Assembly: GCA_029245795.1 (NCBI GenBank)
Contig: JAQWOP010000001.1
Location: 16,301-80,300, forward strand
Origin: Hyphomicrobiales bacterium
Lineage (GTDB): Bacteria; Pseudomonadota; Alphaproteobacteria; Rhizobiales; TMED25
DNA: 64,000 nucleotides
Reading direction: 5' to 3'
Of this stretch, positions 1 through 64,000 are shown piece after piece. Made by a program: the position numbers and the translations under genes. The notes beneath the pieces are model-generated. The model did not search any database and was not told the origin of the DNA. It saw nothing but the letters and a program-made list of their open reading frames with translations. Position 1 is the stretch's first letter. Every line of letters begins with the position of its first letter.

Positions 1-2
1 AA

Positions 3-1157
3 ATGAATTTTGATCCGGTAGAACTAAGAAAAATTAATCTAATTGACAAAAGCCAATTCCCCTATAAATCAGCAGCTGGACTGACCTATGATAGTGGCGA
101 TTTTCATAGTCTATTAAATGATGCATTACTAACGTCAGAGTGGAACACCTATCAAGATAGAGTCGAAGAATCTAAAAAGAAGGGACTTCTGAGAGGAAGA
201 GCTTTGACATACTACTTAGAAGTAACTGCTCCAGTTGGCAAAGAAATGGGGAAAATACGCTTTGATGATTCTGGTGATATAACATTAATTAGTGGTAATT
301 TAGACTATGGACAAGGCCATCTTACCTCCTTTTCTCAAATTGTGTCAGATAAACTTGGAATTCCAATGGAAAAATTTAAATTATTACAAGGTGATAGTAA
401 AGAGCTTATTGCTGGAAGTGGAACTGGTGGATCGCGATCTGCAATATCAGGAGGCACATTACTTTTAAGTGCATCAGATATTGTAATTGATAATGGCAAA
501 CAGTTAGCGGCTTATCTCTTTCAAGATAACCCAGAAAATATTGAATTTAATGATGGAAATTTTGAATTACCAAATTCAAATCATAGAGTTAGTATTTTAG
601 AACTTAATGATCAAGTAAAGGATCTAATAAAAAATAAAAAACTCCCTAATCATTTACCACAAGGACTTGATGGCGCTTTAGCTGAAGACACTCCCCCATC
701 GTCTTTTCCAAATGGTTGTCATGTATCAGAAGTTGAAATTAATCCCAAGACTGGCGAAGTCAAACTTATAAAACATATAGCAGTAAATGATTTTGGTAAC
801 TTAATTAATCCACTGTTGGTAGAAGGGCAGGTCCTAGGTGGCATTATTCAGGCACAAGGACAAATACTTATGGAGAATTTATGTTATGATGAATATGGTC
901 AATTATTATCGGGATCATATATGGATTATACAATGCCAAAGGCTGCAGATATACCAAAACAATTTGTCTTTAAATCTCATCCTGTCCCTTGCAAAACAAA
1001 CCCACTTGGGATAAAGGGATGTGGCGAAGCTGGCATATCAGGGGCACTTCCAACTATAATGAATGCAATAGTTGATGCCTTAGAAAGTAATGGTATAGAT
1101 GGAAAGAATCTAAATATGCCCGTAACCTCAGAAAAGATGTGGGAAATATTGAGTTAA
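3..1157 (+). CDS. Molybdopterin-binding large subunit of the xanthine dehydrogenase / aerobic CO dehydrogenase (CoxL-like) family, C-terminal part; 5' end lies outside the window
   Basis: The ORF is open to the window edge. It carries C-terminal family motifs (GSGTGGSRS, GQVLGGIIQAQGQ, KGCGEAGISGALPTIMNAIVDAL). The active-site loop that separates form I CoxL from other hydroxylases lies upstream of the window, so substrate cannot be called. Confidence 0.8.
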   Translation: MNFDPVELRKINLIDKSQFPYKSAAGLTYDSGDFHSLLNDALLTSEWNTYQDRVEESKKKGLLRGRALTYYLEVTAPVGKEMGKIRFDDSGDITLISGNLDYGQGHLTSFSQIVSDKLGIPMEKFKLLQGDSKELIAGSGTGGSRSAISGGTLLLSASDIVIDNGKQLAAYLFQDNPENIEFNDGNFELPNSNHRVSILELNDQVKDLIKNKKLPNHLPQGLDGALAEDTPPSSFPNGCHVSEVEINPKTGEVKLIKHIAVNDFGNLINPLLVEGQVLGGIIQAQGQILMENLCYDEYGQLLSGSYMDYTMPKAADIPKQFVFKSHPVPCKTNPLGIKGCGEAGISGALPTIMNAIVDALESNGIDGKNLNMPVTSEKMWEILS

Positions 1158-1244
1158 TAACATTTTTGTATTATTTTAACTTATTTCCTTTATCTTTGAA
1201 TGATCTTTGATATATATATGTTAACCTTATTTATGGAGTAAAAG

Positions 1245-1400
1245 ATGAAACAAAAACACCAATATATACTAATGGTTACATTAGTAGCTATTATGGCAAT
1301 TTCAGGATATTTTTTCTACCAAAGTGATAAAGCAAATCCTAAACCAGATACTTCAGCAGTCACGGATTTTAAAGCTGCGGACGTTGATTTTTGGAAATAG
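1245..1400 (+). CDS. Unannotated small membrane protein, 51 aa (MKQKHQYILMVTLVAIMAISGYFFYQSDKANPKPDTSAVTDFKAADVDFWK)
   Basis: Below the size cutoff of the ORF track. GGAG at 1235-1238 lies 6 nt before ATG 1245. The peptide has one clear hydrophobic helix followed by a polar tail, and TAG is at 1398-1400. It fills an otherwise empty 246-nt spacer. Confidence 0.5.
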   Translation: MKQKHQYILMVTLVAIMAISGYFFYQSDKANPKPDTSAVTDFKAADVDFWK

Positions 1401-1403
1401 GTA

Positions 1404-2309
1404 TTATATTTGCCAAATTACAATGTAAGCACCTATTATTGATAGAAAAATTCCAAATAAGACTTTAAAATTTATAATTTCATGTTGCCTATTCATTAAC
1501 CAACTAAAAATTACTCGAAATATGACTGTTGTCTTTTGAATTGGTTCTACAATAGATATAGGTGCTACTCCAAGTGCCATATATCGCAATAAATGCGCAA
1601 AAGAACTAAAAACTCCAGCAATAATAAACCAGAAAACACCCTTATTATTTAAAGTATAGACTTCACGAAATGATTTCTTACTAAGAAATATTACTATAAA
1701 AATGAGTATTGTTGCAAAAAAGTAAGCAACAAAAGCTCCAACTATGCTCTCTTTAATGCCACCATCTTTCAATCCAACTTTAACTAAATATGGGCTTATT
1801 CCAAAAGATAATGCACATAACAAACCCCAAAAATATCCTTTCTTATAATACATAACAACACCAGATCTTGTTTTTGAATTAACTCCACCTAAAAATAGAA
1901 TAATAGAGGGTCCAATAACTATTAATAAAATACCTAACAAAAGCTCTAAAGTATAAATTTCTTCTAAAACAAAGAAAGCAAAAAATACCGATACCAAGAC
2001 AGATAATTGTGTTACTGGACCAGATAGAGTAGCGCCAAGTAATTGTGTTGCTTTGTAATTGCAATAACGACCTAAAATTAAATGAATAATGCCCGCTAAA
2101 CCAAAAAAAAACAATGAATCAAGAGTCATTTCAAATAATATATACGTACAATCAAAAATAATTAAGATTATATAAAACAATGGAAGGCCGATAGGCACTG
2201 TAACAGCGATAGCTTGGTAAACAGGAGCTGATAGCACGCCCCTTCTGAGGGTAGTTACATTTCCAGCAAACATCATAGCCGAGAATAATGCTAGTATACT
2301 GCCCAACAT
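1404..2309 (-). CDS. EamA/DMT-superfamily permease (10-TM drug/metabolite transporter type)
   Basis: 301 aa, almost entirely hydrophobic, with two repeated 5-TM halves. It is a paralog of the adjacent gene; the two share N-terminal FSA..FA.N.T.LRRG and C-terminal PISIVEPI...V.FRV motifs. Confidence 0.8.
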   Translation of the reverse strand: MLGSILALFSAMMFAGNVTTLRRGVLSAPVYQAIAVTVPIGLPLFYIILIIFDCTYILFEMTLDSLFFFGLAGIIHLILGRYCNYKATQLLGATLSGPVTQLSVLVSVFFAFFVLEEIYTLELLLGILLIVIGPSIILFLGGVNSKTRSGVVMYYKKGYFWGLLCALSFGISPYLVKVGLKDGGIKESIVGAFVAYFFATILIFIVIFLSKKSFREVYTLNNKGVFWFIIAGVFSSFAHLLRYMALGVAPISIVEPIQKTTVIFRVIFSWLMNRQHEIINFKVLFGIFLSIIGAYIVIWQI

Positions 2310-2325
2310 TTAATTTGAATCCTTT

Positions 2326-3240
2326 CTAGGATATGTCTAATTGTAAGATAAGTATGTATACCCCAATTAATGACAAGGCTATACCTGATAGAACTCTAAT
2401 ATTTATAATTTCATGTTTTCTATTAACAATATATCCAAATAAAACACGGAAAACAACTGATGACCTATGAATTGGCTCGACTATTGAAATTGGAAGGATT
2501 CCCAAAGCTATATATCTTAATAGCTGAGCTGTGGATCCCATTATACCAGTTATAGTAAACCATTTCATTCCATCTGGATTAATTTCTAATATATCTTTGT
2601 ATTTAACTCCACTTATAAGAATTATAAATACTAGGAATAACATTGCTGATAAATATGATACGAAACCTCCGATAATTGTATATTTAAAATCTCCTGATCC
2701 TAATCCCAATTTGATTAAAAAAGGGCTTGTTCCATAGCAAGCGGCACACATCAAGCCCCACATTAAACCCTTATTATAATTTAGTTTAATACCAGATTTG
2801 GTAAATTTATCATTTTGCTTCCCAAATAAAATAAATAGTGGCCCTAGCAATAAAAGGCTAATTCCAATAATATGGTATGCATTAATTGCTTCTTTCAAAA
2901 CAAAAAATGCAAAAAATAAACTAATTAATAAACCTAATTGAACTATTGGACCAGCTTGGGTTGATCCGAGAGATTCAATAGCTTTATAACCAAAATATCT
3001 ACCAAACACAAAATGAATAACTCCAGCAATCGAAAATAAATAAATTGAATTTAAACTAAGCTCATGAAAACTCGGCCAACAACCAAATATCACTATTGCC
3101 ATCAAAAATAACGGAACACCAATTGGAACAGTTACAATAATTGACTTATATACAGATGCAAATAATATACCCCTTCTTAGAGCTGTATCATTAGCAGCAA
3201 AAGCAATGGCAGAAAACATTGCACAAAATAATCCTAGCAT
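2326..3240 (-). CDS. EamA/DMT-superfamily permease, tandem paralog of 1404-2309
   Basis: 304 aa and colinear with the neighbour along its full length (roughly 40-45% identity by eye). The gap between the two genes is 16 nt. Confidence 0.8.
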   Translation of the reverse strand: MLGLFCAMFSAIAFAANDTALRRGILFASVYKSIIVTVPIGVPLFLMAIVIFGCWPSFHELSLNSIYLFSIAGVIHFVFGRYFGYKAIESLGSTQAGPIVQLGLLISLFFAFFVLKEAINAYHIIGISLLLLGPLFILFGKQNDKFTKSGIKLNYNKGLMWGLMCAACYGTSPFLIKLGLGSGDFKYTIIGGFVSYLSAMLFLVFIILISGVKYKDILEINPDGMKWFTITGIMGSTAQLLRYIALGILPISIVEPIHRSSVVFRVLFGYIVNRKHEIINIRVLSGIALSLIGVYILILQLDIS

Positions 3241-3254
3241 AATGTATCCTGTGT

Positions 3255-3665
3255 TTAATAGTTCATTTTTAAATTAATTGGAATACCATGATTTAAAGAT
3301 ATAACTGTTTTATCAAATTTAGGTCGTCCAGTTGGAATATAATCATTGGAATATCCAAAGCCCTCTTTAGGAACCCAAAATAACGATGTATTTAATTTCT
3401 TATCATTGTTTTCATCATGATATACGAATATTGAAATTTTACCTTCATGCATATCTTTGAGTGGAAATTTTGTAACTCCTTGAGTGGCTATTTTTCTAAC
3501 ATTATAATGCGGTTTATTATTAATAAATGATTCTTTATCCATATAAATACTCATATCAATGTAACCATCTTCACTAGCTACATTTTCAATATTGATAGTA
3601 GCATGTGAATGAGCAAATCCACATGCCAAAAAGAGGAATATTGGGATTAATATATGTTTTTGCAT
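3255..3665 (-). CDS. Secreted DUF2141-family protein
   Basis: N-terminal signal peptide (MQKHILIPIFLFLACGFAHS). The characteristic DUF2141 core is present: VYHDENNDKKLNTSLFWVPKEGFGYSND....GRPKFDK. Confidence 0.7.
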   Translation of the reverse strand: MQKHILIPIFLFLACGFAHSHATINIENVASEDGYIDMSIYMDKESFINNKPHYNVRKIATQGVTKFPLKDMHEGKISIFVYHDENNDKKLNTSLFWVPKEGFGYSNDYIPTGRPKFDKTVISLNHGIPINLKMNY

Positions 3666-3667
3666 TA

Positions 3668-4195
3668 CTAGAAGTCAGGATTTGGAGCAGCAACACATTT
3701 CTTAGTAACTTTCATCATCCAAGTATAAAACTCTAAACGATTTCCATCAGGATCTGTAATATAGAATGCATGACTTCCACTTCCTCCAACAAAACCTAAT
3801 GTATCGTTATCCTCGACATATTTTGCTTCATGACCGTGAACATATGGGCCTGACACAAAAGGTATACCTTTTTTTCTGCATTCTTCTAATGCATTTAACC
3901 AGTCCTCCCGTTCAGGAATTTCAAAAGCAATATGATGAACTCCAGGCGCGTGCCTTTTTCCAGTATCTGATTGATCAAGACTTTTTCTATCTTTTGTTTT
4001 ATCAATTTCAAAAAAAACAATGTCATGATGCCAATCTTCACACCTAACAAAACATTGTCTATCTCTTCTATATGGCTCACCCCATAATCCAGTTAATTTA
4101 AGACCAACCACATTTCTATACCAATCCAGTGATTTATCTATATTACTTACCCAAATGCCAATATGACCTACTCTATGAACTCCTTCAAAAGACAT
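3668..4195 (-). CDS. VOC-family protein (glyoxalase / bleomycin-resistance / extradiol-dioxygenase fold)
   Basis: 175 aa. The N-terminal beta-alpha-beta-beta-beta module (HIGIWVSNIDKSLDWYRNVVGL) and the metal-ligand-like pattern VHHIAFEI ... HAFYITDPDGNRLEF are typical of the fold. Reaction not assignable. Confidence 0.75.
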   Translation of the reverse strand: MSFEGVHRVGHIGIWVSNIDKSLDWYRNVVGLKLTGLWGEPYRRDRQCFVRCEDWHHDIVFFEIDKTKDRKSLDQSDTGKRHAPGVHHIAFEIPEREDWLNALEECRKKGIPFVSGPYVHGHEAKYVEDNDTLGFVGGSGSHAFYITDPDGNRLEFYTWMMKVTKKCVAAPNPDF

Positions 4196-4254
4196 TACAA
4201 CCTCCCTTTAAAAAACATAACTACATAAATATAGCACATTTAGAGAATTTAATG

Positions 4255-5592
4255 TTAATAAAAATCTATTGATTTTATAGTCTGATCATAAGCGAGATAT
4301 AATTTATCAACAATTTTATTAATTTGTTTGTTATTGATTATAAAAGGTGGTGCTAATAATATATGGTCGCCATAAACACCGTCTATTGTTCCCCCACCCG
4401 GATATACCATCAGACCAAGATCAAGAGCATTTCTTTTTATTTTTTGAAATATTTTATTTCTTGGATCAAATGGTTCTTTTGTTTGCTTATCTTTTACTAT
4501 TTCCATACCAATTAATAATCCCCTTCCTCTTATATCCCCAATATATTCACTAGAATTAAATTTCTTTTCAAGCTTCTTCTTAAGTAAATCACCTTTATAA
4601 GTAATCTTTTCTAACATATTCCCCTTCAATAAAAGACCTAATACAGAAATTGCTGCCGCACATGCAGTTGGATGAGCTAAATAAGAATGTCCATGCTCAA
4701 AAAAACCAATATTATTTTTTATTGAAGTATAAATCTCATCATTACAAATCATTGCACCAATTGGCTGATAACCAGCTCCCAATCCCTTTGCGATACAAAC
4801 TATATCTGGGATAACATTATAATTTTCAAAGGCAAACAAACTTCCACATCTTCCCATCCCACACATTACTTCATCTAATATTAGAAGTACGTCGTATTTA
4901 TTACAAATAGATCTAATTCTTTCAAAATAACCCTTGGATGGACATACGGCTCCCATTGTCGCCCCAACTATAGTTTCACAAATGAATGCTGATACTTTAT
5001 TAGTCCCTAATTCTAAAATTTTATTTTCAAGTTCATTAGCTACATTAATTCCATACTCTTCATCACTATAATCTCCGCCCCATCTCCAGAAATGACAAGG
5101 GGCTATATGATGTATATGATTCGATAACAAAGGTTCATATGGTTTTCTTCTGGGTATATTTTCACCAGCAGCTAAAGCACCAAGCGTGCTTCCATGATAG
5201 GATTGGTGCCTTGATATGATTTCAATCTTATCAGTATGCCCCTTAGATGCATGATATTGTGTAGCAAGTTTAATAGATGCTTCGACAGCTTCCGAACCAC
5301 CGGATACTATGTAGGTCCAATTTAAAGGCTCAGGAAGATTCTCTGATAATATTTTTGCTAATTCTTCTGATACATCCGTATTGAAAAAACCACTATGTAC
5401 ATATGATAATTTTCTTGTTTGTTTTATTATTGATGTTCTTATTTTACTGTTACTATAACCAAATGTGGAAACAGCTGCTCCACCACAAGCATCAATATAA
5501 ACTTTACCAGTTGAGTCTTTAATATGAACACCTTTACCAGAAACGGCAACTGGCATTTCATTATTTAATTCTCTGTTAAATAAATTGGTCAA
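4255..5592 (-). CDS. Class-III (omega-type) PLP-dependent aminotransferase
   Basis: 445 aa. Motifs: SGGSEAVE, LILDEVMCGMGRCG, and the PLP-lysine context IVCIAKGLGAGYQPIGA. The start is TTG at 5592-5590, directly abutting the TAA of the upstream permease gene. Confidence 0.85.
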   Translation of the reverse strand: MTNLFNRELNNEMPVAVSGKGVHIKDSTGKVYIDACGGAAVSTFGYSNSKIRTSIIKQTRKLSYVHSGFFNTDVSEELAKILSENLPEPLNWTYIVSGGSEAVEASIKLATQYHASKGHTDKIEIISRHQSYHGSTLGALAAGENIPRRKPYEPLLSNHIHHIAPCHFWRWGGDYSDEEYGINVANELENKILELGTNKVSAFICETIVGATMGAVCPSKGYFERIRSICNKYDVLLILDEVMCGMGRCGSLFAFENYNVIPDIVCIAKGLGAGYQPIGAMICNDEIYTSIKNNIGFFEHGHSYLAHPTACAAAISVLGLLLKGNMLEKITYKGDLLKKKLEKKFNSSEYIGDIRGRGLLIGMEIVKDKQTKEPFDPRNKIFQKIKRNALDLGLMVYPGGGTIDGVYGDHILLAPPFIINNKQINKIVDKLYLAYDQTIKSIDFY

Positions 5593-7950
5593 TTAAATAA
5601 TATCTTTTTTTCTATTATATTTCTGATTCAAGAAAACTAATAAATATAGTATTAACCCTGGAATATAAAACCAATGTTTTGTTATTCTTTTTTCTACTTT
5701 TTCCACACTTAATACATTCATTCCATTTCTTAAGCCACTTTTATACCCTGGACTCGTAAAATTAGATATCGATACCTGCATAGCGTTATCGTAGATAAAT
5801 GATTCAAAAGCACTCACACCTAAACTATCCCAACTTATATCAGTTATTTCAAATAAATCTTTATCTATAACAATAGTTTGTTCATTATTTAATAAATCTA
5901 TAGTTTTTAGAGTAATTAAATTTTCTTCTATTCCTTCTTCTAATCTTTCAGTTTCTATTATAATATTTTTTTCAGGCACAAATTTATCCAAAAAATAACC
6001 TGGTCGGAATAAAATAAAACACGCTAATAAAAGTATAACTGATTCATAAAACTTCATTTTAACAATAAACCAGTTTTGTGTAACAGAAGTAAATGATAAG
6101 ATTGCGAGTAAACTCATAACAAAAACTAATAAACCCTGAAAAAAACTATCCACATTTATTAGCAAAAGTTCTGAGTTAAAAATAAACACAAATGGAAGAA
6201 TTGCTGTTCTACAATCATACCAGAATGCTTGAATCCCTGTTTTAATAGGATCAGCCCTACTTATTGACGAAGCTGCATATGCTGCTAGTCCAACAGGTGG
6301 TGTCACATCAGCCATTAAACCAAAATAAAAACAGAATAAATGAATTGATATTATTGGGAAATCAAAACCCGCCTGTCTTCCAAGTGTAGAAACTATACCA
6401 ACCATTAATGTGGAGACAATAAGATAATTTGCAGTTGTAGGTAAACCCATGCCTAAGATTATTGATAATATTGCTGTTGCAATTAAGATTGGGATTATTG
6501 CATCACCGGCAATAACAGTAAGAAGCTCTTGAATAGCATTCGACAAGCCAGATGCCCCTATTGAACCCATAACCAATCCAGCAGCTGACACAGCAATTGA
6601 TACTGTAATCATATTTTTTGCGCCACCCATCAATCCTCTTGAAAGTATGCCTCTTGTTTTTTTAAGAGCAGTTCTAATAAAACCATGCTGTCGATCTCTA
6701 TAAGAAATTATAATATTTTCAATTAGAACAATTAATATAAAAGTCACAATGCAATACAAAGCACTTCTATCAGCGCTATATCTAAATAATGTTAGCATTA
6801 AAATCAATACACAAATTGGTATCAAATATTGCCAACCTCTCCTCATAACAATTCCTACTCCTTCTAATATGGGGGTTGGCTTTAAACCTAGTTTTAGAGC
6901 TTCTAGATGCACAATATAAAATAATGCAATATATGATATTATAGCTGGAATAAATGCATGTTTAATAATATCAAAATATGGAATTCCAATTACCTCTGCC
7001 ATCACAAAAGCTGCAGCTCCCATAATAGGTGGCATTATTTGACCATTAGTTGATGCAGACACTTCAATTGCACCAGCTTTCACTGCTGTATAACCATTCT
7101 TTTTCATTATCGGAATTGTAAATGTACCAGTTGTTACAGTATTTGCGATTGATGAGCCAGATATCATTCCAGTAAATCCAGAAGCTAGTACGGCTGACTT
7201 TGCTGGTCCACCTCTCATATGTCCAACAGCTGCGAAGGCCAAATCTATAAACCATTTACCAGCACCTGAACTATGCAAGAGCGCTCCAAATAATACAAAA
7301 AGATAAATTGTTTTTGTTGAAACACCCAAGGGAATTCCAAATATCCCCTCTTGACCATACCATTGAGTTGTTACATATCTTGTAAAGCTTACTGATGAGA
7401 GACCAAATGGATCGGGTAAATATTTATTAAAAATAGTATAAAAAACAAAAATAGTTCCAATGATCGCAAGCGGAACTCCAACTGCCCTTCTTGCTGCTTC
7501 CAATACGACAAAAATTGCTATCCAACCAAGAATGAATTCAAATGGAATATTATTAAAAAAGAGAAAATCAAAAGTTCTAGTTTGACCTTTATAACCTATA
7601 ATATCAGCAAAAAAGAATGCTTGCCACCAGCAAGCTAATAATATCAAGAAAGCAAGAACTAAATCATATACTGGAACCACTCTATTAGAAATATTTGTTT
7701 TTTTTGCAGGGTATAAAAGAAAACACAAAACTCCACCAAAAGATAAATGCATTGCCCTAGCAAATAGGTCGTTAATTAAACCAAAACCTAAATAACCCTC
7801 TAATATACTTCCCAAACTAGAAGATATATAAAGTTGAAAAAGCGACCATAAAATAAGGATATAACTAATATAAGACGAAAAAAAACCAGTAATATTTATA
7901 TCACCAGTTTCAAGCGCGATTGCATCTTCAGTTTTTCTAGATTTAATCAT
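5593..7950 (-). CDS. TRAP transporter fused permease (TAXI-type 4TM/12TM fusion) with a C-terminal extra domain
   Basis: 785 aa polytopic membrane protein located immediately downstream of a TAXI solute receptor. It has DctM-like repeats, then a roughly 130-aa soluble stretch and a final TM segment at the C-terminus, as in DUF3394-containing fused permeases. Confidence 0.9.
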   Translation of the reverse strand: MIKSRKTEDAIALETGDINITGFFSSYISYILILWSLFQLYISSSLGSILEGYLGFGLINDLFARAMHLSFGGVLCFLLYPAKKTNISNRVVPVYDLVLAFLILLACWWQAFFFADIIGYKGQTRTFDFLFFNNIPFEFILGWIAIFVVLEAARRAVGVPLAIIGTIFVFYTIFNKYLPDPFGLSSVSFTRYVTTQWYGQEGIFGIPLGVSTKTIYLFVLFGALLHSSGAGKWFIDLAFAAVGHMRGGPAKSAVLASGFTGMISGSSIANTVTTGTFTIPIMKKNGYTAVKAGAIEVSASTNGQIMPPIMGAAAFVMAEVIGIPYFDIIKHAFIPAIISYIALFYIVHLEALKLGLKPTPILEGVGIVMRRGWQYLIPICVLILMLTLFRYSADRSALYCIVTFILIVLIENIIISYRDRQHGFIRTALKKTRGILSRGLMGGAKNMITVSIAVSAAGLVMGSIGASGLSNAIQELLTVIAGDAIIPILIATAILSIILGMGLPTTANYLIVSTLMVGIVSTLGRQAGFDFPIISIHLFCFYFGLMADVTPPVGLAAYAASSISRADPIKTGIQAFWYDCRTAILPFVFIFNSELLLINVDSFFQGLLVFVMSLLAILSFTSVTQNWFIVKMKFYESVILLLACFILFRPGYFLDKFVPEKNIIIETERLEEGIEENLITLKTIDLLNNEQTIVIDKDLFEITDISWDSLGVSAFESFIYDNAMQVSISNFTSPGYKSGLRNGMNVLSVEKVEKRITKHWFYIPGLILYLLVFLNQKYNRKKDII

Positions 7951-7976
7951 TAAGGAGTAAATGAGTTAAATTAATG

Positions 7977-8002
7977 TTATGGGGATAGTTAAATCCCCAT
8001 AA
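7977..8002 (-). terminator. Intercistronic stem-loop between the TAXI receptor and permease genes (attenuator or stabiliser hairpin)
   Basis: TTATGGGGAT-agttaa-ATCCCCATAA: a perfect 10-bp stem with a GGGG/CCCC core and a 6-nt loop. No clean U-tract follows on the minus strand, so it is at most a partial terminator. Confidence 0.4.
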
Positions 8003-8011
8003 CTAATTATA

Positions 8012-8986
8012 TTACATCCAGCCTCGTTCTTTATAGTATCTGATAGCTCCATCATGCATAGGTGCAGAATTTCCTTCATATACCATTTGTAGAGGTGAAA
8101 GATTACGGAAAGCAGGATGAAGTGATTTAAAAGCATCAAAGTTTTCAAACACTGCTCTTACAACTTCATAAACCATTTCATCATCTACATCAGATGAGGT
8201 TACAAATGTTGCTTTAACACCAAATGTTGTAACATCCTCAGTAATTGTTGAGTATGTTCCTGTTGGTATTGTAGCGAAAGCATAAAAAGGATTGTCATTT
8301 ACTAATCCCTGTACAGCATCATTGTTAAGATTGATTATCTCAGCACCGCAACCGTCTGCAGCTTGCGCAACTCCTGCGTTAGGAACGCCAACAGTATAAC
8401 CATAAGCATCAATATCTCCATTACATAATGCTGAAGATTGTTCTGAAGATGTTAGTTCTGTTGCAGATCCAAAGTAGTCAGCACCAACATTATTGGCATC
8501 TAATAATACTTCAAATGTACCTCTTTGACCTGATCCAGGATTACCAACATTAACGGCTTTCCCTTCTAAATCATCCCAAGTTTCTATTCCTGAGTTTTTT
8601 GCAACAAGAATTTGGAAAGGTTCTGGATGAACAGAAAAAACAGATCTTAAATTAGCTTTTTGATCACCTTCATATCGGTTTGAACCATTTGTTGCATGGA
8701 ATTGCCAATCTGACTGAGAAACACCAAATTGTAATTCACCTGATGTTACATTGCCAATGTTATAGTTTGAACCTGCTGTTGAAGGAGCAGAACATCTATA
8801 CCCATGTTGGCGTCCGGAACTTCTTCCTTCAGCTGCCTCACGATGTACCATTTGGCAAACAGCATTTCCGACTTGGAAATAAACTCCTGTAGGACCTCCA
8901 GTGCCAATAGACATGAATTCAGCTGATTTTGCAGTACCCATTGTAAGACCAGTTGAAATCATTATTAAAAATATAAATCTAATCAT
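8012..8986 (-). CDS. TAXI-family TRAP transporter solute-binding protein
   Basis: 324 aa with a signal peptide. TAXI hallmarks are present: IGTGGPTGVYFQVGNA, SGELQFGVSQSD, and the C-terminal HDGAIRYYKERG. A strong SD (GGGAGG, 8998-8993) lies 6 nt before the ATG. Confidence 0.9.
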   Translation of the reverse strand: MIRFIFLIMISTGLTMGTAKSAEFMSIGTGGPTGVYFQVGNAVCQMVHREAAEGRSSGRQHGYRCSAPSTAGSNYNIGNVTSGELQFGVSQSDWQFHATNGSNRYEGDQKANLRSVFSVHPEPFQILVAKNSGIETWDDLEGKAVNVGNPGSGQRGTFEVLLDANNVGADYFGSATELTSSEQSSALCNGDIDAYGYTVGVPNAGVAQAADGCGAEIINLNNDAVQGLVNDNPFYAFATIPTGTYSTITEDVTTFGVKATFVTSSDVDDEMVYEVVRAVFENFDAFKSLHPAFRNLSPLQMVYEGNSAPMHDGAIRYYKERGWM

Positions 8987-9041
8987 TTTAGACCTCCCTA
9001 TAATAATTTGAATTTAGTATCCTATCACGTAAGATAAAAAA

Positions 9042-9075
9042 AACAAACAAAATGCTTTTAAGATTATTGTTTGTT
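9042..9075 (-). terminator. Possible rho-independent terminator downstream of tRNA-Lys
   Basis: On the minus strand: AACAAACA, a 18-nt loop, TGTTTGTT, followed by a run of T (plus-strand A-run 9036-9043). The stem is AT-rich and weak. Confidence 0.3.
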
Positions 9076-9110
9076 ACTTTTTGTTTTATTGTAAATAATT
9101 TTATAAAAAA

Positions 9111-9186
9111 TGGTGGGCCCTATAGGAATCGAACCTATGACACAGTGATTAAAAGTCACCTGCTCTACCGACTGAGCTAAGGGCCC
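9111..9186 (-). tRNA. tRNA-Lys (anticodon UUU)
   Basis: The reverse complement folds by hand into a 76-nt cloverleaf: acceptor GGGCCCT/AGGGCCC, D-arm GCTC-AGTCGGTA-GAGC, anticodon arm GGTGA-CTTTTAA-TCACT, T-arm ATAGG-TTCGATT-CCTAT. The CCA end is encoded. Confidence 0.95.
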
Positions 9187-9238
9187 CAATATATATAATA
9201 ATTTAATATACTTAAAATTAGATTACATCAATACATAA

Positions 9239-10351
9239 TCAAATATTTTCTTTTTTATCCCATTTTTCATATATTTGATTCATAGTTTCATCAAGTTTTT
9301 GATCATGAATTGCTTTCCTTAATTGAATCATAAGATCATCATAATATTGTAAATTTATATATGTAAGTATCATTGAACCTAGAATTTCTTTTGATTTAAA
9401 TAAATGATGTAGATATGCGCGAGAATATTTAGATGTCACTGGGCATAATGAATTTGAGTTTATAGGGCTGTGGTCTTTCGAATATTTTGAATTTCTTATA
9501 TTAATTTTTCCATTACTTGTGTATGCAAGACCATGACGTCCTGCTCTTGTTGGCATAACACAGTCAAACATATCAACTCCTCTTCTAACAGCCTCCAAGA
9601 GATCTTGTGGTGTTCCAACACCCATTAAATACCTAGGTTTATCTATAGGTAGAAGAGGAACTGTGTAATCCAATGTTTGAAGCATTAATTTCTGACCTTC
9701 TCCAACCGCTAAGCCACCTATAGCATATCCATCAAAACCTATTTTTATTGTTTCTTCAGCAGAAAATTTACGCAAATCAGGATTTACTCCACCTTGTACT
9801 ATACCAAAAAGTTTTCTTTTGTTTTTCTTGAAAAATGACTTCTTAGATAATTCAGCCCATTTCAAGGATAGACTCATAGCATTTTTTACAAGAGTTATAT
9901 CCGTATCATACTCAATACACTGATCTAAAACCATTTGAATATCAGATCCAATTGAATTTTGTATCTCCATTGATAATTTTGGTGTTAGATAAAATTTCTT
10001 ACCATCTATATGTGATTGGAAATGAACTCCGTCATTATGAATTTTTGTTAATTTAGATAAAGACATTATTTGGAAGCCACCGGAGTCGGTTAAAATTGGC
10101 TTATCCCATTTCATAAAATTATTTAAGCCGCCAAAACCATCTAAAACTTCACAACCTGGTCTTAGAAACATATGATATGTATTAGCTAGAATTATTTTAA
10201 AACCAATTTCCTCTAATTTCTCTGTGAACATAGCTTTAACAGTTCCCTGAGTCCCCACTGGCATAAAAACAGGAGTTTCAACCATACCATTTGGTAATTT
10301 CAAAATACCATTTCTGGCTTTGCCATCAGTTTTTTTAATCTCAAAGGTCAT
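9239..10351 (-). CDS. tgt: Queuine tRNA-ribosyltransferase
   Basis: 370 aa. Motifs: TPVFMPVGT, LTDSGGFQ, and the zinc-site region CxC..C...YLHHL. Confidence 0.95.
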   Translation of the reverse strand: MTFEIKKTDGKARNGILKLPNGMVETPVFMPVGTQGTVKAMFTEKLEEIGFKIILANTYHMFLRPGCEVLDGFGGLNNFMKWDKPILTDSGGFQIMSLSKLTKIHNDGVHFQSHIDGKKFYLTPKLSMEIQNSIGSDIQMVLDQCIEYDTDITLVKNAMSLSLKWAELSKKSFFKKNKRKLFGIVQGGVNPDLRKFSAEETIKIGFDGYAIGGLAVGEGQKLMLQTLDYTVPLLPIDKPRYLMGVGTPQDLLEAVRRGVDMFDCVMPTRAGRHGLAYTSNGKINIRNSKYSKDHSPINSNSLCPVTSKYSRAYLHHLFKSKEILGSMILTYINLQYYDDLMIQLRKAIHDQKLDETMNQIYEKWDKKENI

Positions 10352-11402
10352 AATTTTTCTTTATAAGGCATGCATCACCATATGAATAAAATCTATAGTC
10401 ATTTTTTATTGCATATTTATAAGCGTTTTGCATATTTTTAATTCCATAAAAGGCACAAACAAGTACAAATAATGATGATTTTGGTAAATGAAAATTAGTT
10501 ACCAACATATCTACTGCATTAAATTTAAATCCTGGTGTTATATATATATTTGTTTCACCAATATACTCAGAAAATAATCCATCCTTATTGATTGCAGTTT
10601 CTAAAATTCTCATACTAGTTGTTCCCACAGCTATAATTTTATTTTTATTTGCCTTAGTCTGGTTCAGAATTTTGACAGAATCACCATCCAAACAACACCA
10701 TTCCGAATGAATCTTATGATTTTTAATATTATTTGTTTTTATTGGAGAAAAAGTTCCTGACCCTACATGAAGTAAAACAGTACAAACATTTACTCCCTTA
10801 GATTTAATTTTTTTAAGAAGTTCTTCAGTGAAATGAAGTCCAGCAGTTGGCGCAGCAAAAGAACCTTGAGTTTTGGCATAGACAGTTTGATATGATTTCT
10901 CATCTTTTTTATCTATATCTCTCTGGGATGTTATATAAGGTGGCAATGGAACAGTTCCATTAACATAAATCCACTTTAGTAATTTATCTTTTTCTATATT
11001 AAAAGATATCTTAATATGGTCATCTTCTTCAAATGCTACAACTTTAGCCTCAACTGAATCAACCGCTGAAAATATTATTTTATCGTTGATTTTAATACGT
11101 TTTTTTGGCTTGGCTAAAATTAGCCAACATCCATTTCCAACTTCTTTTACAAGATTTAATTTAATTCTTGATATTTCATCAAAACGTTTTTTAAAACATT
11201 CAAAGTAAGAAGGAATAACTTTTGTTTCATTAACAACTAAAGTGTCTCCAGGATTTAGAAAAGAAGGCAAATCATAAAAATGAGCATTACCAATACTTTC
11301 ATTTTCATCTAAAACTAAAAGCTTAGAATTATCTCTAGGTGAAACAGGAGATAAGGCTATGTTACTTTTTTCAAGTTGAAAATCAAACAGTTTTAAATCC
11401 AC
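10341..11402 (-). CDS. queA: S-adenosylmethionine:tRNA ribosyltransferase-isomerase
   Basis: 353 aa. Motifs: PLPPYI, SYQTVYA, GSFAAPTAGLHFT, AVGTTS.R.LE. It overlaps tgt by 11 nt. Confidence 0.95.
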   Translation of the reverse strand: MDLKLFDFQLEKSNIALSPVSPRDNSKLLVLDENESIGNAHFYDLPSFLNPGDTLVVNETKVIPSYFECFKKRFDEISRIKLNLVKEVGNGCWLILAKPKKRIKINDKIIFSAVDSVEAKVVAFEEDDHIKISFNIEKDKLLKWIYVNGTVPLPPYITSQRDIDKKDEKSYQTVYAKTQGSFAAPTAGLHFTEELLKKIKSKGVNVCTVLLHVGSGTFSPIKTNNIKNHKIHSEWCCLDGDSVKILNQTKANKNKIIAVGTTSMRILETAINKDGLFSEYIGETNIYITPGFKFNAVDMLVTNFHLPKSSLFVLVCAFYGIKNMQNAYKYAIKNDYRFYSYGDACLIKKNYDL

Positions 11403-11413
11403 AGTACTAGATT

Positions 11414-11929
11414 TTATTCTTCAATAAGTGACATTCTGATAATTTTATCTGGATCAGTGGGCGGTTCGCCTCTTACAATTGCATCTACATTACTCATGCC
11501 ATCGACAACAGTACCCCATACAGTGTACTGACCATTTAGGAAAGGAGCCGGTTTGAAACATATAAAAAATTGACTATTAGCACTATTTGGATTGCTTGAA
11601 CGAGCCATACCGATAGTACCTCTTTCAAAAGGTTTATTAGAAAATTCAGCTATTACATCTGGATAATCAGAACCTCCCATACCAGTCCCCGTTGGATCTC
11701 CAGTTTGTGCCATAAAACCCTCTATAACTCTATGGAAAACAATCCCATCATAGAAACCTTCTTTGACTAATTCTTTTATTCTTTCAACGTGCAGAGGTGC
11801 AACATCACTATGCAATTCAATTGTTACCTCGCCATGGGTTAATTCTAAAAGCAATTTTTCATTTGTATTTTCAGCCATAACATCCTTCATAAAAATAATT
11901 AATAAAAATAAGAATAATATTTTTTTCAT
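11414..11929 (-). CDS. Cyclophilin-type peptidylprolyl isomerase, secreted
   Basis: Cyclophilin core present (FHRVIEGFMAQTGDPTGTGMGG, SQFFICF). I prefer the internal start MKKILFLFLLIIFMKDVMA (ATG 11929), which gives a signal peptide. The track ORF extends to 11962. Confidence 0.88.
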   Translation of the reverse strand: MKKILFLFLLIIFMKDVMAENTNEKLLLELTHGEVTIELHSDVAPLHVERIKELVKEGFYDGIVFHRVIEGFMAQTGDPTGTGMGGSDYPDVIAEFSNKPFERGTIGMARSSNPNSANSQFFICFKPAPFLNGQYTVWGTVVDGMSNVDAIVRGEPPTDPDKIIRMSLIEE

Positions 11930-11933
11930 TTGT

Positions 11934-12455
11934 CTAAACATTCTTCGTAATAGAATTAACATTACTAATCAAGTATTTATTTACAGAAGTTGGCACTAAG
12001 GCATCAATTTTTCCACCTAATCTATAAATTTGCCTAACAAGACTAGATGATACATGATTTAAACTATTATCAGTAGCTACAAAAAAAGTTTCAATCTTAT
12101 CATTCATTTTACGATTGGTATTATACATTCTAAGTTCATAATTTAAATCAGATGTATCTCTAATTCCTCTTACAATCACATCACAATCATTATTCTTGGC
12201 AGCATCTACAAGAAGACCATCAAAGATTATGATATCAATTAATGGCAATCTCATATTTTTTACTTTTAATTCATCAATAGATTGTTGTAGAAGGGTTTCC
12301 CTAACTTTTATATTAAGAAGACTTTGCTTCTCATGATGATTACCAATTCCTATAATTAAATGGTCGGTAATTTTTGAGACTTTTTCAATTATATTTTGAT
12401 GCCCTAATGTAATTGGATCAAATGATCCTGGGAAGAAAAATTTATTCACTATCAT
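11934..12455 (-). CDS. coaD: Phosphopantetheine adenylyltransferase
   Basis: N-terminal nucleotidyltransferase motif [18 protein letters not shown]. The start MIVNK (ATG 12455) overlaps the last 14 nt of gyrA. The longer track ORF would run 140 nt into gyrA. Confidence 0.9.
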
Positions 12456-15168
12456 CCTCCTCCTGATTATCTTCAGTTTCAATATCTCCCAAACGCTCAA
12501 CTGAGACAACCTGTTCTTCATTATCGATATCAAAAATTCTAACACCTTGTGTGGATCTTGAGGCAATTCGTATATCATCAACAGGACATCTTATTAACTT
12601 GCCTTTATCCGTTACTAGAATTATTTGATTTGATGGCTCTACAGGAAATGAATCTGATAAATCACCATTCCTATCATTCACAACCATTGCTATAATACCT
12701 TTTCCACCACGACCAGTTACTCTATATTCAAATGTAGAAGTTCTTTTGCCATAACCATTATTTGAAATTGATAAAATAAATTGTTCTGATGCTCCCATCT
12801 CAGCGTATTTTTGTTCGCTTAGTATAGTTGGATCTGCATCTTCAATTACATCTTCGGTGGTATCAGTTTCTTGCTCTATATCACCACGGACAGCTTTGCT
12901 CATCTTTATATAAGCTAATCTTTCTTCAGTGGTAGCATTTAGTGCATTAATAATGGTTGCTGATATAACTTTATTATTTTTTGCGAGCCTAATTCCCCTT
13001 ACTCCTGTTGATGATCTACCAACAAATAGCCTTACATCTTTTACACGGAATCTAATACATTGGCCTTTTGAAGTTGTAATCAAAATATCGTCATGGTCTG
13101 TGCAAGTTTCTACAGACTTTATCTTATCATCACCTTGAAGTTTCATTGCGATTTTACCGTTTGATCTAACATCAACAAAATCACTTAATTTATTCTTTCT
13201 TACATTACCATTTTCGGTAGTAAACATTAAAAGTAGATTTTCCCATTCCTCTTCATTTTCTGGAAGTGGCATTATTGTAGTTATATTTTCTCCTTCACTT
13301 AAAGGAAGAAGGTTTATCATAGCCTTACCTTTCGATTGAGGTGTGCCTTGGGGGAGTTTATAACCTTTCATCTTATAAACTATTCCTGTAGATGAGAAAA
13401 ATAATATTGGTGTATGGGTATTTTCTACAAATATTTGAGTAACGAAATCTTCATCCCTAGTACTCATTCCAGCACGGCCTTTCCCCCCTCTTCTCTGACT
13501 TCTATAAGTTGATAAAGGAACTCTTTTTATATAGCCCTTATGACTAACAGTTATTACCACATCTTGCTTTGGAATGAGATCTTCATCATCTACATCTAAT
13601 TCTATATCCATGATTTCAGTTTTACGAGGAGTTCCAAAAGTATTCTTTGAATAAATTAATTCATTTTCAATTATATCATCCAATACTTGCCTAGTAGAGA
13701 GTATTTCAAGATACTTCTTTATATCTTCCCCTATAGTGTTTAATTCTTTCTCAATCTCATCACGCCCTATTGCGGTTAAACGCTGTAATCTTAAATCAAG
13801 AATAGCCTGAACCTGCTCAATTGAGAGCATGTAAGAACCATCTTTAGAAATTTTATGACGTGGATCATCTATTAATTTTATTAGAGATTCCACATTTTTT
13901 GGTATCCATTTCTTCTTTAACATATACTCTCTCGCTGTAGCAGGATCAGGAGATGATCTAATAACTGATATGATTTCGTCGATATTGGCAATAGCTATTG
14001 CCAAACCAACAAGAACATGAGCTCTGTCACGAGATTTATTTAATAGATAGGTCGTTCTTTTGACAACGATTTCAACTCTAAACTCAAGAAAAGCATTAAT
14101 CACCTGTCTAAGAGATAGTAATTCAGGCTTACCAGAATTTAAAGTCACCATATTACAACCAAATGATGATTGTAATGGTGTGTATTTATATAATTGATTG
14201 AGTATTACGTCCGATTCTGCATCTTTCTTAAGTTCTACAACCACACGTATTCCATGTCTATCTGACACATCCCTTATGTCAGAAATACCTTCAACCCTTT
14301 TGTCTCTTACAAGATCAGCAATTTTTTCAATAAGATTTGATTTATTAACTTGGTAAGGTATCTCTGTGATAATAATACTATTCCTATTATTTTGCACCTC
14401 AATATCCGCCTTACCTCTCATTATAATTGACCCCCTTCCGGTTTGTTGAGCATTTTTAATTCCAATTCTTCCAATTATCATACCTCCAGTTGGAAAATCA
14501 GGGCCAGGAATAATTGTATTGAGTTGCTCTTCTGTAATATCAGGGTCTTTTAAAATTGCAATACAACCATCTATAACTTCCGTTAAATTATGAGGAGGAA
14601 TATTAGTTGCCATACCAACTGCAATGCCGCCTGCTCCATTTATAAGTAGGTTAGGGAATTTTGATGGTAATACAGTTGGTTCACTTTCTGAGCCATCATA
14701 ATTTTCTTGATAGTCAATACAGTCTTTATCTATATCCTCTAGCATTAATGTTGTTATTTTATCTAATCTACACTCTGTATAACGCATAGCAGCTGGTCTG
14801 TCGCCGTCAATAGATCCAAAATTACCTTGACCCTCTATTAAGGGTGCTCTCATTGAAAAAGTTTGAGCCATTCTTACTAATGATTCATAAACAGCTGAAT
14901 CACCATGAGGATGATACTTACCGATGACGTCCCCAACTACTCTTGCTGATTTTCGGAATGGTTTATTATGATCCAAACCCATTTGATTCATAGAATAAAG
15001 AATCCTCCTATGAACAGGTTTAAGACCATCTCTTACGTCAGGGATAGCTCTTGAAACAATAACACTCATAGCGTAATCTAAGTAAGACGCACTCATCTCA
15101 CTTTCAATAGTTACAGGTACTATTCCTGACTTAGGTTCTGGATTTGGATTTTTTTCGTCTTCTGTCAA
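12442..15168 (-). CDS. gyrA: DNA gyrase subunit A
   Basis: 908 aa. N-terminal [31 protein letters not shown], the active-site region AAMRYTE, C-terminal beta-pinwheel repeats and an acidic tail. The start codon is TTG (15168-15166). Confidence 0.97.
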
Positions 15169-15284
15169 TTTTCAAACTACTTATTACGAATCATGTTAAT
15201 TAATAATAGCAGGTTATGAGATACGATAGAAAGAGATAATCAAATATATTCTATCTTTCTGTTGAAGAGAGCTTATTAAGTTTA

Positions 15285-15755
15285 TTAAAATGGTATTTCA
15301 TCATCAAATTCATCTGCAACTGGTTCTGCAGAGACAACTCCTGTTTGGCTTAACTCACTTTTACTTCCAGTTGATGGTCCTGCAATTGATGCTGAATTAT
15401 CATTGTTGCTATCAAGGATCGTTAAAGTACCATTAAAATTTTGCAGTACAATTTCAGTTGTATATTTTTCTTGTCCTGATTGATCTTGCCATTTTCTTGT
15501 TTGCAATTGCCCTTCTATATATATTCTTGATCCTTTTTTAACATATTGTTCAACAATCTTAGCTAAATTCTCATTAAAAATAACTACCCTATGCCATTCA
15601 GTTCGTTCTTTTCTCTCGTTTGTATTTTTATCTCTCCATGATTCTGAGGTAGCCATACTGAAACTACAAACTGATTTTCCATCCTGCATAGCTCTAATTT
15701 CAGGATCATTACCCAACCTACCTATTAGTAAAACTTTATTTAAACTTCCAGCCAT
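15285..15755 (-). CDS. ssb: Single-stranded DNA-binding protein
   Basis: 156 aa. The OB-fold N-terminus ([15 protein letters not shown]) is followed by a flexible linker and the acidic tip DDEIPF. Confidence 0.95.
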
Positions 15756-15873
15756 TAATACAACTCCTTTATTAAGTTTATAATATATTCTTAAATTATA
15801 TAAATTTATATTTAATTATATTAATTTAGTGATTATATTGTTGAAACCTAATACTTAATAATGGATTTGTAAG

Positions 15874-18747
15874 ATAAATAAATACATAAAAATAGTTGGC
15901 GCTTCAGAACATAATTTAAAAAATATTTCAATTAATGTTCCTAAAGAAAAACTTATTGTATTTACTGGACTATCTGGTTCAGGCAAATCAAGTTTGGCTT
16001 TTGATACTATCTATGCTGAAGGTCAAAGAAGGTATGTTGAAAGTCTATCTTCATATGCCAGACAATTTCTTGAGATGATGGATAAACCAAAGGTTGAAAG
16101 TATTGAAGGTCTATCTCCTTCAATATCAATCGAGCAAAAAACAACATCTAAGAATCCCAGATCAACTGTTGGGACTGTAACTGAAATCTATGATTACTTA
16201 AGAGTTCTGTATGCAAGAGTTGGTATTCCTTATTCACCTGCAACTGGTCTTCCTATAGAAGCACAAACTGTATCTGATATGATTGACCAAATATCAAAAC
16301 TAAAAAATGACGAAAAGATTTTAATCCTATCACCTGTTGCTAAAGAAAAAAAAGGTGAGTTTCAAAATGAATTTCAAAGAATAAAAAAAGATGGATTTCA
16401 AAGAGTTAAAGTTGATGGAATTTTTTATAAAATAGATAATTTACCAAAATTAACAAAAAGCATCAAACATGATATTGATATTGTTATAGACAGACTGGTA
16501 ACTGGAAATATCGACCAAACAAGATTGGCTGATTCTATAGAAACAGTTCTAAAATATGCCGATTCACAAATAATAATAGAATTTCCAGATAAACCTCTAA
16601 AATTAACCAAAAAAATTAATATTTCAAAAAATATAACCCATGAAAGAATTATATTTTCTACAAAATTTGCCTGTCCTGTTTCTGGCTTTAGCTTAGGTGA
16701 AATAGAACCTAGACTTTTTTCTTTCAACAGCCCTATTGGAGCATGTAGAGGCTGTGATGGTCTTGGAAGTGTTTACTCAGCTGATCCAAAAAAAATAATC
16801 CCAAATCCCGATATCTCAATTTCTGATGGAGCGATCAAACCATGGAAGAATATTAATTCTAGTTTAATATTTGATACAATTCAATCTATTGCGATTTCAT
16901 ATAATTTCAATACTAATACACCATGGAAAGATCTTGATTCAAAAGTAAAGGAACTTCTCTTATATGGTTCAAAAAATGAAAATATTGAATTCTCTTATAC
17001 ACATGAAAATGATAAATACAGTTTAAACAAACCATTTGAAGGCATAATTACAAGTGTAAATAAGGCAATAAAACAAGTAAAATCAAGATATAAATATAGG
17101 GAACTATCCAGATATCAGTCCCTTCAAACCTGCAAAACTTGCCATGGAAAAAGATTAAGTGAAAATGCGCTTAGTGTAAAAATAAACAATACAGATATTA
17201 GCCAATTGACTGCAATGTCAATAAAAGAATCCATAAATTGGGTATCAAATTTACATAAAAAACTTAGTGATAATAAAAAAAAAATTGCAACTCCATTAAT
17301 CAAAGAAATTCATGATCGGTTAACCTTTCTGCTTGAGGTTGGACTTGATTATCTTACATTATCAAGGTCCTCTAGCACATTATCAGGTGGCGAGGCTCAA
17401 AGGATTAGATTAGCAAGCCAAATAGGATCGAAATTATCTGGTGTAATTTATGTATTGGATGAGCCATCAATTGGGTTACATCAGAGAGATAATGGTAGGC
17501 TTTTAAAAACACTAACAACACTAAGAGATTTGGGAAATACAGTCATCGTAGTTGAACATGATGAAGAGGCTATCTGCAAAGCAGATCATATTGTTGATAT
17601 TGGTCCCGGAGCTGGAGTTAATGGAGGGATGATAGTTTCTGAAGGATCTTTAAATAAAATAAAAAATACAAAAGCTTCAATAACTGGGCAATATTTAAAT
17701 GGTGAACTTAAAATTGAAATACCTAAGAAAAGAAGAAAAGCAAAAAAATCTATTAAAATCATAGGAGCAAATGAAAATAATCTTGTAAATATAAATGTTG
17801 AATTCCCATTAGGTGTTTTTTTATGTGTTACAGGTGTATCTGGGTCTGGAAAATCAACTCTAATTAATAATATTTTGTATCAAAGCTTAGATGATAAATT
17901 ATCCAAGATGAATCAAATGCCAGATAATTTCCAAGAGCTTATTGGATATGAGAATATTGATAAGATTATTGAAATTAATCAGTCTCCCATAGGGAGAACT
18001 CCCAGATCAAACCCTGTAACCTATACGGGCACATTCACCCCTATAAGAGAGTGGTTTGCAAATCTACCAGAATCAAAAGCTCGAGGTTATAAAGCAGGAA
18101 GATTTTCCTTTAATGTTAAAGGTGGTAGATGTGAAAACTGTGAAGGTGATGGAGTTATAAAAGTTGAAATGCATTTCCTTTCTGATGTTTATGTCACCTG
18201 TGATATCTGCAATGGGAAAAGATATAATAGAGAAACGCTTGAGGTAAAATATAAAAATAAAAGTATATCAGATATTCTTGATATGACCGTATTTGAGGCA
18301 GTAGATTTTTTTAAAGCAATACCAGCTATTCGAGATAAATTATCAATGCTACAAGCTGTGGGGTTGGATTATATTAAAATTGGACAATCAGCTACGACAA
18401 TATCCGGTGGAGAAGCCCAAAGAATCAAATTATCAAAAGAATTATCAAGAAAACCAAAAGGTAACACGCTATATATCCTAGATGAACCTACAACCGGACT
18501 TCATTTCCATGATGTTGCAAAATTAATAAATATCCTTAGCGATTTAGTTGAAAGAGGTAATAGTGTTATTGTAATAGAACATAATCTGGATGTAATAAAA
18601 AGTGCAGACTGGATTATAGATATGGGACCTGAAGGAGGAGATGGGGGGGGCAAGGTTATTGCAAAAGGTAGACCAGAAGATTTAGTTAATTTTGAAAAAA
18701 GTTATACTGCGGGTTATCTCAAAAAAATTTTAAATATATCAACTTAA
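15874..18747 (+). CDS. uvrA: Excinuclease ABC subunit A; start codon uncertain, see findings
   Basis: Two ABC modules (LSGGEAQRI twice; Walker A GLSGSGKSS and GVSGSGKST) plus zinc-finger CxxC pairs. The conserved N-terminus KYIKIVGASEHNLKN...GLSGSGKSS is encoded upstream of the track start (TTG 15994). The frame is open from 15862 but holds no ATG, GTG or TTG before 15994. 15874 is an ATA codon at the homologous start position. Confidence 0.93.
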   Translation: MNKYIKIVGASEHNLKNISINVPKEKLIVFTGLSGSGKSSLAFDTIYAEGQRRYVESLSSYARQFLEMMDKPKVESIEGLSPSISIEQKTTSKNPRSTVGTVTEIYDYLRVLYARVGIPYSPATGLPIEAQTVSDMIDQISKLKNDEKILILSPVAKEKKGEFQNEFQRIKKDGFQRVKVDGIFYKIDNLPKLTKSIKHDIDIVIDRLVTGNIDQTRLADSIETVLKYADSQIIIEFPDKPLKLTKKINISKNITHERIIFSTKFACPVSGFSLGEIEPRLFSFNSPIGACRGCDGLGSVYSADPKKIIPNPDISISDGAIKPWKNINSSLIFDTIQSIAISYNFNTNTPWKDLDSKVKELLLYGSKNENIEFSYTHENDKYSLNKPFEGIITSVNKAIKQVKSRYKYRELSRYQSLQTCKTCHGKRLSENALSVKINNTDISQLTAMSIKESINWVSNLHKKLSDNKKKIATPLIKEIHDRLTFLLEVGLDYLTLSRSSSTLSGGEAQRIRLASQIGSKLSGVIYVLDEPSIGLHQRDNGRLLKTLTTLRDLGNTVIVVEHDEEAICKADHIVDIGPGAGVNGGMIVSEGSLNKIKNTKASITGQYLNGELKIEIPKKRRKAKKSIKIIGANENNLVNINVEFPLGVFLCVTGVSGSGKSTLINNILYQSLDDKLSKMNQMPDNFQELIGYENIDKIIEINQSPIGRTPRSNPVTYTGTFTPIREWFANLPESKARGYKAGRFSFNVKGGRCENCEGDGVIKVEMHFLSDVYVTCDICNGKRYNRETLEVKYKNKSISDILDMTVFEAVDFFKAIPAIRDKLSMLQAVGLDYIKIGQSATTISGGEAQRIKLSKELSRKPKGNTLYILDEPTTGLHFHDVAKLINILSDLVERGNSVIVIEHNLDVIKSADWIIDMGPEGGDGGGKVIAKGRPEDLVNFEKSYTAGYLKKILNIST

Positions 18748-19410
18748 TTGCTCATTAATAACGCTATTAGATTTTCGCCAATCATACATCCATTTTTTTA
18801 ATTCTATTATGATAGGCGGATGACCATTATCTCTGTACCAAGAATCTACAACATATTGTTTTTTTGATGATTTCTCTTTAATTACAGCTGTGTAGTGAGG
18901 CCAACGACCATCAATAAGAGCCCCTCTAGACTGTGGTACAACTATATCATGTAAAAAAATTAATTTATGCTTTTGTAGGAATAATAAATAACTAGTTGAT
19001 GAAGCAGATTCATCAACACAATCTTGCTTTTCTGGATTACCTATGAATTCATTCTCTAAAACACCACCTTTATCATTTTTTGTACCAACAATATCTCCAG
19101 TAATAACTTCCATTGTTGCGATTGCAGCAGAAATCATCTGTCTTTCAATATATGGAGTTCTACCATTAACTTCTTTAAAAATTTTTTTAATATCATATAT
19201 GTCGTCTTCAGAGAAATTTATTTGTGTAATTGTGTTACAATTATAACCTGAACATACAATGACATCATGATTTTCGGTTGTTTTTAAATTCATTGAAACA
19301 AGATAATTATCCATACTAGGGTACTTAGTATTCATAGGAGAATATTGGCCTGTGCATGAGAATAAAAATAAGATTATAAGAACTGTAATGGATAAAAGAT
19401 AATTTTTCAT
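18739..19410 (-). CDS. Lipoprotein of unknown function, possible transglutaminase-like (BTLCP-type) Cys-His-Asp fold
   Basis: Signal peptide with lipobox LFLFSC. QDCVDES ... PHYTAV ... VVDSW are spaced like the GDCEDYA ... HAVL ... VLDN triad of bacterial transglutaminase-like cysteine peptidases. This is motif-level only. Confidence 0.55.
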   Translation of the reverse strand: MKNYLLSITVLIILFLFSCTGQYSPMNTKYPSMDNYLVSMNLKTTENHDVIVCSGYNCNTITQINFSEDDIYDIKKIFKEVNGRTPYIERQMISAAIATMEVITGDIVGTKNDKGGVLENEFIGNPEKQDCVDESASSTSYLLFLQKHKLIFLHDIVVPQSRGALIDGRWPHYTAVIKEKSSKKQYVVDSWYRDNGHPPIIIELKKWMYDWRKSNSVINEQLS

Positions 19411-19453
19411 TCTTGTATATATAGTATAAGTTCTTTAAATATTAATTAAATTA

Positions 19454-20827
19454 ATGAGTTTTAACAAAATGTCTAAGGTTCATATTATTGGAGGAGGTTT
19501 AGCAGGTTGTGAAGCTGCTTGGCAGTTAGCAAACAGAGATATTTTGGTAAATCTATATGAAATGAGACCAAAAATAAGCACCCCCGCTCACCAAACTTCA
19601 AATTTAGCTGAGTTAGTATGCTCAAACTCATTTAGATCCGATGAAGTTAAAGCAAATGCAGTAGGAATACTTCATGAAGAATTGAGAATAAGTAATTCTA
19701 TCATAATGTCCGTTGCTGATAAGTTCAAAGTGCCAGCTGGTTCAGCATTAGCTGTTGATAGAGAATTATTTTCTAATGAAATCACAAAATTAATTTCTTC
19801 TCATCCAAATATAGAAATCATTAATGAAGAAATTACTTCAATTCCTAATAGTTGGGAACATGTTATAATTGCGACTGGTCCATTAACATCAGAAAAATTA
19901 TCTAATTACATGCTTAATAAGAGTAATAATGATTCCTTATATTTCTTTGATGCAATTGCACCAATTGTATATAAAGAATCAATCAATATGTCTGTCGCTT
20001 GGGAACAGTCTCGTTATGATAAGATTGGACCAACTGGATCTGTAAATGATTACATAAATTGTCCGATGACAAAAGATCAATATATTAAATTTGTAAATGA
20101 TTTAATTGAAGCAGATAAAACTATCTTTCATGAATGGGAAAAGGAAACCCCATATTTTGATTCATGTTTGCCAATAGAAATAATTGCAAAAAGTGGAGTT
20201 GAAACTTTAAGACATGGACCCATGAAGCCATTTGGATTAAATAATATCCATAAAGATAAAGAAGAACCTTATGCTGTTGTACAACTAAGACAAGATGATA
20301 TGGCAGGTGTTTTGTATAATATCGTTGGATTTCAAACAAAAATAAAATACTCAACCCAAACAGATATTTTTAGCCAAATCCCCGGTTTAGAAAATGCAAA
20401 ATTTGCTAGATTAGGTGGCATTCATAGGAACACTTATATTAATAGCCCAACCTTATTAAATTATGACCTTAGTTTAATCAATGATAGAAGAATAAAATTT
20501 GCTGGGCAAATTACAGGTGTTGAAGGTTATGTTGAGTCAACTGCAATCGGACTAATGGCTGGTCTATTTATGTTTAATAAAATAAGTAATAAAAAAGATT
20601 ATAAAATTCCCTTAACTACAGCTATTGGGAGTTTATTGAACTATATTACCAGAAAAGATGAAATTAAAAACTTTCAACCAATGAATATAAATTTTGGTTT
20701 ATTTGAAAGCATGGATATAAAGCATATTAGAAAATTGCCAAAAAGAATCCGTGATAAGAAAAAAAAGGAATTATTATCTGAAAGAGCTCTTGAGGACTAT
20801 AGGCATTGGTTCAATTCGTTCGACTAA
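19454..20827 (+). CDS. trmFO: Methylenetetrahydrofolate--tRNA-(uracil-5)-methyltransferase
   Basis: 457 aa. FAD-binding N-terminus HIIGGGLAGCEAAWQLA and Gid/TrmFO family length and motifs (LVCSNSFRS, FAGQITGVEGYVES). Confidence 0.93.
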   Translation: MSFNKMSKVHIIGGGLAGCEAAWQLANRDILVNLYEMRPKISTPAHQTSNLAELVCSNSFRSDEVKANAVGILHEELRISNSIIMSVADKFKVPAGSALAVDRELFSNEITKLISSHPNIEIINEEITSIPNSWEHVIIATGPLTSEKLSNYMLNKSNNDSLYFFDAIAPIVYKESINMSVAWEQSRYDKIGPTGSVNDYINCPMTKDQYIKFVNDLIEADKTIFHEWEKETPYFDSCLPIEIIAKSGVETLRHGPMKPFGLNNIHKDKEEPYAVVQLRQDDMAGVLYNIVGFQTKIKYSTQTDIFSQIPGLENAKFARLGGIHRNTYINSPTLLNYDLSLINDRRIKFAGQITGVEGYVESTAIGLMAGLFMFNKISNKKDYKIPLTTAIGSLLNYITRKDEIKNFQPMNINFGLFESMDIKHIRKLPKRIRDKKKKELLSERALEDYRHWFNSFD

Positions 20828-20835
20828 GATATTTA

Positions 20836-21753
20836 TTATTGTTCTTTTTTTGACCAATCTCTTTTAACATTTAACTTAATTAATACAGGAGATGCTATAA
20901 ATATCGATGAATATGTTCCAATTAGAACACCCCAAATCATTGCAAATGTGAAACCCTTAATAACCTCACCACCGAATAAATATAATGATATTAATGCCAA
21001 TAATGTAGTTATTGATGTCATTAATGTTCTAGATAATGTTAAATTTAATGCCTGATTCACTAATTCAAAGAGAGGCATTTTTTTATATTTCCTTAATTCC
21101 TCTCTTATTCTATCATAAATCACAACTGTATCATTTAATGAATAACCAACTATCGTTAATAAAGCAGCTATTATTGAAAGATTAAACTCAAGCTGTAATA
21201 GTGAAAAAACTCCAATCGTTATAATTATATCATGAACTAAAGCAGCAATAGCCCCAATACTGAACTGCCATTCGAATCTAAACCATATATAGGCTAAAAC
21301 ACAAAAAATAGCTGAAAATACAGCTATTATACCCTTTTTTATAAGCTCAGATGAAACCTTAGGTCCAACAACTTCCACTCTTCTAATATTATAATCATTA
21401 CTAATTGCATCAGATATTGCCGTAATAATTTTTTGCTGTTCACCCTCTTTATTGTTAGGCTGCTCAACCCTTATTAATAAATCTGACTCTTTTCCAAATT
21501 CTTGTAATTGGATATTTCCAAGATCTAGTGTGTTTAACTTTAATCTAACATCAGCGACATCAGCGTTACCAGTAATCTTTTGAACCTCTATCAGTGTTCC
21601 ACCTTTAAAATCTATTCCATAATTCAAACCTCTACTTAGCAAAAGTATGACGGATAGGATTATTAAAAAAATGGAAAGCGTTACTAGAGATTTTGTTCTA
21701 GATAAGAAATTTATATGGGTATCAATTTTAATAAGTTTAATTGGCTTAATCAT
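20836..21753 (-). CDS. secF: Protein translocase subunit SecF
   Basis: 305 aa. GIDFKGGT motif, six TM segments, located directly downstream of secD. Confidence 0.93.
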   Translation of the reverse strand: MIKPIKLIKIDTHINFLSRTKSLVTLSIFLIILSVILLLSRGLNYGIDFKGGTLIEVQKITGNADVADVRLKLNTLDLGNIQLQEFGKESDLLIRVEQPNNKEGEQQKIITAISDAISNDYNIRRVEVVGPKVSSELIKKGIIAVFSAIFCVLAYIWFRFEWQFSIGAIAALVHDIIITIGVFSLLQLEFNLSIIAALLTIVGYSLNDTVVIYDRIREELRKYKKMPLFELVNQALNLTLSRTLMTSITTLLALISLYLFGGEVIKGFTFAMIWGVLIGTYSSIFIASPVLIKLNVKRDWSKKEQ

Positions 21754-21765
21754 TATTAGCTCCTA

Positions 21766-23355
21766 CTAAATATTGATTTCTTTTGGATTAGATTTCTTTA
21801 ACCATCTCGCAACCATAAATCTAGTTAATGTAAAAGCCGTAAAGACAGAAGTAATTATTCCTATAGCAAGTGTAATGGAAAAGCCTTTAATTGGTCCAGA
21901 ACCTAATTGAAAGAGGATAATTGCCGCAATAAAAGTTGTTATATTCGCATCTAAGATTGTTGTTAAAGCTCTTTTATATCCATTATCAATTGCATTAATT
22001 GGAGATTTCTTATTGTTTAGTTCTTCTCGAATTCGCTCAAAAATCAATACATTGGCATCCACTGCCATACCAATTGTTAGTATTATACCAGCAATTCCTG
22101 GTAAAGTTAATGTTGCTTGTAGTAAAGAAAGAATAGAAACTATAAGAGAAAGATTTATTATTAATGAAATATTTGAGTAGATTCCAAATCTACCGTATGA
22201 AATAAACATATATATAAGAACAAATATTAATCCCAAAACAGCAGCTATTTTTCCAGCCTTGATTGAATCTGCGCCCAAGTCTGGACCAACGGTTCTTTCT
22301 TCTAAAATTATTAATGGGGCAGGTAAAGCACCAGCTCTTAATAAGATTGCTAAATCATTAGCCTCTTGAACACTAAAACTTCCAGAGATCATGCCTGAAC
22401 CACCTAATATTGGCTCGTTTATGATTGGGGATGATATAACTTCATTATCAAGAACGATTGCAAATGGTTTTCCAACATTATCTGAGGTTATTTTACCAAA
22501 TTTTCTTGCGCCCTGACCATCGAATCTAAAATTAACAATAGGTTGATTAGTTTGTGAATCAAATCCAGGCTGCGCATCCACAAGGTTATCACCTCCAATT
22601 ATTGATCTTTTCATTACAATATATGGTATGTCACTTTTATCCCTAGAATATAACACCATACTTGAACGATTCATATTATCTATATCCGCTAATGGATCCA
22701 TAAGATGGAATGTCATTTTTGCAGTAGTTCCCAATAATTCTTTTAATCTTTGTGGATCGTCTAAACCAGGAACTTGTATAATAATTCTTGATTTTCCCTG
22801 TCTTTGTATAGATGGTTCTTTTGTCCCAAGCTCATCTATCCTTCTTCTGACAATCTCAATTGATTGATCAACAGATCTTCGTGTCAGTGAATCTATGGCA
22901 GCATCTGTTAAATTTATTGTGTATGTATTTTCTGAAACTTCAAGGATATCTAATTCATTATTAGGCTGACCTGATGAATTAAATCCCATTTCTTGCGATA
23001 ATTCTTCTAATATTGAGAATACATCCTTAATAGATGATGCCTGAGATATGGTAATAGTGATTTCATCATTTCTTTGATCAATTGTTGAGATGTCAATCTT
23101 ATTCTTTCTTAATTCGAGCCTCAAATCATTATAAATATTATCCATTCTTTCAATAGCCAAGACAGATGCATCAACTTCAATTAGAAGATGGGATCCCCCT
23201 CTCAGATCCAGACCAAGGTTAATTTGTTTTTTAGGTAATATATTTGGTAATGAATCTATTATTTCTTGAGATAGTATATTTGGCAAAGCGAAGATAATAC
23301 CAAAAAAAGATATTATCATTATTGTAAAAGATTTGAATTTAGAAAAATATAGCAT
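21766..23355 (-). CDS. secD: Protein translocase subunit SecD
   Basis: 529 aa. LGLDLRGGSHL motif, a large periplasmic domain and a C-terminal RND-like TM bundle (GMAVDANVLIFERIREE). Confidence 0.95.
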   Translation of the reverse strand: MLYFSKFKSFTIMIISFFGIIFALPNILSQEIIDSLPNILPKKQINLGLDLRGGSHLLIEVDASVLAIERMDNIYNDLRLELRKNKIDISTIDQRNDEITITISQASSIKDVFSILEELSQEMGFNSSGQPNNELDILEVSENTYTINLTDAAIDSLTRRSVDQSIEIVRRRIDELGTKEPSIQRQGKSRIIIQVPGLDDPQRLKELLGTTAKMTFHLMDPLADIDNMNRSSMVLYSRDKSDIPYIVMKRSIIGGDNLVDAQPGFDSQTNQPIVNFRFDGQGARKFGKITSDNVGKPFAIVLDNEVISSPIINEPILGGSGMISGSFSVQEANDLAILLRAGALPAPLIILEERTVGPDLGADSIKAGKIAAVLGLIFVLIYMFISYGRFGIYSNISLIINLSLIVSILSLLQATLTLPGIAGIILTIGMAVDANVLIFERIREELNNKKSPINAIDNGYKRALTTILDANITTFIAAIILFQLGSGPIKGFSITLAIGIITSVFTAFTLTRFMVARWLKKSNPKEINI

Positions 23356-23377
23356 TAAGAATTCCGTGATAAAATTT

Positions 23378-23677
23378 TTATTTTTTTAAATCTGATATCA
23401 TACCTCTGATAACTTTTACTTTAACATTATCAGCTATTTCAACTTCTATCTCATGATCATTAGTAACTTTAGAAATCTTACCTACTAAACCACCTTGAGT
23501 TATAATTGAATCGCCTTTTCTTAAATTATCAATCATTTCCTTATGAGCTTTAACTCTTTTTTGCTGAGGTCTGAGAATTAAAAAATATATTATAAAGAAA
23601 ATAAGAATGAAAGGTAGTAACTGGAGAAAAATATCTCCTCCACCAGGCTGTGATGCAGCATATGCTTGAGTAATCAT
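23378..23677 (-). CDS. yajC: Preprotein translocase subunit YajC
   Basis: 99 aa with a single TM. Motif FFIIYFLILRPQQKR...GD.I.T.GG..G.I. Confidence 0.92.
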   Translation of the reverse strand: MITQAYAASQPGGGDIFLQLLPFILIFFIIYFLILRPQQKRVKAHKEMIDNLRKGDSIITQGGLVGKISKVTNDHEIEVEIADNVKVKVIRGMISDLKK

Positions 23678-23806
23678 GATTAATTCACCGTTTCAATAAA
23701 AATTGTTCCACTAAGTAGATAGAAAAATATATTTCCAATTAGCTTTTATATAATATATATAGGTTAATACAAAATTATTAAATGATAAATTTTACTCTGT
23801 TTAAAA

Positions 23807-24673
23807 ATGACTAATAATAATGATAAACTTATAGCTGAAATTTCTAAGATTAGACAAATCTTAGAAAAAATTTATATTGCTGAAAAGCCCAACACAGACT
23901 GGAATGCCGCAAATGCATACATGTGGCTTTCAGAAATTAAATCTTTTAAAGCAATTCAGACAGTGAATGCTATTCCCTTAGAACTTCTAAAAGGAATTGA
24001 TCAGAATATAACTTCTCTTTATGAAAATACTGAGAGGTTTTCAAAATCTTTACCTGCAAACAACGCTCTTCTATGGGGTGCAAGAGGTATGGGTAAAAGT
24101 TCATTAATTAAGGGCGTACATTCAAAATTATCTAAAATATCAGATACTAAACTAATATTAATAGAAATTCATAGAGAAGACATAAAAGATTTACCAGAAA
24201 TTCTTTATGCACTTAAAAAACAGAACCAAATTAACTTTATCGTTTTCTGTGATGATTTATCCTTCGATAATGAGGATACAACTTACAAATCTTTAAAGAC
24301 CGCTTTAGAGGGTGGGATTGAAGGCAGGCCATCCAACGTTGTATTTTATGCAACATCTAATAGACGGCACCTAATGGCACGTGAAATGATTGACAATGAG
24401 ACATCTACTGCAATTAATCCCTCTGAAGCAATTGAAGAAAAAGTATCCTTATCAGATAGATTTGGTTTATGGATTGGATTTCATAATTGTTCACAAGATC
24501 ATTACTTGTCAATGATTAATGCTTATGCAAAATATTTCAAAATAAATATTGAAAATGATGATTTGAAAGAAAAAGCAATATCATGGGCAGCTGGACGTGG
24601 TTCAAGATCTGGAAGAGTTGCTTGGCAATTCATTACAGACCTAGCAGCCAAAAATGGAATAAATATAACTTAA
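23807..24673 (+). CDS. DUF815-type P-loop ATPase
   Basis: 288 aa. Walker A LLWGARGMGKSSL and Walker B-like FIVFCDDLSF. It is divergent from yajC-secDF, as in many Alphaproteobacteria. Confidence 0.8.
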   Translation: MTNNNDKLIAEISKIRQILEKIYIAEKPNTDWNAANAYMWLSEIKSFKAIQTVNAIPLELLKGIDQNITSLYENTERFSKSLPANNALLWGARGMGKSSLIKGVHSKLSKISDTKLILIEIHREDIKDLPEILYALKKQNQINFIVFCDDLSFDNEDTTYKSLKTALEGGIEGRPSNVVFYATSNRRHLMAREMIDNETSTAINPSEAIEEKVSLSDRFGLWIGFHNCSQDHYLSMINAYAKYFKINIENDDLKEKAISWAAGRGSRSGRVAWQFITDLAAKNGINIT

Positions 24674-25695
24674 TCAAGGAAATCCAGTGGGTTTTGAACA
24701 ATAGTACCTCTTCGCATCTCAAAATATAATTGGGGGCTATTTATTATACCCGTCATACCAACATCACCAATGATCTGTCCTTTTTTAATTTTATCTCCAA
24801 TAATAACATTAACATCACCCATATGTGCATAAGATGAAACCCAGTTATTTGGATGTTTAACAATTATAATATTTCCAAAATATTCTTCCTTACCAACAAA
24901 GGTTACTACTCCACTTTCAGAAACGCTTACATCAGAGCCAGCCGGTGCACTAATATAAATACCATTATTTATTCTATTATAAACTTCATCACCAAAATTA
25001 TTAAGAACTCTTCCGTAAATTGGCCATCTAAATTGTGGCTCTTTTATTATAGCTTCTTCTTTTTTAATCTCATTTATATTCAATATAGGCTTAATATTAT
25101 TAATTTCATCTTTAGCTAAACTATCGATATTACTTGAATTATTTTTTTCTTTTAATTTAATTGATTGTCCAATTTTAATTAATTGAGGGTTATCAATATT
25201 ATTTATTCTTATTAGAATATTTGCATCCACATCAAACCTATTAGATATAGAAGAGATCGTATCCCCCGCCTCAACTATATAAACATCAATATTATTTTTT
25301 CTTTGAGATGACATGCTATCTTTATCAAAATAATTTGATTGATTATATGAGCCCAAATTATTGGAATTATTTCCAATATATATACTCATCCCTTTTTTCA
25401 ACTCATAGGGGAATTTAAGAGAATTAAAATATGCAATATCTTCTATACTAACATTAGTCTTTTCGGATATTAATTCAATGGTATCACCTTCATTTACAGT
25501 CCATTGTCCAGAGGGATTAATAGAATTATTTCCTAGATTTGATTCATTTTCATTAGTGATTTTCTGATTTCTATTTTCTTTTAGATCCACAATACTTGTA
25601 AATCTATTCATATTTGAACTGCATGAAGTTAAAAATATCGGGATAATAATAAATAAAATAAATATATGTTGTAATTTTTTTTTTAAGGTAAACAT
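24670..25695 (-). CDS. LysM-domain / M23-peptidase-family lipoprotein (NlpD-like)
   Basis: Lipobox FLTSCS. Two LysM-like repeats (VNEGDTIELISEK..., VEAGDTISSISNRF...) and a C-terminal M23 domain (GIYISAPAGSDV, VSSYAHMGDV, GMTGIINSPQLYFEMR). Confidence 0.85.
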   Translation of the reverse strand: MFTLKKKLQHIFILFIIIPIFLTSCSSNMNRFTSIVDLKENRNQKITNENESNLGNNSINPSGQWTVNEGDTIELISEKTNVSIEDIAYFNSLKFPYELKKGMSIYIGNNSNNLGSYNQSNYFDKDSMSSQRKNNIDVYIVEAGDTISSISNRFDVDANILIRINNIDNPQLIKIGQSIKLKEKNNSSNIDSLAKDEINNIKPILNINEIKKEEAIIKEPQFRWPIYGRVLNNFGDEVYNRINNGIYISAPAGSDVSVSESGVVTFVGKEEYFGNIIIVKHPNNWVSSYAHMGDVNVIIGDKIKKGQIIGDVGMTGIINSPQLYFEMRRGTIVQNPLDFLD

Positions 25696-25791
25696 CAGAA
25701 ATTATAATAAAAATAAACTAAATATTATAATAAAAAAAATTAGTTAATATTATATTTCTATTAGATAGATTTAAAAGAAGGTAACCGTCTA

Positions 25792-26550
25792 TCATATTTT
25801 TTGTTTTGCTATAAATTCCATATCGGTACGATTAGCACTGACTGGTGTTATTGAGATCTTTCCGTCATATATACAAGCTAGATCTGTTTCTGGCTCAACA
25901 CCTCCCATTGCTCTTTTAAACCCAATCCAATAATACTTTTGGCCTCTTGGATCAATTCTTTCTTCCATTATATGGGCTGGGACATCTCTTTTGCCTTGGC
26001 AAGTAAAATAAGAAGGTAAGTCTTTTTCAAATACATCTGGAAAATTTACATTAAGAACAACATTATTACTATAATCCAACTCAATAAGTTTATTTAACAT
26101 TCTTGATAGATTTTTTTCTGATGCATCAAAAGCATTCTTACCTTCGTTATGAATATTAAAGACCTGACTAAAGGCAATAGATTTGATATTGTGTATAGCA
26201 CCCTCCATAGCCGCACCAATTGTTCCTGAATAATTTATATCATCAGCTAAGTTTTGTCCTCTATTAACACCAGATAAAATAAGATCTGGTTTATCATCTT
26301 TCATTAACTGCTTAATCGCTAACATAACGCAATCAGTTGGTGTGCCAGATATCGAATAAACATTTTCATCCAGCTGTCTTAATCGAATTATATCAGAAAG
26401 TGACATTGCTTGAGAACGACCACTCTGCTCTCTTTCTGGAGCTATAATAGTAATATCATTTGAAAATTCCCTAGCTACTTTATTTAGAAGCTTAATACCG
26501 GGTGCATTAATACCATCATCATTTGTTATGAGAATTTTTAAATCTTTCAT
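25792..26550 (-). CDS. surE: 5'/3'-nucleotidase SurE
   Basis: 252 aa. N-terminal ILITNDDGINAPGI and SGVNRG motifs. Confidence 0.93.
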   Translation of the reverse strand: MKDLKILITNDDGINAPGIKLLNKVAREFSNDITIIAPEREQSGRSQAMSLSDIIRLRQLDENVYSISGTPTDCVMLAIKQLMKDDKPDLILSGVNRGQNLADDINYSGTIGAAMEGAIHNIKSIAFSQVFNIHNEGKNAFDASEKNLSRMLNKLIELDYSNNVVLNVNFPDVFEKDLPSYFTCQGKRDVPAHIMEERIDPRGQKYYWIGFKRAMGGVEPETDLACIYDGKISITPVSANRTDMEFIAKQKI

Positions 26551-26562
26551 TTCAAAGCCTAT

Positions 26563-27864
26563 TCAAAGTTTTATTAAATTAATATTATTCATATATTTCT
26601 TTAAGACATCTGGAACAACAATTCCCTCATGTGTTTGATAATTTTCTAAGACAGCAATCATAGCTCTTCCAACCGCAACACCAGAGCCATTAAGAGTGTG
26701 TAGGTACCTAATGTCTTTTTGATTAAATTTATATCTTGCCATCATTCGTCTGGCTTGAAAATCCCCACAATTTGATATACTTGATATTTCTCTATAAGAA
26801 TTTTGACCCGGCAACCACACTTCCAAATCATATGTTTTTCTTGCTGAAAAACCCATATCACCAGTGGAAAGAACCATAACCCTGTATGGTAAATCTAGTT
26901 TTTTTAGTATATTTTCGGCACATGTTAACATTCTTTCGTGTTCTTGGGATGACATCTCAGGTTCAGTAATAGACACCATTTCTACTTTTTGAAATTGATG
27001 TTGTCTAATCATACCACGCGTATCCCTTCCAGCTGCCCCAGCTTCAGCGCGAAAACATGGAGTTAAAGCAACATACCTTAATGGTAATTCCTTCTTCTCA
27101 GTTATTCTCTCTCTAACTATATTAGTTAATGAAACTTCCGCTGTTGGAATCAACCATTTCCTGTTTTTAATATTAGTTTTTTCATGATGATGAACGATAA
27201 CCTGAAATTGATCTTCTTCAAATTTTGGTAATTGTGCAGTGCCAAGCATAGAGTTGTTATTCACAATAATTGGAGGAGAAATTTCAATAAGTCCATTATC
27301 AATTATGTGAGTATCTAACATAAATTGGCCAAGTGCTCTTTCTAACATAGCAATTTGACCTTTCAAAAAAACAAATCGAGAGCCTGATACCTTAGCCGCA
27401 GTCTCAAAGTCCATCAATGAATCAATCCCACTTAATTCAAAATGTTGCTTTGTAAATTTGTTTTCTGGAATTTTAAAACGATGATCTTCTAATTCAATAT
27501 TAAACTTTTCATCCTCACCTATTGGGACATCTTCCTCTGGAAGATTAGGCAACGTTAATAATATATTTTTCAGTTCTTGGTCTATTTCTAGAATCTGATT
27601 ATTTATAATAACAATATTTTCTTTTAGGTTATGAACTTTATTGATTATATCAGTGACATCAGAATCTGGACTCTCAGATTTTTTTATTCCTATTTCATCT
27701 GATAAAAGACGTCGTTCATTCTGCAAATCCTGAATATGAGTAGTTAACTTTCTTTTCTCCTTATCCAGCTTTAAGATATTATCACTAACAGGCCCAATAC
27801 CTCTTTTTAATATTTCTTCATCAAATTTTGACGGATTTTCTCTAATTCTTTGAATATCATGCAT
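26563..27864 (-). CDS. serS: Serine--tRNA ligase
   Basis: 433 aa. N-terminal coiled-coil arm and class II motifs (FRAEAGAAGRDTRGMIRQHQF, GSGVAVGR). Confidence 0.95.
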   Translation of the reverse strand: MHDIQRIRENPSKFDEEILKRGIGPVSDNILKLDKEKRKLTTHIQDLQNERRLLSDEIGIKKSESPDSDVTDIINKVHNLKENIVIINNQILEIDQELKNILLTLPNLPEEDVPIGEDEKFNIELEDHRFKIPENKFTKQHFELSGIDSLMDFETAAKVSGSRFVFLKGQIAMLERALGQFMLDTHIIDNGLIEISPPIIVNNNSMLGTAQLPKFEEDQFQVIVHHHEKTNIKNRKWLIPTAEVSLTNIVRERITEKKELPLRYVALTPCFRAEAGAAGRDTRGMIRQHQFQKVEMVSITEPEMSSQEHERMLTCAENILKKLDLPYRVMVLSTGDMGFSARKTYDLEVWLPGQNSYREISSISNCGDFQARRMMARYKFNQKDIRYLHTLNGSGVAVGRAMIAVLENYQTHEGIVVPDVLKKYMNNINLIKL

Positions 27865-27875
27865 TTAATTAAAAC

Positions 27876-29507
27876 CTATACTAATCTACTTTTTTCTAGA
27901 GCTGCCAATATATATGAAATAAATATAGGGTGCGGGTGAAACGGTCTAGACTTTAATTCAGGATGAAATTGAACCCCTACAAACCATGGATGGCCTTCGA
28001 GTTCAATTATTTCAGGTAATTTTCCATCAGGTGAAATTCCTGAAAAGACAACCCCTACTTTCTCTAATTGTTCCTTATATTTTATGTTAACTTCCCATCT
28101 ATGTCTATGCCGTTCACTTATAATATTTTTATTGTAGATCTTGTGTGCTCTCGTACCTTTTTTAAGGATGGCTTCATAAGCACCAAGTCTCATCGTTCCG
28201 CCAAGATTTGTATTTACATCTCTTTTCTCAATTTCTTGACCTTTTTTCCATTCGGTCATTAAGTCCACCACAGGTTCACTTGTGTCGCCAAATTCTGTTG
28301 TATTCGCTTGTTTTAATTTTAATAAGTTCTGAGAAAGTTCGACGATAGCCATTTGCATACCAAAACAAATACCAAGAAGTGGAATTTTTCTCTCTCTTGC
28401 AAATCTTATAGCATTAATTTTACCTTTACTTCCCCTTTTCCCAAAACCGCCTGGAATTAAAATTGCATCTGTTTTATTAAGGTAATTTATCGGATCTGAA
28501 TTCTCTAATAATTCAGAATCTAACCATTCAACATTCACCTTAACCTTATTTATAAGACCACCGTGGTAGATTGCTTCATCAAGTGATTTATAGGCATCTT
28601 TAAGTTGAATGTACTTACCAACTATTGTAATATTTACGGTATCCTCTAAGGAACTTGAGTTCAGAGATATTTGATCCCATTTTTCAAAATTGGGTTTTGA
28701 TTTATCATCATATATATTAAATATTTTTAATACTTCTTTATCCAAACCATTATTATGCAGATGCATAGGAACATCGTATATATTTCCAACATCAACAGCT
28801 GGGATAATTCTTGAAAATGGAACATTACAAAATGAGGATATTTTTTTTCTTTCATCATCAGGAATATCTCTATCACATCTAAGAATAATAATATCTGGCT
28901 GAATACCTATTGAAGTAAGTTCTTTTACCGAATGTTGCGTTGGTTTTGTCTTGAGCTCACCTGCTGCAGCGATAAATGGTAAGAGAGTTAAATGCATAAA
29001 TAAACAACTATTAGATTCAAGTTCATTTCTTAACTGTCTAATAGCTTCAAAAAATGGAAGAGCCTCAATATCACCAACCGTACCACCTATTTCACAAAGT
29101 AAAAAATCAACATCTTCGGTTAAGTTTAATATAAAATCTTTAATTGCATCTGTAACATGAGGTATAACTTGGACTGTACCCCCAAGGTAGTCACCTTTTC
29201 TTTCTTTGGAAATTATATTTTGATATATTTTACCACTAGTAATATTGTCGAACTTAGAAGCCGAAACATCAGTGAACCTCTCGTAATGACCAAGATCAAG
29301 ATCTGTTTCAGCACCGTCATCAGTAACAAAAACCTCTCCGTGTTGAATCGGATTCATTGTACCTGGGTCTACATTAAGGTAGGGATCTAATTTTCTTAAT
29401 TTTACAGTATAACCGTGACTTTGAAGCAGTGCACCGAGAGATGCTGCAGACAAACCCTTACCTAAGGAAGAGACCACACCACCAGTAATGAAAATAAAAC
29501 GTGCCAT
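27876..29507 (-). CDS. pyrG: CTP synthase
   Basis: N-terminus [18 protein letters not shown] (ATG 29507; the track ORF starts 18 nt further upstream). Glutamine amidotransferase motifs GICFGMQ and HRHRWEVN are present. Confidence 0.95.
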
Positions 29508-29579
29508 GGAATTATAAATTAACAAAAATATTAAAAAAGTAAAATACTAATTTAAACTATCAAATATAAATTTAAAATT

Positions 29580-29921
29580 TTATTCTAAAATAGGAACTGA
29601 TATCGAATTATTAGAAGGATTTTCTGAATTCAAAGTATCATCAATCAAACTTTCAGCAACGGTATCAATAACAGACTTATTATTATACGAATTTATAATT
29701 GATAGACTTAAAGAAGTTGTAAAAAAAATAGTTCCCAAAAGAACAGTAATTTTAACAAGACCACTGGATTTTCCTCTTCCTTTTAGGAAGCCAGATAACC
29801 CACCGCCGCCAGAACCACCGCCGCCAATACCAAGTGCTCCGCCCTCAGATCTTTGAAGGAGAATAACCCCTACAAGAACAACAGCAACAGCAAGATGAAA
29901 TATTAGTATTAAAGAACTCAT
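29580..29921 (-). CDS. secG: Preprotein translocase subunit SecG
   Basis: 113 aa. The first TM is followed by LLQRSEGGALG and a Gly-rich loop, then a second TM. Confidence 0.88.
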   Translation of the reverse strand: MSSLILIFHLAVAVVLVGVILLQRSEGGALGIGGGGSGGGGLSGFLKGRGKSSGLVKITVLLGTIFFTTSLSLSIINSYNNKSVIDTVAESLIDDTLNSENPSNNSISVPILE

Positions 29922-29987
29922 AAATTAACCTCTAAAAGATACTTATTTACTATAGTTTTTGAATATTAACAATCATTAAAATAAAAA

Positions 29988-30743
29988 TCATATCGACTGG
30001 ATAATTTTTATAAATTCATTTGAGTCCAATGAGCCCCCCCCAACAAGAGCACCATTAACATTATTTATTGACAGAATCTCATTTGAATTATTTGAATTTA
30101 CTGACCCACCATATAATAAATTTGGAATTTTATTGTTAAAGATTTTGCCCTTCATTAAGTAATCACTGATATGTTGATGCATTAGCTTGATATCTTGTGA
30201 GGAGGCCGATTCGCCAGACCCTATAGCCCAAATGGGTTCATAAGCAATTATTGTATTATTTACGTTGGCAGTTGTTGGAATAGATTCAAATAATTGTTTA
30301 GAAATAAAATTATAATGCTCCCCCTTCATTCTACACTCATAATCTTCACCAACACAAATTATAGTAATAAGATTATTATTATGACAATTTTCTGATTTCT
30401 TTTTAATAAGACCTGAGGATTCATTCCTACTTTCTCGAATCTCAGAATGTCCTACAATAACAAAAGTACAACCTGCATCTTTTATCATCATTGGTGAAAT
30501 CGATCCCGTGTAAGCCCCCTGCTCTTCATAGTGACAATCCTGAGCTCCAATTCCAAGGTTTGAATTAATAGTAATTCTTTTAAAATCTGAAATTAATGTA
30601 AAGGGTGGAAATATTATTACATTTCCATTTTTTTTATTATTTTTTAGGAAATTAATTAAATTTTTAATTTCTTTTTGGGAATTGATTAATCCATTCATTT
30701 TCCAATTTCCCGCGATAATTGGTACATCTAGATTATATTGCAT
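29988..30743 (-). CDS. tpiA: Triose-phosphate isomerase
   Basis: 251 aa. Motifs: AGNWKMN, IVGHSEIR, AYEPIWAIGSG, YGGSV. Confidence 0.95.
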   Translation of the reverse strand: MQYNLDVPIIAGNWKMNGLINSQKEIKNLINFLKNNKKNGNVIIFPPFTLISDFKRITINSNLGIGAQDCHYEEQGAYTGSISPMMIKDAGCTFVIVGHSEIRESRNESSGLIKKKSENCHNNNLITIICVGEDYECRMKGEHYNFISKQLFESIPTTANVNNTIIAYEPIWAIGSGESASSQDIKLMHQHISDYLMKGKIFNNKIPNLLYGGSVNSNNSNEILSINNVNGALVGGGSLDSNEFIKIIQSI

Positions 30744-30866
30744 TGAGATACCTCAAATTTAATATTTTGTTTAAAAACATACAAAAATAATAATAATAGA
30801 ATTTTTTTACATATTACCTTATATTATCGACATTAACAAACAAGGATTTATGGTGGGTAAAATTAA

Positions 30867-32738
30867 ATGTTAGATACTTTAAGAAAATCAGTAACTGGAC
30901 CATTTGTGAAGATATTAATAGGTGTATTAATTTTAAGTTTTGCAGTATGGGGAATACAAGATATTTTTGGTAATTATAAAAAAACTGTAGCTATAGAAAT
31001 TGACGATTATGAAATTACCATAGATGAACTTGTAACAGAATATAACAATCAAATCTCCACAATAAGTTCTCAGTTAGATAAAAAAATATCTCTTGCCGAA
31101 TCCCTTACCCTTGGCATTGATGAACTTGCCCTAGAAAATTTGATTAGAAAATTAGTATTGCAAATTGAAATTAACAAATTAAAAATTGGAATTCCTGATA
31201 ACTTTGTAGCCGAAAAGATAGTTAATGATGAGATGTTTCAATCTAATGGTGCCTTTAATAAAGCAAGATATGATCAGCTTTTATCCTATGCTGGGTTTAA
31301 TGAACAAAGTTTTCTTATTAGTGAAATAAACAGTAATAAACAAAATCAACTATTCAATATACTCGCCAACAAGACGTATATTCCCAAAACATTACATGAA
31401 ATTATCAATAACTATAACAATACAATGAGAAAAATTGAATATACCAGGATTCCAAAATCAAAGATCACTGTGCAAACTCCTTCAGAGAAAGAAATGCTAG
31501 AATTTTATGATAAATTTAAAAAAGGTTATCGTAAGTCAGAAACAAGAGATTTTGATGCAATAATAATTAATCCTAATTCTCTAAAAGATAGAATAACGGT
31601 TACCCCTGTTCAAATTGAAAATTATTTTGATGAAAATAAAGATACTTTTGTAATAGAGGAAAATAGAGACTTATATCAATACTTTTTTGATAATCTTGCT
31701 ATGGCAAATCAATTCTATGAAGAATCAAAAGAAAAGAGCATAGAGCAAATCTTAACTGAATATAAGATTAGCAAAGCAGAGAGCCATCTAGGCATAATAT
31801 CCAAAGATTTAATTTTAGATGATGAAGTAGCAGAAATTGCATTTAATCAACCCCCAAATACTGTAAGTAAACCAATTGATGGAATGCTAGGCATTTCCGT
31901 AATATATGTTGACAATATATTCGAAGCAACATCACCATTATTGAAGGACGTATATAATACCATTAGCCAAGAAATTGCCTATCAAGAAGCCACCTCACTA
32001 ATGGATAATTTATATTTCGAAATCGAGGAAGAATTCTTAAATGGAAGAAAACTTTTTGATGTAGCAAGGGCATTTGATCTTAATATCAATAATTTCAAGC
32101 AAATAGATATTAATGGCTTGAATGAATCAGAAAATGAAGTTGATTTAATAAAAGATACAGTATTATTAAAGAAATTATTCAACACAAATATCGGTGATTA
32201 CATAGAGGTGATAGAAACTGACGATAGTTTTGTATGGATGCAATTAATTTCCATCAATGAACCTTATACCAAAACTTTCAAGAATGTTCGTAAACTAGTG
32301 ACATCTGATATGATAGGTAAAAGAAAAAATGAAAAGGAATCCGAAATAATAAATCAACTAAAAGATAATCTCGAAGCAGATTTAGATGTGATAGATATTC
32401 TTTCAGATTATGATGCTTCTATGGAATTAACAGCCCCTTTTAGCAGAAATACTCCCATAAAAGAATTCACAGAAGATTTTAATGATAGAATTTTAAGCTC
32501 TGATCTTGGAGAGGTTATTATCGGAAAATCTACCAAGGATATCCTCATTGGCAAGGTGATAGAAATTATACCCAATGAAAAGAAAGTTCTTGAAAGAGAT
32601 GCAAAGTTCAATTCTGACATCGATTTGCAATATAAAAATGATTTATTTGAACAATTCTTAGTTTCAATTGAAAAGGATTATCAAGTAAAAGTATATCAAG
32701 AAAATATTGATAGATTATTTAACAACCAAAATCTTTAA
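30867..32738 (+). CDS. Periplasmic chaperone / peptidylprolyl isomerase PpiD-like, membrane-anchored
   Basis: 623 aa. N-terminal anchor (VKILIGVLILSFAVWG) followed by a long SurA-N-like and parvulin-like periplasmic region. It occupies the conserved position upstream of trpE in Alphaproteobacteria. Confidence 0.8.
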   Translation: MLDTLRKSVTGPFVKILIGVLILSFAVWGIQDIFGNYKKTVAIEIDDYEITIDELVTEYNNQISTISSQLDKKISLAESLTLGIDELALENLIRKLVLQIEINKLKIGIPDNFVAEKIVNDEMFQSNGAFNKARYDQLLSYAGFNEQSFLISEINSNKQNQLFNILANKTYIPKTLHEIINNYNNTMRKIEYTRIPKSKITVQTPSEKEMLEFYDKFKKGYRKSETRDFDAIIINPNSLKDRITVTPVQIENYFDENKDTFVIEENRDLYQYFFDNLAMANQFYEESKEKSIEQILTEYKISKAESHLGIISKDLILDDEVAEIAFNQPPNTVSKPIDGMLGISVIYVDNIFEATSPLLKDVYNTISQEIAYQEATSLMDNLYFEIEEEFLNGRKLFDVARAFDLNINNFKQIDINGLNESENEVDLIKDTVLLKKLFNTNIGDYIEVIETDDSFVWMQLISINEPYTKTFKNVRKLVTSDMIGKRKNEKESEIINQLKDNLEADLDVIDILSDYDASMELTAPFSRNTPIKEFTEDFNDRILSSDLGEVIIGKSTKDILIGKVIEIIPNEKKVLERDAKFNSDIDLQYKNDLFEQFLVSIEKDYQVKVYQENIDRLFNNQNL

Positions 32739-32744
32739 TTCATT

Positions 32745-34226
32745 ATGAATAGCTCTAAACAGTTATATAATAATAAGGTTACACAAGTAGTATGGAAAAC
32801 AATAGTATCTGATACTGTGAATCCTGTTTCTTTAATGATGCGGCTTTCAGATCACAATAACACTTTTTTACTTGAATCAGTTGAAGGTGGAACAAAAAGA
32901 GGTAGATACTCTATAATTGGAATGAAGCCCGATTTATTTTGGAAGTCTGAAGGAAATTTTGCATATAAAAAATATGATGAAAAAAGTAAATATAAGAAAG
33001 AAGTAGAAAATACTTTTTTATCCCTAAAAAATTTATTAGATGAATCATTTATTGATCTTCCAGAATCTTTGCCCAGAATGTCAGCTGGAGTATTTGGCTA
33101 TATTGGATATGATAATGTCAAATTAATTGAAAATATTCCGCAAAAGCATAAGAAAGATCCAGCTCTTCCAGATTCTTTGTTAATAAGACCATCTCTAATT
33201 ATTGTTTTTGATAATTTAAAAGATGAATTATCAATAATATCGACATTACGTTTTAATAATAAAAAAACTTATGAAGAAGTTTTAAATAACGCAAACCAAT
33301 CTATTCATGAAATCATGGATTTAGTGGCAAAACCTTTATATGATTATTACCGACCTATCAAGCATGAAAAAGTAGCTATTACATCCAATACATCTAAAGA
33401 AGATTATATTGAAATGGTAGAAAAAGCTAAAGAATATATTTACGAAGGCGATATATTTCAGGTTGTATTAAGCCAAAGATTTGAATCTGACTTTGAATTA
33501 CCACCTTTTGAATTATATAGATCATTAAGAAGAATCAACCCATCACCCTTCTTATTTTATCTCAATTTTGAAAATTTCTCTGTTGTTGGGTCAAGTCCTG
33601 AAATCTTAATTAGACTATTTGATGATGAGGTTACTGTACGCCCAATTGCAGGAACAAGGCCAAGAGGAAATGATGACCCTGAAGATAAAAAAAATAAAGA
33701 ATCCCTTCTAAATGACCCAAAAGAACTAGCTGAACACCTTATGCTGCTTGATCTAGGCAGAAATGATGTTGGAAAAGTTTCTAAAAAAGGGAGTGTGAAA
33801 GTAACAGATAAATTTTTTGTAGAATTCTATAGTCATGTTATGCATATAGTTTCTAATGTTACAGGAAAGTTAGATCCAAAATATAATGTAATTGATGTTT
33901 TGAAAGCAGGATTTCCAGCAGGAACTGTTTCAGGTGCTCCAAAAATAAGAGCAATGGAAATAATTGAAGAGCTTGAAAAGGATGGTAGATCCATATACGC
34001 TGGATGTGTTGGCTATTTCTCAGCTAGTGGAGATATGGATACTTGTATAACTCTGAGGACTGCAATTATAAAAAACCAAAAGATGTACGTGCAGGCTGGT
34101 GCAGGAATTGTATCTGATTCAATTCCATTAAATGAATATAATGAGTGCAATACAAAAGCAAAGGCCCTTTTTAATGCAGCTCAAGAAGCCCTTGACCTTA
34201 ATATAAAAAAAGAATTAGTTAGATGA
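32745..34226 (+). CDS. trpE: Anthranilate synthase component I
   Basis: 493 aa. Chorismate-binding motifs: GDIFQVVLSQRF, INPSPFLFYL, PIAGTRPRG, GAPKIRAMEIIEELE, GAGIVSDS. Confidence 0.95.
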   Translation: MNSSKQLYNNKVTQVVWKTIVSDTVNPVSLMMRLSDHNNTFLLESVEGGTKRGRYSIIGMKPDLFWKSEGNFAYKKYDEKSKYKKEVENTFLSLKNLLDESFIDLPESLPRMSAGVFGYIGYDNVKLIENIPQKHKKDPALPDSLLIRPSLIIVFDNLKDELSIISTLRFNNKKTYEEVLNNANQSIHEIMDLVAKPLYDYYRPIKHEKVAITSNTSKEDYIEMVEKAKEYIYEGDIFQVVLSQRFESDFELPPFELYRSLRRINPSPFLFYLNFENFSVVGSSPEILIRLFDDEVTVRPIAGTRPRGNDDPEDKKNKESLLNDPKELAEHLMLLDLGRNDVGKVSKKGSVKVTDKFFVEFYSHVMHIVSNVTGKLDPKYNVIDVLKAGFPAGTVSGAPKIRAMEIIEELEKDGRSIYAGCVGYFSASGDMDTCITLRTAIIKNQKMYVQAGAGIVSDSIPLNEYNECNTKAKALFNAAQEALDLNIKKELVR

Positions 34227-34789
34227 TTCTCATTATTGATAATTACGATAGTTTTACATACAATATTGTACAATATATAGGTGACTTAGGTTTTGAAACA
34301 AATACCATTAGAAATGATAGTATAGCAGTGGATGAAGTTCATAAGTCAACTAGTCATATAATTATTTCCCCTGGTCCCTGTACTCCTGATAAGGCAGGTA
34401 TATCGGTGGAGCTTGTAAAGAAATATTATGATAAGATCCCAATCCTTGGTATATGTTTGGGGCATCAATCAATAGCACAAGCATTTGGTTCAAAAATAGT
34501 AAAAGCGGCGATGCCAATGCATGGAAAAGTAGATGTAATAAAACACACTGGAAGTTCTATCTATAATAATGTCCCAGAAAAATTTGAGGCTACACGTTAT
34601 CATTCACTTATAATTAACGAAAAGAGCCTTAGCAAAGATTTGATTATAACTTCCAGATCACTTACTGATAATTATATAATGTCTATTAACCATAAAGAGA
34701 CACCAACATTCGGCGTACAATTTCACCCAGAGAGTATCGCTAGTGAATATGGATATCAAATTATGAAAAACTTCCTAAGTTTAAATTAA
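34223..34789 (+). CDS. trpG: Anthranilate synthase component II (glutamine amidotransferase)
   Basis: 188 aa. Triad context GICLGHQ and FHPES. It overlaps trpE by 4 nt. Confidence 0.93.
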   Translation: MILIIDNYDSFTYNIVQYIGDLGFETNTIRNDSIAVDEVHKSTSHIIISPGPCTPDKAGISVELVKKYYDKIPILGICLGHQSIAQAFGSKIVKAAMPMHGKVDVIKHTGSSIYNNVPEKFEATRYHSLIINEKSLSKDLIITSRSLTDNYIMSINHKETPTFGVQFHPESIASEYGYQIMKNFLSLN

Positions 34790-34790
34790 G

Positions 34791-35819
34791 ATGAACAAGA
34801 TGATGGAAATTATTGATTATATTGAAAAAATATCTGATGGGCTTATCCTCAGTGAAGATGAAAGTTATCATGCATTTAGCATTATAATGTCAGGTGAATG
34901 TACTGAATCACAAATATCTGGATTCTTACTCTCCTTAAAAACTAGAGGTGAAGCTATAACTGAAATTATTGGTGCTGTTAGGGCTATAAGAGAAAAGATG
35001 GTTACTATAGATACCCCTGAGGGTACCATTGATATCGTTGGTACTGGTGGAGATGGGATGAAAACTCTCAATATTTCAACAGCAGCATCTATTGTTGTAG
35101 CTGGCCAAAATGTTAAAGTTGCAAAACATGGGAATAGATCCGTATCATCTTTATCTGGCTCGTCTGATATTTTAAATGAATTAAATATAAATATAAACTT
35201 ATCTCCAGAATCATCTCTTAAGTGCCTAAATGAAACTAATATCTGCTTCTTGTTTGCCCCCCTTTATCATAATAGTTTTAAATATGTTGCTAAAACAAGG
35301 TCTGAGATTAAAATTAGGACAATATTTAATATCCTTGGCCCTTTATGCAATCCCGGAAATGTCAAAATGCATCTTCTAGGTTCATATAATAAAAAATGGC
35401 TAACGCCAATGATCAAAACTCTTCAAAAACTTGGCTCCCAATCAGCTTGGGCGGTCCATAGTATGGATGGGTTAGATGAAATATCAATATCAGATAAAAC
35501 TTATATTACCAAACTCTCCAATAACGAAATAAATGAATCTATTTTTGATTGTAGTCAATACAAGACGAAGGGGTCACCTATATCTAGAATCATTGGTAAC
35601 GACTCAAAATATAATGCCAAAGAATTATTAAAAATATTAAATGGTGAAAAAAACGCTTACAGGGAAGTTGTAGTTTTGAATTCAGCGGCAGCTTTTGTTG
35701 TGGCGCAGTCTTGTAAAACTATTAATGAAGGTATTGATATGGCAGAAGAGTCAATTGATAAAGGAAATGCAATTAAAGTCCTAAATAAATTAGAAACTAT
35801 TTCGAATAAATTAAAATAA
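34791..35819 (+). CDS. trpD: Anthranilate phosphoribosyltransferase
   Basis: 342 aa. Motifs: DIVGTGGDG, KHGNRSVSS, LGPL.NP. Confidence 0.95.
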   Translation: MNKMMEIIDYIEKISDGLILSEDESYHAFSIIMSGECTESQISGFLLSLKTRGEAITEIIGAVRAIREKMVTIDTPEGTIDIVGTGGDGMKTLNISTAASIVVAGQNVKVAKHGNRSVSSLSGSSDILNELNININLSPESSLKCLNETNICFLFAPLYHNSFKYVAKTRSEIKIRTIFNILGPLCNPGNVKMHLLGSYNKKWLTPMIKTLQKLGSQSAWAVHSMDGLDEISISDKTYITKLSNNEINESIFDCSQYKTKGSPISRIIGNDSKYNAKELLKILNGEKNAYREVVVLNSAAAFVVAQSCKTINEGIDMAEESIDKGNAIKVLNKLETISNKLK

Positions 35820-36616
35820 TGAATTCAATTTTAGATAAAATATCAAATTACAAGAAAGATGAAGTCAGTCATAAAAAAGCCCTAATGCCTCTTGGTGATA
35901 TAGTTAAAATAATCGCTAGTGAACCAATGGAAAAGAGAAATTTTTTTTCAGCAATTGATAATAAGAATAAAAATGGAGAGATTGCTCTTATTTGTGAAAT
36001 AAAAAAAGCAAGCCCTTCCAGAGGGATTATTAAAAAAAAATTTAATGTTTCAGAAATTGCAAAAGAGTATTCTATTGGTGGAGCGACTTGTATATCGGTC
36101 TTAACAGATTACCCTTCATTTCAGGGAAGAGATGAGTACCTTATGGAAGTCAGGAAATCATCAAGCCTCCCATTATTAAGGAAAGATTTTTATCTAGACC
36201 CTTATCAAGTCTATGAAACAAAATTTTTAGGTGGAGATTGCATTTTGATAATAATGGCAATGTTGGATGACAAAATGGCAAGAGATTTATATGAAACAGC
36301 AGAAAATATAGGGCTTGATAGTATCTTTGAAGTTCACAATGAGCAAGAATATGATCGTGCAATTAAATTAAATGCAAAAATAATAGGTATTAACAATCGA
36401 GACTTGCACACGTTTAAAACAGACATTAATAATACAATAAATTTATCTTCCAAATTTTCTGATGATCATTTAATAATATCAGAAAGTGGAATTTTCGATA
36501 AAAAAGAAATAAACCTTCTCAATAATTACGGGGTAAACGCCTACCTAATTGGGGAAAGTATTATAAAATCTGATGATATCGTGAGCTCAATAAAAAAATT
36601 AATAGGTAGAGAATGA
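35819..36616 (+). CDS. trpC: Indole-3-glycerol phosphate synthase
   Basis: 265 aa. Motifs: ICEIKKASPSRG, LRKDF, IGINNRDL, ESGI. Confidence 0.95.
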   Translation: MNSILDKISNYKKDEVSHKKALMPLGDIVKIIASEPMEKRNFFSAIDNKNKNGEIALICEIKKASPSRGIIKKKFNVSEIAKEYSIGGATCISVLTDYPSFQGRDEYLMEVRKSSSLPLLRKDFYLDPYQVYETKFLGGDCILIIMAMLDDKMARDLYETAENIGLDSIFEVHNEQEYDRAIKLNAKIIGINNRDLHTFKTDINNTINLSSKFSDDHLIISESGIFDKKEINLLNNYGVNAYLIGESIIKSDDIVSSIKKLIGRE

Positions 36617-37089
36617 ATAAATTAACCCATCTAAACGAAAATGGGGAAGCTAATATAGTTAATATTGGCAATAAAAAAATTACACAAAGAACTGCAATTG
36701 CTTCAGGAAAAGTATTTGTCTCATTAGAGACTATTGCTCTAATTAAATCTAATGCTATAGAAAAAGGTGATGTAATATCAGTTGCTAGAATAGCTGGAAT
36801 GACTGCAGCTAAAAAAACACCTGAATTAATACCTCTTTGTCACAATCTGAATCTTGAACACATTAAAATTGATTTTGATATTGATGAACAGAATAGATCT
36901 ATAAACGTAATATCTGAATGCCAAACAACTCATAAAACAGGCGTGGAGATGGAAGCAATGGTATCATGCTCTATATCATGCCTTACAATATATGATATGG
37001 TAAAATCTGTAGATAAAAGTGCTTATATAAATGATGTGAAGTTGTTATTTAAATCTGGAGGAAAGTCAGGGAACTATCAAAGAAAATGA
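36613..37089 (+). CDS. moaC: Cyclic pyranopterin monophosphate synthase
   Basis: 158 aa. Motifs: LIPLCHNL and KTGVEMEAM. Confidence 0.93.
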   Translation: MNKLTHLNENGEANIVNIGNKKITQRTAIASGKVFVSLETIALIKSNAIEKGDVISVARIAGMTAAKKTPELIPLCHNLNLEHIKIDFDIDEQNRSINVISECQTTHKTGVEMEAMVSCSISCLTIYDMVKSVDKSAYINDVKLLFKSGGKSGNYQRK

Positions 37090-38273
37090 AATTACTCAAT
37101 CTCCAAAAAGCTATTGCTATATGTATCAATGATATAAGACCAAAAAAAAAAATATCTTTAAAAATTGAAGAATGTCTGAATAGAATATTATCAGATGACT
37201 TGGTATCAAGAAAAAATGCACCTCCTTATGACGTGTCTGCAATGGATGGTTATGCAATTAATATCAAGAGCTTAAAATATGACTTAAATTCTCTAAAGAT
37301 ATCGGGAGTAATTCCTGCAGGAAAAAAATCCAAAAGAACTCTTCAGACTGGAGAAGCTATAAGGCTCTTCACAGGAAGCGAACTTCCAAAAGGCGCCAAT
37401 ACTGTGATCATTCAAGAAAATGTGAAAATTAATGCAAATAAAATAACCTTAAATAACTCAGCACAGAAATTCCAAAATATACGTAAAAAAGGTTTAGACT
37501 TTAAATTAGGTGATACATTAATAAAAAAAGGTACCCAGCTAAAACCAAAACATATCTCTCTTTCAGCTGCAATGAATTACAGAAAATTATCAGTTTTTGA
37601 AAAACCATCAGTTGCTATTATATCTACCGGAAATGAATTGGTTAAGCCTGAAACTGCTGGTGCAGAAAATAAAATTATAAGTTCTAATAATTACGGTATA
37701 AAAACATATGTAGAATATTTAGGTGGAACTGCCGTCGATTTAGGAATTGCTCGTGATAATATACAATCACTACAAAAGAAAATTTTGTCCGCAAATAAGT
37801 TTGATATAATTCTTACTATTGGAGGGGCAAGTGTTGGAGCCTATGATCTAGTTAAAGAAAGTATCAAAGAAGATCTCAATCTTAAATTCTGGAAAATAGC
37901 AATGAGACCAGGAAAACCATTAATTTTTGGTCATATTGAGAACTCTTGCTTTTTAGGGCTTCCAGGAAATCCGGTCTCGGCACTTGTTTGCTGTCAATTA
38001 TTCTTGAAACCTATGATAAATAAATTCATGAATTTAGCCGATAATAAAGAGGAATTTATTGAATCTAAGATATTAGTTGATTTAAATAAGAATGATGAAA
38101 GAGAAGAATACCTTCGTGCAGTTTATAAAGATGGTTTTGTTAAACCAAATAAGAATCAAGACTCCTCATCTCTTAATGTATTGAGCCAATCAAATGTATT
38201 TATTGTAAGAAAACCTTTTGATCCTGCAAAAAAAAGAGGTGATTTAGTAAAAATTATTAAAATTGATCTTTAA
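37086..38273 (+). CDS. moeA: Molybdopterin molybdotransferase
   Basis: 395 aa. Motifs: SAMDGYA, STGNEL, GGASVGAYD, MRPGKP, LPGNPVS. Confidence 0.92.
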   Translation: MKLLNLQKAIAICINDIRPKKKISLKIEECLNRILSDDLVSRKNAPPYDVSAMDGYAINIKSLKYDLNSLKISGVIPAGKKSKRTLQTGEAIRLFTGSELPKGANTVIIQENVKINANKITLNNSAQKFQNIRKKGLDFKLGDTLIKKGTQLKPKHISLSAAMNYRKLSVFEKPSVAIISTGNELVKPETAGAENKIISSNNYGIKTYVEYLGGTAVDLGIARDNIQSLQKKILSANKFDIILTIGGASVGAYDLVKESIKEDLNLKFWKIAMRPGKPLIFGHIENSCFLGLPGNPVSALVCCQLFLKPMINKFMNLADNKEEFIESKILVDLNKNDEREEYLRAVYKDGFVKPNKNQDSSSLNVLSQSNVFIVRKPFDPAKKRGDLVKIIKIDL

Positions 38274-38297
38274 TTTTAACATTTATTAACTTTCCTC

Positions 38298-38342
38298 TTG
38301 TAGAACATAGAAAGAACATATATAAATGTTCTTGTTTTGTGC
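38298..38342 (+). promoter_or_regulatory. lexA promoter with alphaproteobacterial SOS operator
   Basis: TTGTAG (38298-38303), a 17-nt spacer, then TATAAA (38321-38326). A perfect GAAC-atagaaa-GAAC (38303-38317) fills the spacer. An inverted imperfect copy GTTC-ttgtttt-GTGC (38328-38342) lies just downstream of the -10. AGGAG at 38351 and the ATG at 38362. Confidence 0.75.
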
Positions 38343-38361
38343 ATTTTAATAGGAGTAGATA

Positions 38362-39039
38362 ATGTTAACAGAAAAACAGCATGAACTCTTAAAGTATATA
38401 CATCAAAGGGTAACTGAAAATGGAATACCTCCATCTTATGATGAAATGAAAACAGCTGTAAATCTTCATTCAAAATCAGGAATTCATAGATTAGTAAATG
38501 CCCTAGAAGAGAGAGGGTATATTAGAAGACTTCCTAATAGAGCAAGAGCTTTGGAAATATTAAAGCACCCTTTTTCAAACAACCAAGAAAATATTTATAA
38601 TGAAAAAGCAAACTACAGAACGCCAAATGTAAGAGATAAAATTAATGATTCAAAGTTTATAGAGGTCCCAATAATGGGACGTATAGCAGCAGGATCGCCA
38701 ATTTCAGCTATTCAAGAAAAAATTGATAATATCCATTTACCAAAAGATATGTTGAGTAACCATGAACATTATGCGTTAAAAATTAGAGGTGACTCCATGA
38801 TAGAATCAGGTATTTTTGATGGGGACACTGTTGTTGTTAAGAAATGTGAGACTGCAAATAATGGTGATATTATCGTTGCTCTTATTGATGACGAAGAAGC
38901 AACTCTTAAAAGATTTCGTAAGAAAGGGCAAAGTATAGCTCTTGAGCCTTCCAATCAAAACTATGAAACCAAAATCTATGCATCTGATAGAGTTAAAATT
39001 CAAGGTTGCCTTGTAAGTTTAATTAGAAACTATCATTAG
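38362..39039 (+). CDS. lexA: LexA repressor
   Basis: 225 aa. N-terminal winged-helix domain (LT.KQ.E.L..I), cleavage site GRIAAGSPI, and the Ser/Lys dyad (RGDSM ... TLKRF). Confidence 0.95.
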
Positions 39040-39059
39040 ATAACGATTGGCCTAAATCC

Positions 39060-40457
39060 ATGGATATTAATGTTGTAACTAGATTTGCACCATCACCTAC
39101 TGGTAATTTGCACATTGGTGGTTGCAGAACTGCTTTATATAATTGGTTATATGCTCGTCATAATAAAGGTAAAATGATTCTCCGTATCGAAGATACGGAT
39201 AAAGAAAGATCTACAGATTCTGCTATCAAAAATATTAAAGATGGAATGGAATGGCTTGGCCTCAATTGGGATGGTGATATTTATTACCAAAGTAACTCTA
39301 TAAAAGATCATCAAGATATAGCATATAAACTTTTAGAATCAGGAAATGCTTATTATTGCTACTGCACAGAAGATGAACTAGCTTTAATGCGTGAAAGTGC
39401 ATTGAATCAAAAAAAATCTCCTATCTATAACAATAAATGGCGTGATCGAATTCCAACTGATGTTAATAAAAAAATAAGACCAGTGCTTAGATTAAAAACT
39501 CCGATGATAGGAAAAACAATAGTAGATGACTCCGTTCAAGGCTTAATTGAATTTGATAATAAAGATATTGATGATTTTGTTTTATTACGAAGTGACGGAA
39601 CTCCTACATATATGCTTGCATCTGTTGTAGATGATTATAATCAAGGGGTGACGCATATAATAAGAGGTGATGACCATTTAAATAATGCTGCTAGACAAAT
39701 AAATATTTGCCTATCCATGGGATGGGAACCTCCTAAATATAGTCATATCCCCCTCATCCACTCTTCAGATGGTCTTAAACTATCCAAAAGAGATGGAGCT
39801 CTATCCGTATCAGATTATGGAGACCAAGGGTACCTTCCAGAATCAATACTCAATTACCTATTAAGATTAGGATGGAGTTATGGTGACAAAGAATACTTCA
39901 CAAAAGATGAAATGATTCAATATTTTGATATTAATAAAGTACACAAATCACCGGCTAGATTGGACTTAAAAAAATTACTTAATATAAATTCTTATTACTT
40001 AAAAGAAAAAAATGAAGATGACCTTATTCAGTTACTTTCAAAAAAAATTAATATTAAAATTGATACAGTTTTAGAAAGAAAAATGAAGCAAATTATACCT
40101 CATTTAAAAACAAAATCTAAAACATTAAATGAACTACTAGAGTTACTCGAATACCTTCATATTAAAAGGCCATTATTAATAAGAGAAAATAATTTTAATA
40201 TCTACACAGACGAAGTAAATGCACTTATTCAATCATTCAAAACTAGTATAGAAAGAATAGAAGATTGGGATTTGGATAGTATAAAAACTCTCTTTGATAA
40301 TTTTTTAACAGAATATAATATAAAACTAATGGATATCGCAAAACCACTTAGAATTATATTAACAGGATCATTAGTGCCTACAGGTATTTATGATTTATTA
40401 ATACCGCTCGGTAAAGAAGAAACACTTAACCGCATTTCTGACTATTTGAACAATTAA
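39060..40457 (+). CDS. gltX: Glutamate--tRNA ligase
   Basis: 465 aa. Class I motifs: RFAPSPTGNLHIGG (HIGH) and KLSKR (KMSKS). Confidence 0.95.
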   Translation: MDINVVTRFAPSPTGNLHIGGCRTALYNWLYARHNKGKMILRIEDTDKERSTDSAIKNIKDGMEWLGLNWDGDIYYQSNSIKDHQDIAYKLLESGNAYYCYCTEDELALMRESALNQKKSPIYNNKWRDRIPTDVNKKIRPVLRLKTPMIGKTIVDDSVQGLIEFDNKDIDDFVLLRSDGTPTYMLASVVDDYNQGVTHIIRGDDHLNNAARQINICLSMGWEPPKYSHIPLIHSSDGLKLSKRDGALSVSDYGDQGYLPESILNYLLRLGWSYGDKEYFTKDEMIQYFDINKVHKSPARLDLKKLLNINSYYLKEKNEDDLIQLLSKKINIKIDTVLERKMKQIIPHLKTKSKTLNELLELLEYLHIKRPLLIRENNFNIYTDEVNALIQSFKTSIERIEDWDLDSIKTLFDNFLTEYNIKLMDIAKPLRIILTGSLVPTGIYDLLIPLGKEETLNRISDYLNN

Positions 40458-40474
40458 TTTTTTGTTTGATAATA

Positions 40475-40509
40475 TTGGCATTTAAATATATAAAATCAAT
40501 ATAATTGAT
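40475..40509 (+). promoter_or_regulatory. Putative gltA promoter overlapping a short palindrome
   Basis: TTGGCA (40475-40480), a 19-nt spacer, then a perfect TATAAT (40500-40505). The -10 lies inside the palindrome ATCAAT-ata-ATTGAT (40495-40509). The spacer is longer than optimal. Confidence 0.3.
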
Positions 40510-40524
40510 AAGTAAGAGGTTATT

Positions 40525-41832
40525 ATGTCCAGCAATAAAAACGAGACAGGAAAAGCATTTATTGAAATAAATAACGTAAAATACGAGCTACCTATATACA
40601 AGCCTTCTGTTGGACCAGATGTTGTTGATATATCTAAATTATATTCCCAAGCAAATGTGTTTACTTATGATCCAGGATTTACCTCAACAGCAAATTGCGC
40701 CTCTAACATTACTTATGTAGATGGAGAAAATGGAATATTACTATATCGAGGATATAAAATAGAAGACTTAGTTGAAAACGCAGATTTTTTAGAAGTATCG
40801 TACCTTTTATTAAATGGTGAGCTTCCAAACATTCAAGAAAAGAATGAGTTTGTTGACGCAGTGACTAGACACTCTATGCTTCATGAGCAAATGAGTCGTT
40901 TCTATGCTGGATTTAGACGTGATGCACATCCGATGGCTATAACTTGTGGGGTGATTGGTGCTTTATCAGCATTCTATCATGATTCAACCGATATTAATGA
41001 CCCACACCAAAGAATGATTGCTAGTCGTCGTCTAATTGCTAAAATGCCAACTATTGCTGCAATGGCATACAAGTACTCTCTTGGTCAACCTTTTGTTTTT
41101 CCAAAGAATGATCTAGATTATGCTAGTAATTTTATGCATATGTGTTTTTCTTTTCCAACAGAAGATTATAAAGTAGATAAAATACTTGCTGATGCTCTTG
41201 ATAAGGTTTTCATTCTTCATGCAGATCACGAACAAAATGCTTCAACTTCGACTGTAAGGTTAGCTGGTTCATCCGGTGCAAATCCTTTTGCTTGTATAGC
41301 TGCTGGTGTAGCTTCTTTGTGGGGTCCCGCGCACGGTGGCGCAAACGAAGCGGCCCTCAATATGTTAGAAGAAATTGGAAAACCAGAAAACATTAATGAT
41401 TATATCAAAAAAGCTAAAGACTCTAGTGATCCATTTAGATTAATGGGATTTGGTCATAGAGTTTATAAAAGTTATGACCCAAGAGCTAAGATTATGCAAA
41501 AAACATGTCATGAAGTTTTGGATGCACTTGGCTTGAGAGATGATCCTTTGCTAAAAGTAGCAATGGAATTAGAAAAAATTGCACTAGAAGATCCTTACTT
41601 TATAGAAAAGAAATTATATCCAAATGTCGATTTCTACTCTGGTATAATTTTACGAGCATTAGGATTCCCGAAAGATATGTTCACTGTATTATTTGCTGTT
41701 GCTAGAACTGTAGGATGGATTTCGCAATGGAAAGAGATGATTGAAGACTCTGAGCAAAGAATTGGAAGACCTCGTCAGCTTTATATGGGTAATATAGATA
41801 AGAATTATATTCATCTCCAAGATAGAAAATAA
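40525..41832 (+). CDS. gltA: Citrate synthase
   Basis: 435 aa. Motifs: [31 protein letters not shown]. Confidence 0.96.
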
Positions 41833-42972
41833 CTATAAATAGTTGCTAATTATTCTAGCCGCTTCTTTCTTGCTTTCCAAGTCTTTACAAAAAATAATAT
41901 TATTAACTTCATCATGCATTTTTAATTGCTTGGCTCTAACCTCTTCTTTTTCAATTATCTTTATTACTTCTTTTGCTATGAAGGAACCTTTGCATTTTAA
42001 TTGATATAGCTCAGGGATTATGTTTGATTTATGAATAATATTAGGCAAAACAATTGAGTGAATCTTAATAAAAAATCTAAATATAGAGAAAATAATGTTT
42101 GTTTTATAAATTACGACCATTGGCAACCTTGCAATAGCCAATTCTAATGTAGCACTCCCCGATGCGACTATAGCTAAGTCAGAATTTAATATATACTTAT
42201 ATTTTTCTTGTTCATCAGTTACTATTTCGTAATTTATTTTTTTTCCTTTGAGACCTTTAATAATGACTTCTTTAAATTTTTCAAAAGTAATAATCTTTAC
42301 CGATAAGTTCTCATATTTTTTTAAAAGAATATCAAGGGCTTTTACACAGGGTTCTATTAACCTATTAACCTCACTCTCTCTACTGCCCAACATTAAAATT
42401 AATTTTATAGAGTCTAAATCATTATCTTGTTGGGTATATTGTTTTACATTCTTCATAATCTTTTCAGACAGAGGATTCCCTACATAAGTACAATTTGGAC
42501 CATTTAATTTCTTATATAATTCTGGTTCAAAAGGAAATATAGAAAGAACATGATCAATATAACTTCTCATGTTACTAGCTCGCCCCTTTCTCCAGGCCCA
42601 GATTGTTGGCGAAACATAATTTATTATTGGTATATGTGAAGATATTTTTTTAACTTTTTTTGCAACTCTATGGCTAAATTCTGGACAATCAATAATTATT
42701 AATATTTCTGGATTTAATTTGACAATGGATTTAACAGTTTTATTAATAAGATTCCTTAACTTATTGATATTTAGTATTATTTCCCATGGACCAATATAAG
42801 ATATCTCATCCATAGGAAAGAAAGATTTTAAACCATTTTCAGAGAGTTTCTCTCCACCAACACCATAGATATGAATATTATTTTTTAAAGACCTCATTTC
42901 ATTTACAAGGTCAGCTCCTATTATATCTCCTGATGTCTCGCCAACAATAATTGCAACTTTTTTTAACTGCAT
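41833..42972 (-). CDS. lpxB: Lipid-A-disaccharide synthase
   Basis: 379 aa. N-terminal GE.SGD motif (IIVGETSGDIIGA), in its conserved position after lpxA-lpxI. Its stop codon abuts the gltA stop codon with 0 nt between them. Confidence 0.9.
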   Translation of the reverse strand: MQLKKVAIIVGETSGDIIGADLVNEMRSLKNNIHIYGVGGEKLSENGLKSFFPMDEISYIGPWEIILNINKLRNLINKTVKSIVKLNPEILIIIDCPEFSHRVAKKVKKISSHIPIINYVSPTIWAWRKGRASNMRSYIDHVLSIFPFEPELYKKLNGPNCTYVGNPLSEKIMKNVKQYTQQDNDLDSIKLILMLGSRESEVNRLIEPCVKALDILLKKYENLSVKIITFEKFKEVIIKGLKGKKINYEIVTDEQEKYKYILNSDLAIVASGSATLELAIARLPMVVIYKTNIIFSIFRFFIKIHSIVLPNIIHKSNIIPELYQLKCKGSFIAKEVIKIIEKEEVRAKQLKMHDEVNNIIFCKDLESKKEAARIISNYL

Positions 42973-42977
42973 AAGCC

Positions 42978-43820
42978 CTACTCTAAAGTTACAAAATCAT
43001 CAATTACAATAAAAAAAAGATTATTCTCATTGATTAAATGTATAATTTTTTCATACTCCAAAACAATAACATCACCTTTTGTTATTGCTACACCAGATAA
43101 ATTTGCTTTAATAACTAGTTCTACTGTTTTTGGTCCAATTGTTGGCATATCTAATCTATTATCTTGAATATTTTGTGACGTCTTTAAAAATACTCCACTT
43201 TTATCAGTTGAACCTGATCTAAGTCCACAAACTCTTTCTAACATAGAATTTGTACCTTCCGCAGCTTCTACAGCTAGAATCCTTTCTTTTGATACCACGA
43301 CAGACTGCCCAATATCTAAATTACCAATTTTCTTAGCAACCTTATACGCAATCCTAATATTATCTGTTTCTTTATTTGATACTTTAACATTTGAATACAA
43401 ACCATCACTTAATGTTAGGTTTGATGATATTTGGTGTGCACCTATTATATTATACCCCTTCCCTTCAATATATTTAACTAGATTATTAAATAGAGATGAA
43501 TCACCACTATTTATAATATTTTTAAATTTCAAATAGAAAAATATATTACTAAAATTGAAATATGCACTCATATTATTTGGTCTTGTTATATACCCCACCA
43601 TAGTAATATTCTTTATATTATGTTTTTGAAGGATACTAAAAATTTTCTTTATATTCAAATTAGGTATTTCAATTATTTCATAAGTGTTTGAGCTTATTTT
43701 AAAAGAACCATTTATTGAGAATACCGTTACATCCCAACCTTTATCAGTTGCATCATTAATAACTTGCGAAGGTAAAGAACCAAACCCAGCTATTATAGCA
43801 AGTTTATCACTTCTCTTCAT
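42978..43820 (-). CDS. lpxI: UDP-2,3-diacylglucosamine pyrophosphatase LpxI (DUF1009)
   Basis: 280 aa. N-terminal LAIIAGFGSLP, DIGQSVVV and AVEAAEGT motifs. It lies between lpxA and lpxB, as in Alphaproteobacteria that lack LpxH. Confidence 0.85.
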   Translation of the reverse strand: MKRSDKLAIIAGFGSLPSQVINDATDKGWDVTVFSINGSFKISSNTYEIIEIPNLNIKKIFSILQKHNIKNITMVGYITRPNNMSAYFNFSNIFFYLKFKNIINSGDSSLFNNLVKYIEGKGYNIIGAHQISSNLTLSDGLYSNVKVSNKETDNIRIAYKVAKKIGNLDIGQSVVVSKERILAVEAAEGTNSMLERVCGLRSGSTDKSGVFLKTSQNIQDNRLDMPTIGPKTVELVIKANLSGVAITKGDVIVLEYEKIIHLINENNLFFIVIDDFVTLE

Positions 43821-43828
43821 TTGACTTA

Positions 43829-44635
43829 CTATTTAATAATACTCTTATCATTTGGATGACATATATGCCTATTAGGCTTTTCTAGAATAAATTGTATTAA
43901 ATCATTTATTTCACTAATATCTTTATATTCTATTGAAAGCGATCTTGCTCTATCCACTATTTCACTAGATGGACCATCAAATATCAGTTTATATACTTTT
44001 TGAATTAAAAATATTGATTCTTTAGAAAAATTTCTTCTCTTTAAACCAGTTATATTAACACCAGTCAGGTAACAACGACGAAGAATACCCTTACCAAGAC
44101 CATATGGCAATATATCCTGCTCAACCCCTGTCATTCCAGCTATAAATGCATGTTTGCCAATCCTAACATGCTGATGTAAGGCCGATAGACCACCTATGAT
44201 TGCATAATCACCAACAGTAGTATGACCCGCAAGTGTTGCTTGATTTATGAGGATTACATTATCACCGATTTCACAATCATGAGCAACGTGAGAGTCTACC
44301 ATTAAAAAACAATTATTACCGATCTTTGTAACTGATTTAGATTGCTTTGTACCAGAATGTATTGTTACATTTTCTCTTATAATACAATCTTTACCAATCA
44401 AAACATAAGTAATCTCATCTTTAAATTTAATGTCTTGAGGTGGCATGCCAATAATTGCATTGGGAAATATACTTGTATTAGTTCCTATAGACGTATAACC
44501 ATCAATTATTACATGTGCATATACTTTAACATTTTCTTCTAAAGTAACATTTTTACCAATATATGAGAATGGTCCAACACTTACATTTTGGCCAATTATT
44601 GCACCATCTTCTATGATTGCAGTAGGGTGTATCAT
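43829..44635 (-). CDS. lpxA: Acyl-ACP--UDP-N-acetylglucosamine O-acyltransferase
   Basis: 268 aa. MIHPTAIIEDGA start and left-handed beta-helix hexapeptide repeats. HVAHDC active-site region present. Confidence 0.94.
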   Translation of the reverse strand: MIHPTAIIEDGAIIGQNVSVGPFSYIGKNVTLEENVKVYAHVIIDGYTSIGTNTSIFPNAIIGMPPQDIKFKDEITYVLIGKDCIIRENVTIHSGTKQSKSVTKIGNNCFLMVDSHVAHDCEIGDNVILINQATLAGHTTVGDYAIIGGLSALHQHVRIGKHAFIAGMTGVEQDILPYGLGKGILRRCYLTGVNITGLKRRNFSKESIFLIQKVYKLIFDGPSSEIVDRARSLSIEYKDISEINDLIQFILEKPNRHICHPNDKSIIK

Positions 44636-45108
44636 GCAGTAAACTCTTCATCAATCATTGCACTGATTTCTGCTTCGGCTACAAGTTTTCCCAAAACAAA
44701 AGCCTCACCCTTGAATTTCCATACATTAGCTCTCTGCCTAATTTTTTTAAGATGATAATATAATATATCACCGGGTATAACAGGTTTTCTAAACTTAGCT
44801 TTATCTATTGTCATAAAGAAAATTTTGGAAAGAGGTGTTTCAAGATCCCTTGATAACACGCACATTACTGCAGCTGTTTGAGCCATACCTTCAATTTGCA
44901 AGACACCTGGCATTATAGGATTATTAGGAAAATGACCTTGAAAATAAGGTTCATTTATAGTTACGTTCTTTACACCAATGCCATATATATCTTTATTCAT
45001 TTCTATAATTTTATCTATTAAAAGAAATGGATAAGCATGTGGTAATATTTTTGAAATCAGATTAATGTCAGCTGTTCTGAGTTCATTATTATCTGTGTAA
45101 GTTTTCAT
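44632..45108 (-). CDS. fabZ: 3-hydroxyacyl-ACP dehydratase
   Basis: 158 aa hot-dog fold with the motif FQGHFPNNPIMPGVLQIEGMAQ. Confidence 0.95.
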   Translation of the reverse strand: MKTYTDNNELRTADINLISKILPHAYPFLLIDKIIEMNKDIYGIGVKNVTINEPYFQGHFPNNPIMPGVLQIEGMAQTAAVMCVLSRDLETPLSKIFFMTIDKAKFRKPVIPGDILYYHLKKIRQRANVWKFKGEAFVLGKLVAEAEISAMIDEEFTA

Positions 45109-45166
45109 TTATTCAAATTCCAAAATATATATGATAATTTATAACATAAGAATCTAATGTTTATAA

Positions 45167-46189
45167 TTACTTTCTTGATAATCTAGTTAATGTTTTAATT
45201 TCATTTAAGTATTTATCAATTTCTCTATGTGGTCTACCTGCGACTTTTTGATTTGGTTGGACGTTATGCATGATACCAGATCCTGCAGCAACTTGAGCAT
45301 TGTCGCCAATTTTTCTGTGTGGAATTACACCAACCTGCCCCCCTAGAATTACATTATCACCAATTGTAACACTTCCAGATACACCTACTTGTCCAGCTAA
45401 GCCACAATTTTGACCTACTGTGACGTTATGAGCGATATGAACAAGATTATCTATTTTTGTTCCCTCACCGATAATGGTATCGTTTAAAGAGCCTCGATCT
45501 ATTGTGGTATTTGCTCCAATTTCAACATTATCTTGGATAATTACACGACCTATATGAGGAAATTTTATAAAATTTTTTCCGGAGTGACCGTAACCAAAAC
45601 CATCCTGACCAAGCCTTGTACCAGGATGAATAACTACATTATCTCCAATATAACAGTGTTGGAGAGAACAATTTGATCCAACAAAAACATTTCTACCTAT
45701 TATCACATTGTTGCCAATTACGGTATTTGCCTCAATAAATGATTTCTGACCAATTGAAACACCGGATTTTACTACAACACCACTTTCTATTCGAATTTCT
45801 TTTTCAAGTTTTACGTCATCAGCAATAATAGAATGCTCATCTATAGAATAATCCAAAGTCTTATCTACACTCTGATAAAACATATTCATAGCATTAATAA
45901 TTGCAAACTCTGGATTTGGAGTAATGATAGGAATTACATCATTAGGCAATATATCGACAATATCTTCTCTAATAAAACATGCAGCTGCTTTAATATCTCG
46001 AGTTCCATTAATATAGTTTTTATCACTTAAATAAGTTAAATCATTTGAGGTTGATTCAGAAAGAGTTGTAATTTCATGAATCTGAATATCAGAAAAATGA
46101 TCTGGTATTGGATGATCATTCAAAACTGTTTTTACTATCTCAGATAACTTATAAGGACCATTATTTATAAAAAATGATTTAACTTTCAT
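45167..46189 (-). CDS. lpxD: UDP-3-O-acylglucosamine N-acyltransferase
   Basis: 340 aa. N-terminal UDP-binding domain followed by hexapeptide repeats (IGDNV..G..V.IG). In its conserved position. Confidence 0.93.
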
Positions 46190-46251
46190 AAGAACACATT
46201 TACACCTTTTTCATGAAAATTATAACTTTTAAATATATTAAATAATATGAA

Positions 46252-48546
46252 TTAGAAGTTTGTTCCACCAGAAAAATGGAAAAATTCTGTTTCATCAAAA
46301 CTTTCTTTGGTTAAAGCTTCAGTAAAGTCAAATCTGAGTAGTCCAATTGGAGAATCCCAGAAAATAGATGCACCAGCAGATGATCTCAACATGGATGAAT
46401 CATTTACAACTGGATCTGTTACAAGATCAGATCCATAGAGTGAAGCAGCATTTAAATGCAAACCACCTCTTACTCCATACTCATCAGAAAGACCTGGAAT
46501 TGGAAAATTAATTTCTGCAGAAGATTTTAAATACGTGTTACCACCCACTGCTTCTTTTTTTGAGTTTGTATAATCAGGATGAAGTCGAGGACTAATTCCC
46601 CGAGGACCAAAACCTCTAAGCATAGACCCAGGTTCCATAAATGCTTGTGAAATTAATACATCCTTATCACTATTAAGAGCAAATATATGCCCTGCTTCCA
46701 TTGATAAGGAACCAATTAAATCTTTATTGAAATCATGAATATAATCTCCTGAAAATTCTGTACTTAGATAAGAAACATCTCCACCAGAAAAGTCTTGGCT
46801 AAAAACAAATGACATACCATTAGTTGGCATGATTGGGTTATCAAGATTACTAAATGACAGAGAATAACCAATCTCCGCAATATCTCTCTTACCTTCTAAT
46901 TGTTTAAGGGCAGTAGATGCATCGCTCGGAACACCATATACTTCATTTTTTGTATATTTAGCTCTAGTCTTTAAAAATAAATCCTTAGATAACGGGAAAC
47001 CAAAACGTACACCTGCACCTACTTCACTTTGGGTGTAATTGGATGTATCAGTACTATCTCGCTCATCACCAAAGATATCAAAACCAAATGAAACATCACT
47101 ATCAAGAAAAGATGGCTCAGTGAAATTTAGGTTTAAACGATTTCTATCACCACTTAAGTTTGTATTCAAAGAGATATATTGCCCCTTACCGAGTAAGTTT
47201 CTTTCTGTAAGATACACAGTGCCGACAAGGCCTCTATTGCTTGAATACCCTGCTCCAAATGATAGAGAGCCTGTATTTGACTCACTGACTGTAATATCAA
47301 TAATTTTCCTATCTGGAGAAGAACCATTAAGAGTACGCACATTTACATCAGAGAAAAAATTCAATCTTCTAAGATTGCGCATAGAGCGGTTTAAATAAGT
47401 TTGATTTAGAGCATCTCCTTCAGAGATTGTAAGTTCCCGTCTAATAACATAATCAAATGTCCGCTGATTGCCAGAAATATCAATTCTTTCAATATAAACA
47501 GGTGGTCCATTTATAATTTGATAATCAACATTTACCAATAATGATTTCTCATTAATCTTTTCAACGCCCATGGCTACAACAAATGGGTAACCTTGTGATC
47601 TCATGAAATCGACAATATTTATGGAAGTTTGATCAATTTCTGATGCACTATAAATACCACCTTCAAGTGTACTAATATTATATAAAATTTCCTCTGGCAT
47701 AACACCTTTTACAGAATTTGATAACGTAACATCACCAAATTTATATCTCTTACCCTCATCTAATGTGAAAGTGATGATAAAATTACCAGTATTACTATCT
47801 AATTCAGCAATTGAATTCGTTATTTTGAAATTAACATATCCATTATTCCTATAATACTGTCTAAGTAGTTCTTTATCATATTCCATTAGATCATTGTCAT
47901 ATGATTTACCAGTTCCCCAGATTGCATCTATCCAATTACTCCTTTTGGATTGTATTACAGTTCTTAGAGCCCTATCAGTATAATTTTCATTACCTATAAA
48001 ATTTATATCTGTTATTTTTGTAACTGGCCCCTCTTTTATTTCAAAAACAAGATTAATTCTATTAAAATCAAGCTTAATAATTTTTGGTTCAACAACCACA
48101 CTAAATCTTCCAGCAGATCTGTATGCAGCAATAATACTATCAATATCATCTTCTAATTTGATTTTTGAAAACGTTGATCTTGAAGAGAATTTAGCAACAT
48201 TTGCTAAGTCTTCATCAGAAAGTGCACTATTACCCTCAAAAGCAACTAAATTTATTGTATAATGCTCAACAACATTTATTACTATATTTGAATCTTCATA
48301 AGCTATCTGAATATCCGAAAAAAGATCAGTCTTGTATAGATCTTTAAGAGATCTATCAATTGAAGATGAATCGTATATATCTCCGCTTCTTAAACCTGAG
48401 TAATTTATAATAGTAGAATCTTCAATTCTATTATTACCACTTACAAGTATTTCTTTGATAACATGGGAATTGGCATTAGCCTCCAATAAAAATGGACCAC
48501 TCGTAAAGAGAAAGAAAAATATTGTTATTTTAGTTATAAATCTCAA
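46252..48546 (-). CDS. bamA: Outer-membrane protein assembly factor BamA
   Basis: 764 aa. Signal peptide, five POTRA-like repeats and a C-terminal beta-barrel ending in an aromatic residue (…FHFSGGTNF). Confidence 0.94.
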   Translation of the reverse strand: MRFITKITIFFFLFTSGPFLLEANANSHVIKEILVSGNNRIEDSTIINYSGLRSGDIYDSSSIDRSLKDLYKTDLFSDIQIAYEDSNIVINVVEHYTINLVAFEGNSALSDEDLANVAKFSSRSTFSKIKLEDDIDSIIAAYRSAGRFSVVVEPKIIKLDFNRINLVFEIKEGPVTKITDINFIGNENYTDRALRTVIQSKRSNWIDAIWGTGKSYDNDLMEYDKELLRQYYRNNGYVNFKITNSIAELDSNTGNFIITFTLDEGKRYKFGDVTLSNSVKGVMPEEILYNISTLEGGIYSASEIDQTSINIVDFMRSQGYPFVVAMGVEKINEKSLLVNVDYQIINGPPVYIERIDISGNQRTFDYVIRRELTISEGDALNQTYLNRSMRNLRRLNFFSDVNVRTLNGSSPDRKIIDITVSESNTGSLSFGAGYSSNRGLVGTVYLTERNLLGKGQYISLNTNLSGDRNRLNLNFTEPSFLDSDVSFGFDIFGDERDSTDTSNYTQSEVGAGVRFGFPLSKDLFLKTRAKYTKNEVYGVPSDASTALKQLEGKRDIAEIGYSLSFSNLDNPIMPTNGMSFVFSQDFSGGDVSYLSTEFSGDYIHDFNKDLIGSLSMEAGHIFALNSDKDVLISQAFMEPGSMLRGFGPRGISPRLHPDYTNSKKEAVGGNTYLKSSAEINFPIPGLSDEYGVRGGLHLNAASLYGSDLVTDPVVNDSSMLRSSAGASIFWDSPIGLLRFDFTEALTKESFDETEFFHFSGGTNF

Positions 48547-48595
48547 TTCATAAATTCCATATTATTAATTATGTTTCTATATAAACCTTATTTTA

Positions 48596-49726
48596 TTAAA
48601 ATATATTTAAAAAATTCAAATCATTCCATATTGCAAAGAACATTAGGAAAATTATAAATGACAATCCAACTTTATGAAATAATTCATGAGCCTTATCACC
48701 AAGTGGCTTCCCTCTTATTGCCTCAATCAAATAAAACACCAAATGACCTCCGTCAAGCATTGGAATTGGGAATAGATTAATCAATCCAATACTTACTGAT
48801 AGTAGTGCCGTCAAATGAATTAATGGATATATTCCATTCTTAGCAACATCTCCTGATATTTGAGCAATTCTAATTGGGCCACCGAGATGTTCTGTAGATT
48901 CATTTCCTGTTATTATTTTGTAAAGATACCCTAATGATAAGTGAATAATATTATAGGTATCTCCCACACCCTGGTTCAACGCCCTATGAATTGGTAGTTT
49001 TTCAGTAATAATATTCTCTTTCAGTCCACCCCCACCTATTCCAATATATGGATATGAGTTAGAGTTATTTTCTTGATTATATGACTTAAAAATAGGAACT
49101 AAAGTAAGATCAACAATAGACTGATCTCTTAATACACTAAACTTTATATCATTCGAATTACTCTCTTTTAAGATCCTGGGAATATCATTAAATGCTTTGA
49201 CTTGAATATCATTCATAGTAAGAATTTGATCGCCAATAATAATCCCACCTAACATAGCAGGACTATTTTCTTCAACAGACTCTACGACAGGAAGGACTGT
49301 TGTTTTGCCATGAAATGAATAAAAGAAAGTAAAAATAAGTATAGCTAATATAAAATTTGCAATTGGACCAGCTGATACAATTGCACTTTTTGCTTTTAAG
49401 GATTTATTATGGAATCCATTCTCATTTATAATTAATTTATCTTTGAGACTTGCAGGATCAACATCATCTATAAATTTAACGTAACCACCTAGTGGAATCC
49501 AACATACTTTCCATTCAGTTCCTCTCTTATCTATATAACCAAATATTTTTCTCCCAAAACCAATAGAAAAACTTTCAATATCAACTTTATTATATCTTGC
49601 TATCAAAAAGTGACCTAATTCATGAAAAAAGACAACAACCGTTAGTACAAATAAAAACGGGATTGTATAAATAAATATATTCATAAAAAATTGATAAAAT
49701 TGTCCAAAATCCATACCTAGCACCAT
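48596..49726 (-). CDS. rseP: Site-2 (RIP) zinc metalloprotease RseP
   Basis: 376 aa. The HELGH motif lies in TM1, a PDZ domain is in the middle, and NLFPIPMLDGG follows. The start could be 12 nt downstream (MDFG). Confidence 0.9.
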   Translation of the reverse strand: MVLGMDFGQFYQFFMNIFIYTIPFLFVLTVVVFFHELGHFLIARYNKVDIESFSIGFGRKIFGYIDKRGTEWKVCWIPLGGYVKFIDDVDPASLKDKLIINENGFHNKSLKAKSAIVSAGPIANFILAILIFTFFYSFHGKTTVLPVVESVEENSPAMLGGIIIGDQILTMNDIQVKAFNDIPRILKESNSNDIKFSVLRDQSIVDLTLVPIFKSYNQENNSNSYPYIGIGGGGLKENIITEKLPIHRALNQGVGDTYNIIHLSLGYLYKIITGNESTEHLGGPIRIAQISGDVAKNGIYPLIHLTALLSVSIGLINLFPIPMLDGGHLVFYLIEAIRGKPLGDKAHELFHKVGLSFIIFLMFFAIWNDLNFLNIF

Positions 49727-50898
49727 CTCTTTTCTTTTATTGTATTTGAAGCATAAGTCTTTATTTTATGACCCAGTGATAAAATATTCTTTAAATTTGA
49801 AATATCATTATTTTTTAGGGTTTCAGAATATACAAGACAACTTTTCATAACTTTATATATATCAGAAAAAGATATTTTTTTTAAAAGAAAATTTTGAACT
49901 GCTACCTCACTTGCAGCATTATATGCGACAAGAGCCTGAGGACCTAAATCAATTGCGTCTCTAGCCATTTTCAAGGCTGGAAACCTATCATTATCTGGCT
50001 TCTTAAATGTTAGTTTTTCTATATCATAAAAATTTATATTCTTGAATTCTAAGGCATTATCAACCGTTCCAAATATTGCATTACTAATTGGTATTTTCAT
50101 ATCAGGAATTGATAATAAGGCATTTGTAGTTCCATCTTTCATTGACACCATTCCATGTATAATTGATTCAGGGTGAACTAAAACACGGATTTTTTTATGA
50201 TTAATTTGAAAGAGGTACGAGGCTTCTATTAATTCTAAACCTTTGTTAATTAAAGTCGCTGAATCAATTGTTATCTTTTTGCCCATGTTCCAAGTGGGAT
50301 GTTTCAAAGCATCCTCAACTGTAACTTTACTCAATTGTTCAATTGGGGTACTGAGGAAAGGCCCTCCGGAAGCAGTTAATATTATTTCTTTTAAATTCTT
50401 TTTTTCAACATTTTTAAGCAGGTTGTATATAGCATTATGCTCTGAATCAACAGGAACAATAGATGTTTTATGATTTATTTTTTTATCAAATAATAAATTA
50501 CCGCATGTAACAATGGACTCTTTATTAGCAATAGCTAGTTTTTCAGTATTATTTATTGCTGAAAGAGTTGGTTCAATTCCTGCTGAACCTGAAATAGCAG
50601 AAAGAACTATGTCAGTTGGTTGGGATATCACATCAAGCACAGATTCTTTACCACTTTTAATTTTAATACCAGAGCCAAATAAATTAGATTTTAATTCTTT
50701 ATATTTTTTTTCTTCAAATATTACCGCATACTTGGGTCGAAATGCTAGTGATTGCTCTGTTAATAAATTAATATTTTTACCTGCAATGAGTGCATGTATA
50801 AATAAATTATCTCTTACTGATGGAATAGATAATGTATTTTTTCCTATTGAACCAGTAGACCCTAGAATTGATATATTCTTTTTAGATTGTTTTATCAT
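49717..50898 (-). CDS. dxr: 1-deoxy-D-xylulose-5-phosphate reductoisomerase
   Basis: 393 aa. Motifs: ILGSTGSIG, PVDSEH, LTASGGPF, NKGLE.IEA. Confidence 0.95.
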   Translation of the reverse strand: MIKQSKKNISILGSTGSIGKNTLSIPSVRDNLFIHALIAGKNINLLTEQSLAFRPKYAVIFEEKKYKELKSNLFGSGIKIKSGKESVLDVISQPTDIVLSAISGSAGIEPTLSAINNTEKLAIANKESIVTCGNLLFDKKINHKTSIVPVDSEHNAIYNLLKNVEKKNLKEIILTASGGPFLSTPIEQLSKVTVEDALKHPTWNMGKKITIDSATLINKGLELIEASYLFQINHKKIRVLVHPESIIHGMVSMKDGTTNALLSIPDMKIPISNAIFGTVDNALEFKNINFYDIEKLTFKKPDNDRFPALKMARDAIDLGPQALVAYNAASEVAVQNFLLKKISFSDIYKVMKSCLVYSETLKNNDISNLKNILSLGHKIKTYASNTIKEKRWC

Positions 50899-51740
50899 AT
50901 CAAGTTCTCAACTGAAATTAATTCAATTCCACTTAAATTAATAATTTTAAATATAAAGATCATAATAATAAAAACTAATGAAGATCCAATTACACTATCA
51001 AGTCTATCAATTACCCCCCCATGTCCAGGTAATAAATTACTAGAATTTTTTACATCAAAATTTCTTTTTATAAAAGAAGCTAATAAGTCCCCCAGAATCG
51101 CCCCTGCTGACATAAAAATAATCATAACAAATAAGAGATATATATTTAACTTTATATCAGCTGCAATGATAATAGGTATGATTATCACACTGGGCATAAT
51201 TAATGCAAAAAAAGTACCTTCAAGAGTCTTATTTGGAGATATGTATGGAAATATTTTCTTTTTTCCACATATTTGGCCACCAAAGTAACCGGAGACATCA
51301 GAAATTATTGCAATTGCAATAATAAACAACGTTAAAAGTAGGCCATCTGGAAAATTAGCTTCGCTCCTAACTTCATTTAAAATAATAAATGGAATGTAGG
51401 AAATCAACAAGCTAAGCGGAAGCCAATTCTTATAAGATTTTAGCTTATTGATTATAATAATGGCAAATGTGATAAAAGAATATATGCATAAACAAACTAT
51501 ATAAGAGAAATAATTTAGCAATCCCACTGAAATCAGAAGAAAAAACACATACAATATAATTGATATCTTTCCATGTTTATGTTTGGTGATAAGTAATAAC
51601 TCAAAAAAGATAAGAGTTGATAAAAAAATTAAAAAGAATTGGTAAATCAAACCTCCCCAATAAATAGGAAATATAAATAAAGGCAACATCACCGATGAAG
51701 TAATTAATCTTTGTTTTAAATTTTTAACATCTTTTATCAT
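50895..51740 (-). CDS. cdsA: Phosphatidate cytidylyltransferase
   Basis: Polytopic membrane protein with the C-terminal signature SF.KR...KD...L.PGHGG..DR.DS. I prefer start MIKDVKNLKQR (ATG 51740). The track ORF start (51776) would overlap uppS by 17 nt. Confidence 0.88.
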   Translation of the reverse strand: MIKDVKNLKQRLITSSVMLPLFIFPIYWGGLIYQFFLIFLSTLIFFELLLITKHKHGKISIILYVFFLLISVGLLNYFSYIVCLCIYSFITFAIIIINKLKSYKNWLPLSLLISYIPFIILNEVRSEANFPDGLLLTLFIIAIAIISDVSGYFGGQICGKKKIFPYISPNKTLEGTFFALIMPSVIIIPIIIAADIKLNIYLLFVMIIFMSAGAILGDLLASFIKRNFDVKNSSNLLPGHGGVIDRLDSVIGSSLVFIIMIFIFKIINLSGIELISVENLI

Positions 51741-51759
51741 GATAGCATTTTTATTTAAA

Positions 51760-52473
51760 CTAAATACTAGAGCCATATCTTCTCTCTCTAGAAGAGTATT
51801 GCATTAGAGCATCTTTTAGTAAACTTTCATTAAAATCTGGCCATAAAGTATCAAAGAAAACGAATTCGGAATACGCACATTGCCAAAGTAAAAAATTACT
51901 TAGACGTTTCTCACCACTTGTTCTTATTATCAGATCAGGGTCAGGTATTAATGCAGTATCAAGGTAACCATTAATAAGATCCTCGCTAATTTCATCACTT
52001 TTTATTAGTTTTTTATCAAAATCATTTATTATTTTATCAATAGATCTTTTTAACTCATTCCGACCGCTATAATTGAAAGCAGCTAATAGCACGAGACCTG
52101 TATTGTTTTTTGTTTCTTCTTGAACTTTATATATAATTTTTTGCTGTTGCTTCCCTAAACCTTCAATATCTCCTATAACTTTAATTTTAATATTATATTT
52201 TTTTATTTCTTTTAAGTATTGACCTGAAAAAGTATTCATTAAGATCATTAGATGAGAAACTTCATTTGCAGATCTATTCCAATTTTCTTTGCTAAAACTA
52301 TATAAAGTCAAATAATTTATGTTTAAATCAGAAGCTGATTTAGCTATTGAAACAAGTGTTTTGATCCCTTCCTCATGACCACGTAAGTCATCAAGGTCAT
52401 GTTTTTTGGCCCATCTTCTATTGCCATCCATAATTATGGCAACATGGTTAGGAGGAGTATTATTATCAATCAT
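51760..52473 (-). CDS. uppS: Undecaprenyl-diphosphate synthase
   Basis: 237 aa. Motifs: HVAIIMDGNRRWA, RTSGE.R.SNFLLWQ.AY.E. Confidence 0.95.
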   Translation of the reverse strand: MIDNNTPPNHVAIIMDGNRRWAKKHDLDDLRGHEEGIKTLVSIAKSASDLNINYLTLYSFSKENWNRSANEVSHLMILMNTFSGQYLKEIKKYNIKIKVIGDIEGLGKQQQKIIYKVQEETKNNTGLVLLAAFNYSGRNELKRSIDKIINDFDKKLIKSDEISEDLINGYLDTALIPDPDLIIRTSGEKRLSNFLLWQCAYSEFVFFDTLWPDFNESLLKDALMQYSSRERRYGSSI

Positions 52474-52501
52474 AGATGGTAAATTGGTAAATTTAAAATA
52501 A

Positions 52502-53065
52502 TTAAACGCTCATTATTTCGCTAGTTTTTTTTTGCAAAGTTTCATCAATTATTTTTATTGATGAGTCTGTAAGCTTTTGTATATCATTACTATATATTTT
52601 ATGGTCATCTTGGCTAATATCATTATTTTTCTCAAGCTTTTTAAGAGTATCCATCCCATCTCTTCTAACGTTTCGAACGGCAACTCGAGCATTCTCAGAA
52701 TATTTACTTGCAACTCGAGAAAGTTCTTCCCTTCTTTCTGAGTTAAGTTCTGGAATAGGAATACGAATTAATTGACCATCTGTTGATGGATTTAAACCTA
52801 GACCTGAATCCCTAATTGATTTATCTACAATATCTACTTGAGATTTATCCCAAACTTGGATAGCAATAGTTCTTGGATCAGGAACACTTACTGTGCCAAG
52901 CTGATTTATTGGCATTTTTGAGCCATAAATATCTACTGATATTGGCTCTAATAGTGAAGCAGATGCCCTACCAGTTCTCAATCCAGAAAACTCATTTTTT
53001 AAAGAAGATACAGCTCCATCCATCCTCTTTGAGAAATCTTGTATGTCAAATATATTCTCCATCAT
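52502..53065 (-). CDS. frr: Ribosome recycling factor
   Basis: 187 aa. Motifs: LRTGRAS..LLE and IP.L..ERR.EL.K. Confidence 0.95.
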
Positions 53066-53071
53066 AAAATC

Positions 53072-53782
53072 CTATTCATTTGATATAATAGTACAATCAC
53101 CCTTTCCTAATAAAACCCTTCTCAATTCATTCTTCTTTTTTATTGAGAAAACTAAGATAGGTAAATTACCATCTTCCGCCATCATTATTGATGACATATC
53201 CATAATATTTAATTTGTTCTGTATGATATAATTATAATTTAATTTTGTAAATTTCTTAATATTTTCATTAAGCTCTGGGTCTTTGTCATATACCCCGTCA
53301 ACTTTTGTACCTTTTAATAAGACATCACAACCTAATTCCAAAGCTCTTAATACACTGGTTGTATCAGTAGTAAAATATGGATTACCTGTTCCACCAACAA
53401 ATATCAGTACATAGCCATTATTTATTTCATTTACAGCAATTTCATGATTAAACTTATCAACTATACCTGAAATAGGAATAGCTGAATACACTTTTGATTT
53501 AATACCAATGTTATTAAGAGCATTCCTAAGATACAGTCCATTTATTACAGTTGCTAACATACCCATATTATCAGCATCATTCTTATTTAAGTTATATTTA
53601 TTGTGATTAATACCCCTTATAATATTTCCACCTCCAATAACAATAGAAAGTTTAATTTTCTTATCAAGAACAGATTTAATATCTTGGGTCAGTTGATTAA
53701 TAATATTTATATCAAAAGTTTGTGAGGTATCACCAGATAGTATTTCACCAGAAATTTTTAAAAGTGCATTCTTATAGGACAT
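53072..53782 (-). CDS. pyrH: UMP kinase
   Basis: 236 aa. Motifs: LLKISGE, IVIGGGNI.RG, GTGNPYFTTDT, TKVDGVYDKDP. Confidence 0.95.
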   Translation of the reverse strand: MSYKNALLKISGEILSGDTSQTFDINIINQLTQDIKSVLDKKIKLSIVIGGGNIIRGINHNKYNLNKNDADNMGMLATVINGLYLRNALNNIGIKSKVYSAIPISGIVDKFNHEIAVNEINNGYVLIFVGGTGNPYFTTDTTSVLRALELGCDVLLKGTKVDGVYDKDPELNENIKKFTKLNYNYIIQNKLNIMDMSSIMMAEDGNLPILVFSIKKKNELRRVLLGKGDCTIISNE

Positions 53783-53818
53783 TTTTCAATTTTATCTTTG
53801 TTAAAAGATAGATATATT

Positions 53819-54736
53819 TTATTTTTTATTTACTGCTGCCGCAACTTCGCTGGCAAAATCTTCATCTTTTTTTTCTATTCCCTCACCTAACTCCATTCTA
53901 ACGAAGTCAGTGACTTTAATTGATGAGTTCATTTCTTTTGATTTAATATCCAAAAGTTGAGATATCTTAGTTTCATTATCAATAACAAAAATTTGTGAAA
54001 GGAGTGCATTTTCTTCTGTGAATTTTCTTATTCTTCCCTCAACCATCTTTTCTATAATATTGTCAGGTTTATTAGCTTCTTTTGCTTGCTCAATTGCTAT
54101 TTGTTTTTCTTTTTCAATTACTTCTTGGCTAATTTGATCAGAAGTTAAAGCAATTGGATTTGAAGCTGCTATATGCATACAAAGGCTCTTACCAAATTCA
54201 GAAATCTGATCCTCAGTTAAGGAAGTTTCTATTGCTAACAAAACCCCAATTTTGCCAAGTGAATTAGCTACAGAATTATGAGTATATGAAAATATCACTC
54301 CTTCATTAACAGAAACATTTTGGATTCTTCTCAATCTAATATTTTCTCCAATGGTAGAAATTTTTTCATTTATTTCTTCTTCAACTGTTCTACCTGTATC
54401 ATGATAAGGTAAGTTTAGAATAACTTCACTATTTATTGATATGCCCAATAATCCTGTTAATAAATTCTGGAAATCTTCATTTCTTGCCACAAAGTCTGTC
54501 TCAGAATTTAACTCAATAATAGTTGCCCTCTTATCATCGACTAAAGATCCAACCAGCCCTTCAGAAGCAATCCTACCTGATTTCTTTGCAGCCTTTGTTA
54601 TACCTTTTGCGCGAAGCCAATCAATTGATTGATCAATATCACCACTATTTTCAGTAAGAGCATTCTTACAATCCATCATTCCCGCACCGCTTTTTTCTCT
54701 TAACTCTTTAACAAGACCCGCTGTTATTTCAACCAT
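53819..54736 (-). CDS. tsf: Elongation factor Ts
   Basis: 305 aa. N-terminal UBA-like motif LVKELREKSGAGMMDCKNAL. Confidence 0.96.
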   Translation of the reverse strand: MVEITAGLVKELREKSGAGMMDCKNALTENSGDIDQSIDWLRAKGITKAAKKSGRIASEGLVGSLVDDKRATIIELNSETDFVARNEDFQNLLTGLLGISINSEVILNLPYHDTGRTVEEEINEKISTIGENIRLRRIQNVSVNEGVIFSYTHNSVANSLGKIGVLLAIETSLTEDQISEFGKSLCMHIAASNPIALTSDQISQEVIEKEKQIAIEQAKEANKPDNIIEKMVEGRIRKFTEENALLSQIFVIDNETKISQLLDIKSKEMNSSIKVTDFVRMELGEGIEKKDEDFASEVAAAVNKK

Positions 54737-54786
54737 TTAATAACCTTTTAATTTATAATATTTGAATTTTTTTAGTAATGATCTAC

Positions 54787-55752
54787 TTATTCTTTTTTAT
54801 CAGAGACATCTACACTATCATCTTTGCCTTGATCTACTTTTTTCTTACTCACCACTCGTTTCTTTTTCTCTACAATCAATTCTTTATTATCAGGATTTTC
54901 AAGTGGAGTAATAACTTCAGGATTTGAAGCTTTTGGTTCTTCTGTATTTTTATCCTGATTTATTTCTTGAACATTCTCTTTTGGATTTTCATCAAGTATT
55001 TTAGCATCTTTCACAGAAGATGGATTAACACTTTCACCTATATCTTTATTGCTTTTTGATAGAGATTCCTCTATTCCGTCCAAAATAGTTCTTTCCACAA
55101 GTGAGCAATATAGCTCAATTGCTCGAGAAGCATCATCATTTCCTGGTATAGGGTGATCTATATTATCAGGATTTGAATTTGTATCAAGAATTGCAACTAC
55201 AGGAATACCTAATTTACTTGCCTCAAGAATTGCAATAGCTTCTTTATTAGTGTCAATTACAAACAATATATCCGGAAGACCTCCCATATCCTTAATACCG
55301 CCAATAGCTCTTTCAAGTTTATTATATTCTCTTGTGAGCTTAAGGACTTCTTTTTTTGTTAAAGCATTAATCTTCTCATCAGTAAACAGAACTTCTAGTT
55401 CTTTAAACCTATTAATTGAATTTGATACTGTTTTCCAATTAGTTAAGATGCCCGCCATCCAGGTATAATTAATATAATATTGAGCAGATCTTTTTGCGGC
55501 ATTTGCAATGTGCTCTGATGCTTGCCTTTTTGTCCCAACAAACAATACTCTCCCACCTGAAGATGCGACATTCTTTATGGCAACTAGCGCTTGGTGAAGA
55601 AGTGGAACAGTTTGTGATAAATCAATTATATGTATGCCATTTCTTTTGCCATATATAAAGGGTTCCATTTTTGGATTCCAGCGTTCTTTCTTATGTCCGA
55701 AATGAACACCAGATTCTAATAATTCTCTCATTGAAAAAATTGGTAATGACAT
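54787..55752 (-). CDS. rpsB: 30S ribosomal protein S2 with a long charged C-terminal extension
   Basis: Core motifs: GVHFGH, RWNPKM, ILFVGTK, D.LFVID. Start ATG 55752 (MSLPIF...) is preceded by AGGAG at a 7-nt spacing. The track start at 55782 has no SD. Confidence 0.95.
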
Positions 55753-55863
55753 TGTTTTTCTCCTGATTCGGTTATTCTCCACAAGGCGGTTTTTATCACC
55801 GATTCATGCCCTGTGTATGTATTTAATTAGTTGTCTTATATGACGTTATTGTATAAATATCAA
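55753..55863 (-). promoter_or_regulatory. rpsB-tsf promoter and structured 5' leader
   Basis: On the minus strand: TTGATA (55863-55858), 17 nt, TATAAG (55840-55835). An approximately 80-nt leader follows. It contains a locally GC-rich nested hairpin: outer stem CACAGGG/CCTTGTG (55815-55809 with 55786-55780) and inner stem CGGT-gataaaa-ACCG. A second ACCG copy next to the SD could pair alternatively. Confidence 0.5.
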
Positions 55864-55883
55864 GGTATTTTAAGTAAAGATTA

Positions 55884-58800
55884 TTATTCTGCATTAAAAA
55901 ATTCAACACCTGGCAATGTTTGAAGATAATTTTTCAATTCATTATCAAAATTAAAACTATCACCAATCTCTAATTTAATGTCTTTTTTCAAGTTACTATC
56001 ATAAAATATAAGGTTTACAATGTCAGATCCATCTCCAGATTTTAGCTTTGATGCAATATCGTCTAAAGTATCTATATTTGCAACTTTTATGGTGTAATGC
56101 TCGGGGTACGACTCTTCATTTAGTTCTATTTTCTGCTCTATGTGCTCCGATACTTCATCCACTAATACGTTTGAATCACCACCTCTTCCATTCTTTGGTT
56201 TAATTTCATTAATATTGCCTTGTATTACCTCATTTACCTTTAATCTTATAGCATCTGCTTGTAAATCCGCATCCACTTTAATAATTATTACATTACCTAT
56301 GAATAGAAGGTCATTATATTTATTAATAATATCAGAAAAAAACATTGTCTCAAATTCTTGGCTTACATCTGATAATTTAATAAAAGAGTACATTCGACCT
56401 GTCTTCCCTCTACGATTTATTCTGTTTTGAATAACGCCTGCCAATCTTGCTTGCTTATGCTTTTTTGTTTTGACGTTTTGAATAAAGTCAACATAAGTTG
56501 AGACTTTGTGATAATTCAGATTATTGGAATATTTTTCCATTGGGTGCCCTGATAAATAAGCCCCTGTGAATTCAAATTCACCGCTTAATTTATTAATTTC
56601 ATTCCATTCTTTGACATATGGCAATCTTAACCCTTTTGACCCTTCCTCAGTACCAGAAAATATATCAATTTGGCCTTCTAAGTTCTTTTTTCGAATTCTA
56701 TTAGACTCCATAAGCAAAAGATCCACATTATTAAATAAAAGTGCTCTATTAGATTCAATTTCATCAAAAGCACCTGCCATAATAAGACCCTCAAAAGCTC
56801 GTTTATTTACGTAATGAACATCAATCCTATTGATAAAGTCATTAACACTTGTGAAAACTCCATTCTTTTCTCTTTCAATAGAAATATTAACAACAGCTTG
56901 AGATCCAACGTTCTTAATTGAAGCTAGAGAGAACCTAATTGCCTGACCTTCAATTTTAAAATCATGGCTTGAACTATTTATTGATGGAGGTAATAATTCA
57001 ATCTTCATTCTTTTTATTTCCGAAATAATATTTGATATTTTATCAATATTTCCAACATCTAATGTTAAAAGTGCCGACATAAAAGCAAGTGGATGATTTG
57101 CTTTCAAATACCCAGTTTGGAAAGCAATTAAGGCGTATGCAGCAGAATGAGCTTTATTAAAGCCATAACCTGCAAATTTATTAACTAAATCAAATATAAA
57201 TTCTGCTTTAGCTCTATCAACTCCATTTAATTTAGCGCCTGAAATAAAATTATCTCTTTGAGCATCCATTTCAGATTTGATTTTCTTTCCCATAGCTCTT
57301 CTTAATAAATCTGCTTCCCCCAAACTATAATTAGCAAGCTTTTGGGCAATTTGTATTACCTGTTCTTGATAAATGATAACACCATAAGTATCTGCAATTA
57401 TGGGATTAATTAATTCATGCAATTCCTCAACTGCAACCTCCGAGTTCTTAGCAGAAAGATATTGAGGTATGTTTTCCATTGGGCCAGGTCTAAATAATGC
57501 AATCAATGCAATTAAATCTTCAAAATTATTTGGCTTTGCTTTTATCAACAAATCTTTCATTCCAGAACTTTCAAATTGAAAAACTCCTGATGTTGAGCCA
57601 TCCCTGAATAACTTTAATGTACTCTCATCATCAAGCTGAATAGTGGAAATATCAATAGTAACACCATTATTTTCCATTTGCTTACAACACTCACTAATAA
57701 CAGAAAGTGTTTTTAAACCTAATATATCAAATTTAACAAGACCCGCCTGCTCTACCCACTTCATATTGAATTGCGTTACCAGTGAATTTGTCTTTTGATC
57801 CATATATAATGGAACGTATTCTTCTAAATCACCCTCCGAGATAACAACACCTGCTGCATGAGTTGAAGCGTGTCTATACAAACCCTCTAGTGATAGAGAA
57901 TATTCAAGCAAACGATCAACTATTTCATCAGTTTCTTTTAAAGATTTAATCTCTTTTACTTCCGAAATAGCTTCGGATAACGTCATTGGATTAGCAGGGT
58001 TATTTGGTATTAATCTACAAATATTGTCAACTTGGCTATAAGGTAATTCCATGACTCGTCCAACATCTCTAATAACTGCTCTAGCTTGCAACTTTCCGAA
58101 TGTTATTATTTGGGCAACTCTTTTCTTTCCATACGTTTCCTTAATATAGTTAATAACCTCCTCTCTCCTTATTGGACAAAAATCAATATCAAAATCTGGC
58201 ATAGAAACACGGTGAGGATTTAGAAATCTCTCAAAAACTAAATTAAATTTTATTGGATCAAGATCTGTTATCCCAAGTGACCAAGCAACAAGTGACCCGG
58301 CTCCAGATCCTCTGCCAGGACCAACTGGAATATCGTTTTTCTTAGACCAATTGATTATATCAGCAACTATAAGAAAATATCCTGCATAATCCATATCAAT
58401 AATTATTGATAATTCATCCTTAAGTCTATTATTATATTCGGTAGTATTAGAGTTTTCGGCAGTACCAAACTTATTAATTCTCTCCTTAAAACCATTATTT
58501 GTCATCTCAGTTAATAAATCATTTTCGTTTAAGGAAGTCTTATCATCTTTTTCTTTAACAATATATTTTGGTAATATTGGAGCAAGAGTGACTGGCCTAT
58601 AAAGACATTTCTTCGCAATTAATACAGTGTTCTCAATGGCTTCTGGAATATCCCTATAAAGCTCTTTCATATTTTTTTGATTTTTAAAGAAACATTCTGA
58701 AGATATCTTTTTTCGATTAGGATTAGATAGAACGTCGGAAGATGGGATGCATTGAAGTATATCATTTGCCTCATGGTCATCTTTTTTTGCAAAGAAAATA

Positions 58801-59408
58801 TCATTAGTGGCAACTATTGGTAAATTCATATCATACGCTATATCAATTAAGTTATTTTCTATAGATGTATCATTTTGATCATACCGCTGTAATTCAATAA
58901 ATAACCTATCTTTGAAAGACTCATTTATCGTTTGCAATTGTCTTCTGGCGAGGTCTTTGTTATTTAGTCTTAATGATTGATTGATTAATCCTTTTGATCC
59001 CCCAGTAAGAAAAAAAAGACCTTGGTTATTTTCAAAGAGTTCATCTAACGTTACAAATGGAAGGAAAGAATTTTTTTTCTGGTAAGCCGAACTTGAGAGT
59101 TTCAATAGATTTTTATATCCATCTATAGAATTAGATAGCAAACAAATATTTGAGTAATTTGCTAATTTATCACCAATATTTTGATCCTTATCATATATAT
59201 TTAATGTTGTTCCAATTATGGGTTGTATTCCATTGGCAGAAAGTTTCTCCGAAAACTCAAGAGCTCCAAAAAGGTTATTATCTGTAAGCCCAATTGCAGG
59301 CATTTTATTCTCAAGACATAGATCCTTAATTTTATCAATATGTAAGGATGACTCCAACAGAGAATACGAAGAACGTACACGTAAATGAATATAATCTAAG
59401 TCAGACAT
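55884..59408 (-). CDS. dnaE: DNA polymerase III subunit alpha
   Basis: 1174 aa. N-terminal PHP domain (IHLRVRSSYSLLES), polymerase core (PDFDIDF, GYGFNKAHSAAYA) and a C-terminal OB fold. Confidence 0.97.
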   Translation of the reverse strand: MSDLDYIHLRVRSSYSLLESSLHIDKIKDLCLENKMPAIGLTDNNLFGALEFSEKLSANGIQPIIGTTLNIYDKDQNIGDKLANYSNICLLSNSIDGYKNLLKLSSSAYQKKNSFLPFVTLDELFENNQGLFFLTGGSKGLINQSLRLNNKDLARRQLQTINESFKDRLFIELQRYDQNDTSIENNLIDIAYDMNLPIVATNDIFFAKKDDHEANDILQCIPSSDVLSNPNRKKISSECFFKNQKNMKELYRDIPEAIENTVLIAKKCLYRPVTLAPILPKYIVKEKDDKTSLNENDLLTEMTNNGFKERINKFGTAENSNTTEYNNRLKDELSIIIDMDYAGYFLIVADIINWSKKNDIPVGPGRGSGAGSLVAWSLGITDLDPIKFNLVFERFLNPHRVSMPDFDIDFCPIRREEVINYIKETYGKKRVAQIITFGKLQARAVIRDVGRVMELPYSQVDNICRLIPNNPANPMTLSEAISEVKEIKSLKETDEIVDRLLEYSLSLEGLYRHASTHAAGVVISEGDLEEYVPLYMDQKTNSLVTQFNMKWVEQAGLVKFDILGLKTLSVISECCKQMENNGVTIDISTIQLDDESTLKLFRDGSTSGVFQFESSGMKDLLIKAKPNNFEDLIALIALFRPGPMENIPQYLSAKNSEVAVEELHELINPIIADTYGVIIYQEQVIQIAQKLANYSLGEADLLRRAMGKKIKSEMDAQRDNFISGAKLNGVDRAKAEFIFDLVNKFAGYGFNKAHSAAYALIAFQTGYLKANHPLAFMSALLTLDVGNIDKISNIISEIKRMKIELLPPSINSSSHDFKIEGQAIRFSLASIKNVGSQAVVNISIEREKNGVFTSVNDFINRIDVHYVNKRAFEGLIMAGAFDEIESNRALLFNNVDLLLMESNRIRKKNLEGQIDIFSGTEEGSKGLRLPYVKEWNEINKLSGEFEFTGAYLSGHPMEKYSNNLNYHKVSTYVDFIQNVKTKKHKQARLAGVIQNRINRRGKTGRMYSFIKLSDVSQEFETMFFSDIINKYNDLLFIGNVIIIKVDADLQADAIRLKVNEVIQGNINEIKPKNGRGGDSNVLVDEVSEHIEQKIELNEESYPEHYTIKVANIDTLDDIASKLKSGDGSDIVNLIFYDSNLKKDIKLEIGDSFNFDNELKNYLQTLPGVEFFNAE

Positions 59409-59517
59409 GATAAATACCCTTGATAAATATCTATTGTAATAAAAAACAAATAGAAGTCATTTGAATATTGGTAACTTTTAAGTATTGTTGTGATATTGTG
59501 GATAAGGAGAATAATTA

Positions 59518-59622
59518 TTATATAATTGCAACTAACCTAAATAGCATAAAAGAGAAAGCAACAATAGATATTAAGCTAGCTAAATCTTCCCAATTATGTG
59601 TAATTTTATTTAATAAAAACAT
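59518..59622 (-). CDS. Unannotated 34-aa hydrophobic peptide downstream of a triple LexA half-site array (candidate SOS-induced small membrane protein)
   Basis: ATG 59622-59620, TAA 59520-59518, GAGG at 59632-59629 with a 6-nt spacer. Peptide MFLLNKITHNWEDLASLISIVAFSFMLFRLVAII: a polar N-terminus plus one 21-residue hydrophobic helix. A promoter and SOS boxes lie immediately upstream. It is below the track size cutoff. Confidence 0.55.
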   Translation of the reverse strand: MFLLNKITHNWEDLASLISIVAFSFMLFRLVAII

Positions 59623-59636
59623 TTTTTACCTCTTTT

Positions 59637-59671
59637 GTTCTTACTATGTTCTATTTATGTTCTGATGTCAA
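59637..59671 (-). promoter_or_regulatory. sigma70-like promoter overlapped by two tandem-overlapping alphaproteobacterial SOS boxes
   Basis: The minus strand reads TTGACA-tca-GAAC-ataaata-GAAC-atagtaa-GAAC. The -35 is at 59671-59666 and a -10 candidate CATAGT at 59648-59643 (17-nt spacer). GAAC tetramers sit at 59662-59659, 59651-59648 and 59640-59637, each separated by exactly 7 nt. Confidence 0.7.
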
Positions 59672-59683
59672 ATTTTTTTTTAA

Positions 59684-59705
59684 AATCTATTTCTATAAAT
59701 AGATT
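59684..59705. repeat. Perfect 9-bp inverted repeat between the SOS promoter and metC
   Basis: AATCTATTT-ctat-AAATAGATT. It lies 13 nt upstream of the minus-strand -35 and 37 nt upstream of the metC ATG. The stem is AT-only. Confidence 0.6.
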
Positions 59706-59741
59706 GTCGCATTTATTAAGATGTGTAATTAATAGTATTAA

Positions 59742-60911
59742 ATGATAGATAAAAAATATAAAGAAGATACTTTACTTGCGCATGGAGGAAGAAAACCGGA
59801 TGAACATTTCGGTTTTGTTAATACACCTGTATATCGAGGATCCACAATCTTATCAAATTCATCTAAAGAATTTAGAGAGAGAAAATCTCGTTATACATAC
59901 GGAAGTAAATCTAACCCAAATACCGAAGGTTTAGAAGATTGTATAAAAAAACTTGAGGGTGCTGAAGGTTGTAAGATAACTAGCTCCGGAAGAACTGCTA
60001 TATTATTATCACTACTCAGCGTTTTATCTACTGGTGATCATTTAATTTTAGCGGATAACGTATATGATCCCACCAAACAAATTTCAAATAATTTTCTAAC
60101 AAGTATGGGTATTAATGTTTCCTATTTTGACTCGAAAGATCTGACTGAGCTTACAAATATGATTACTTCCAAAACAAAGGCAATATTTTTTGAATCACCC
60201 GGATCAATTACTTTTGAAGTTATAGATATTGAAGCCCTTGTGAAAATAGCTAGAAAAAAAAATATTTATACGATTATTGATAATACATGGGGAACCCCTC
60301 TTTACTTTAAACCTTTTGATTATGGTATTGATATTTCTATTCATGCAGGTACTAAATATATAGTAGGACACTCCGATACATTCATTGGTGCCGTGACTTA
60401 TAATAATAAAGCTAAAAATTTGATCAATGAAACATATGACCTACTTAGATTAAGCAGTAATGCTGATGATGCCTATATGGCAAGCCGAGGGCTTCGTAGT
60501 ATGAAAGTTCGAATGGAGAAACAGTTTGAAAATACACTTAGTATTTGCGAAGCTTTATACAAAAACAACTTAGTCAAAGAGATTTTATATCCACCATTCA
60601 AAAATAGTAAAGATCATGAATTATGGAAAAAATACTTCCTTAACGGCGGTGCCAGCCTTATGACCATTATCATCAATAACAATGGCGACCTTAAGTCACT
60701 GGATAATTTTATAGATGGACTTTGTTTATTTGGAATTGGTGCATCTTGGGGTGGCTATGAAAGCCTTGCTATACCTGTCTTTCCTAGTCGTAAGAAAAAT
60801 AATAAATGGGATAAACACATAAATTCAATGGTTAGACTTCATATCGGACTAGAAGACAAAAATGACTTGATCGAAGACCTTAATAACTCCCTAGCTAATA
60901 TGCATCTTTAA
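59742..60911 (+). CDS. metC: Cystathionine beta-lyase (Cys/Met-metabolism PLP enzyme family)
   Basis: 389 aa. N-terminus TLLAHGGR, PLP-lysine context HAGTKYIVGHSD and C-terminal VRLHIGLED. The beta-lyase versus gamma-synthase assignment rests on length and N-terminus only. Confidence 0.8.
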   Translation: MIDKKYKEDTLLAHGGRKPDEHFGFVNTPVYRGSTILSNSSKEFRERKSRYTYGSKSNPNTEGLEDCIKKLEGAEGCKITSSGRTAILLSLLSVLSTGDHLILADNVYDPTKQISNNFLTSMGINVSYFDSKDLTELTNMITSKTKAIFFESPGSITFEVIDIEALVKIARKKNIYTIIDNTWGTPLYFKPFDYGIDISIHAGTKYIVGHSDTFIGAVTYNNKAKNLINETYDLLRLSSNADDAYMASRGLRSMKVRMEKQFENTLSICEALYKNNLVKEILYPPFKNSKDHELWKKYFLNGGASLMTIIINNNGDLKSLDNFIDGLCLFGIGASWGGYESLAIPVFPSRKKNNKWDKHINSMVRLHIGLEDKNDLIEDLNNSLANMHL

Positions 60912-60916
60912 ATAAA

Positions 60917-61267
60917 TTATTCTCTTTCCATACCCTTCTTTCTTAGCTCGCTTATATAGGCTCTCCATATACTGTCATGACTCTGGTATAAGTCATTAAG
61001 ATATTGCCATGTATATATACCTGTGTCATGACCATCATCAAAAGATATTTTTATTGCATAATTACCAATCAACTCGATACCAGATATCATTACATTTTTT
61101 TTCTTATATACTAATTTCTTTTGATCTGGAGAATGGCCTTTCACTTCTGCACTAGGACTGTTTACACGCAAAAACTCGGCATCTAGTATAGATGATTTTT
61201 CACTATACTCTAAAGTTATATTTTTCTTGTTTTTAGACAAAACTATGTTCACCGGTATTAGTAACAT
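60917..61267 (-). CDS. DUF971 (gamma-butyrobetaine-hydroxylase-N-terminal-like) domain protein
   Basis: 116 aa. The characteristic motifs are LRVNSPSAEV and ISFDDGHDTGIYTWQYL. It lies 16 nt downstream of the Mrp gene. Confidence 0.8.
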   Translation of the reverse strand: MLLIPVNIVLSKNKKNITLEYSEKSSILDAEFLRVNSPSAEVKGHSPDQKKLVYKKKNVMISGIELIGNYAIKISFDDGHDTGIYTWQYLNDLYQSHDSIWRAYISELRKKGMERE

Positions 61268-61283
61268 CTAATTATTTTGAACT

Positions 61284-62378
61284 CTACTCTATGATAATAT
61301 TAGGATTCTTTGTACTCGAACTAACACTGACCTTGCTAACTATCTTTTCTGCTATGGATAAAAATTTTTTGGATACACTTGCTTCAGGATTGGAGCTTAA
61401 GATAGGGTTGCCATTATCAGATGTTTCTCTTATCACAACCTCCAATGGAATGTCTCCCAAGAAATCTACATTCTGCTTTTTTGCCTCAAATTCCGCTCCC
61501 TCTTTACCAAAAATATAAGTTTCTTTATTACAATGCGGGCAAATAAAAGTACTCATATTTTCTATAATACCAATTATTGGAACATTAACTTTCTTAAACA
61601 TTTCTAGACCTTTCTTTGCATCGATTAAGGCTAGATCTTGAGGAGTTGATATAATTACGGCCCCTGACATTGGAACTCTTTGCGCCATGGTTAATTGAAC
61701 ATCACCTGTGCCAGGCGGCATATCAACGATTAAATAGTCTAAATCCCCCCAATCAACATCATTAAGCATCTGATTTATCGCAGAAATTACCATTGGGCCT
61801 CTCCAAATCATTGGAGTACCCTCGGATATAAGGAATCCTATAGACATAATAGATATATTAAATTTAATTATTGGTAATATTTTTCCTTCGTCAGAAACTT
61901 TAGGCTTTTTACTTTCCCCAATTAGCTTTGGTATCGATGGCCCATAAATATCAGCATCTAATATCCCAACCTTATAACCTAAATTATTTATTGCTAAGGC
62001 TAGATTAATTGAGGTAGTTGACTTACCTACCCCTCCTTTTCCAGAAGCAATAGCAATTATATTTGACACTAAATCTATACCTTTTCTAGAAGATTTATTT
62101 GATTGAGTTTTGTCTAGTTGATTATCATTATGAGAAGTTAATGATACAGATATTTTGTCCAAACCATCTATCTTTGATAACTCATTTTCAACCTTAACTT
62201 TCAGTTGATTATATTTTTCAATATTTGATTTATCAGCTTTTATTGATAGGAAAACTTTTTTATTTGCTATTACAACATCATCAATAAATTTTTCATCAAT
62301 TATATTAGATTTTTTTCCATTCAGGGTGATATGAATAGATTTAAGTTTATCAATTACTTGATCTTTGATCTGTGACAT
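61284..62378 (-). CDS. apbC: Mrp/ApbC/NBP35-family iron-sulfur cluster carrier ATPase
   Basis: 364 aa. The N-terminal region is DUF59-like. The deviant Walker A is IAIASGKGGVGKST and the cluster-ligand motif is CPHC. Confidence 0.9.
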   Translation of the reverse strand: MSQIKDQVIDKLKSIHITLNGKKSNIIDEKFIDDVVIANKKVFLSIKADKSNIEKYNQLKVKVENELSKIDGLDKISVSLTSHNDNQLDKTQSNKSSRKGIDLVSNIIAIASGKGGVGKSTTSINLALAINNLGYKVGILDADIYGPSIPKLIGESKKPKVSDEGKILPIIKFNISIMSIGFLISEGTPMIWRGPMVISAINQMLNDVDWGDLDYLIVDMPPGTGDVQLTMAQRVPMSGAVIISTPQDLALIDAKKGLEMFKKVNVPIIGIIENMSTFICPHCNKETYIFGKEGAEFEAKKQNVDFLGDIPLEVVIRETSDNGNPILSSNPEASVSKKFLSIAEKIVSKVSVSSSTKNPNIIIE

Positions 62379-62400
62379 CTTAATAACTTACAAGAAACGG

Positions 62401-62426
62401 AGATGCGCAATTATTATTGCGCATCT
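62401..62426 (-). terminator. Stem-loop terminator or attenuator after the BMP-family binding-protein gene
   Basis: AGATGCGCAAT-tatt-ATTGCGCATCT: a perfect 11-bp stem with a GCGC core. On the minus strand it is followed by ccgTTTCTTg. It lies in the 62-nt spacer between 62441 and 62378. Confidence 0.6.
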
Positions 62427-62440
62427 TAATAGATATATGC

Positions 62441-63529
62441 TTAGTTTGGTATAACACCATCAACACCTTCAACATAAAAATCCATCCCTAAGAGAACGCC
62501 ATCTTGGGCAACCTCCCCTTCGCTCAACCAAGATGATCCATCTTGTTTGTTAATCGGCCCAGTAAATGGATGAAGATTGCCTGAGATGATACCGTCTCTG
62601 GCACTATTAACTAAATTAACAATAACTTGAGGCACATCATCAGATATATCAGCTAATTCAACCATCCCAGAGTCAAGACCACCCCAAGTATCAGATGAAG
62701 ACCACGTTCCAGCTATTAGTTTTTGAACGCGATCAATATAATATGGCCCCCAATTATCGATTATTGATGTAAGCTGAGCATCAGGACCAAACTGAATCAT
62801 ATTGGAAGCTTGTCCAAATGCATGAACGCCTTCTTCCTGAGCAATTGTCATTGGAGCAGCTGAGTCAGTATGCTGCATAATGACATCAACACCTTGATCT
62901 ATAAGAGCCTTTGCTGCATCTGCCTCTTTACCTGGGTCAAACCAAGTATTTACCCATATTATCTTAAATTCAACAGTAGGATTTACAGATGACGCAGCCA
63001 AATAAGCTGCATTTATTCCACGAATAACTTCGGGGATTGGAAAGGACGCTATATATCCAATCTTGTTAGTTTGAGTTACACCACCTGCTATAAGACCAAT
63101 AAGATGACGGCCTTCATAAAATCTTGCTGCATAATTGGCAACGTTATCAGATCTTTGATAACCGGTTGCATGTTCAAATTTAACTTTATCAAACTTTTTT
63201 GCAACTTTTGATGTAGGATTCATGTAACCAAATGATGTTGTAAAAATAAGATCGTGATCACGTGCCATTTGCGTGATAGCTCTTTCTGCATCAGGACCTT
63301 CTGATACACTTTCTGCATATGTTGTTTCAACATTTTCACCAAATCTATTAACAACAGCCTTTCTTCCCTGGTCGTGCTCATAAGTCCAACCAAAATCAGT
63401 GACAGGACCAACATAGATAAAGCCAATCTTCTTGACATTATTATCCTCAGTAGTTATCTGAGATTGATAATAAAAACCTACTCCTAAAATTAACAACACA
63501 ATAAATGCGCCTAAATATTTCTTCGACAT
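62441..63529 (-). CDS. BMP-family (PnrA-like) ABC transporter substrate-binding protein, probably nucleoside or purine type
   Basis: 362 aa with an N-terminal anchor or signal. BMP-family motifs are present (GFIYVGPVTDFGWTYEH, IGYIASFPIPEV). GGAG lies 7 nt before the ATG. The ligand is not assignable from sequence. Confidence 0.85.
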   Translation of the reverse strand: MSKKYLGAFIVLLILGVGFYYQSQITTEDNNVKKIGFIYVGPVTDFGWTYEHDQGRKAVVNRFGENVETTYAESVSEGPDAERAITQMARDHDLIFTTSFGYMNPTSKVAKKFDKVKFEHATGYQRSDNVANYAARFYEGRHLIGLIAGGVTQTNKIGYIASFPIPEVIRGINAAYLAASSVNPTVEFKIIWVNTWFDPGKEADAAKALIDQGVDVIMQHTDSAAPMTIAQEEGVHAFGQASNMIQFGPDAQLTSIIDNWGPYYIDRVQKLIAGTWSSSDTWGGLDSGMVELADISDDVPQVIVNLVNSARDGIISGNLHPFTGPINKQDGSSWLSEGEVAQDGVLLGMDFYVEGVDGVIPN

Positions 63530-63555
63530 AAAAAAACTCCATAACTTTGAATAAA

Positions 63556-64000
63556 TTATATATCCGATGTGAACAATTTATTGAGGCAGTTGGGTGCATT
63601 AACCGCTAACCTATTTTTATTCATGGATATAAAAACCAATACTAATATAGTTACAACATATGGTAACATTGACATATATTGTGCTTCTATATTAACTCCT
63701 GTTGCTTGAATATGAAGTTGTATTATTGTTATTCCACCGAATATATAAGCACCCGCAAATATCCACAAAGGCCTCCAAACTGCGAAAACAACAATTGCTA
63801 ATGCTATCCAACCTCTCCCTGCCGTCATATTCTCAACCCACATAGGGGTTTGCACAAGAGACAAATATGCACCACCTAAACCAGCACATGCACCGCCATA
63901 AATTATAGATAATAATCTTATCTTTTTGACTGAATATCCAAGTGAATGGGCAGAGTCATGATTGTCCCCTGTTGCTATTAAAATCAATCCTCTCTTCGTT
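63556..64000 (-). CDS. ABC transporter permease, C-terminal part; 5' end lies outside the window
   Basis: The frame is open to the window edge. It is a hydrophobic BPD_transp_2-type C-terminus located directly upstream of the BMP binding-protein gene. Confidence 0.8.
   Translation of the reverse strand, partial: TKRGLILIATGDNHDSAHSLGYSVKKIRLLSIIYGGACAGLGGAYLSLVQTPMWVENMTAGRGWIALAIVVFAVWRPLWIFAGAYIFGGITIIQLHIQATGVNIEAQYMSMLPYVVTILVLVFISMNKNRLAVNAPNCLNKLFTSDI

Follow-up and report, generated by a model that had tools for sequence, protein, structure and literature searches.

The stretch of DNA analysed here, 64,000 nucleotides in length and referred to below as the window, contains a replicative dnaE gene and a divergent, metC-like gene for a Cys/Met PLP enzyme, probably a cystathionine beta-lyase, which are separated by a spacer of 333 nt. 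Both neighbours are as the initial annotation of this DNA gave them. The spacer was also described there as the largest non-coding gap of the window, which is borne out since the single larger ORF-free stretch contains a 99-aa YajC-like gene. On its minus strand the spacer houses a 34-codon micro-ORF, preceded by a sigma-70 type promoter, a pair of predicted LexA boxes and a Shine-Dalgarno element, and followed on the same strand by dnaE. The initial annotation had placed the promoter, box, Shine-Dalgarno, ATG and stop on the minus strand, and every one of these elements was found as given. The features of the locus, along with those of the lexA locus used for calibration of the motif, are as follows.

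59680-59672, minus strand: A-tract directly 5' of the -35 hexamer, ranging from A9 to A11 among contigs
59671-59666, minus strand: -35 hexamer TTGACA of the predicted SOS promoter, from the promoter scan, invariant in all diverged alleles
59662-59659, 59651-59648 and 59640-59637, minus strand: three GAAC half-sites with 7 nt between neighbours
59648-59662, minus strand: distal predicted LexA box GAACATAAATAGAAC, in the promoter spacer, invariant in all alleles
59637-59651, minus strand: proximal predicted LexA box GAACATAGTAAGAAC, over the -10 hexamer and the predicted start site
59648-59643, minus strand: -10 hexamer CATAGT, after a 17-nt spacer from the -35 hexamer, CATATT in sister lineages
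59632-59629, minus strand: Shine-Dalgarno GAGG, 6 nt 5' of ATG 59622
59622-59518, minus strand: 34-codon ORF under coding selection, for a predicted single-helix membrane peptide, translation MFLLNKITHNWEDLASLISIVAFSFMLFRLVAII
59497-59505, minus strand: perfect DnaA-box 9-mer TTATCCACA, in a conserved block 3' of the peptide stop, invariant in all alleles
59433-59460, minus strand: putative constitutive dnaE promoter ATGACT-16-TACAAT, 9/12, both hexamers conserved in all alleles
55884-59408, minus strand: replicative dnaE (DNA polymerase III alpha), NF004226 1334 bits, cutoff 1002
38303-38331, plus strand: lexA operator GAAC-N7-GAAC-N10-GTTC, in the lexA promoter
38362-39039, plus strand: lexA (repressor), TIGR00498 201.8 bits, cutoff 110.95

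The micro-ORF terminates with TAA at 59520-59518, followed directly by a second TAA at 59517-59515. Across four diverged DNA alleles, representing three to four lineages, the start codon ATG and the frame are kept, as are the double TAA and the length, with 0 indels, and the same alleles carry at least 4 indels in the non-coding DNA flanking the micro-ORF. Variable sites in the four alleles fall predominantly at codon position 3 (17 of 23, binomial P = 8e-5). The Nei-Gojobori omega is 0.02-0.04, with dS at 0.7-2.1 between lineages, which is near-saturated, and at 0.22 between the two closest alleles. In neutral simulations with 16 substitutions, none of 200,000 outcomes retained an intact ORF with three or fewer amino-acid changes. 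The length of the ORF alone is not improbable, as 20% of spacer shuffles contain an ORF of 34 aa or more that begins with ATG, and the significance of the micro-ORF therefore lies in the comparative evidence. Judged by these comparisons, the micro-ORF truly encodes a protein and is subject to strong purifying selection in the frame assigned to it. The initial annotation had proposed alignment of related spacers as a check, and in the four alleles aligned here the GAAC array, the ATG and the frame are kept, with neither stops nor frameshifts. Its description of the gene as hidden is only partly apt, since gene callers had already predicted it in public assemblies, as a 34-aa hypothetical protein on 14 metagenome contigs. 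Annotation of the 333 nt as a 'spacer' is corrected, as the interval contains a selected gene. On the opposite strand, an ORF of 65 aa (59468-59665, plus) was considered and rejected as a shadow ORF. It is open in all alleles but has its wobble positions in common with the micro-ORF, its omega of 0.07-0.2 is 2-5 times higher, it lacks a conserved start, and in the promoter region its frame is shifted by a 2-nt indel.

The promoter in front of the micro-ORF is the top sigma-70 match of the region at 10/12, although such a match is weak by itself, with 6 promoter-like sites seen against 7.3 expected. Superimposed on this promoter are two overlapping copies of GAAC-N7-GAAC, the first half-site of the proximal box being common to the distal box, and the proximal box is separated from the micro-ORF ATG by 14 nt. 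The half-sites of both boxes are invariant across alleles, with two spacer positions of the proximal box varying, as opposed to a raw synonymous-site divergence of ~60% in the micro-ORF of the same alleles. An AAGG/AGGA element is retained in sister lineages at the ribosome-binding position, though with a 2-nt indel between the element and the ATG. Within the window, GAAC-N7-GAAC was seen 4 times against 0.79 expected, and the triple GAAC array once against 0.07 expected. The extended form of the motif, GAACATA-N4-GAACA without mismatch, occurs here (twice) and upstream of lexA, and at no other site in the window. This bears out the initial annotation, in which the same motif was noted ahead of lexA; elsewhere in the window the extended 16-mer type is found only there. 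The proximal box GAACATAGTAAGAAC and the lexA operator GAACATAGAAAGAAC are identical at 14 of 15 positions. Sister lineages whose LexA is 80-84% identical also conserve the lexA operator as a block, and it is the sole GAAC-N7-GAAC of each sister locus (7-21 kb each). Other GAAC-N7-GAAC sites or near-matches (28326, 10226, 42535) were tried as operators and, lying inside long ORFs, are taken as chance occurrences.

With a GC content of 21.9%, the spacer is rich in A and T and low in complexity, and its predicted operator could instead be a site for some other regulator or a chance repeat, in which case the peptide gene would be constitutive. This explanation is very improbable, given that the extended motif is present in the lexA promoter and has no other intergenic copy in the 64 kb, and that the micro-ORF and lexA sites are both invariant footprints across lineages. 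Furthermore, the motif of the micro-ORF boxes is the documented Caulobacter and alphaproteobacterial SOS box, GTTC-N7-GTTC or GAAC-N7-GAAC (PMC9578287, Table 1). An SOS operator upstream of the micro-ORF, as put forward in the initial annotation, is consequently upheld by its conservation across alleles and by its match to the operator preceding lexA, and from it we infer control of the micro-ORF by LexA, with binding of the repressor and induction by damage.

The product is predicted to be a single-helix inner-membrane peptide. The AlphaFold2 model consists of one helix spanning residues 2-33 (pLDDT 92.5), and residues 16-34 are hydrophobic, with a mean Kyte-Doolittle hydropathy of 2.36, constituting a predicted C-terminal transmembrane segment through which the peptide would be inserted in the membrane. 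In the collections searched the peptide is a sequence orphan, with no detectable homologues beyond its own small lineage. Comparison by phmmer with 1.84 billion representatives recovered only the peptide's own cluster, the Pfam and NCBIfam models gave no match to the peptide, and scanning metagenomes with an alignment of the peptide gave 3 loci. Taken together with a padded-query word search, these comparisons turned up no relatives other than four near-identical variants.

With regards to the host, the initial annotation had assumed a SAR11-type genome, which is not supported. The best named LexA matches are a 'Rhodobiaceae bacterium' MAG (84%) and Rhizobiales (~60%), and the LexA relatives thus point to a resemblance to Rhizobiales. 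A scan of genome contigs gave one close genome only, a 1.42-Mb contig, on account of which the host lineage appears streamlined. In a search with the DnaE N-terminus the nearest outside relatives showed 44% identity, but the list comprised only fragments of 504 aa or less and missed the window's own full-length DnaE, and it is therefore not used to argue for isolation of the lineage.

Downstream of the micro-ORF, dnaE follows on the same strand at a distance counted here as 109 nt, close to the 110 nt of the initial annotation. The polymerase is of the replicative type. The error-prone model NF004225 scored DnaE at 544 bits, under its cutoff of 939, and an imuA-imuB-dnaE2 cassette (DnaE2/ImuC) is ruled out by the NCBIfam scores. 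Within the 109 nt lie the DnaA-box 9-mer, which is tentatively regarded as a possible DnaA input to dnaE and of which the window has one copy against 0.93 expected by chance, and the ATGACT-16-TACAAT element, which would provide dnaE with a promoter of its own. The interval from the peptide stop to dnaE contains no terminator-like site, and the RNA 59636-59405 folds less stably than its shuffles; for this reason the SOS transcript probably reads through into dnaE, the two being co-transcribed as in the analogous Caulobacter unit. The contribution of read-through to dnaE output may be small because the conserved spacer has this apparent dnaE promoter. Rfam models gave only a sub-threshold chance match on the spacer (SpR08, 21 bits, gathering score 80). 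Over the whole window, Rfam identified one tRNA-Lys and nothing more.

The lack of a terminator would equally serve a design in which the boxes mainly raise dnaE after damage, the peptide being either a membrane protein with no role in division or a translated leader that tunes dnaE. In Bacillus subtilis dnaE is also LexA-regulated, which is in keeping with such a design. The replicative dnaE is likewise SOS-induced in Caulobacter, in which ccna_02003 (dnaE) is an SOS gene directly after sidA in one transcription unit (PMC12700426), with a log2FC of 1.18 after mitomycin C and of 1.45 in a lexA sidA double deletion (PMC12700426 supplements). In addition, the peptide stays with dnaE while the upstream neighbour changes, from metC here to lolD in Hyphobacterium. 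However, the omega given above indicates that the product itself is selected, as opposed to mere translation, and the 109-nt spacer with its promoter-like element makes translational coupling unlikely. Moreover, in Caulobacter, the single studied organism with this layout, the peptide is SidA, a 29-aa inner-membrane protein which acts on FtsW and is the main SOS division inhibitor (PMC4211646). A role of the boxes centred on dnaE is thus considered unlikely. Read-through had been presented in the initial annotation as an alternative to a peptide gene, whereas the two probably belong to one design, the Caulobacter dnaE being the second gene of the sidA unit.

TisB/IstR-1 and DinQ/AgrB of E. coli are LexA-controlled systems with hydrophobic inner-membrane toxins of 27-29 aa, and the primary transcripts of tisB and dinQ are long, structured and translationally inert. 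The window peptide is comparable to TisB and DinQ as a small hydrophobic membrane peptide under predicted LexA control, and the initial annotation had accordingly offered a toxin of this kind as an option. Such an SOS-induced type I toxin would depolarise the membrane and lead to dormancy, with an antisense RNA as a check, and an opposite-strand promoter-like site, TGGATA-16-TATAAT (59499-59526, 10/12), could start an antisense RNA over the ORF. This site is poorly conserved, its spacer being 1 nt shorter and its -10 hexamer changed to TATGAT in sister lineages, and the last ORF codons together with the DnaA-box block already account for its bases. Promoter-like sites are no commoner in the region than in shuffles, and Rfam returned no match. 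Unlike in the E. coli systems, where the inactive leader is structured, the leader here is only ~14 nt with an exposed GAGG, and the RNA 59636-59405 has a fold z-score of +1.73, less stable than 198 of 200 shuffles. The genomic context also differs, as the position before dnaE, a housekeeping replication gene, fits sidA and not a toxin locus. With its short unstructured leader and unsupported antisense partner, the toxin option is disfavoured and is judged improbable.

Considering these lines of evidence together with the Caulobacter precedent, the window unit is probably an SOS transcription unit of the sidA-dnaE kind under LexA repression, with a peptide that delays cytokinesis. In the undamaged cell, LexA on the two overlapping boxes would cover the promoter spacer, the -10 hexamer and the start site, keeping the promoter shut. 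DNA damage would bring about LexA self-cleavage, upon which the promoter with its strong -35 hexamer would fire. The resulting mRNA, with a ~14-nt unstructured leader and an exposed Shine-Dalgarno, would be translated to the 34-aa peptide, which would enter the inner membrane as a single helix. In the absence of a terminator, the transcript would run on into the replicative dnaE, supplementing what dnaE's own promoter further downstream delivers. The peptide would hold back cytokinesis via binding to the late divisome (FtsW/FtsI/FtsN complex) until repair is done. A division-brake role is most likely because the layout equals that of Caulobacter sidA-dnaE, and a target in the division machinery is proposed by this same analogy.

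Division inhibitors induced in the SOS response are notorious for their lack of sequence conservation. The unit described here has LexA repression, in this case predicted, in common with SulA, YneA, DivS and SosA, which block division after DNA damage, and of these YneA and SosA likewise cross the membrane once. On the other hand, these inhibitors lack both sequence relationship to the window peptide and linkage to dnaE, and they are larger; SulA is a cytoplasmic protein that targets FtsZ.

The layout is also found in Hyphobacterium sp. CCMP332 (CP058669.1, locus L025), in which GAACAAAACGTGAAA and GAACATAACCAGAAC are followed by GGAG, a 30-aa transmembrane ORF, dnaE and rpsB. Both loci contain two GAAC-N7-GAA(C/A) boxes, in tandem in Hyphobacterium, a Shine-Dalgarno element and a ~30-aa transmembrane ORF ahead of dnaE. 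The Hyphobacterium ORF carries no annotated function and its transmembrane segment extends to the C-terminus. The gap to dnaE is 53 nt there as opposed to 109 nt in the window, and lolD takes the upstream position held in the window by the divergent metC-like gene. The two peptides do not align, with no match by BLASTP and an hhalign probability of 4.5% against the Hyphobacterium family. In four other alphaproteobacterial loci (L015, L026, L027 Anderseniella and L028) the region ahead of dnaE lacks the layout, which is therefore not universal and may be of independent origin. A plausible though tentative idea is that LexA boxes, a ~30-aa transmembrane micro-ORF and the replicative dnaE constitute an old, recurrent alphaproteobacterial SOS module, in which the peptide is fast-evolving or replaced and is missed by sequence search.

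SidA has so far been treated as a Caulobacter speciality. If the idea of an old, recurrent module is true, the unit would be the first candidate for a division checkpoint responding to DNA damage in a marine lineage that is AT-rich, apparently streamlined and Rhizobiales-like, and dnaE synteny would offer a general handle for SidA analogues outside Caulobacterales. The findings suggest that such a checkpoint is recognisable by adjacency to dnaE where sequence gives no signal, and that a design which pairs mild SOS induction of the replicative polymerase with a division brake may be conserved. For an uncultured lineage, a testable candidate LexA operator is also provided.

The Caulobacter sidA coding sequence, which we take to be CC1927, is only 123 bp in length. 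In the sidA promoter (CCNA_02004), two LexA boxes lie at distances of 49 and 15 bp to the CDS; LexA ChIP gives a peak of 2008 rpm at this promoter, its transcription unit measures 3557 bp (PMC12700426 supplements), and CC1926 is the replicative dnaE (PMC1839093). The two units have in common a pair of GTTC-N7-GTTC-type boxes, the proximal one ~15 nt from the start codon, a sigma-70 promoter, a first gene for a ~30-aa single-pass membrane peptide (predicted in the window), and the replicative dnaE next on the same strand, presumably within one transcription unit here. They differ in that the boxes of the window overlap via a common half-site, and in that the two genes are 109 nt apart with an apparent dnaE promoter inside this interval, whereas the length of the Caulobacter unit implies almost no gap. 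The host here is also of 31% GC and Rhizobiales-like, not a member of Caulobacterales. The window peptide is likened to SidA by position, layout and architecture. The SidA-like reading of the initial annotation is strengthened by this match of two LexA boxes, a ~30-aa transmembrane peptide and replicative dnaE to Caulobacter, and by its recurrence in Hyphobacterium, while the novelty assumed there is lower, as the arrangement is already known in Caulobacter. By analogy, the most likely role of the peptide is that of a cell-division brake induced by damage, one that has diverged and does not amount to a novel type of system. The locus would represent the operon logic of sidA-dnaE in a distant marine lineage, built around a peptide that looks unrelated, and this logic recurs in Hyphobacterium.

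The 333-nt spacer between dnaE and the metC-like gene is the largest true non-coding gap of the window, as the initial annotation held, and a minus-strand reading of 59300-59900 recovers the promoter, GAAC array, GAGG, ATG and stop that it described, each at its coordinates. These elements, together with the flanking genes and lexA, are as follows:

59672-59680, minus strand: A-tract directly upstream of the -35 element, from sequence reading
59671-59666, minus strand: -35 element TTGACA, from sequence reading
59648-59643, minus strand: -10 element CATAGT, after a 17-nt spacer
59662, 59651 and 59640 (starts), minus strand: three GAAC half-sites, 7 nt between neighbours
59632-59629, minus strand: Shine-Dalgarno GAGG, 6 nt ahead of the ATG
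59622-59518, minus strand: peptide ORF of 34 codons, ATG at 59622, TAA at 59520-59518, a second TAA directly adjoining
55884-59408: replicative dnaE (NF004226 score 1334 bits, cutoff 1002; below cutoff with the error-prone model)
59742-60911: divergent Cys/Met PLP enzyme, probably cystathionine beta-lyase, flanking the spacer
38362-39039: bona fide lexA, from a profile match

The apparent largest gap of the window is filled by a 99-aa YajC-like ORF (23378-23677, minus strand), adjoining a 529-aa SecD-like membrane protein (21766-23355). Across otherwise identical metagenome contigs (L004-L011) the A-tract varies from 9 to 11 A, either through sequencing error in the homopolymer or through genuine length differences in a tract that resembles an UP element.

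Within the spacer, ATG 59622 is the sole possible start, as a stop occupies the second in-frame codon upstream. An ATG-initiated ORF of comparable length is present in 20% of spacer shuffles and a promoter scan found no excess of sigma-70-like sites in the region over shuffles, so the case must rest on comparison of related sequences. GAAC-N7-GAAC occurs 4 times in the window (0.79 expected) and the triple array once (0.07 expected), with the extended form GAACATA-N4-GAACA found at zero mismatch, within the window, only at the peptide locus (twice) and upstream of lexA. An exact GAAC-N7-GAAC at 28326-28340 (minus strand) and near-matches to the extended box at 10226-10241 and 42535-42550 (both plus strand) lie inside long ORFs and were treated as chance.

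The peptide ORF is a real protein-coding gene. Existing gene calls on 14 public metagenome contigs already include the identical peptide, each time in one gene order, with ParA/NUBPL, GBBH-like and divergent metC-like genes followed by the peptide and dnaE. Diverged copies were taken from the metagenome-assembled genome LRMED-257 (L001, DnaE N-terminus 81% identical), from metagenome loci L017 and L018 and from a third lineage (L012-L014), while a fifth variant, P0002, exists as a protein record only. In the whole-spacer alignment and allele table, a comparison proposed in the initial annotation, the GAAC array, ATG, frame, length and double stop are all retained with zero indels in the ORF, against at least 4 in its non-coding flanks. 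Third codon positions account for 17 of the 23 variable sites (binomial P = 8e-5), and of the four changes at first positions two merely exchange synonymous Leu codons. Omega is 0.02-0.04 (Nei-Gojobori) at a dS of 0.7-2.1 between lineages. When 16 substitutions were placed neutrally in 200,000 simulations, the ORF never came through intact with at most three amino-acid changes. Such strong selection on the peptide sequence contradicts the reading that the locus is a regulator of dnaE only; read-through into dnaE, raised as an alternative in the initial annotation, nonetheless probably belongs to the design, as it does in Caulobacter.

An antisense ORF of 65 aa (59468-59665, plus strand), which overlaps both the peptide gene and its promoter, was rejected as a shadow of that gene. 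It is open in all alleles and has its wobble positions in common with the peptide ORF, yet its non-synonymous change is higher by a factor of 2-5, it lacks a conserved start, and within the promoter region its frame is shifted by an indel of 2 nt.

The product has a polar N-terminus of 15 residues and a hydrophobic segment, SLISIVAFSFMLFRLVAII (residues 16-34, mean Kyte-Doolittle hydropathy 2.36), extending to the C-terminus, and AlphaFold2 predicts a single continuous helix over residues 2-33 (pLDDT 92.5). Pfam and NCBIfam gave no match to it, even at E = 10, phmmer against 1.84 billion representative proteins returned nothing beyond its own cluster, and a word-indexed search and metagenome scan returned near-identical variants and nothing else. 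By these searches, the peptide is a lineage-restricted orphan in sequence.

The proximal box of the peptide gene, GAACATAGTAAGAAC, is identical at 14 of 15 positions to GAACATAGAAAGAAC of the lexA promoter, bearing out the motif match of the initial annotation. The lexA operator itself (38303-38331, plus strand) reads GAAC-N7-GAAC-N10-GTTC, with the third half-site inverted. In an independent check against sister lineages whose LexA is 80-84% identical (L019-L024), the block CTTGTAGAACATAGAAAGAACATGTATAAATGTTCTTG hardly varies at all, the whole operator block of about 40 nt is nearly invariant, and each sister locus (7-21 kb) has no other GAAC-N7-GAAC. At the peptide gene, the -35 element and three half-sites are invariant while nearby synonymous sites are about 60% different. 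The boxes span the spacer, the -10 element and the predicted start site, which is classic repressor geometry, and the published Caulobacter/alphaproteobacterial SOS box is GTTCN7GTTC (PMC9578287 Table 1). Taken together, the lexA-box match, invariant half-sites, published motif and box geometry argue strongly for LexA control; that the boxes serve another regulator is unlikely given the calibration against the lexA operator.

The host is a 31% GC alphaproteobacterium and not SAR11, as was first supposed: its LexA is nearest to that of a "Rhodobiaceae bacterium" metagenome-assembled genome (84%), then to Rhizobiales (about 60%), the window has a GC content of 31.4%, and the nearest genome (L001) is labelled Rhizobiales-LRMED-257. 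The host appears streamlined, as that genome is a single 1.42-Mb contig. A DnaE-fragment search, in which the matches listed were all of 504 aa or less, is unfit for judging lineage isolation.

The best-supported model is a LexA-repressed sidA-like-dnaE unit. DNA damage would remove LexA from the promoter, a short unstructured mRNA would be made, the peptide would be translated and inserted in the membrane, and transcription would run on into dnaE. Division inhibition via the FtsW/FtsI/FtsN complex is suggested solely by positional equivalence with SidA. The mRNA fold has a z-score of +1.73, weaker than 198 of 200 shuffles, and a terminator scan found no terminator-like site in the transcript region. 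In addition, dnaE appears to have a conserved promoter of its own, ATGACT-16-TACAAT (59460-59433). Between it and the peptide stop lies a perfect DnaA-box 9-mer, TTATCCACA (59505-59497, minus strand), single in the 64-kb window (0.93 expected), inside a conserved block and unchanged in every diverged allele; through it, DnaA may act on dnaE transcription.

Of the two analogies first offered, SidA or TisB/DinQ, the former is upheld by position before dnaE. A TisB/DinQ-like type I toxin is disfavoured: the predicted leader is neither long nor structured, Rfam gives no match and the gene occupies the sidA-type position. No antisense partner is supported, since the single promoter-like site on the opposite strand is no better than chance and decays in sister lineages.

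In Caulobacter, sidA is CCNA_02004 and replicative dnaE is CCNA_02003 (CC1926) (PMC12700426, PMC1839093), and dnaE comes directly after sidA among SOS genes (PMC12700426 supplements). The log2FC of dnaE is 1.18 after 40 min of mitomycin C and 1.45 in the lexA sidA double deletion; that of sidA is 3.42 (PMC12700426 supplements). The CCNA_02004 promoter carries LexA boxes GTTCACAAGATGTTC and TTTCTTGTTTTGTTC, at distances of 49 and 15 bp to the CDS, and shows sigma-70 occupancy and a LexA ChIP peak among the highest; its transcription unit is 3557 bp long (PMC12700426 supplements). A sidA CDS of 123 bp accounts for so little of this length that the unit must comprise both sidA and dnaE. The SidA protein, 29 aa long, resides in the inner membrane and blocks division via FtsW (PMC4211646; PMC9578287).

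A further example was found in a distant genome, that of Hyphobacterium sp. CCMP332 (L025, CP058669.1), where the lolD-dnaE gap holds tandem LexA-type boxes GAACAAAACGTGAAA and GAACATAACCAGAAC, then GGAG, then a 30-aa ORF MRRLLADATSAAAILGFGWMILMWTSILLA whose hydrophobic segment reaches the C-terminus as in the window peptide; dnaE follows 53 nt past it, then rpsB. This ORF is probably an unrecognised sidA-like gene. Boxes and ORF together occupy 2302-2447; the 30-aa transmembrane ORF is annotated only as "hypothetical protein", and the first box agrees at 13 of 15 positions with Caulobacter sidA box 2 when the latter is reverse-complemented. The dnaE-rpsB adjacency is common to the window lineage (54787-59408) and Hyphobacterium (2501-6404), whereas the upstream neighbour is divergent metC-like in the former and lolD in the latter. 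LexA boxes and micro-ORF are both absent upstream of dnaE in four further alphaproteobacterial loci, L015, L026, L027 (Anderseniella) and L028; the Rhizobiales-like L015 and L027 have lolE, lolD, a histone-deacetylase-family gene and dnaE, without the peptide.

Units that join dnaE to an SOS-induced micro-membrane division inhibitor are of an already known kind. New are an example, SidA-like by position, that is an orphan in sequence and belongs to an uncultured, AT-rich marine lineage, a second, unstudied example in Hyphobacterium, and the suggestion that dnaE linkage, rather than sequence, marks such genes. On the Caulobacter supplements and the Hyphobacterium locus, the window has the same three-part design as the characterised Caulobacter unit: two boxes, a micro membrane peptide and replicative dnaE, with the proximal LexA box 14 nt from the start in the window and 15 bp in Caulobacter.
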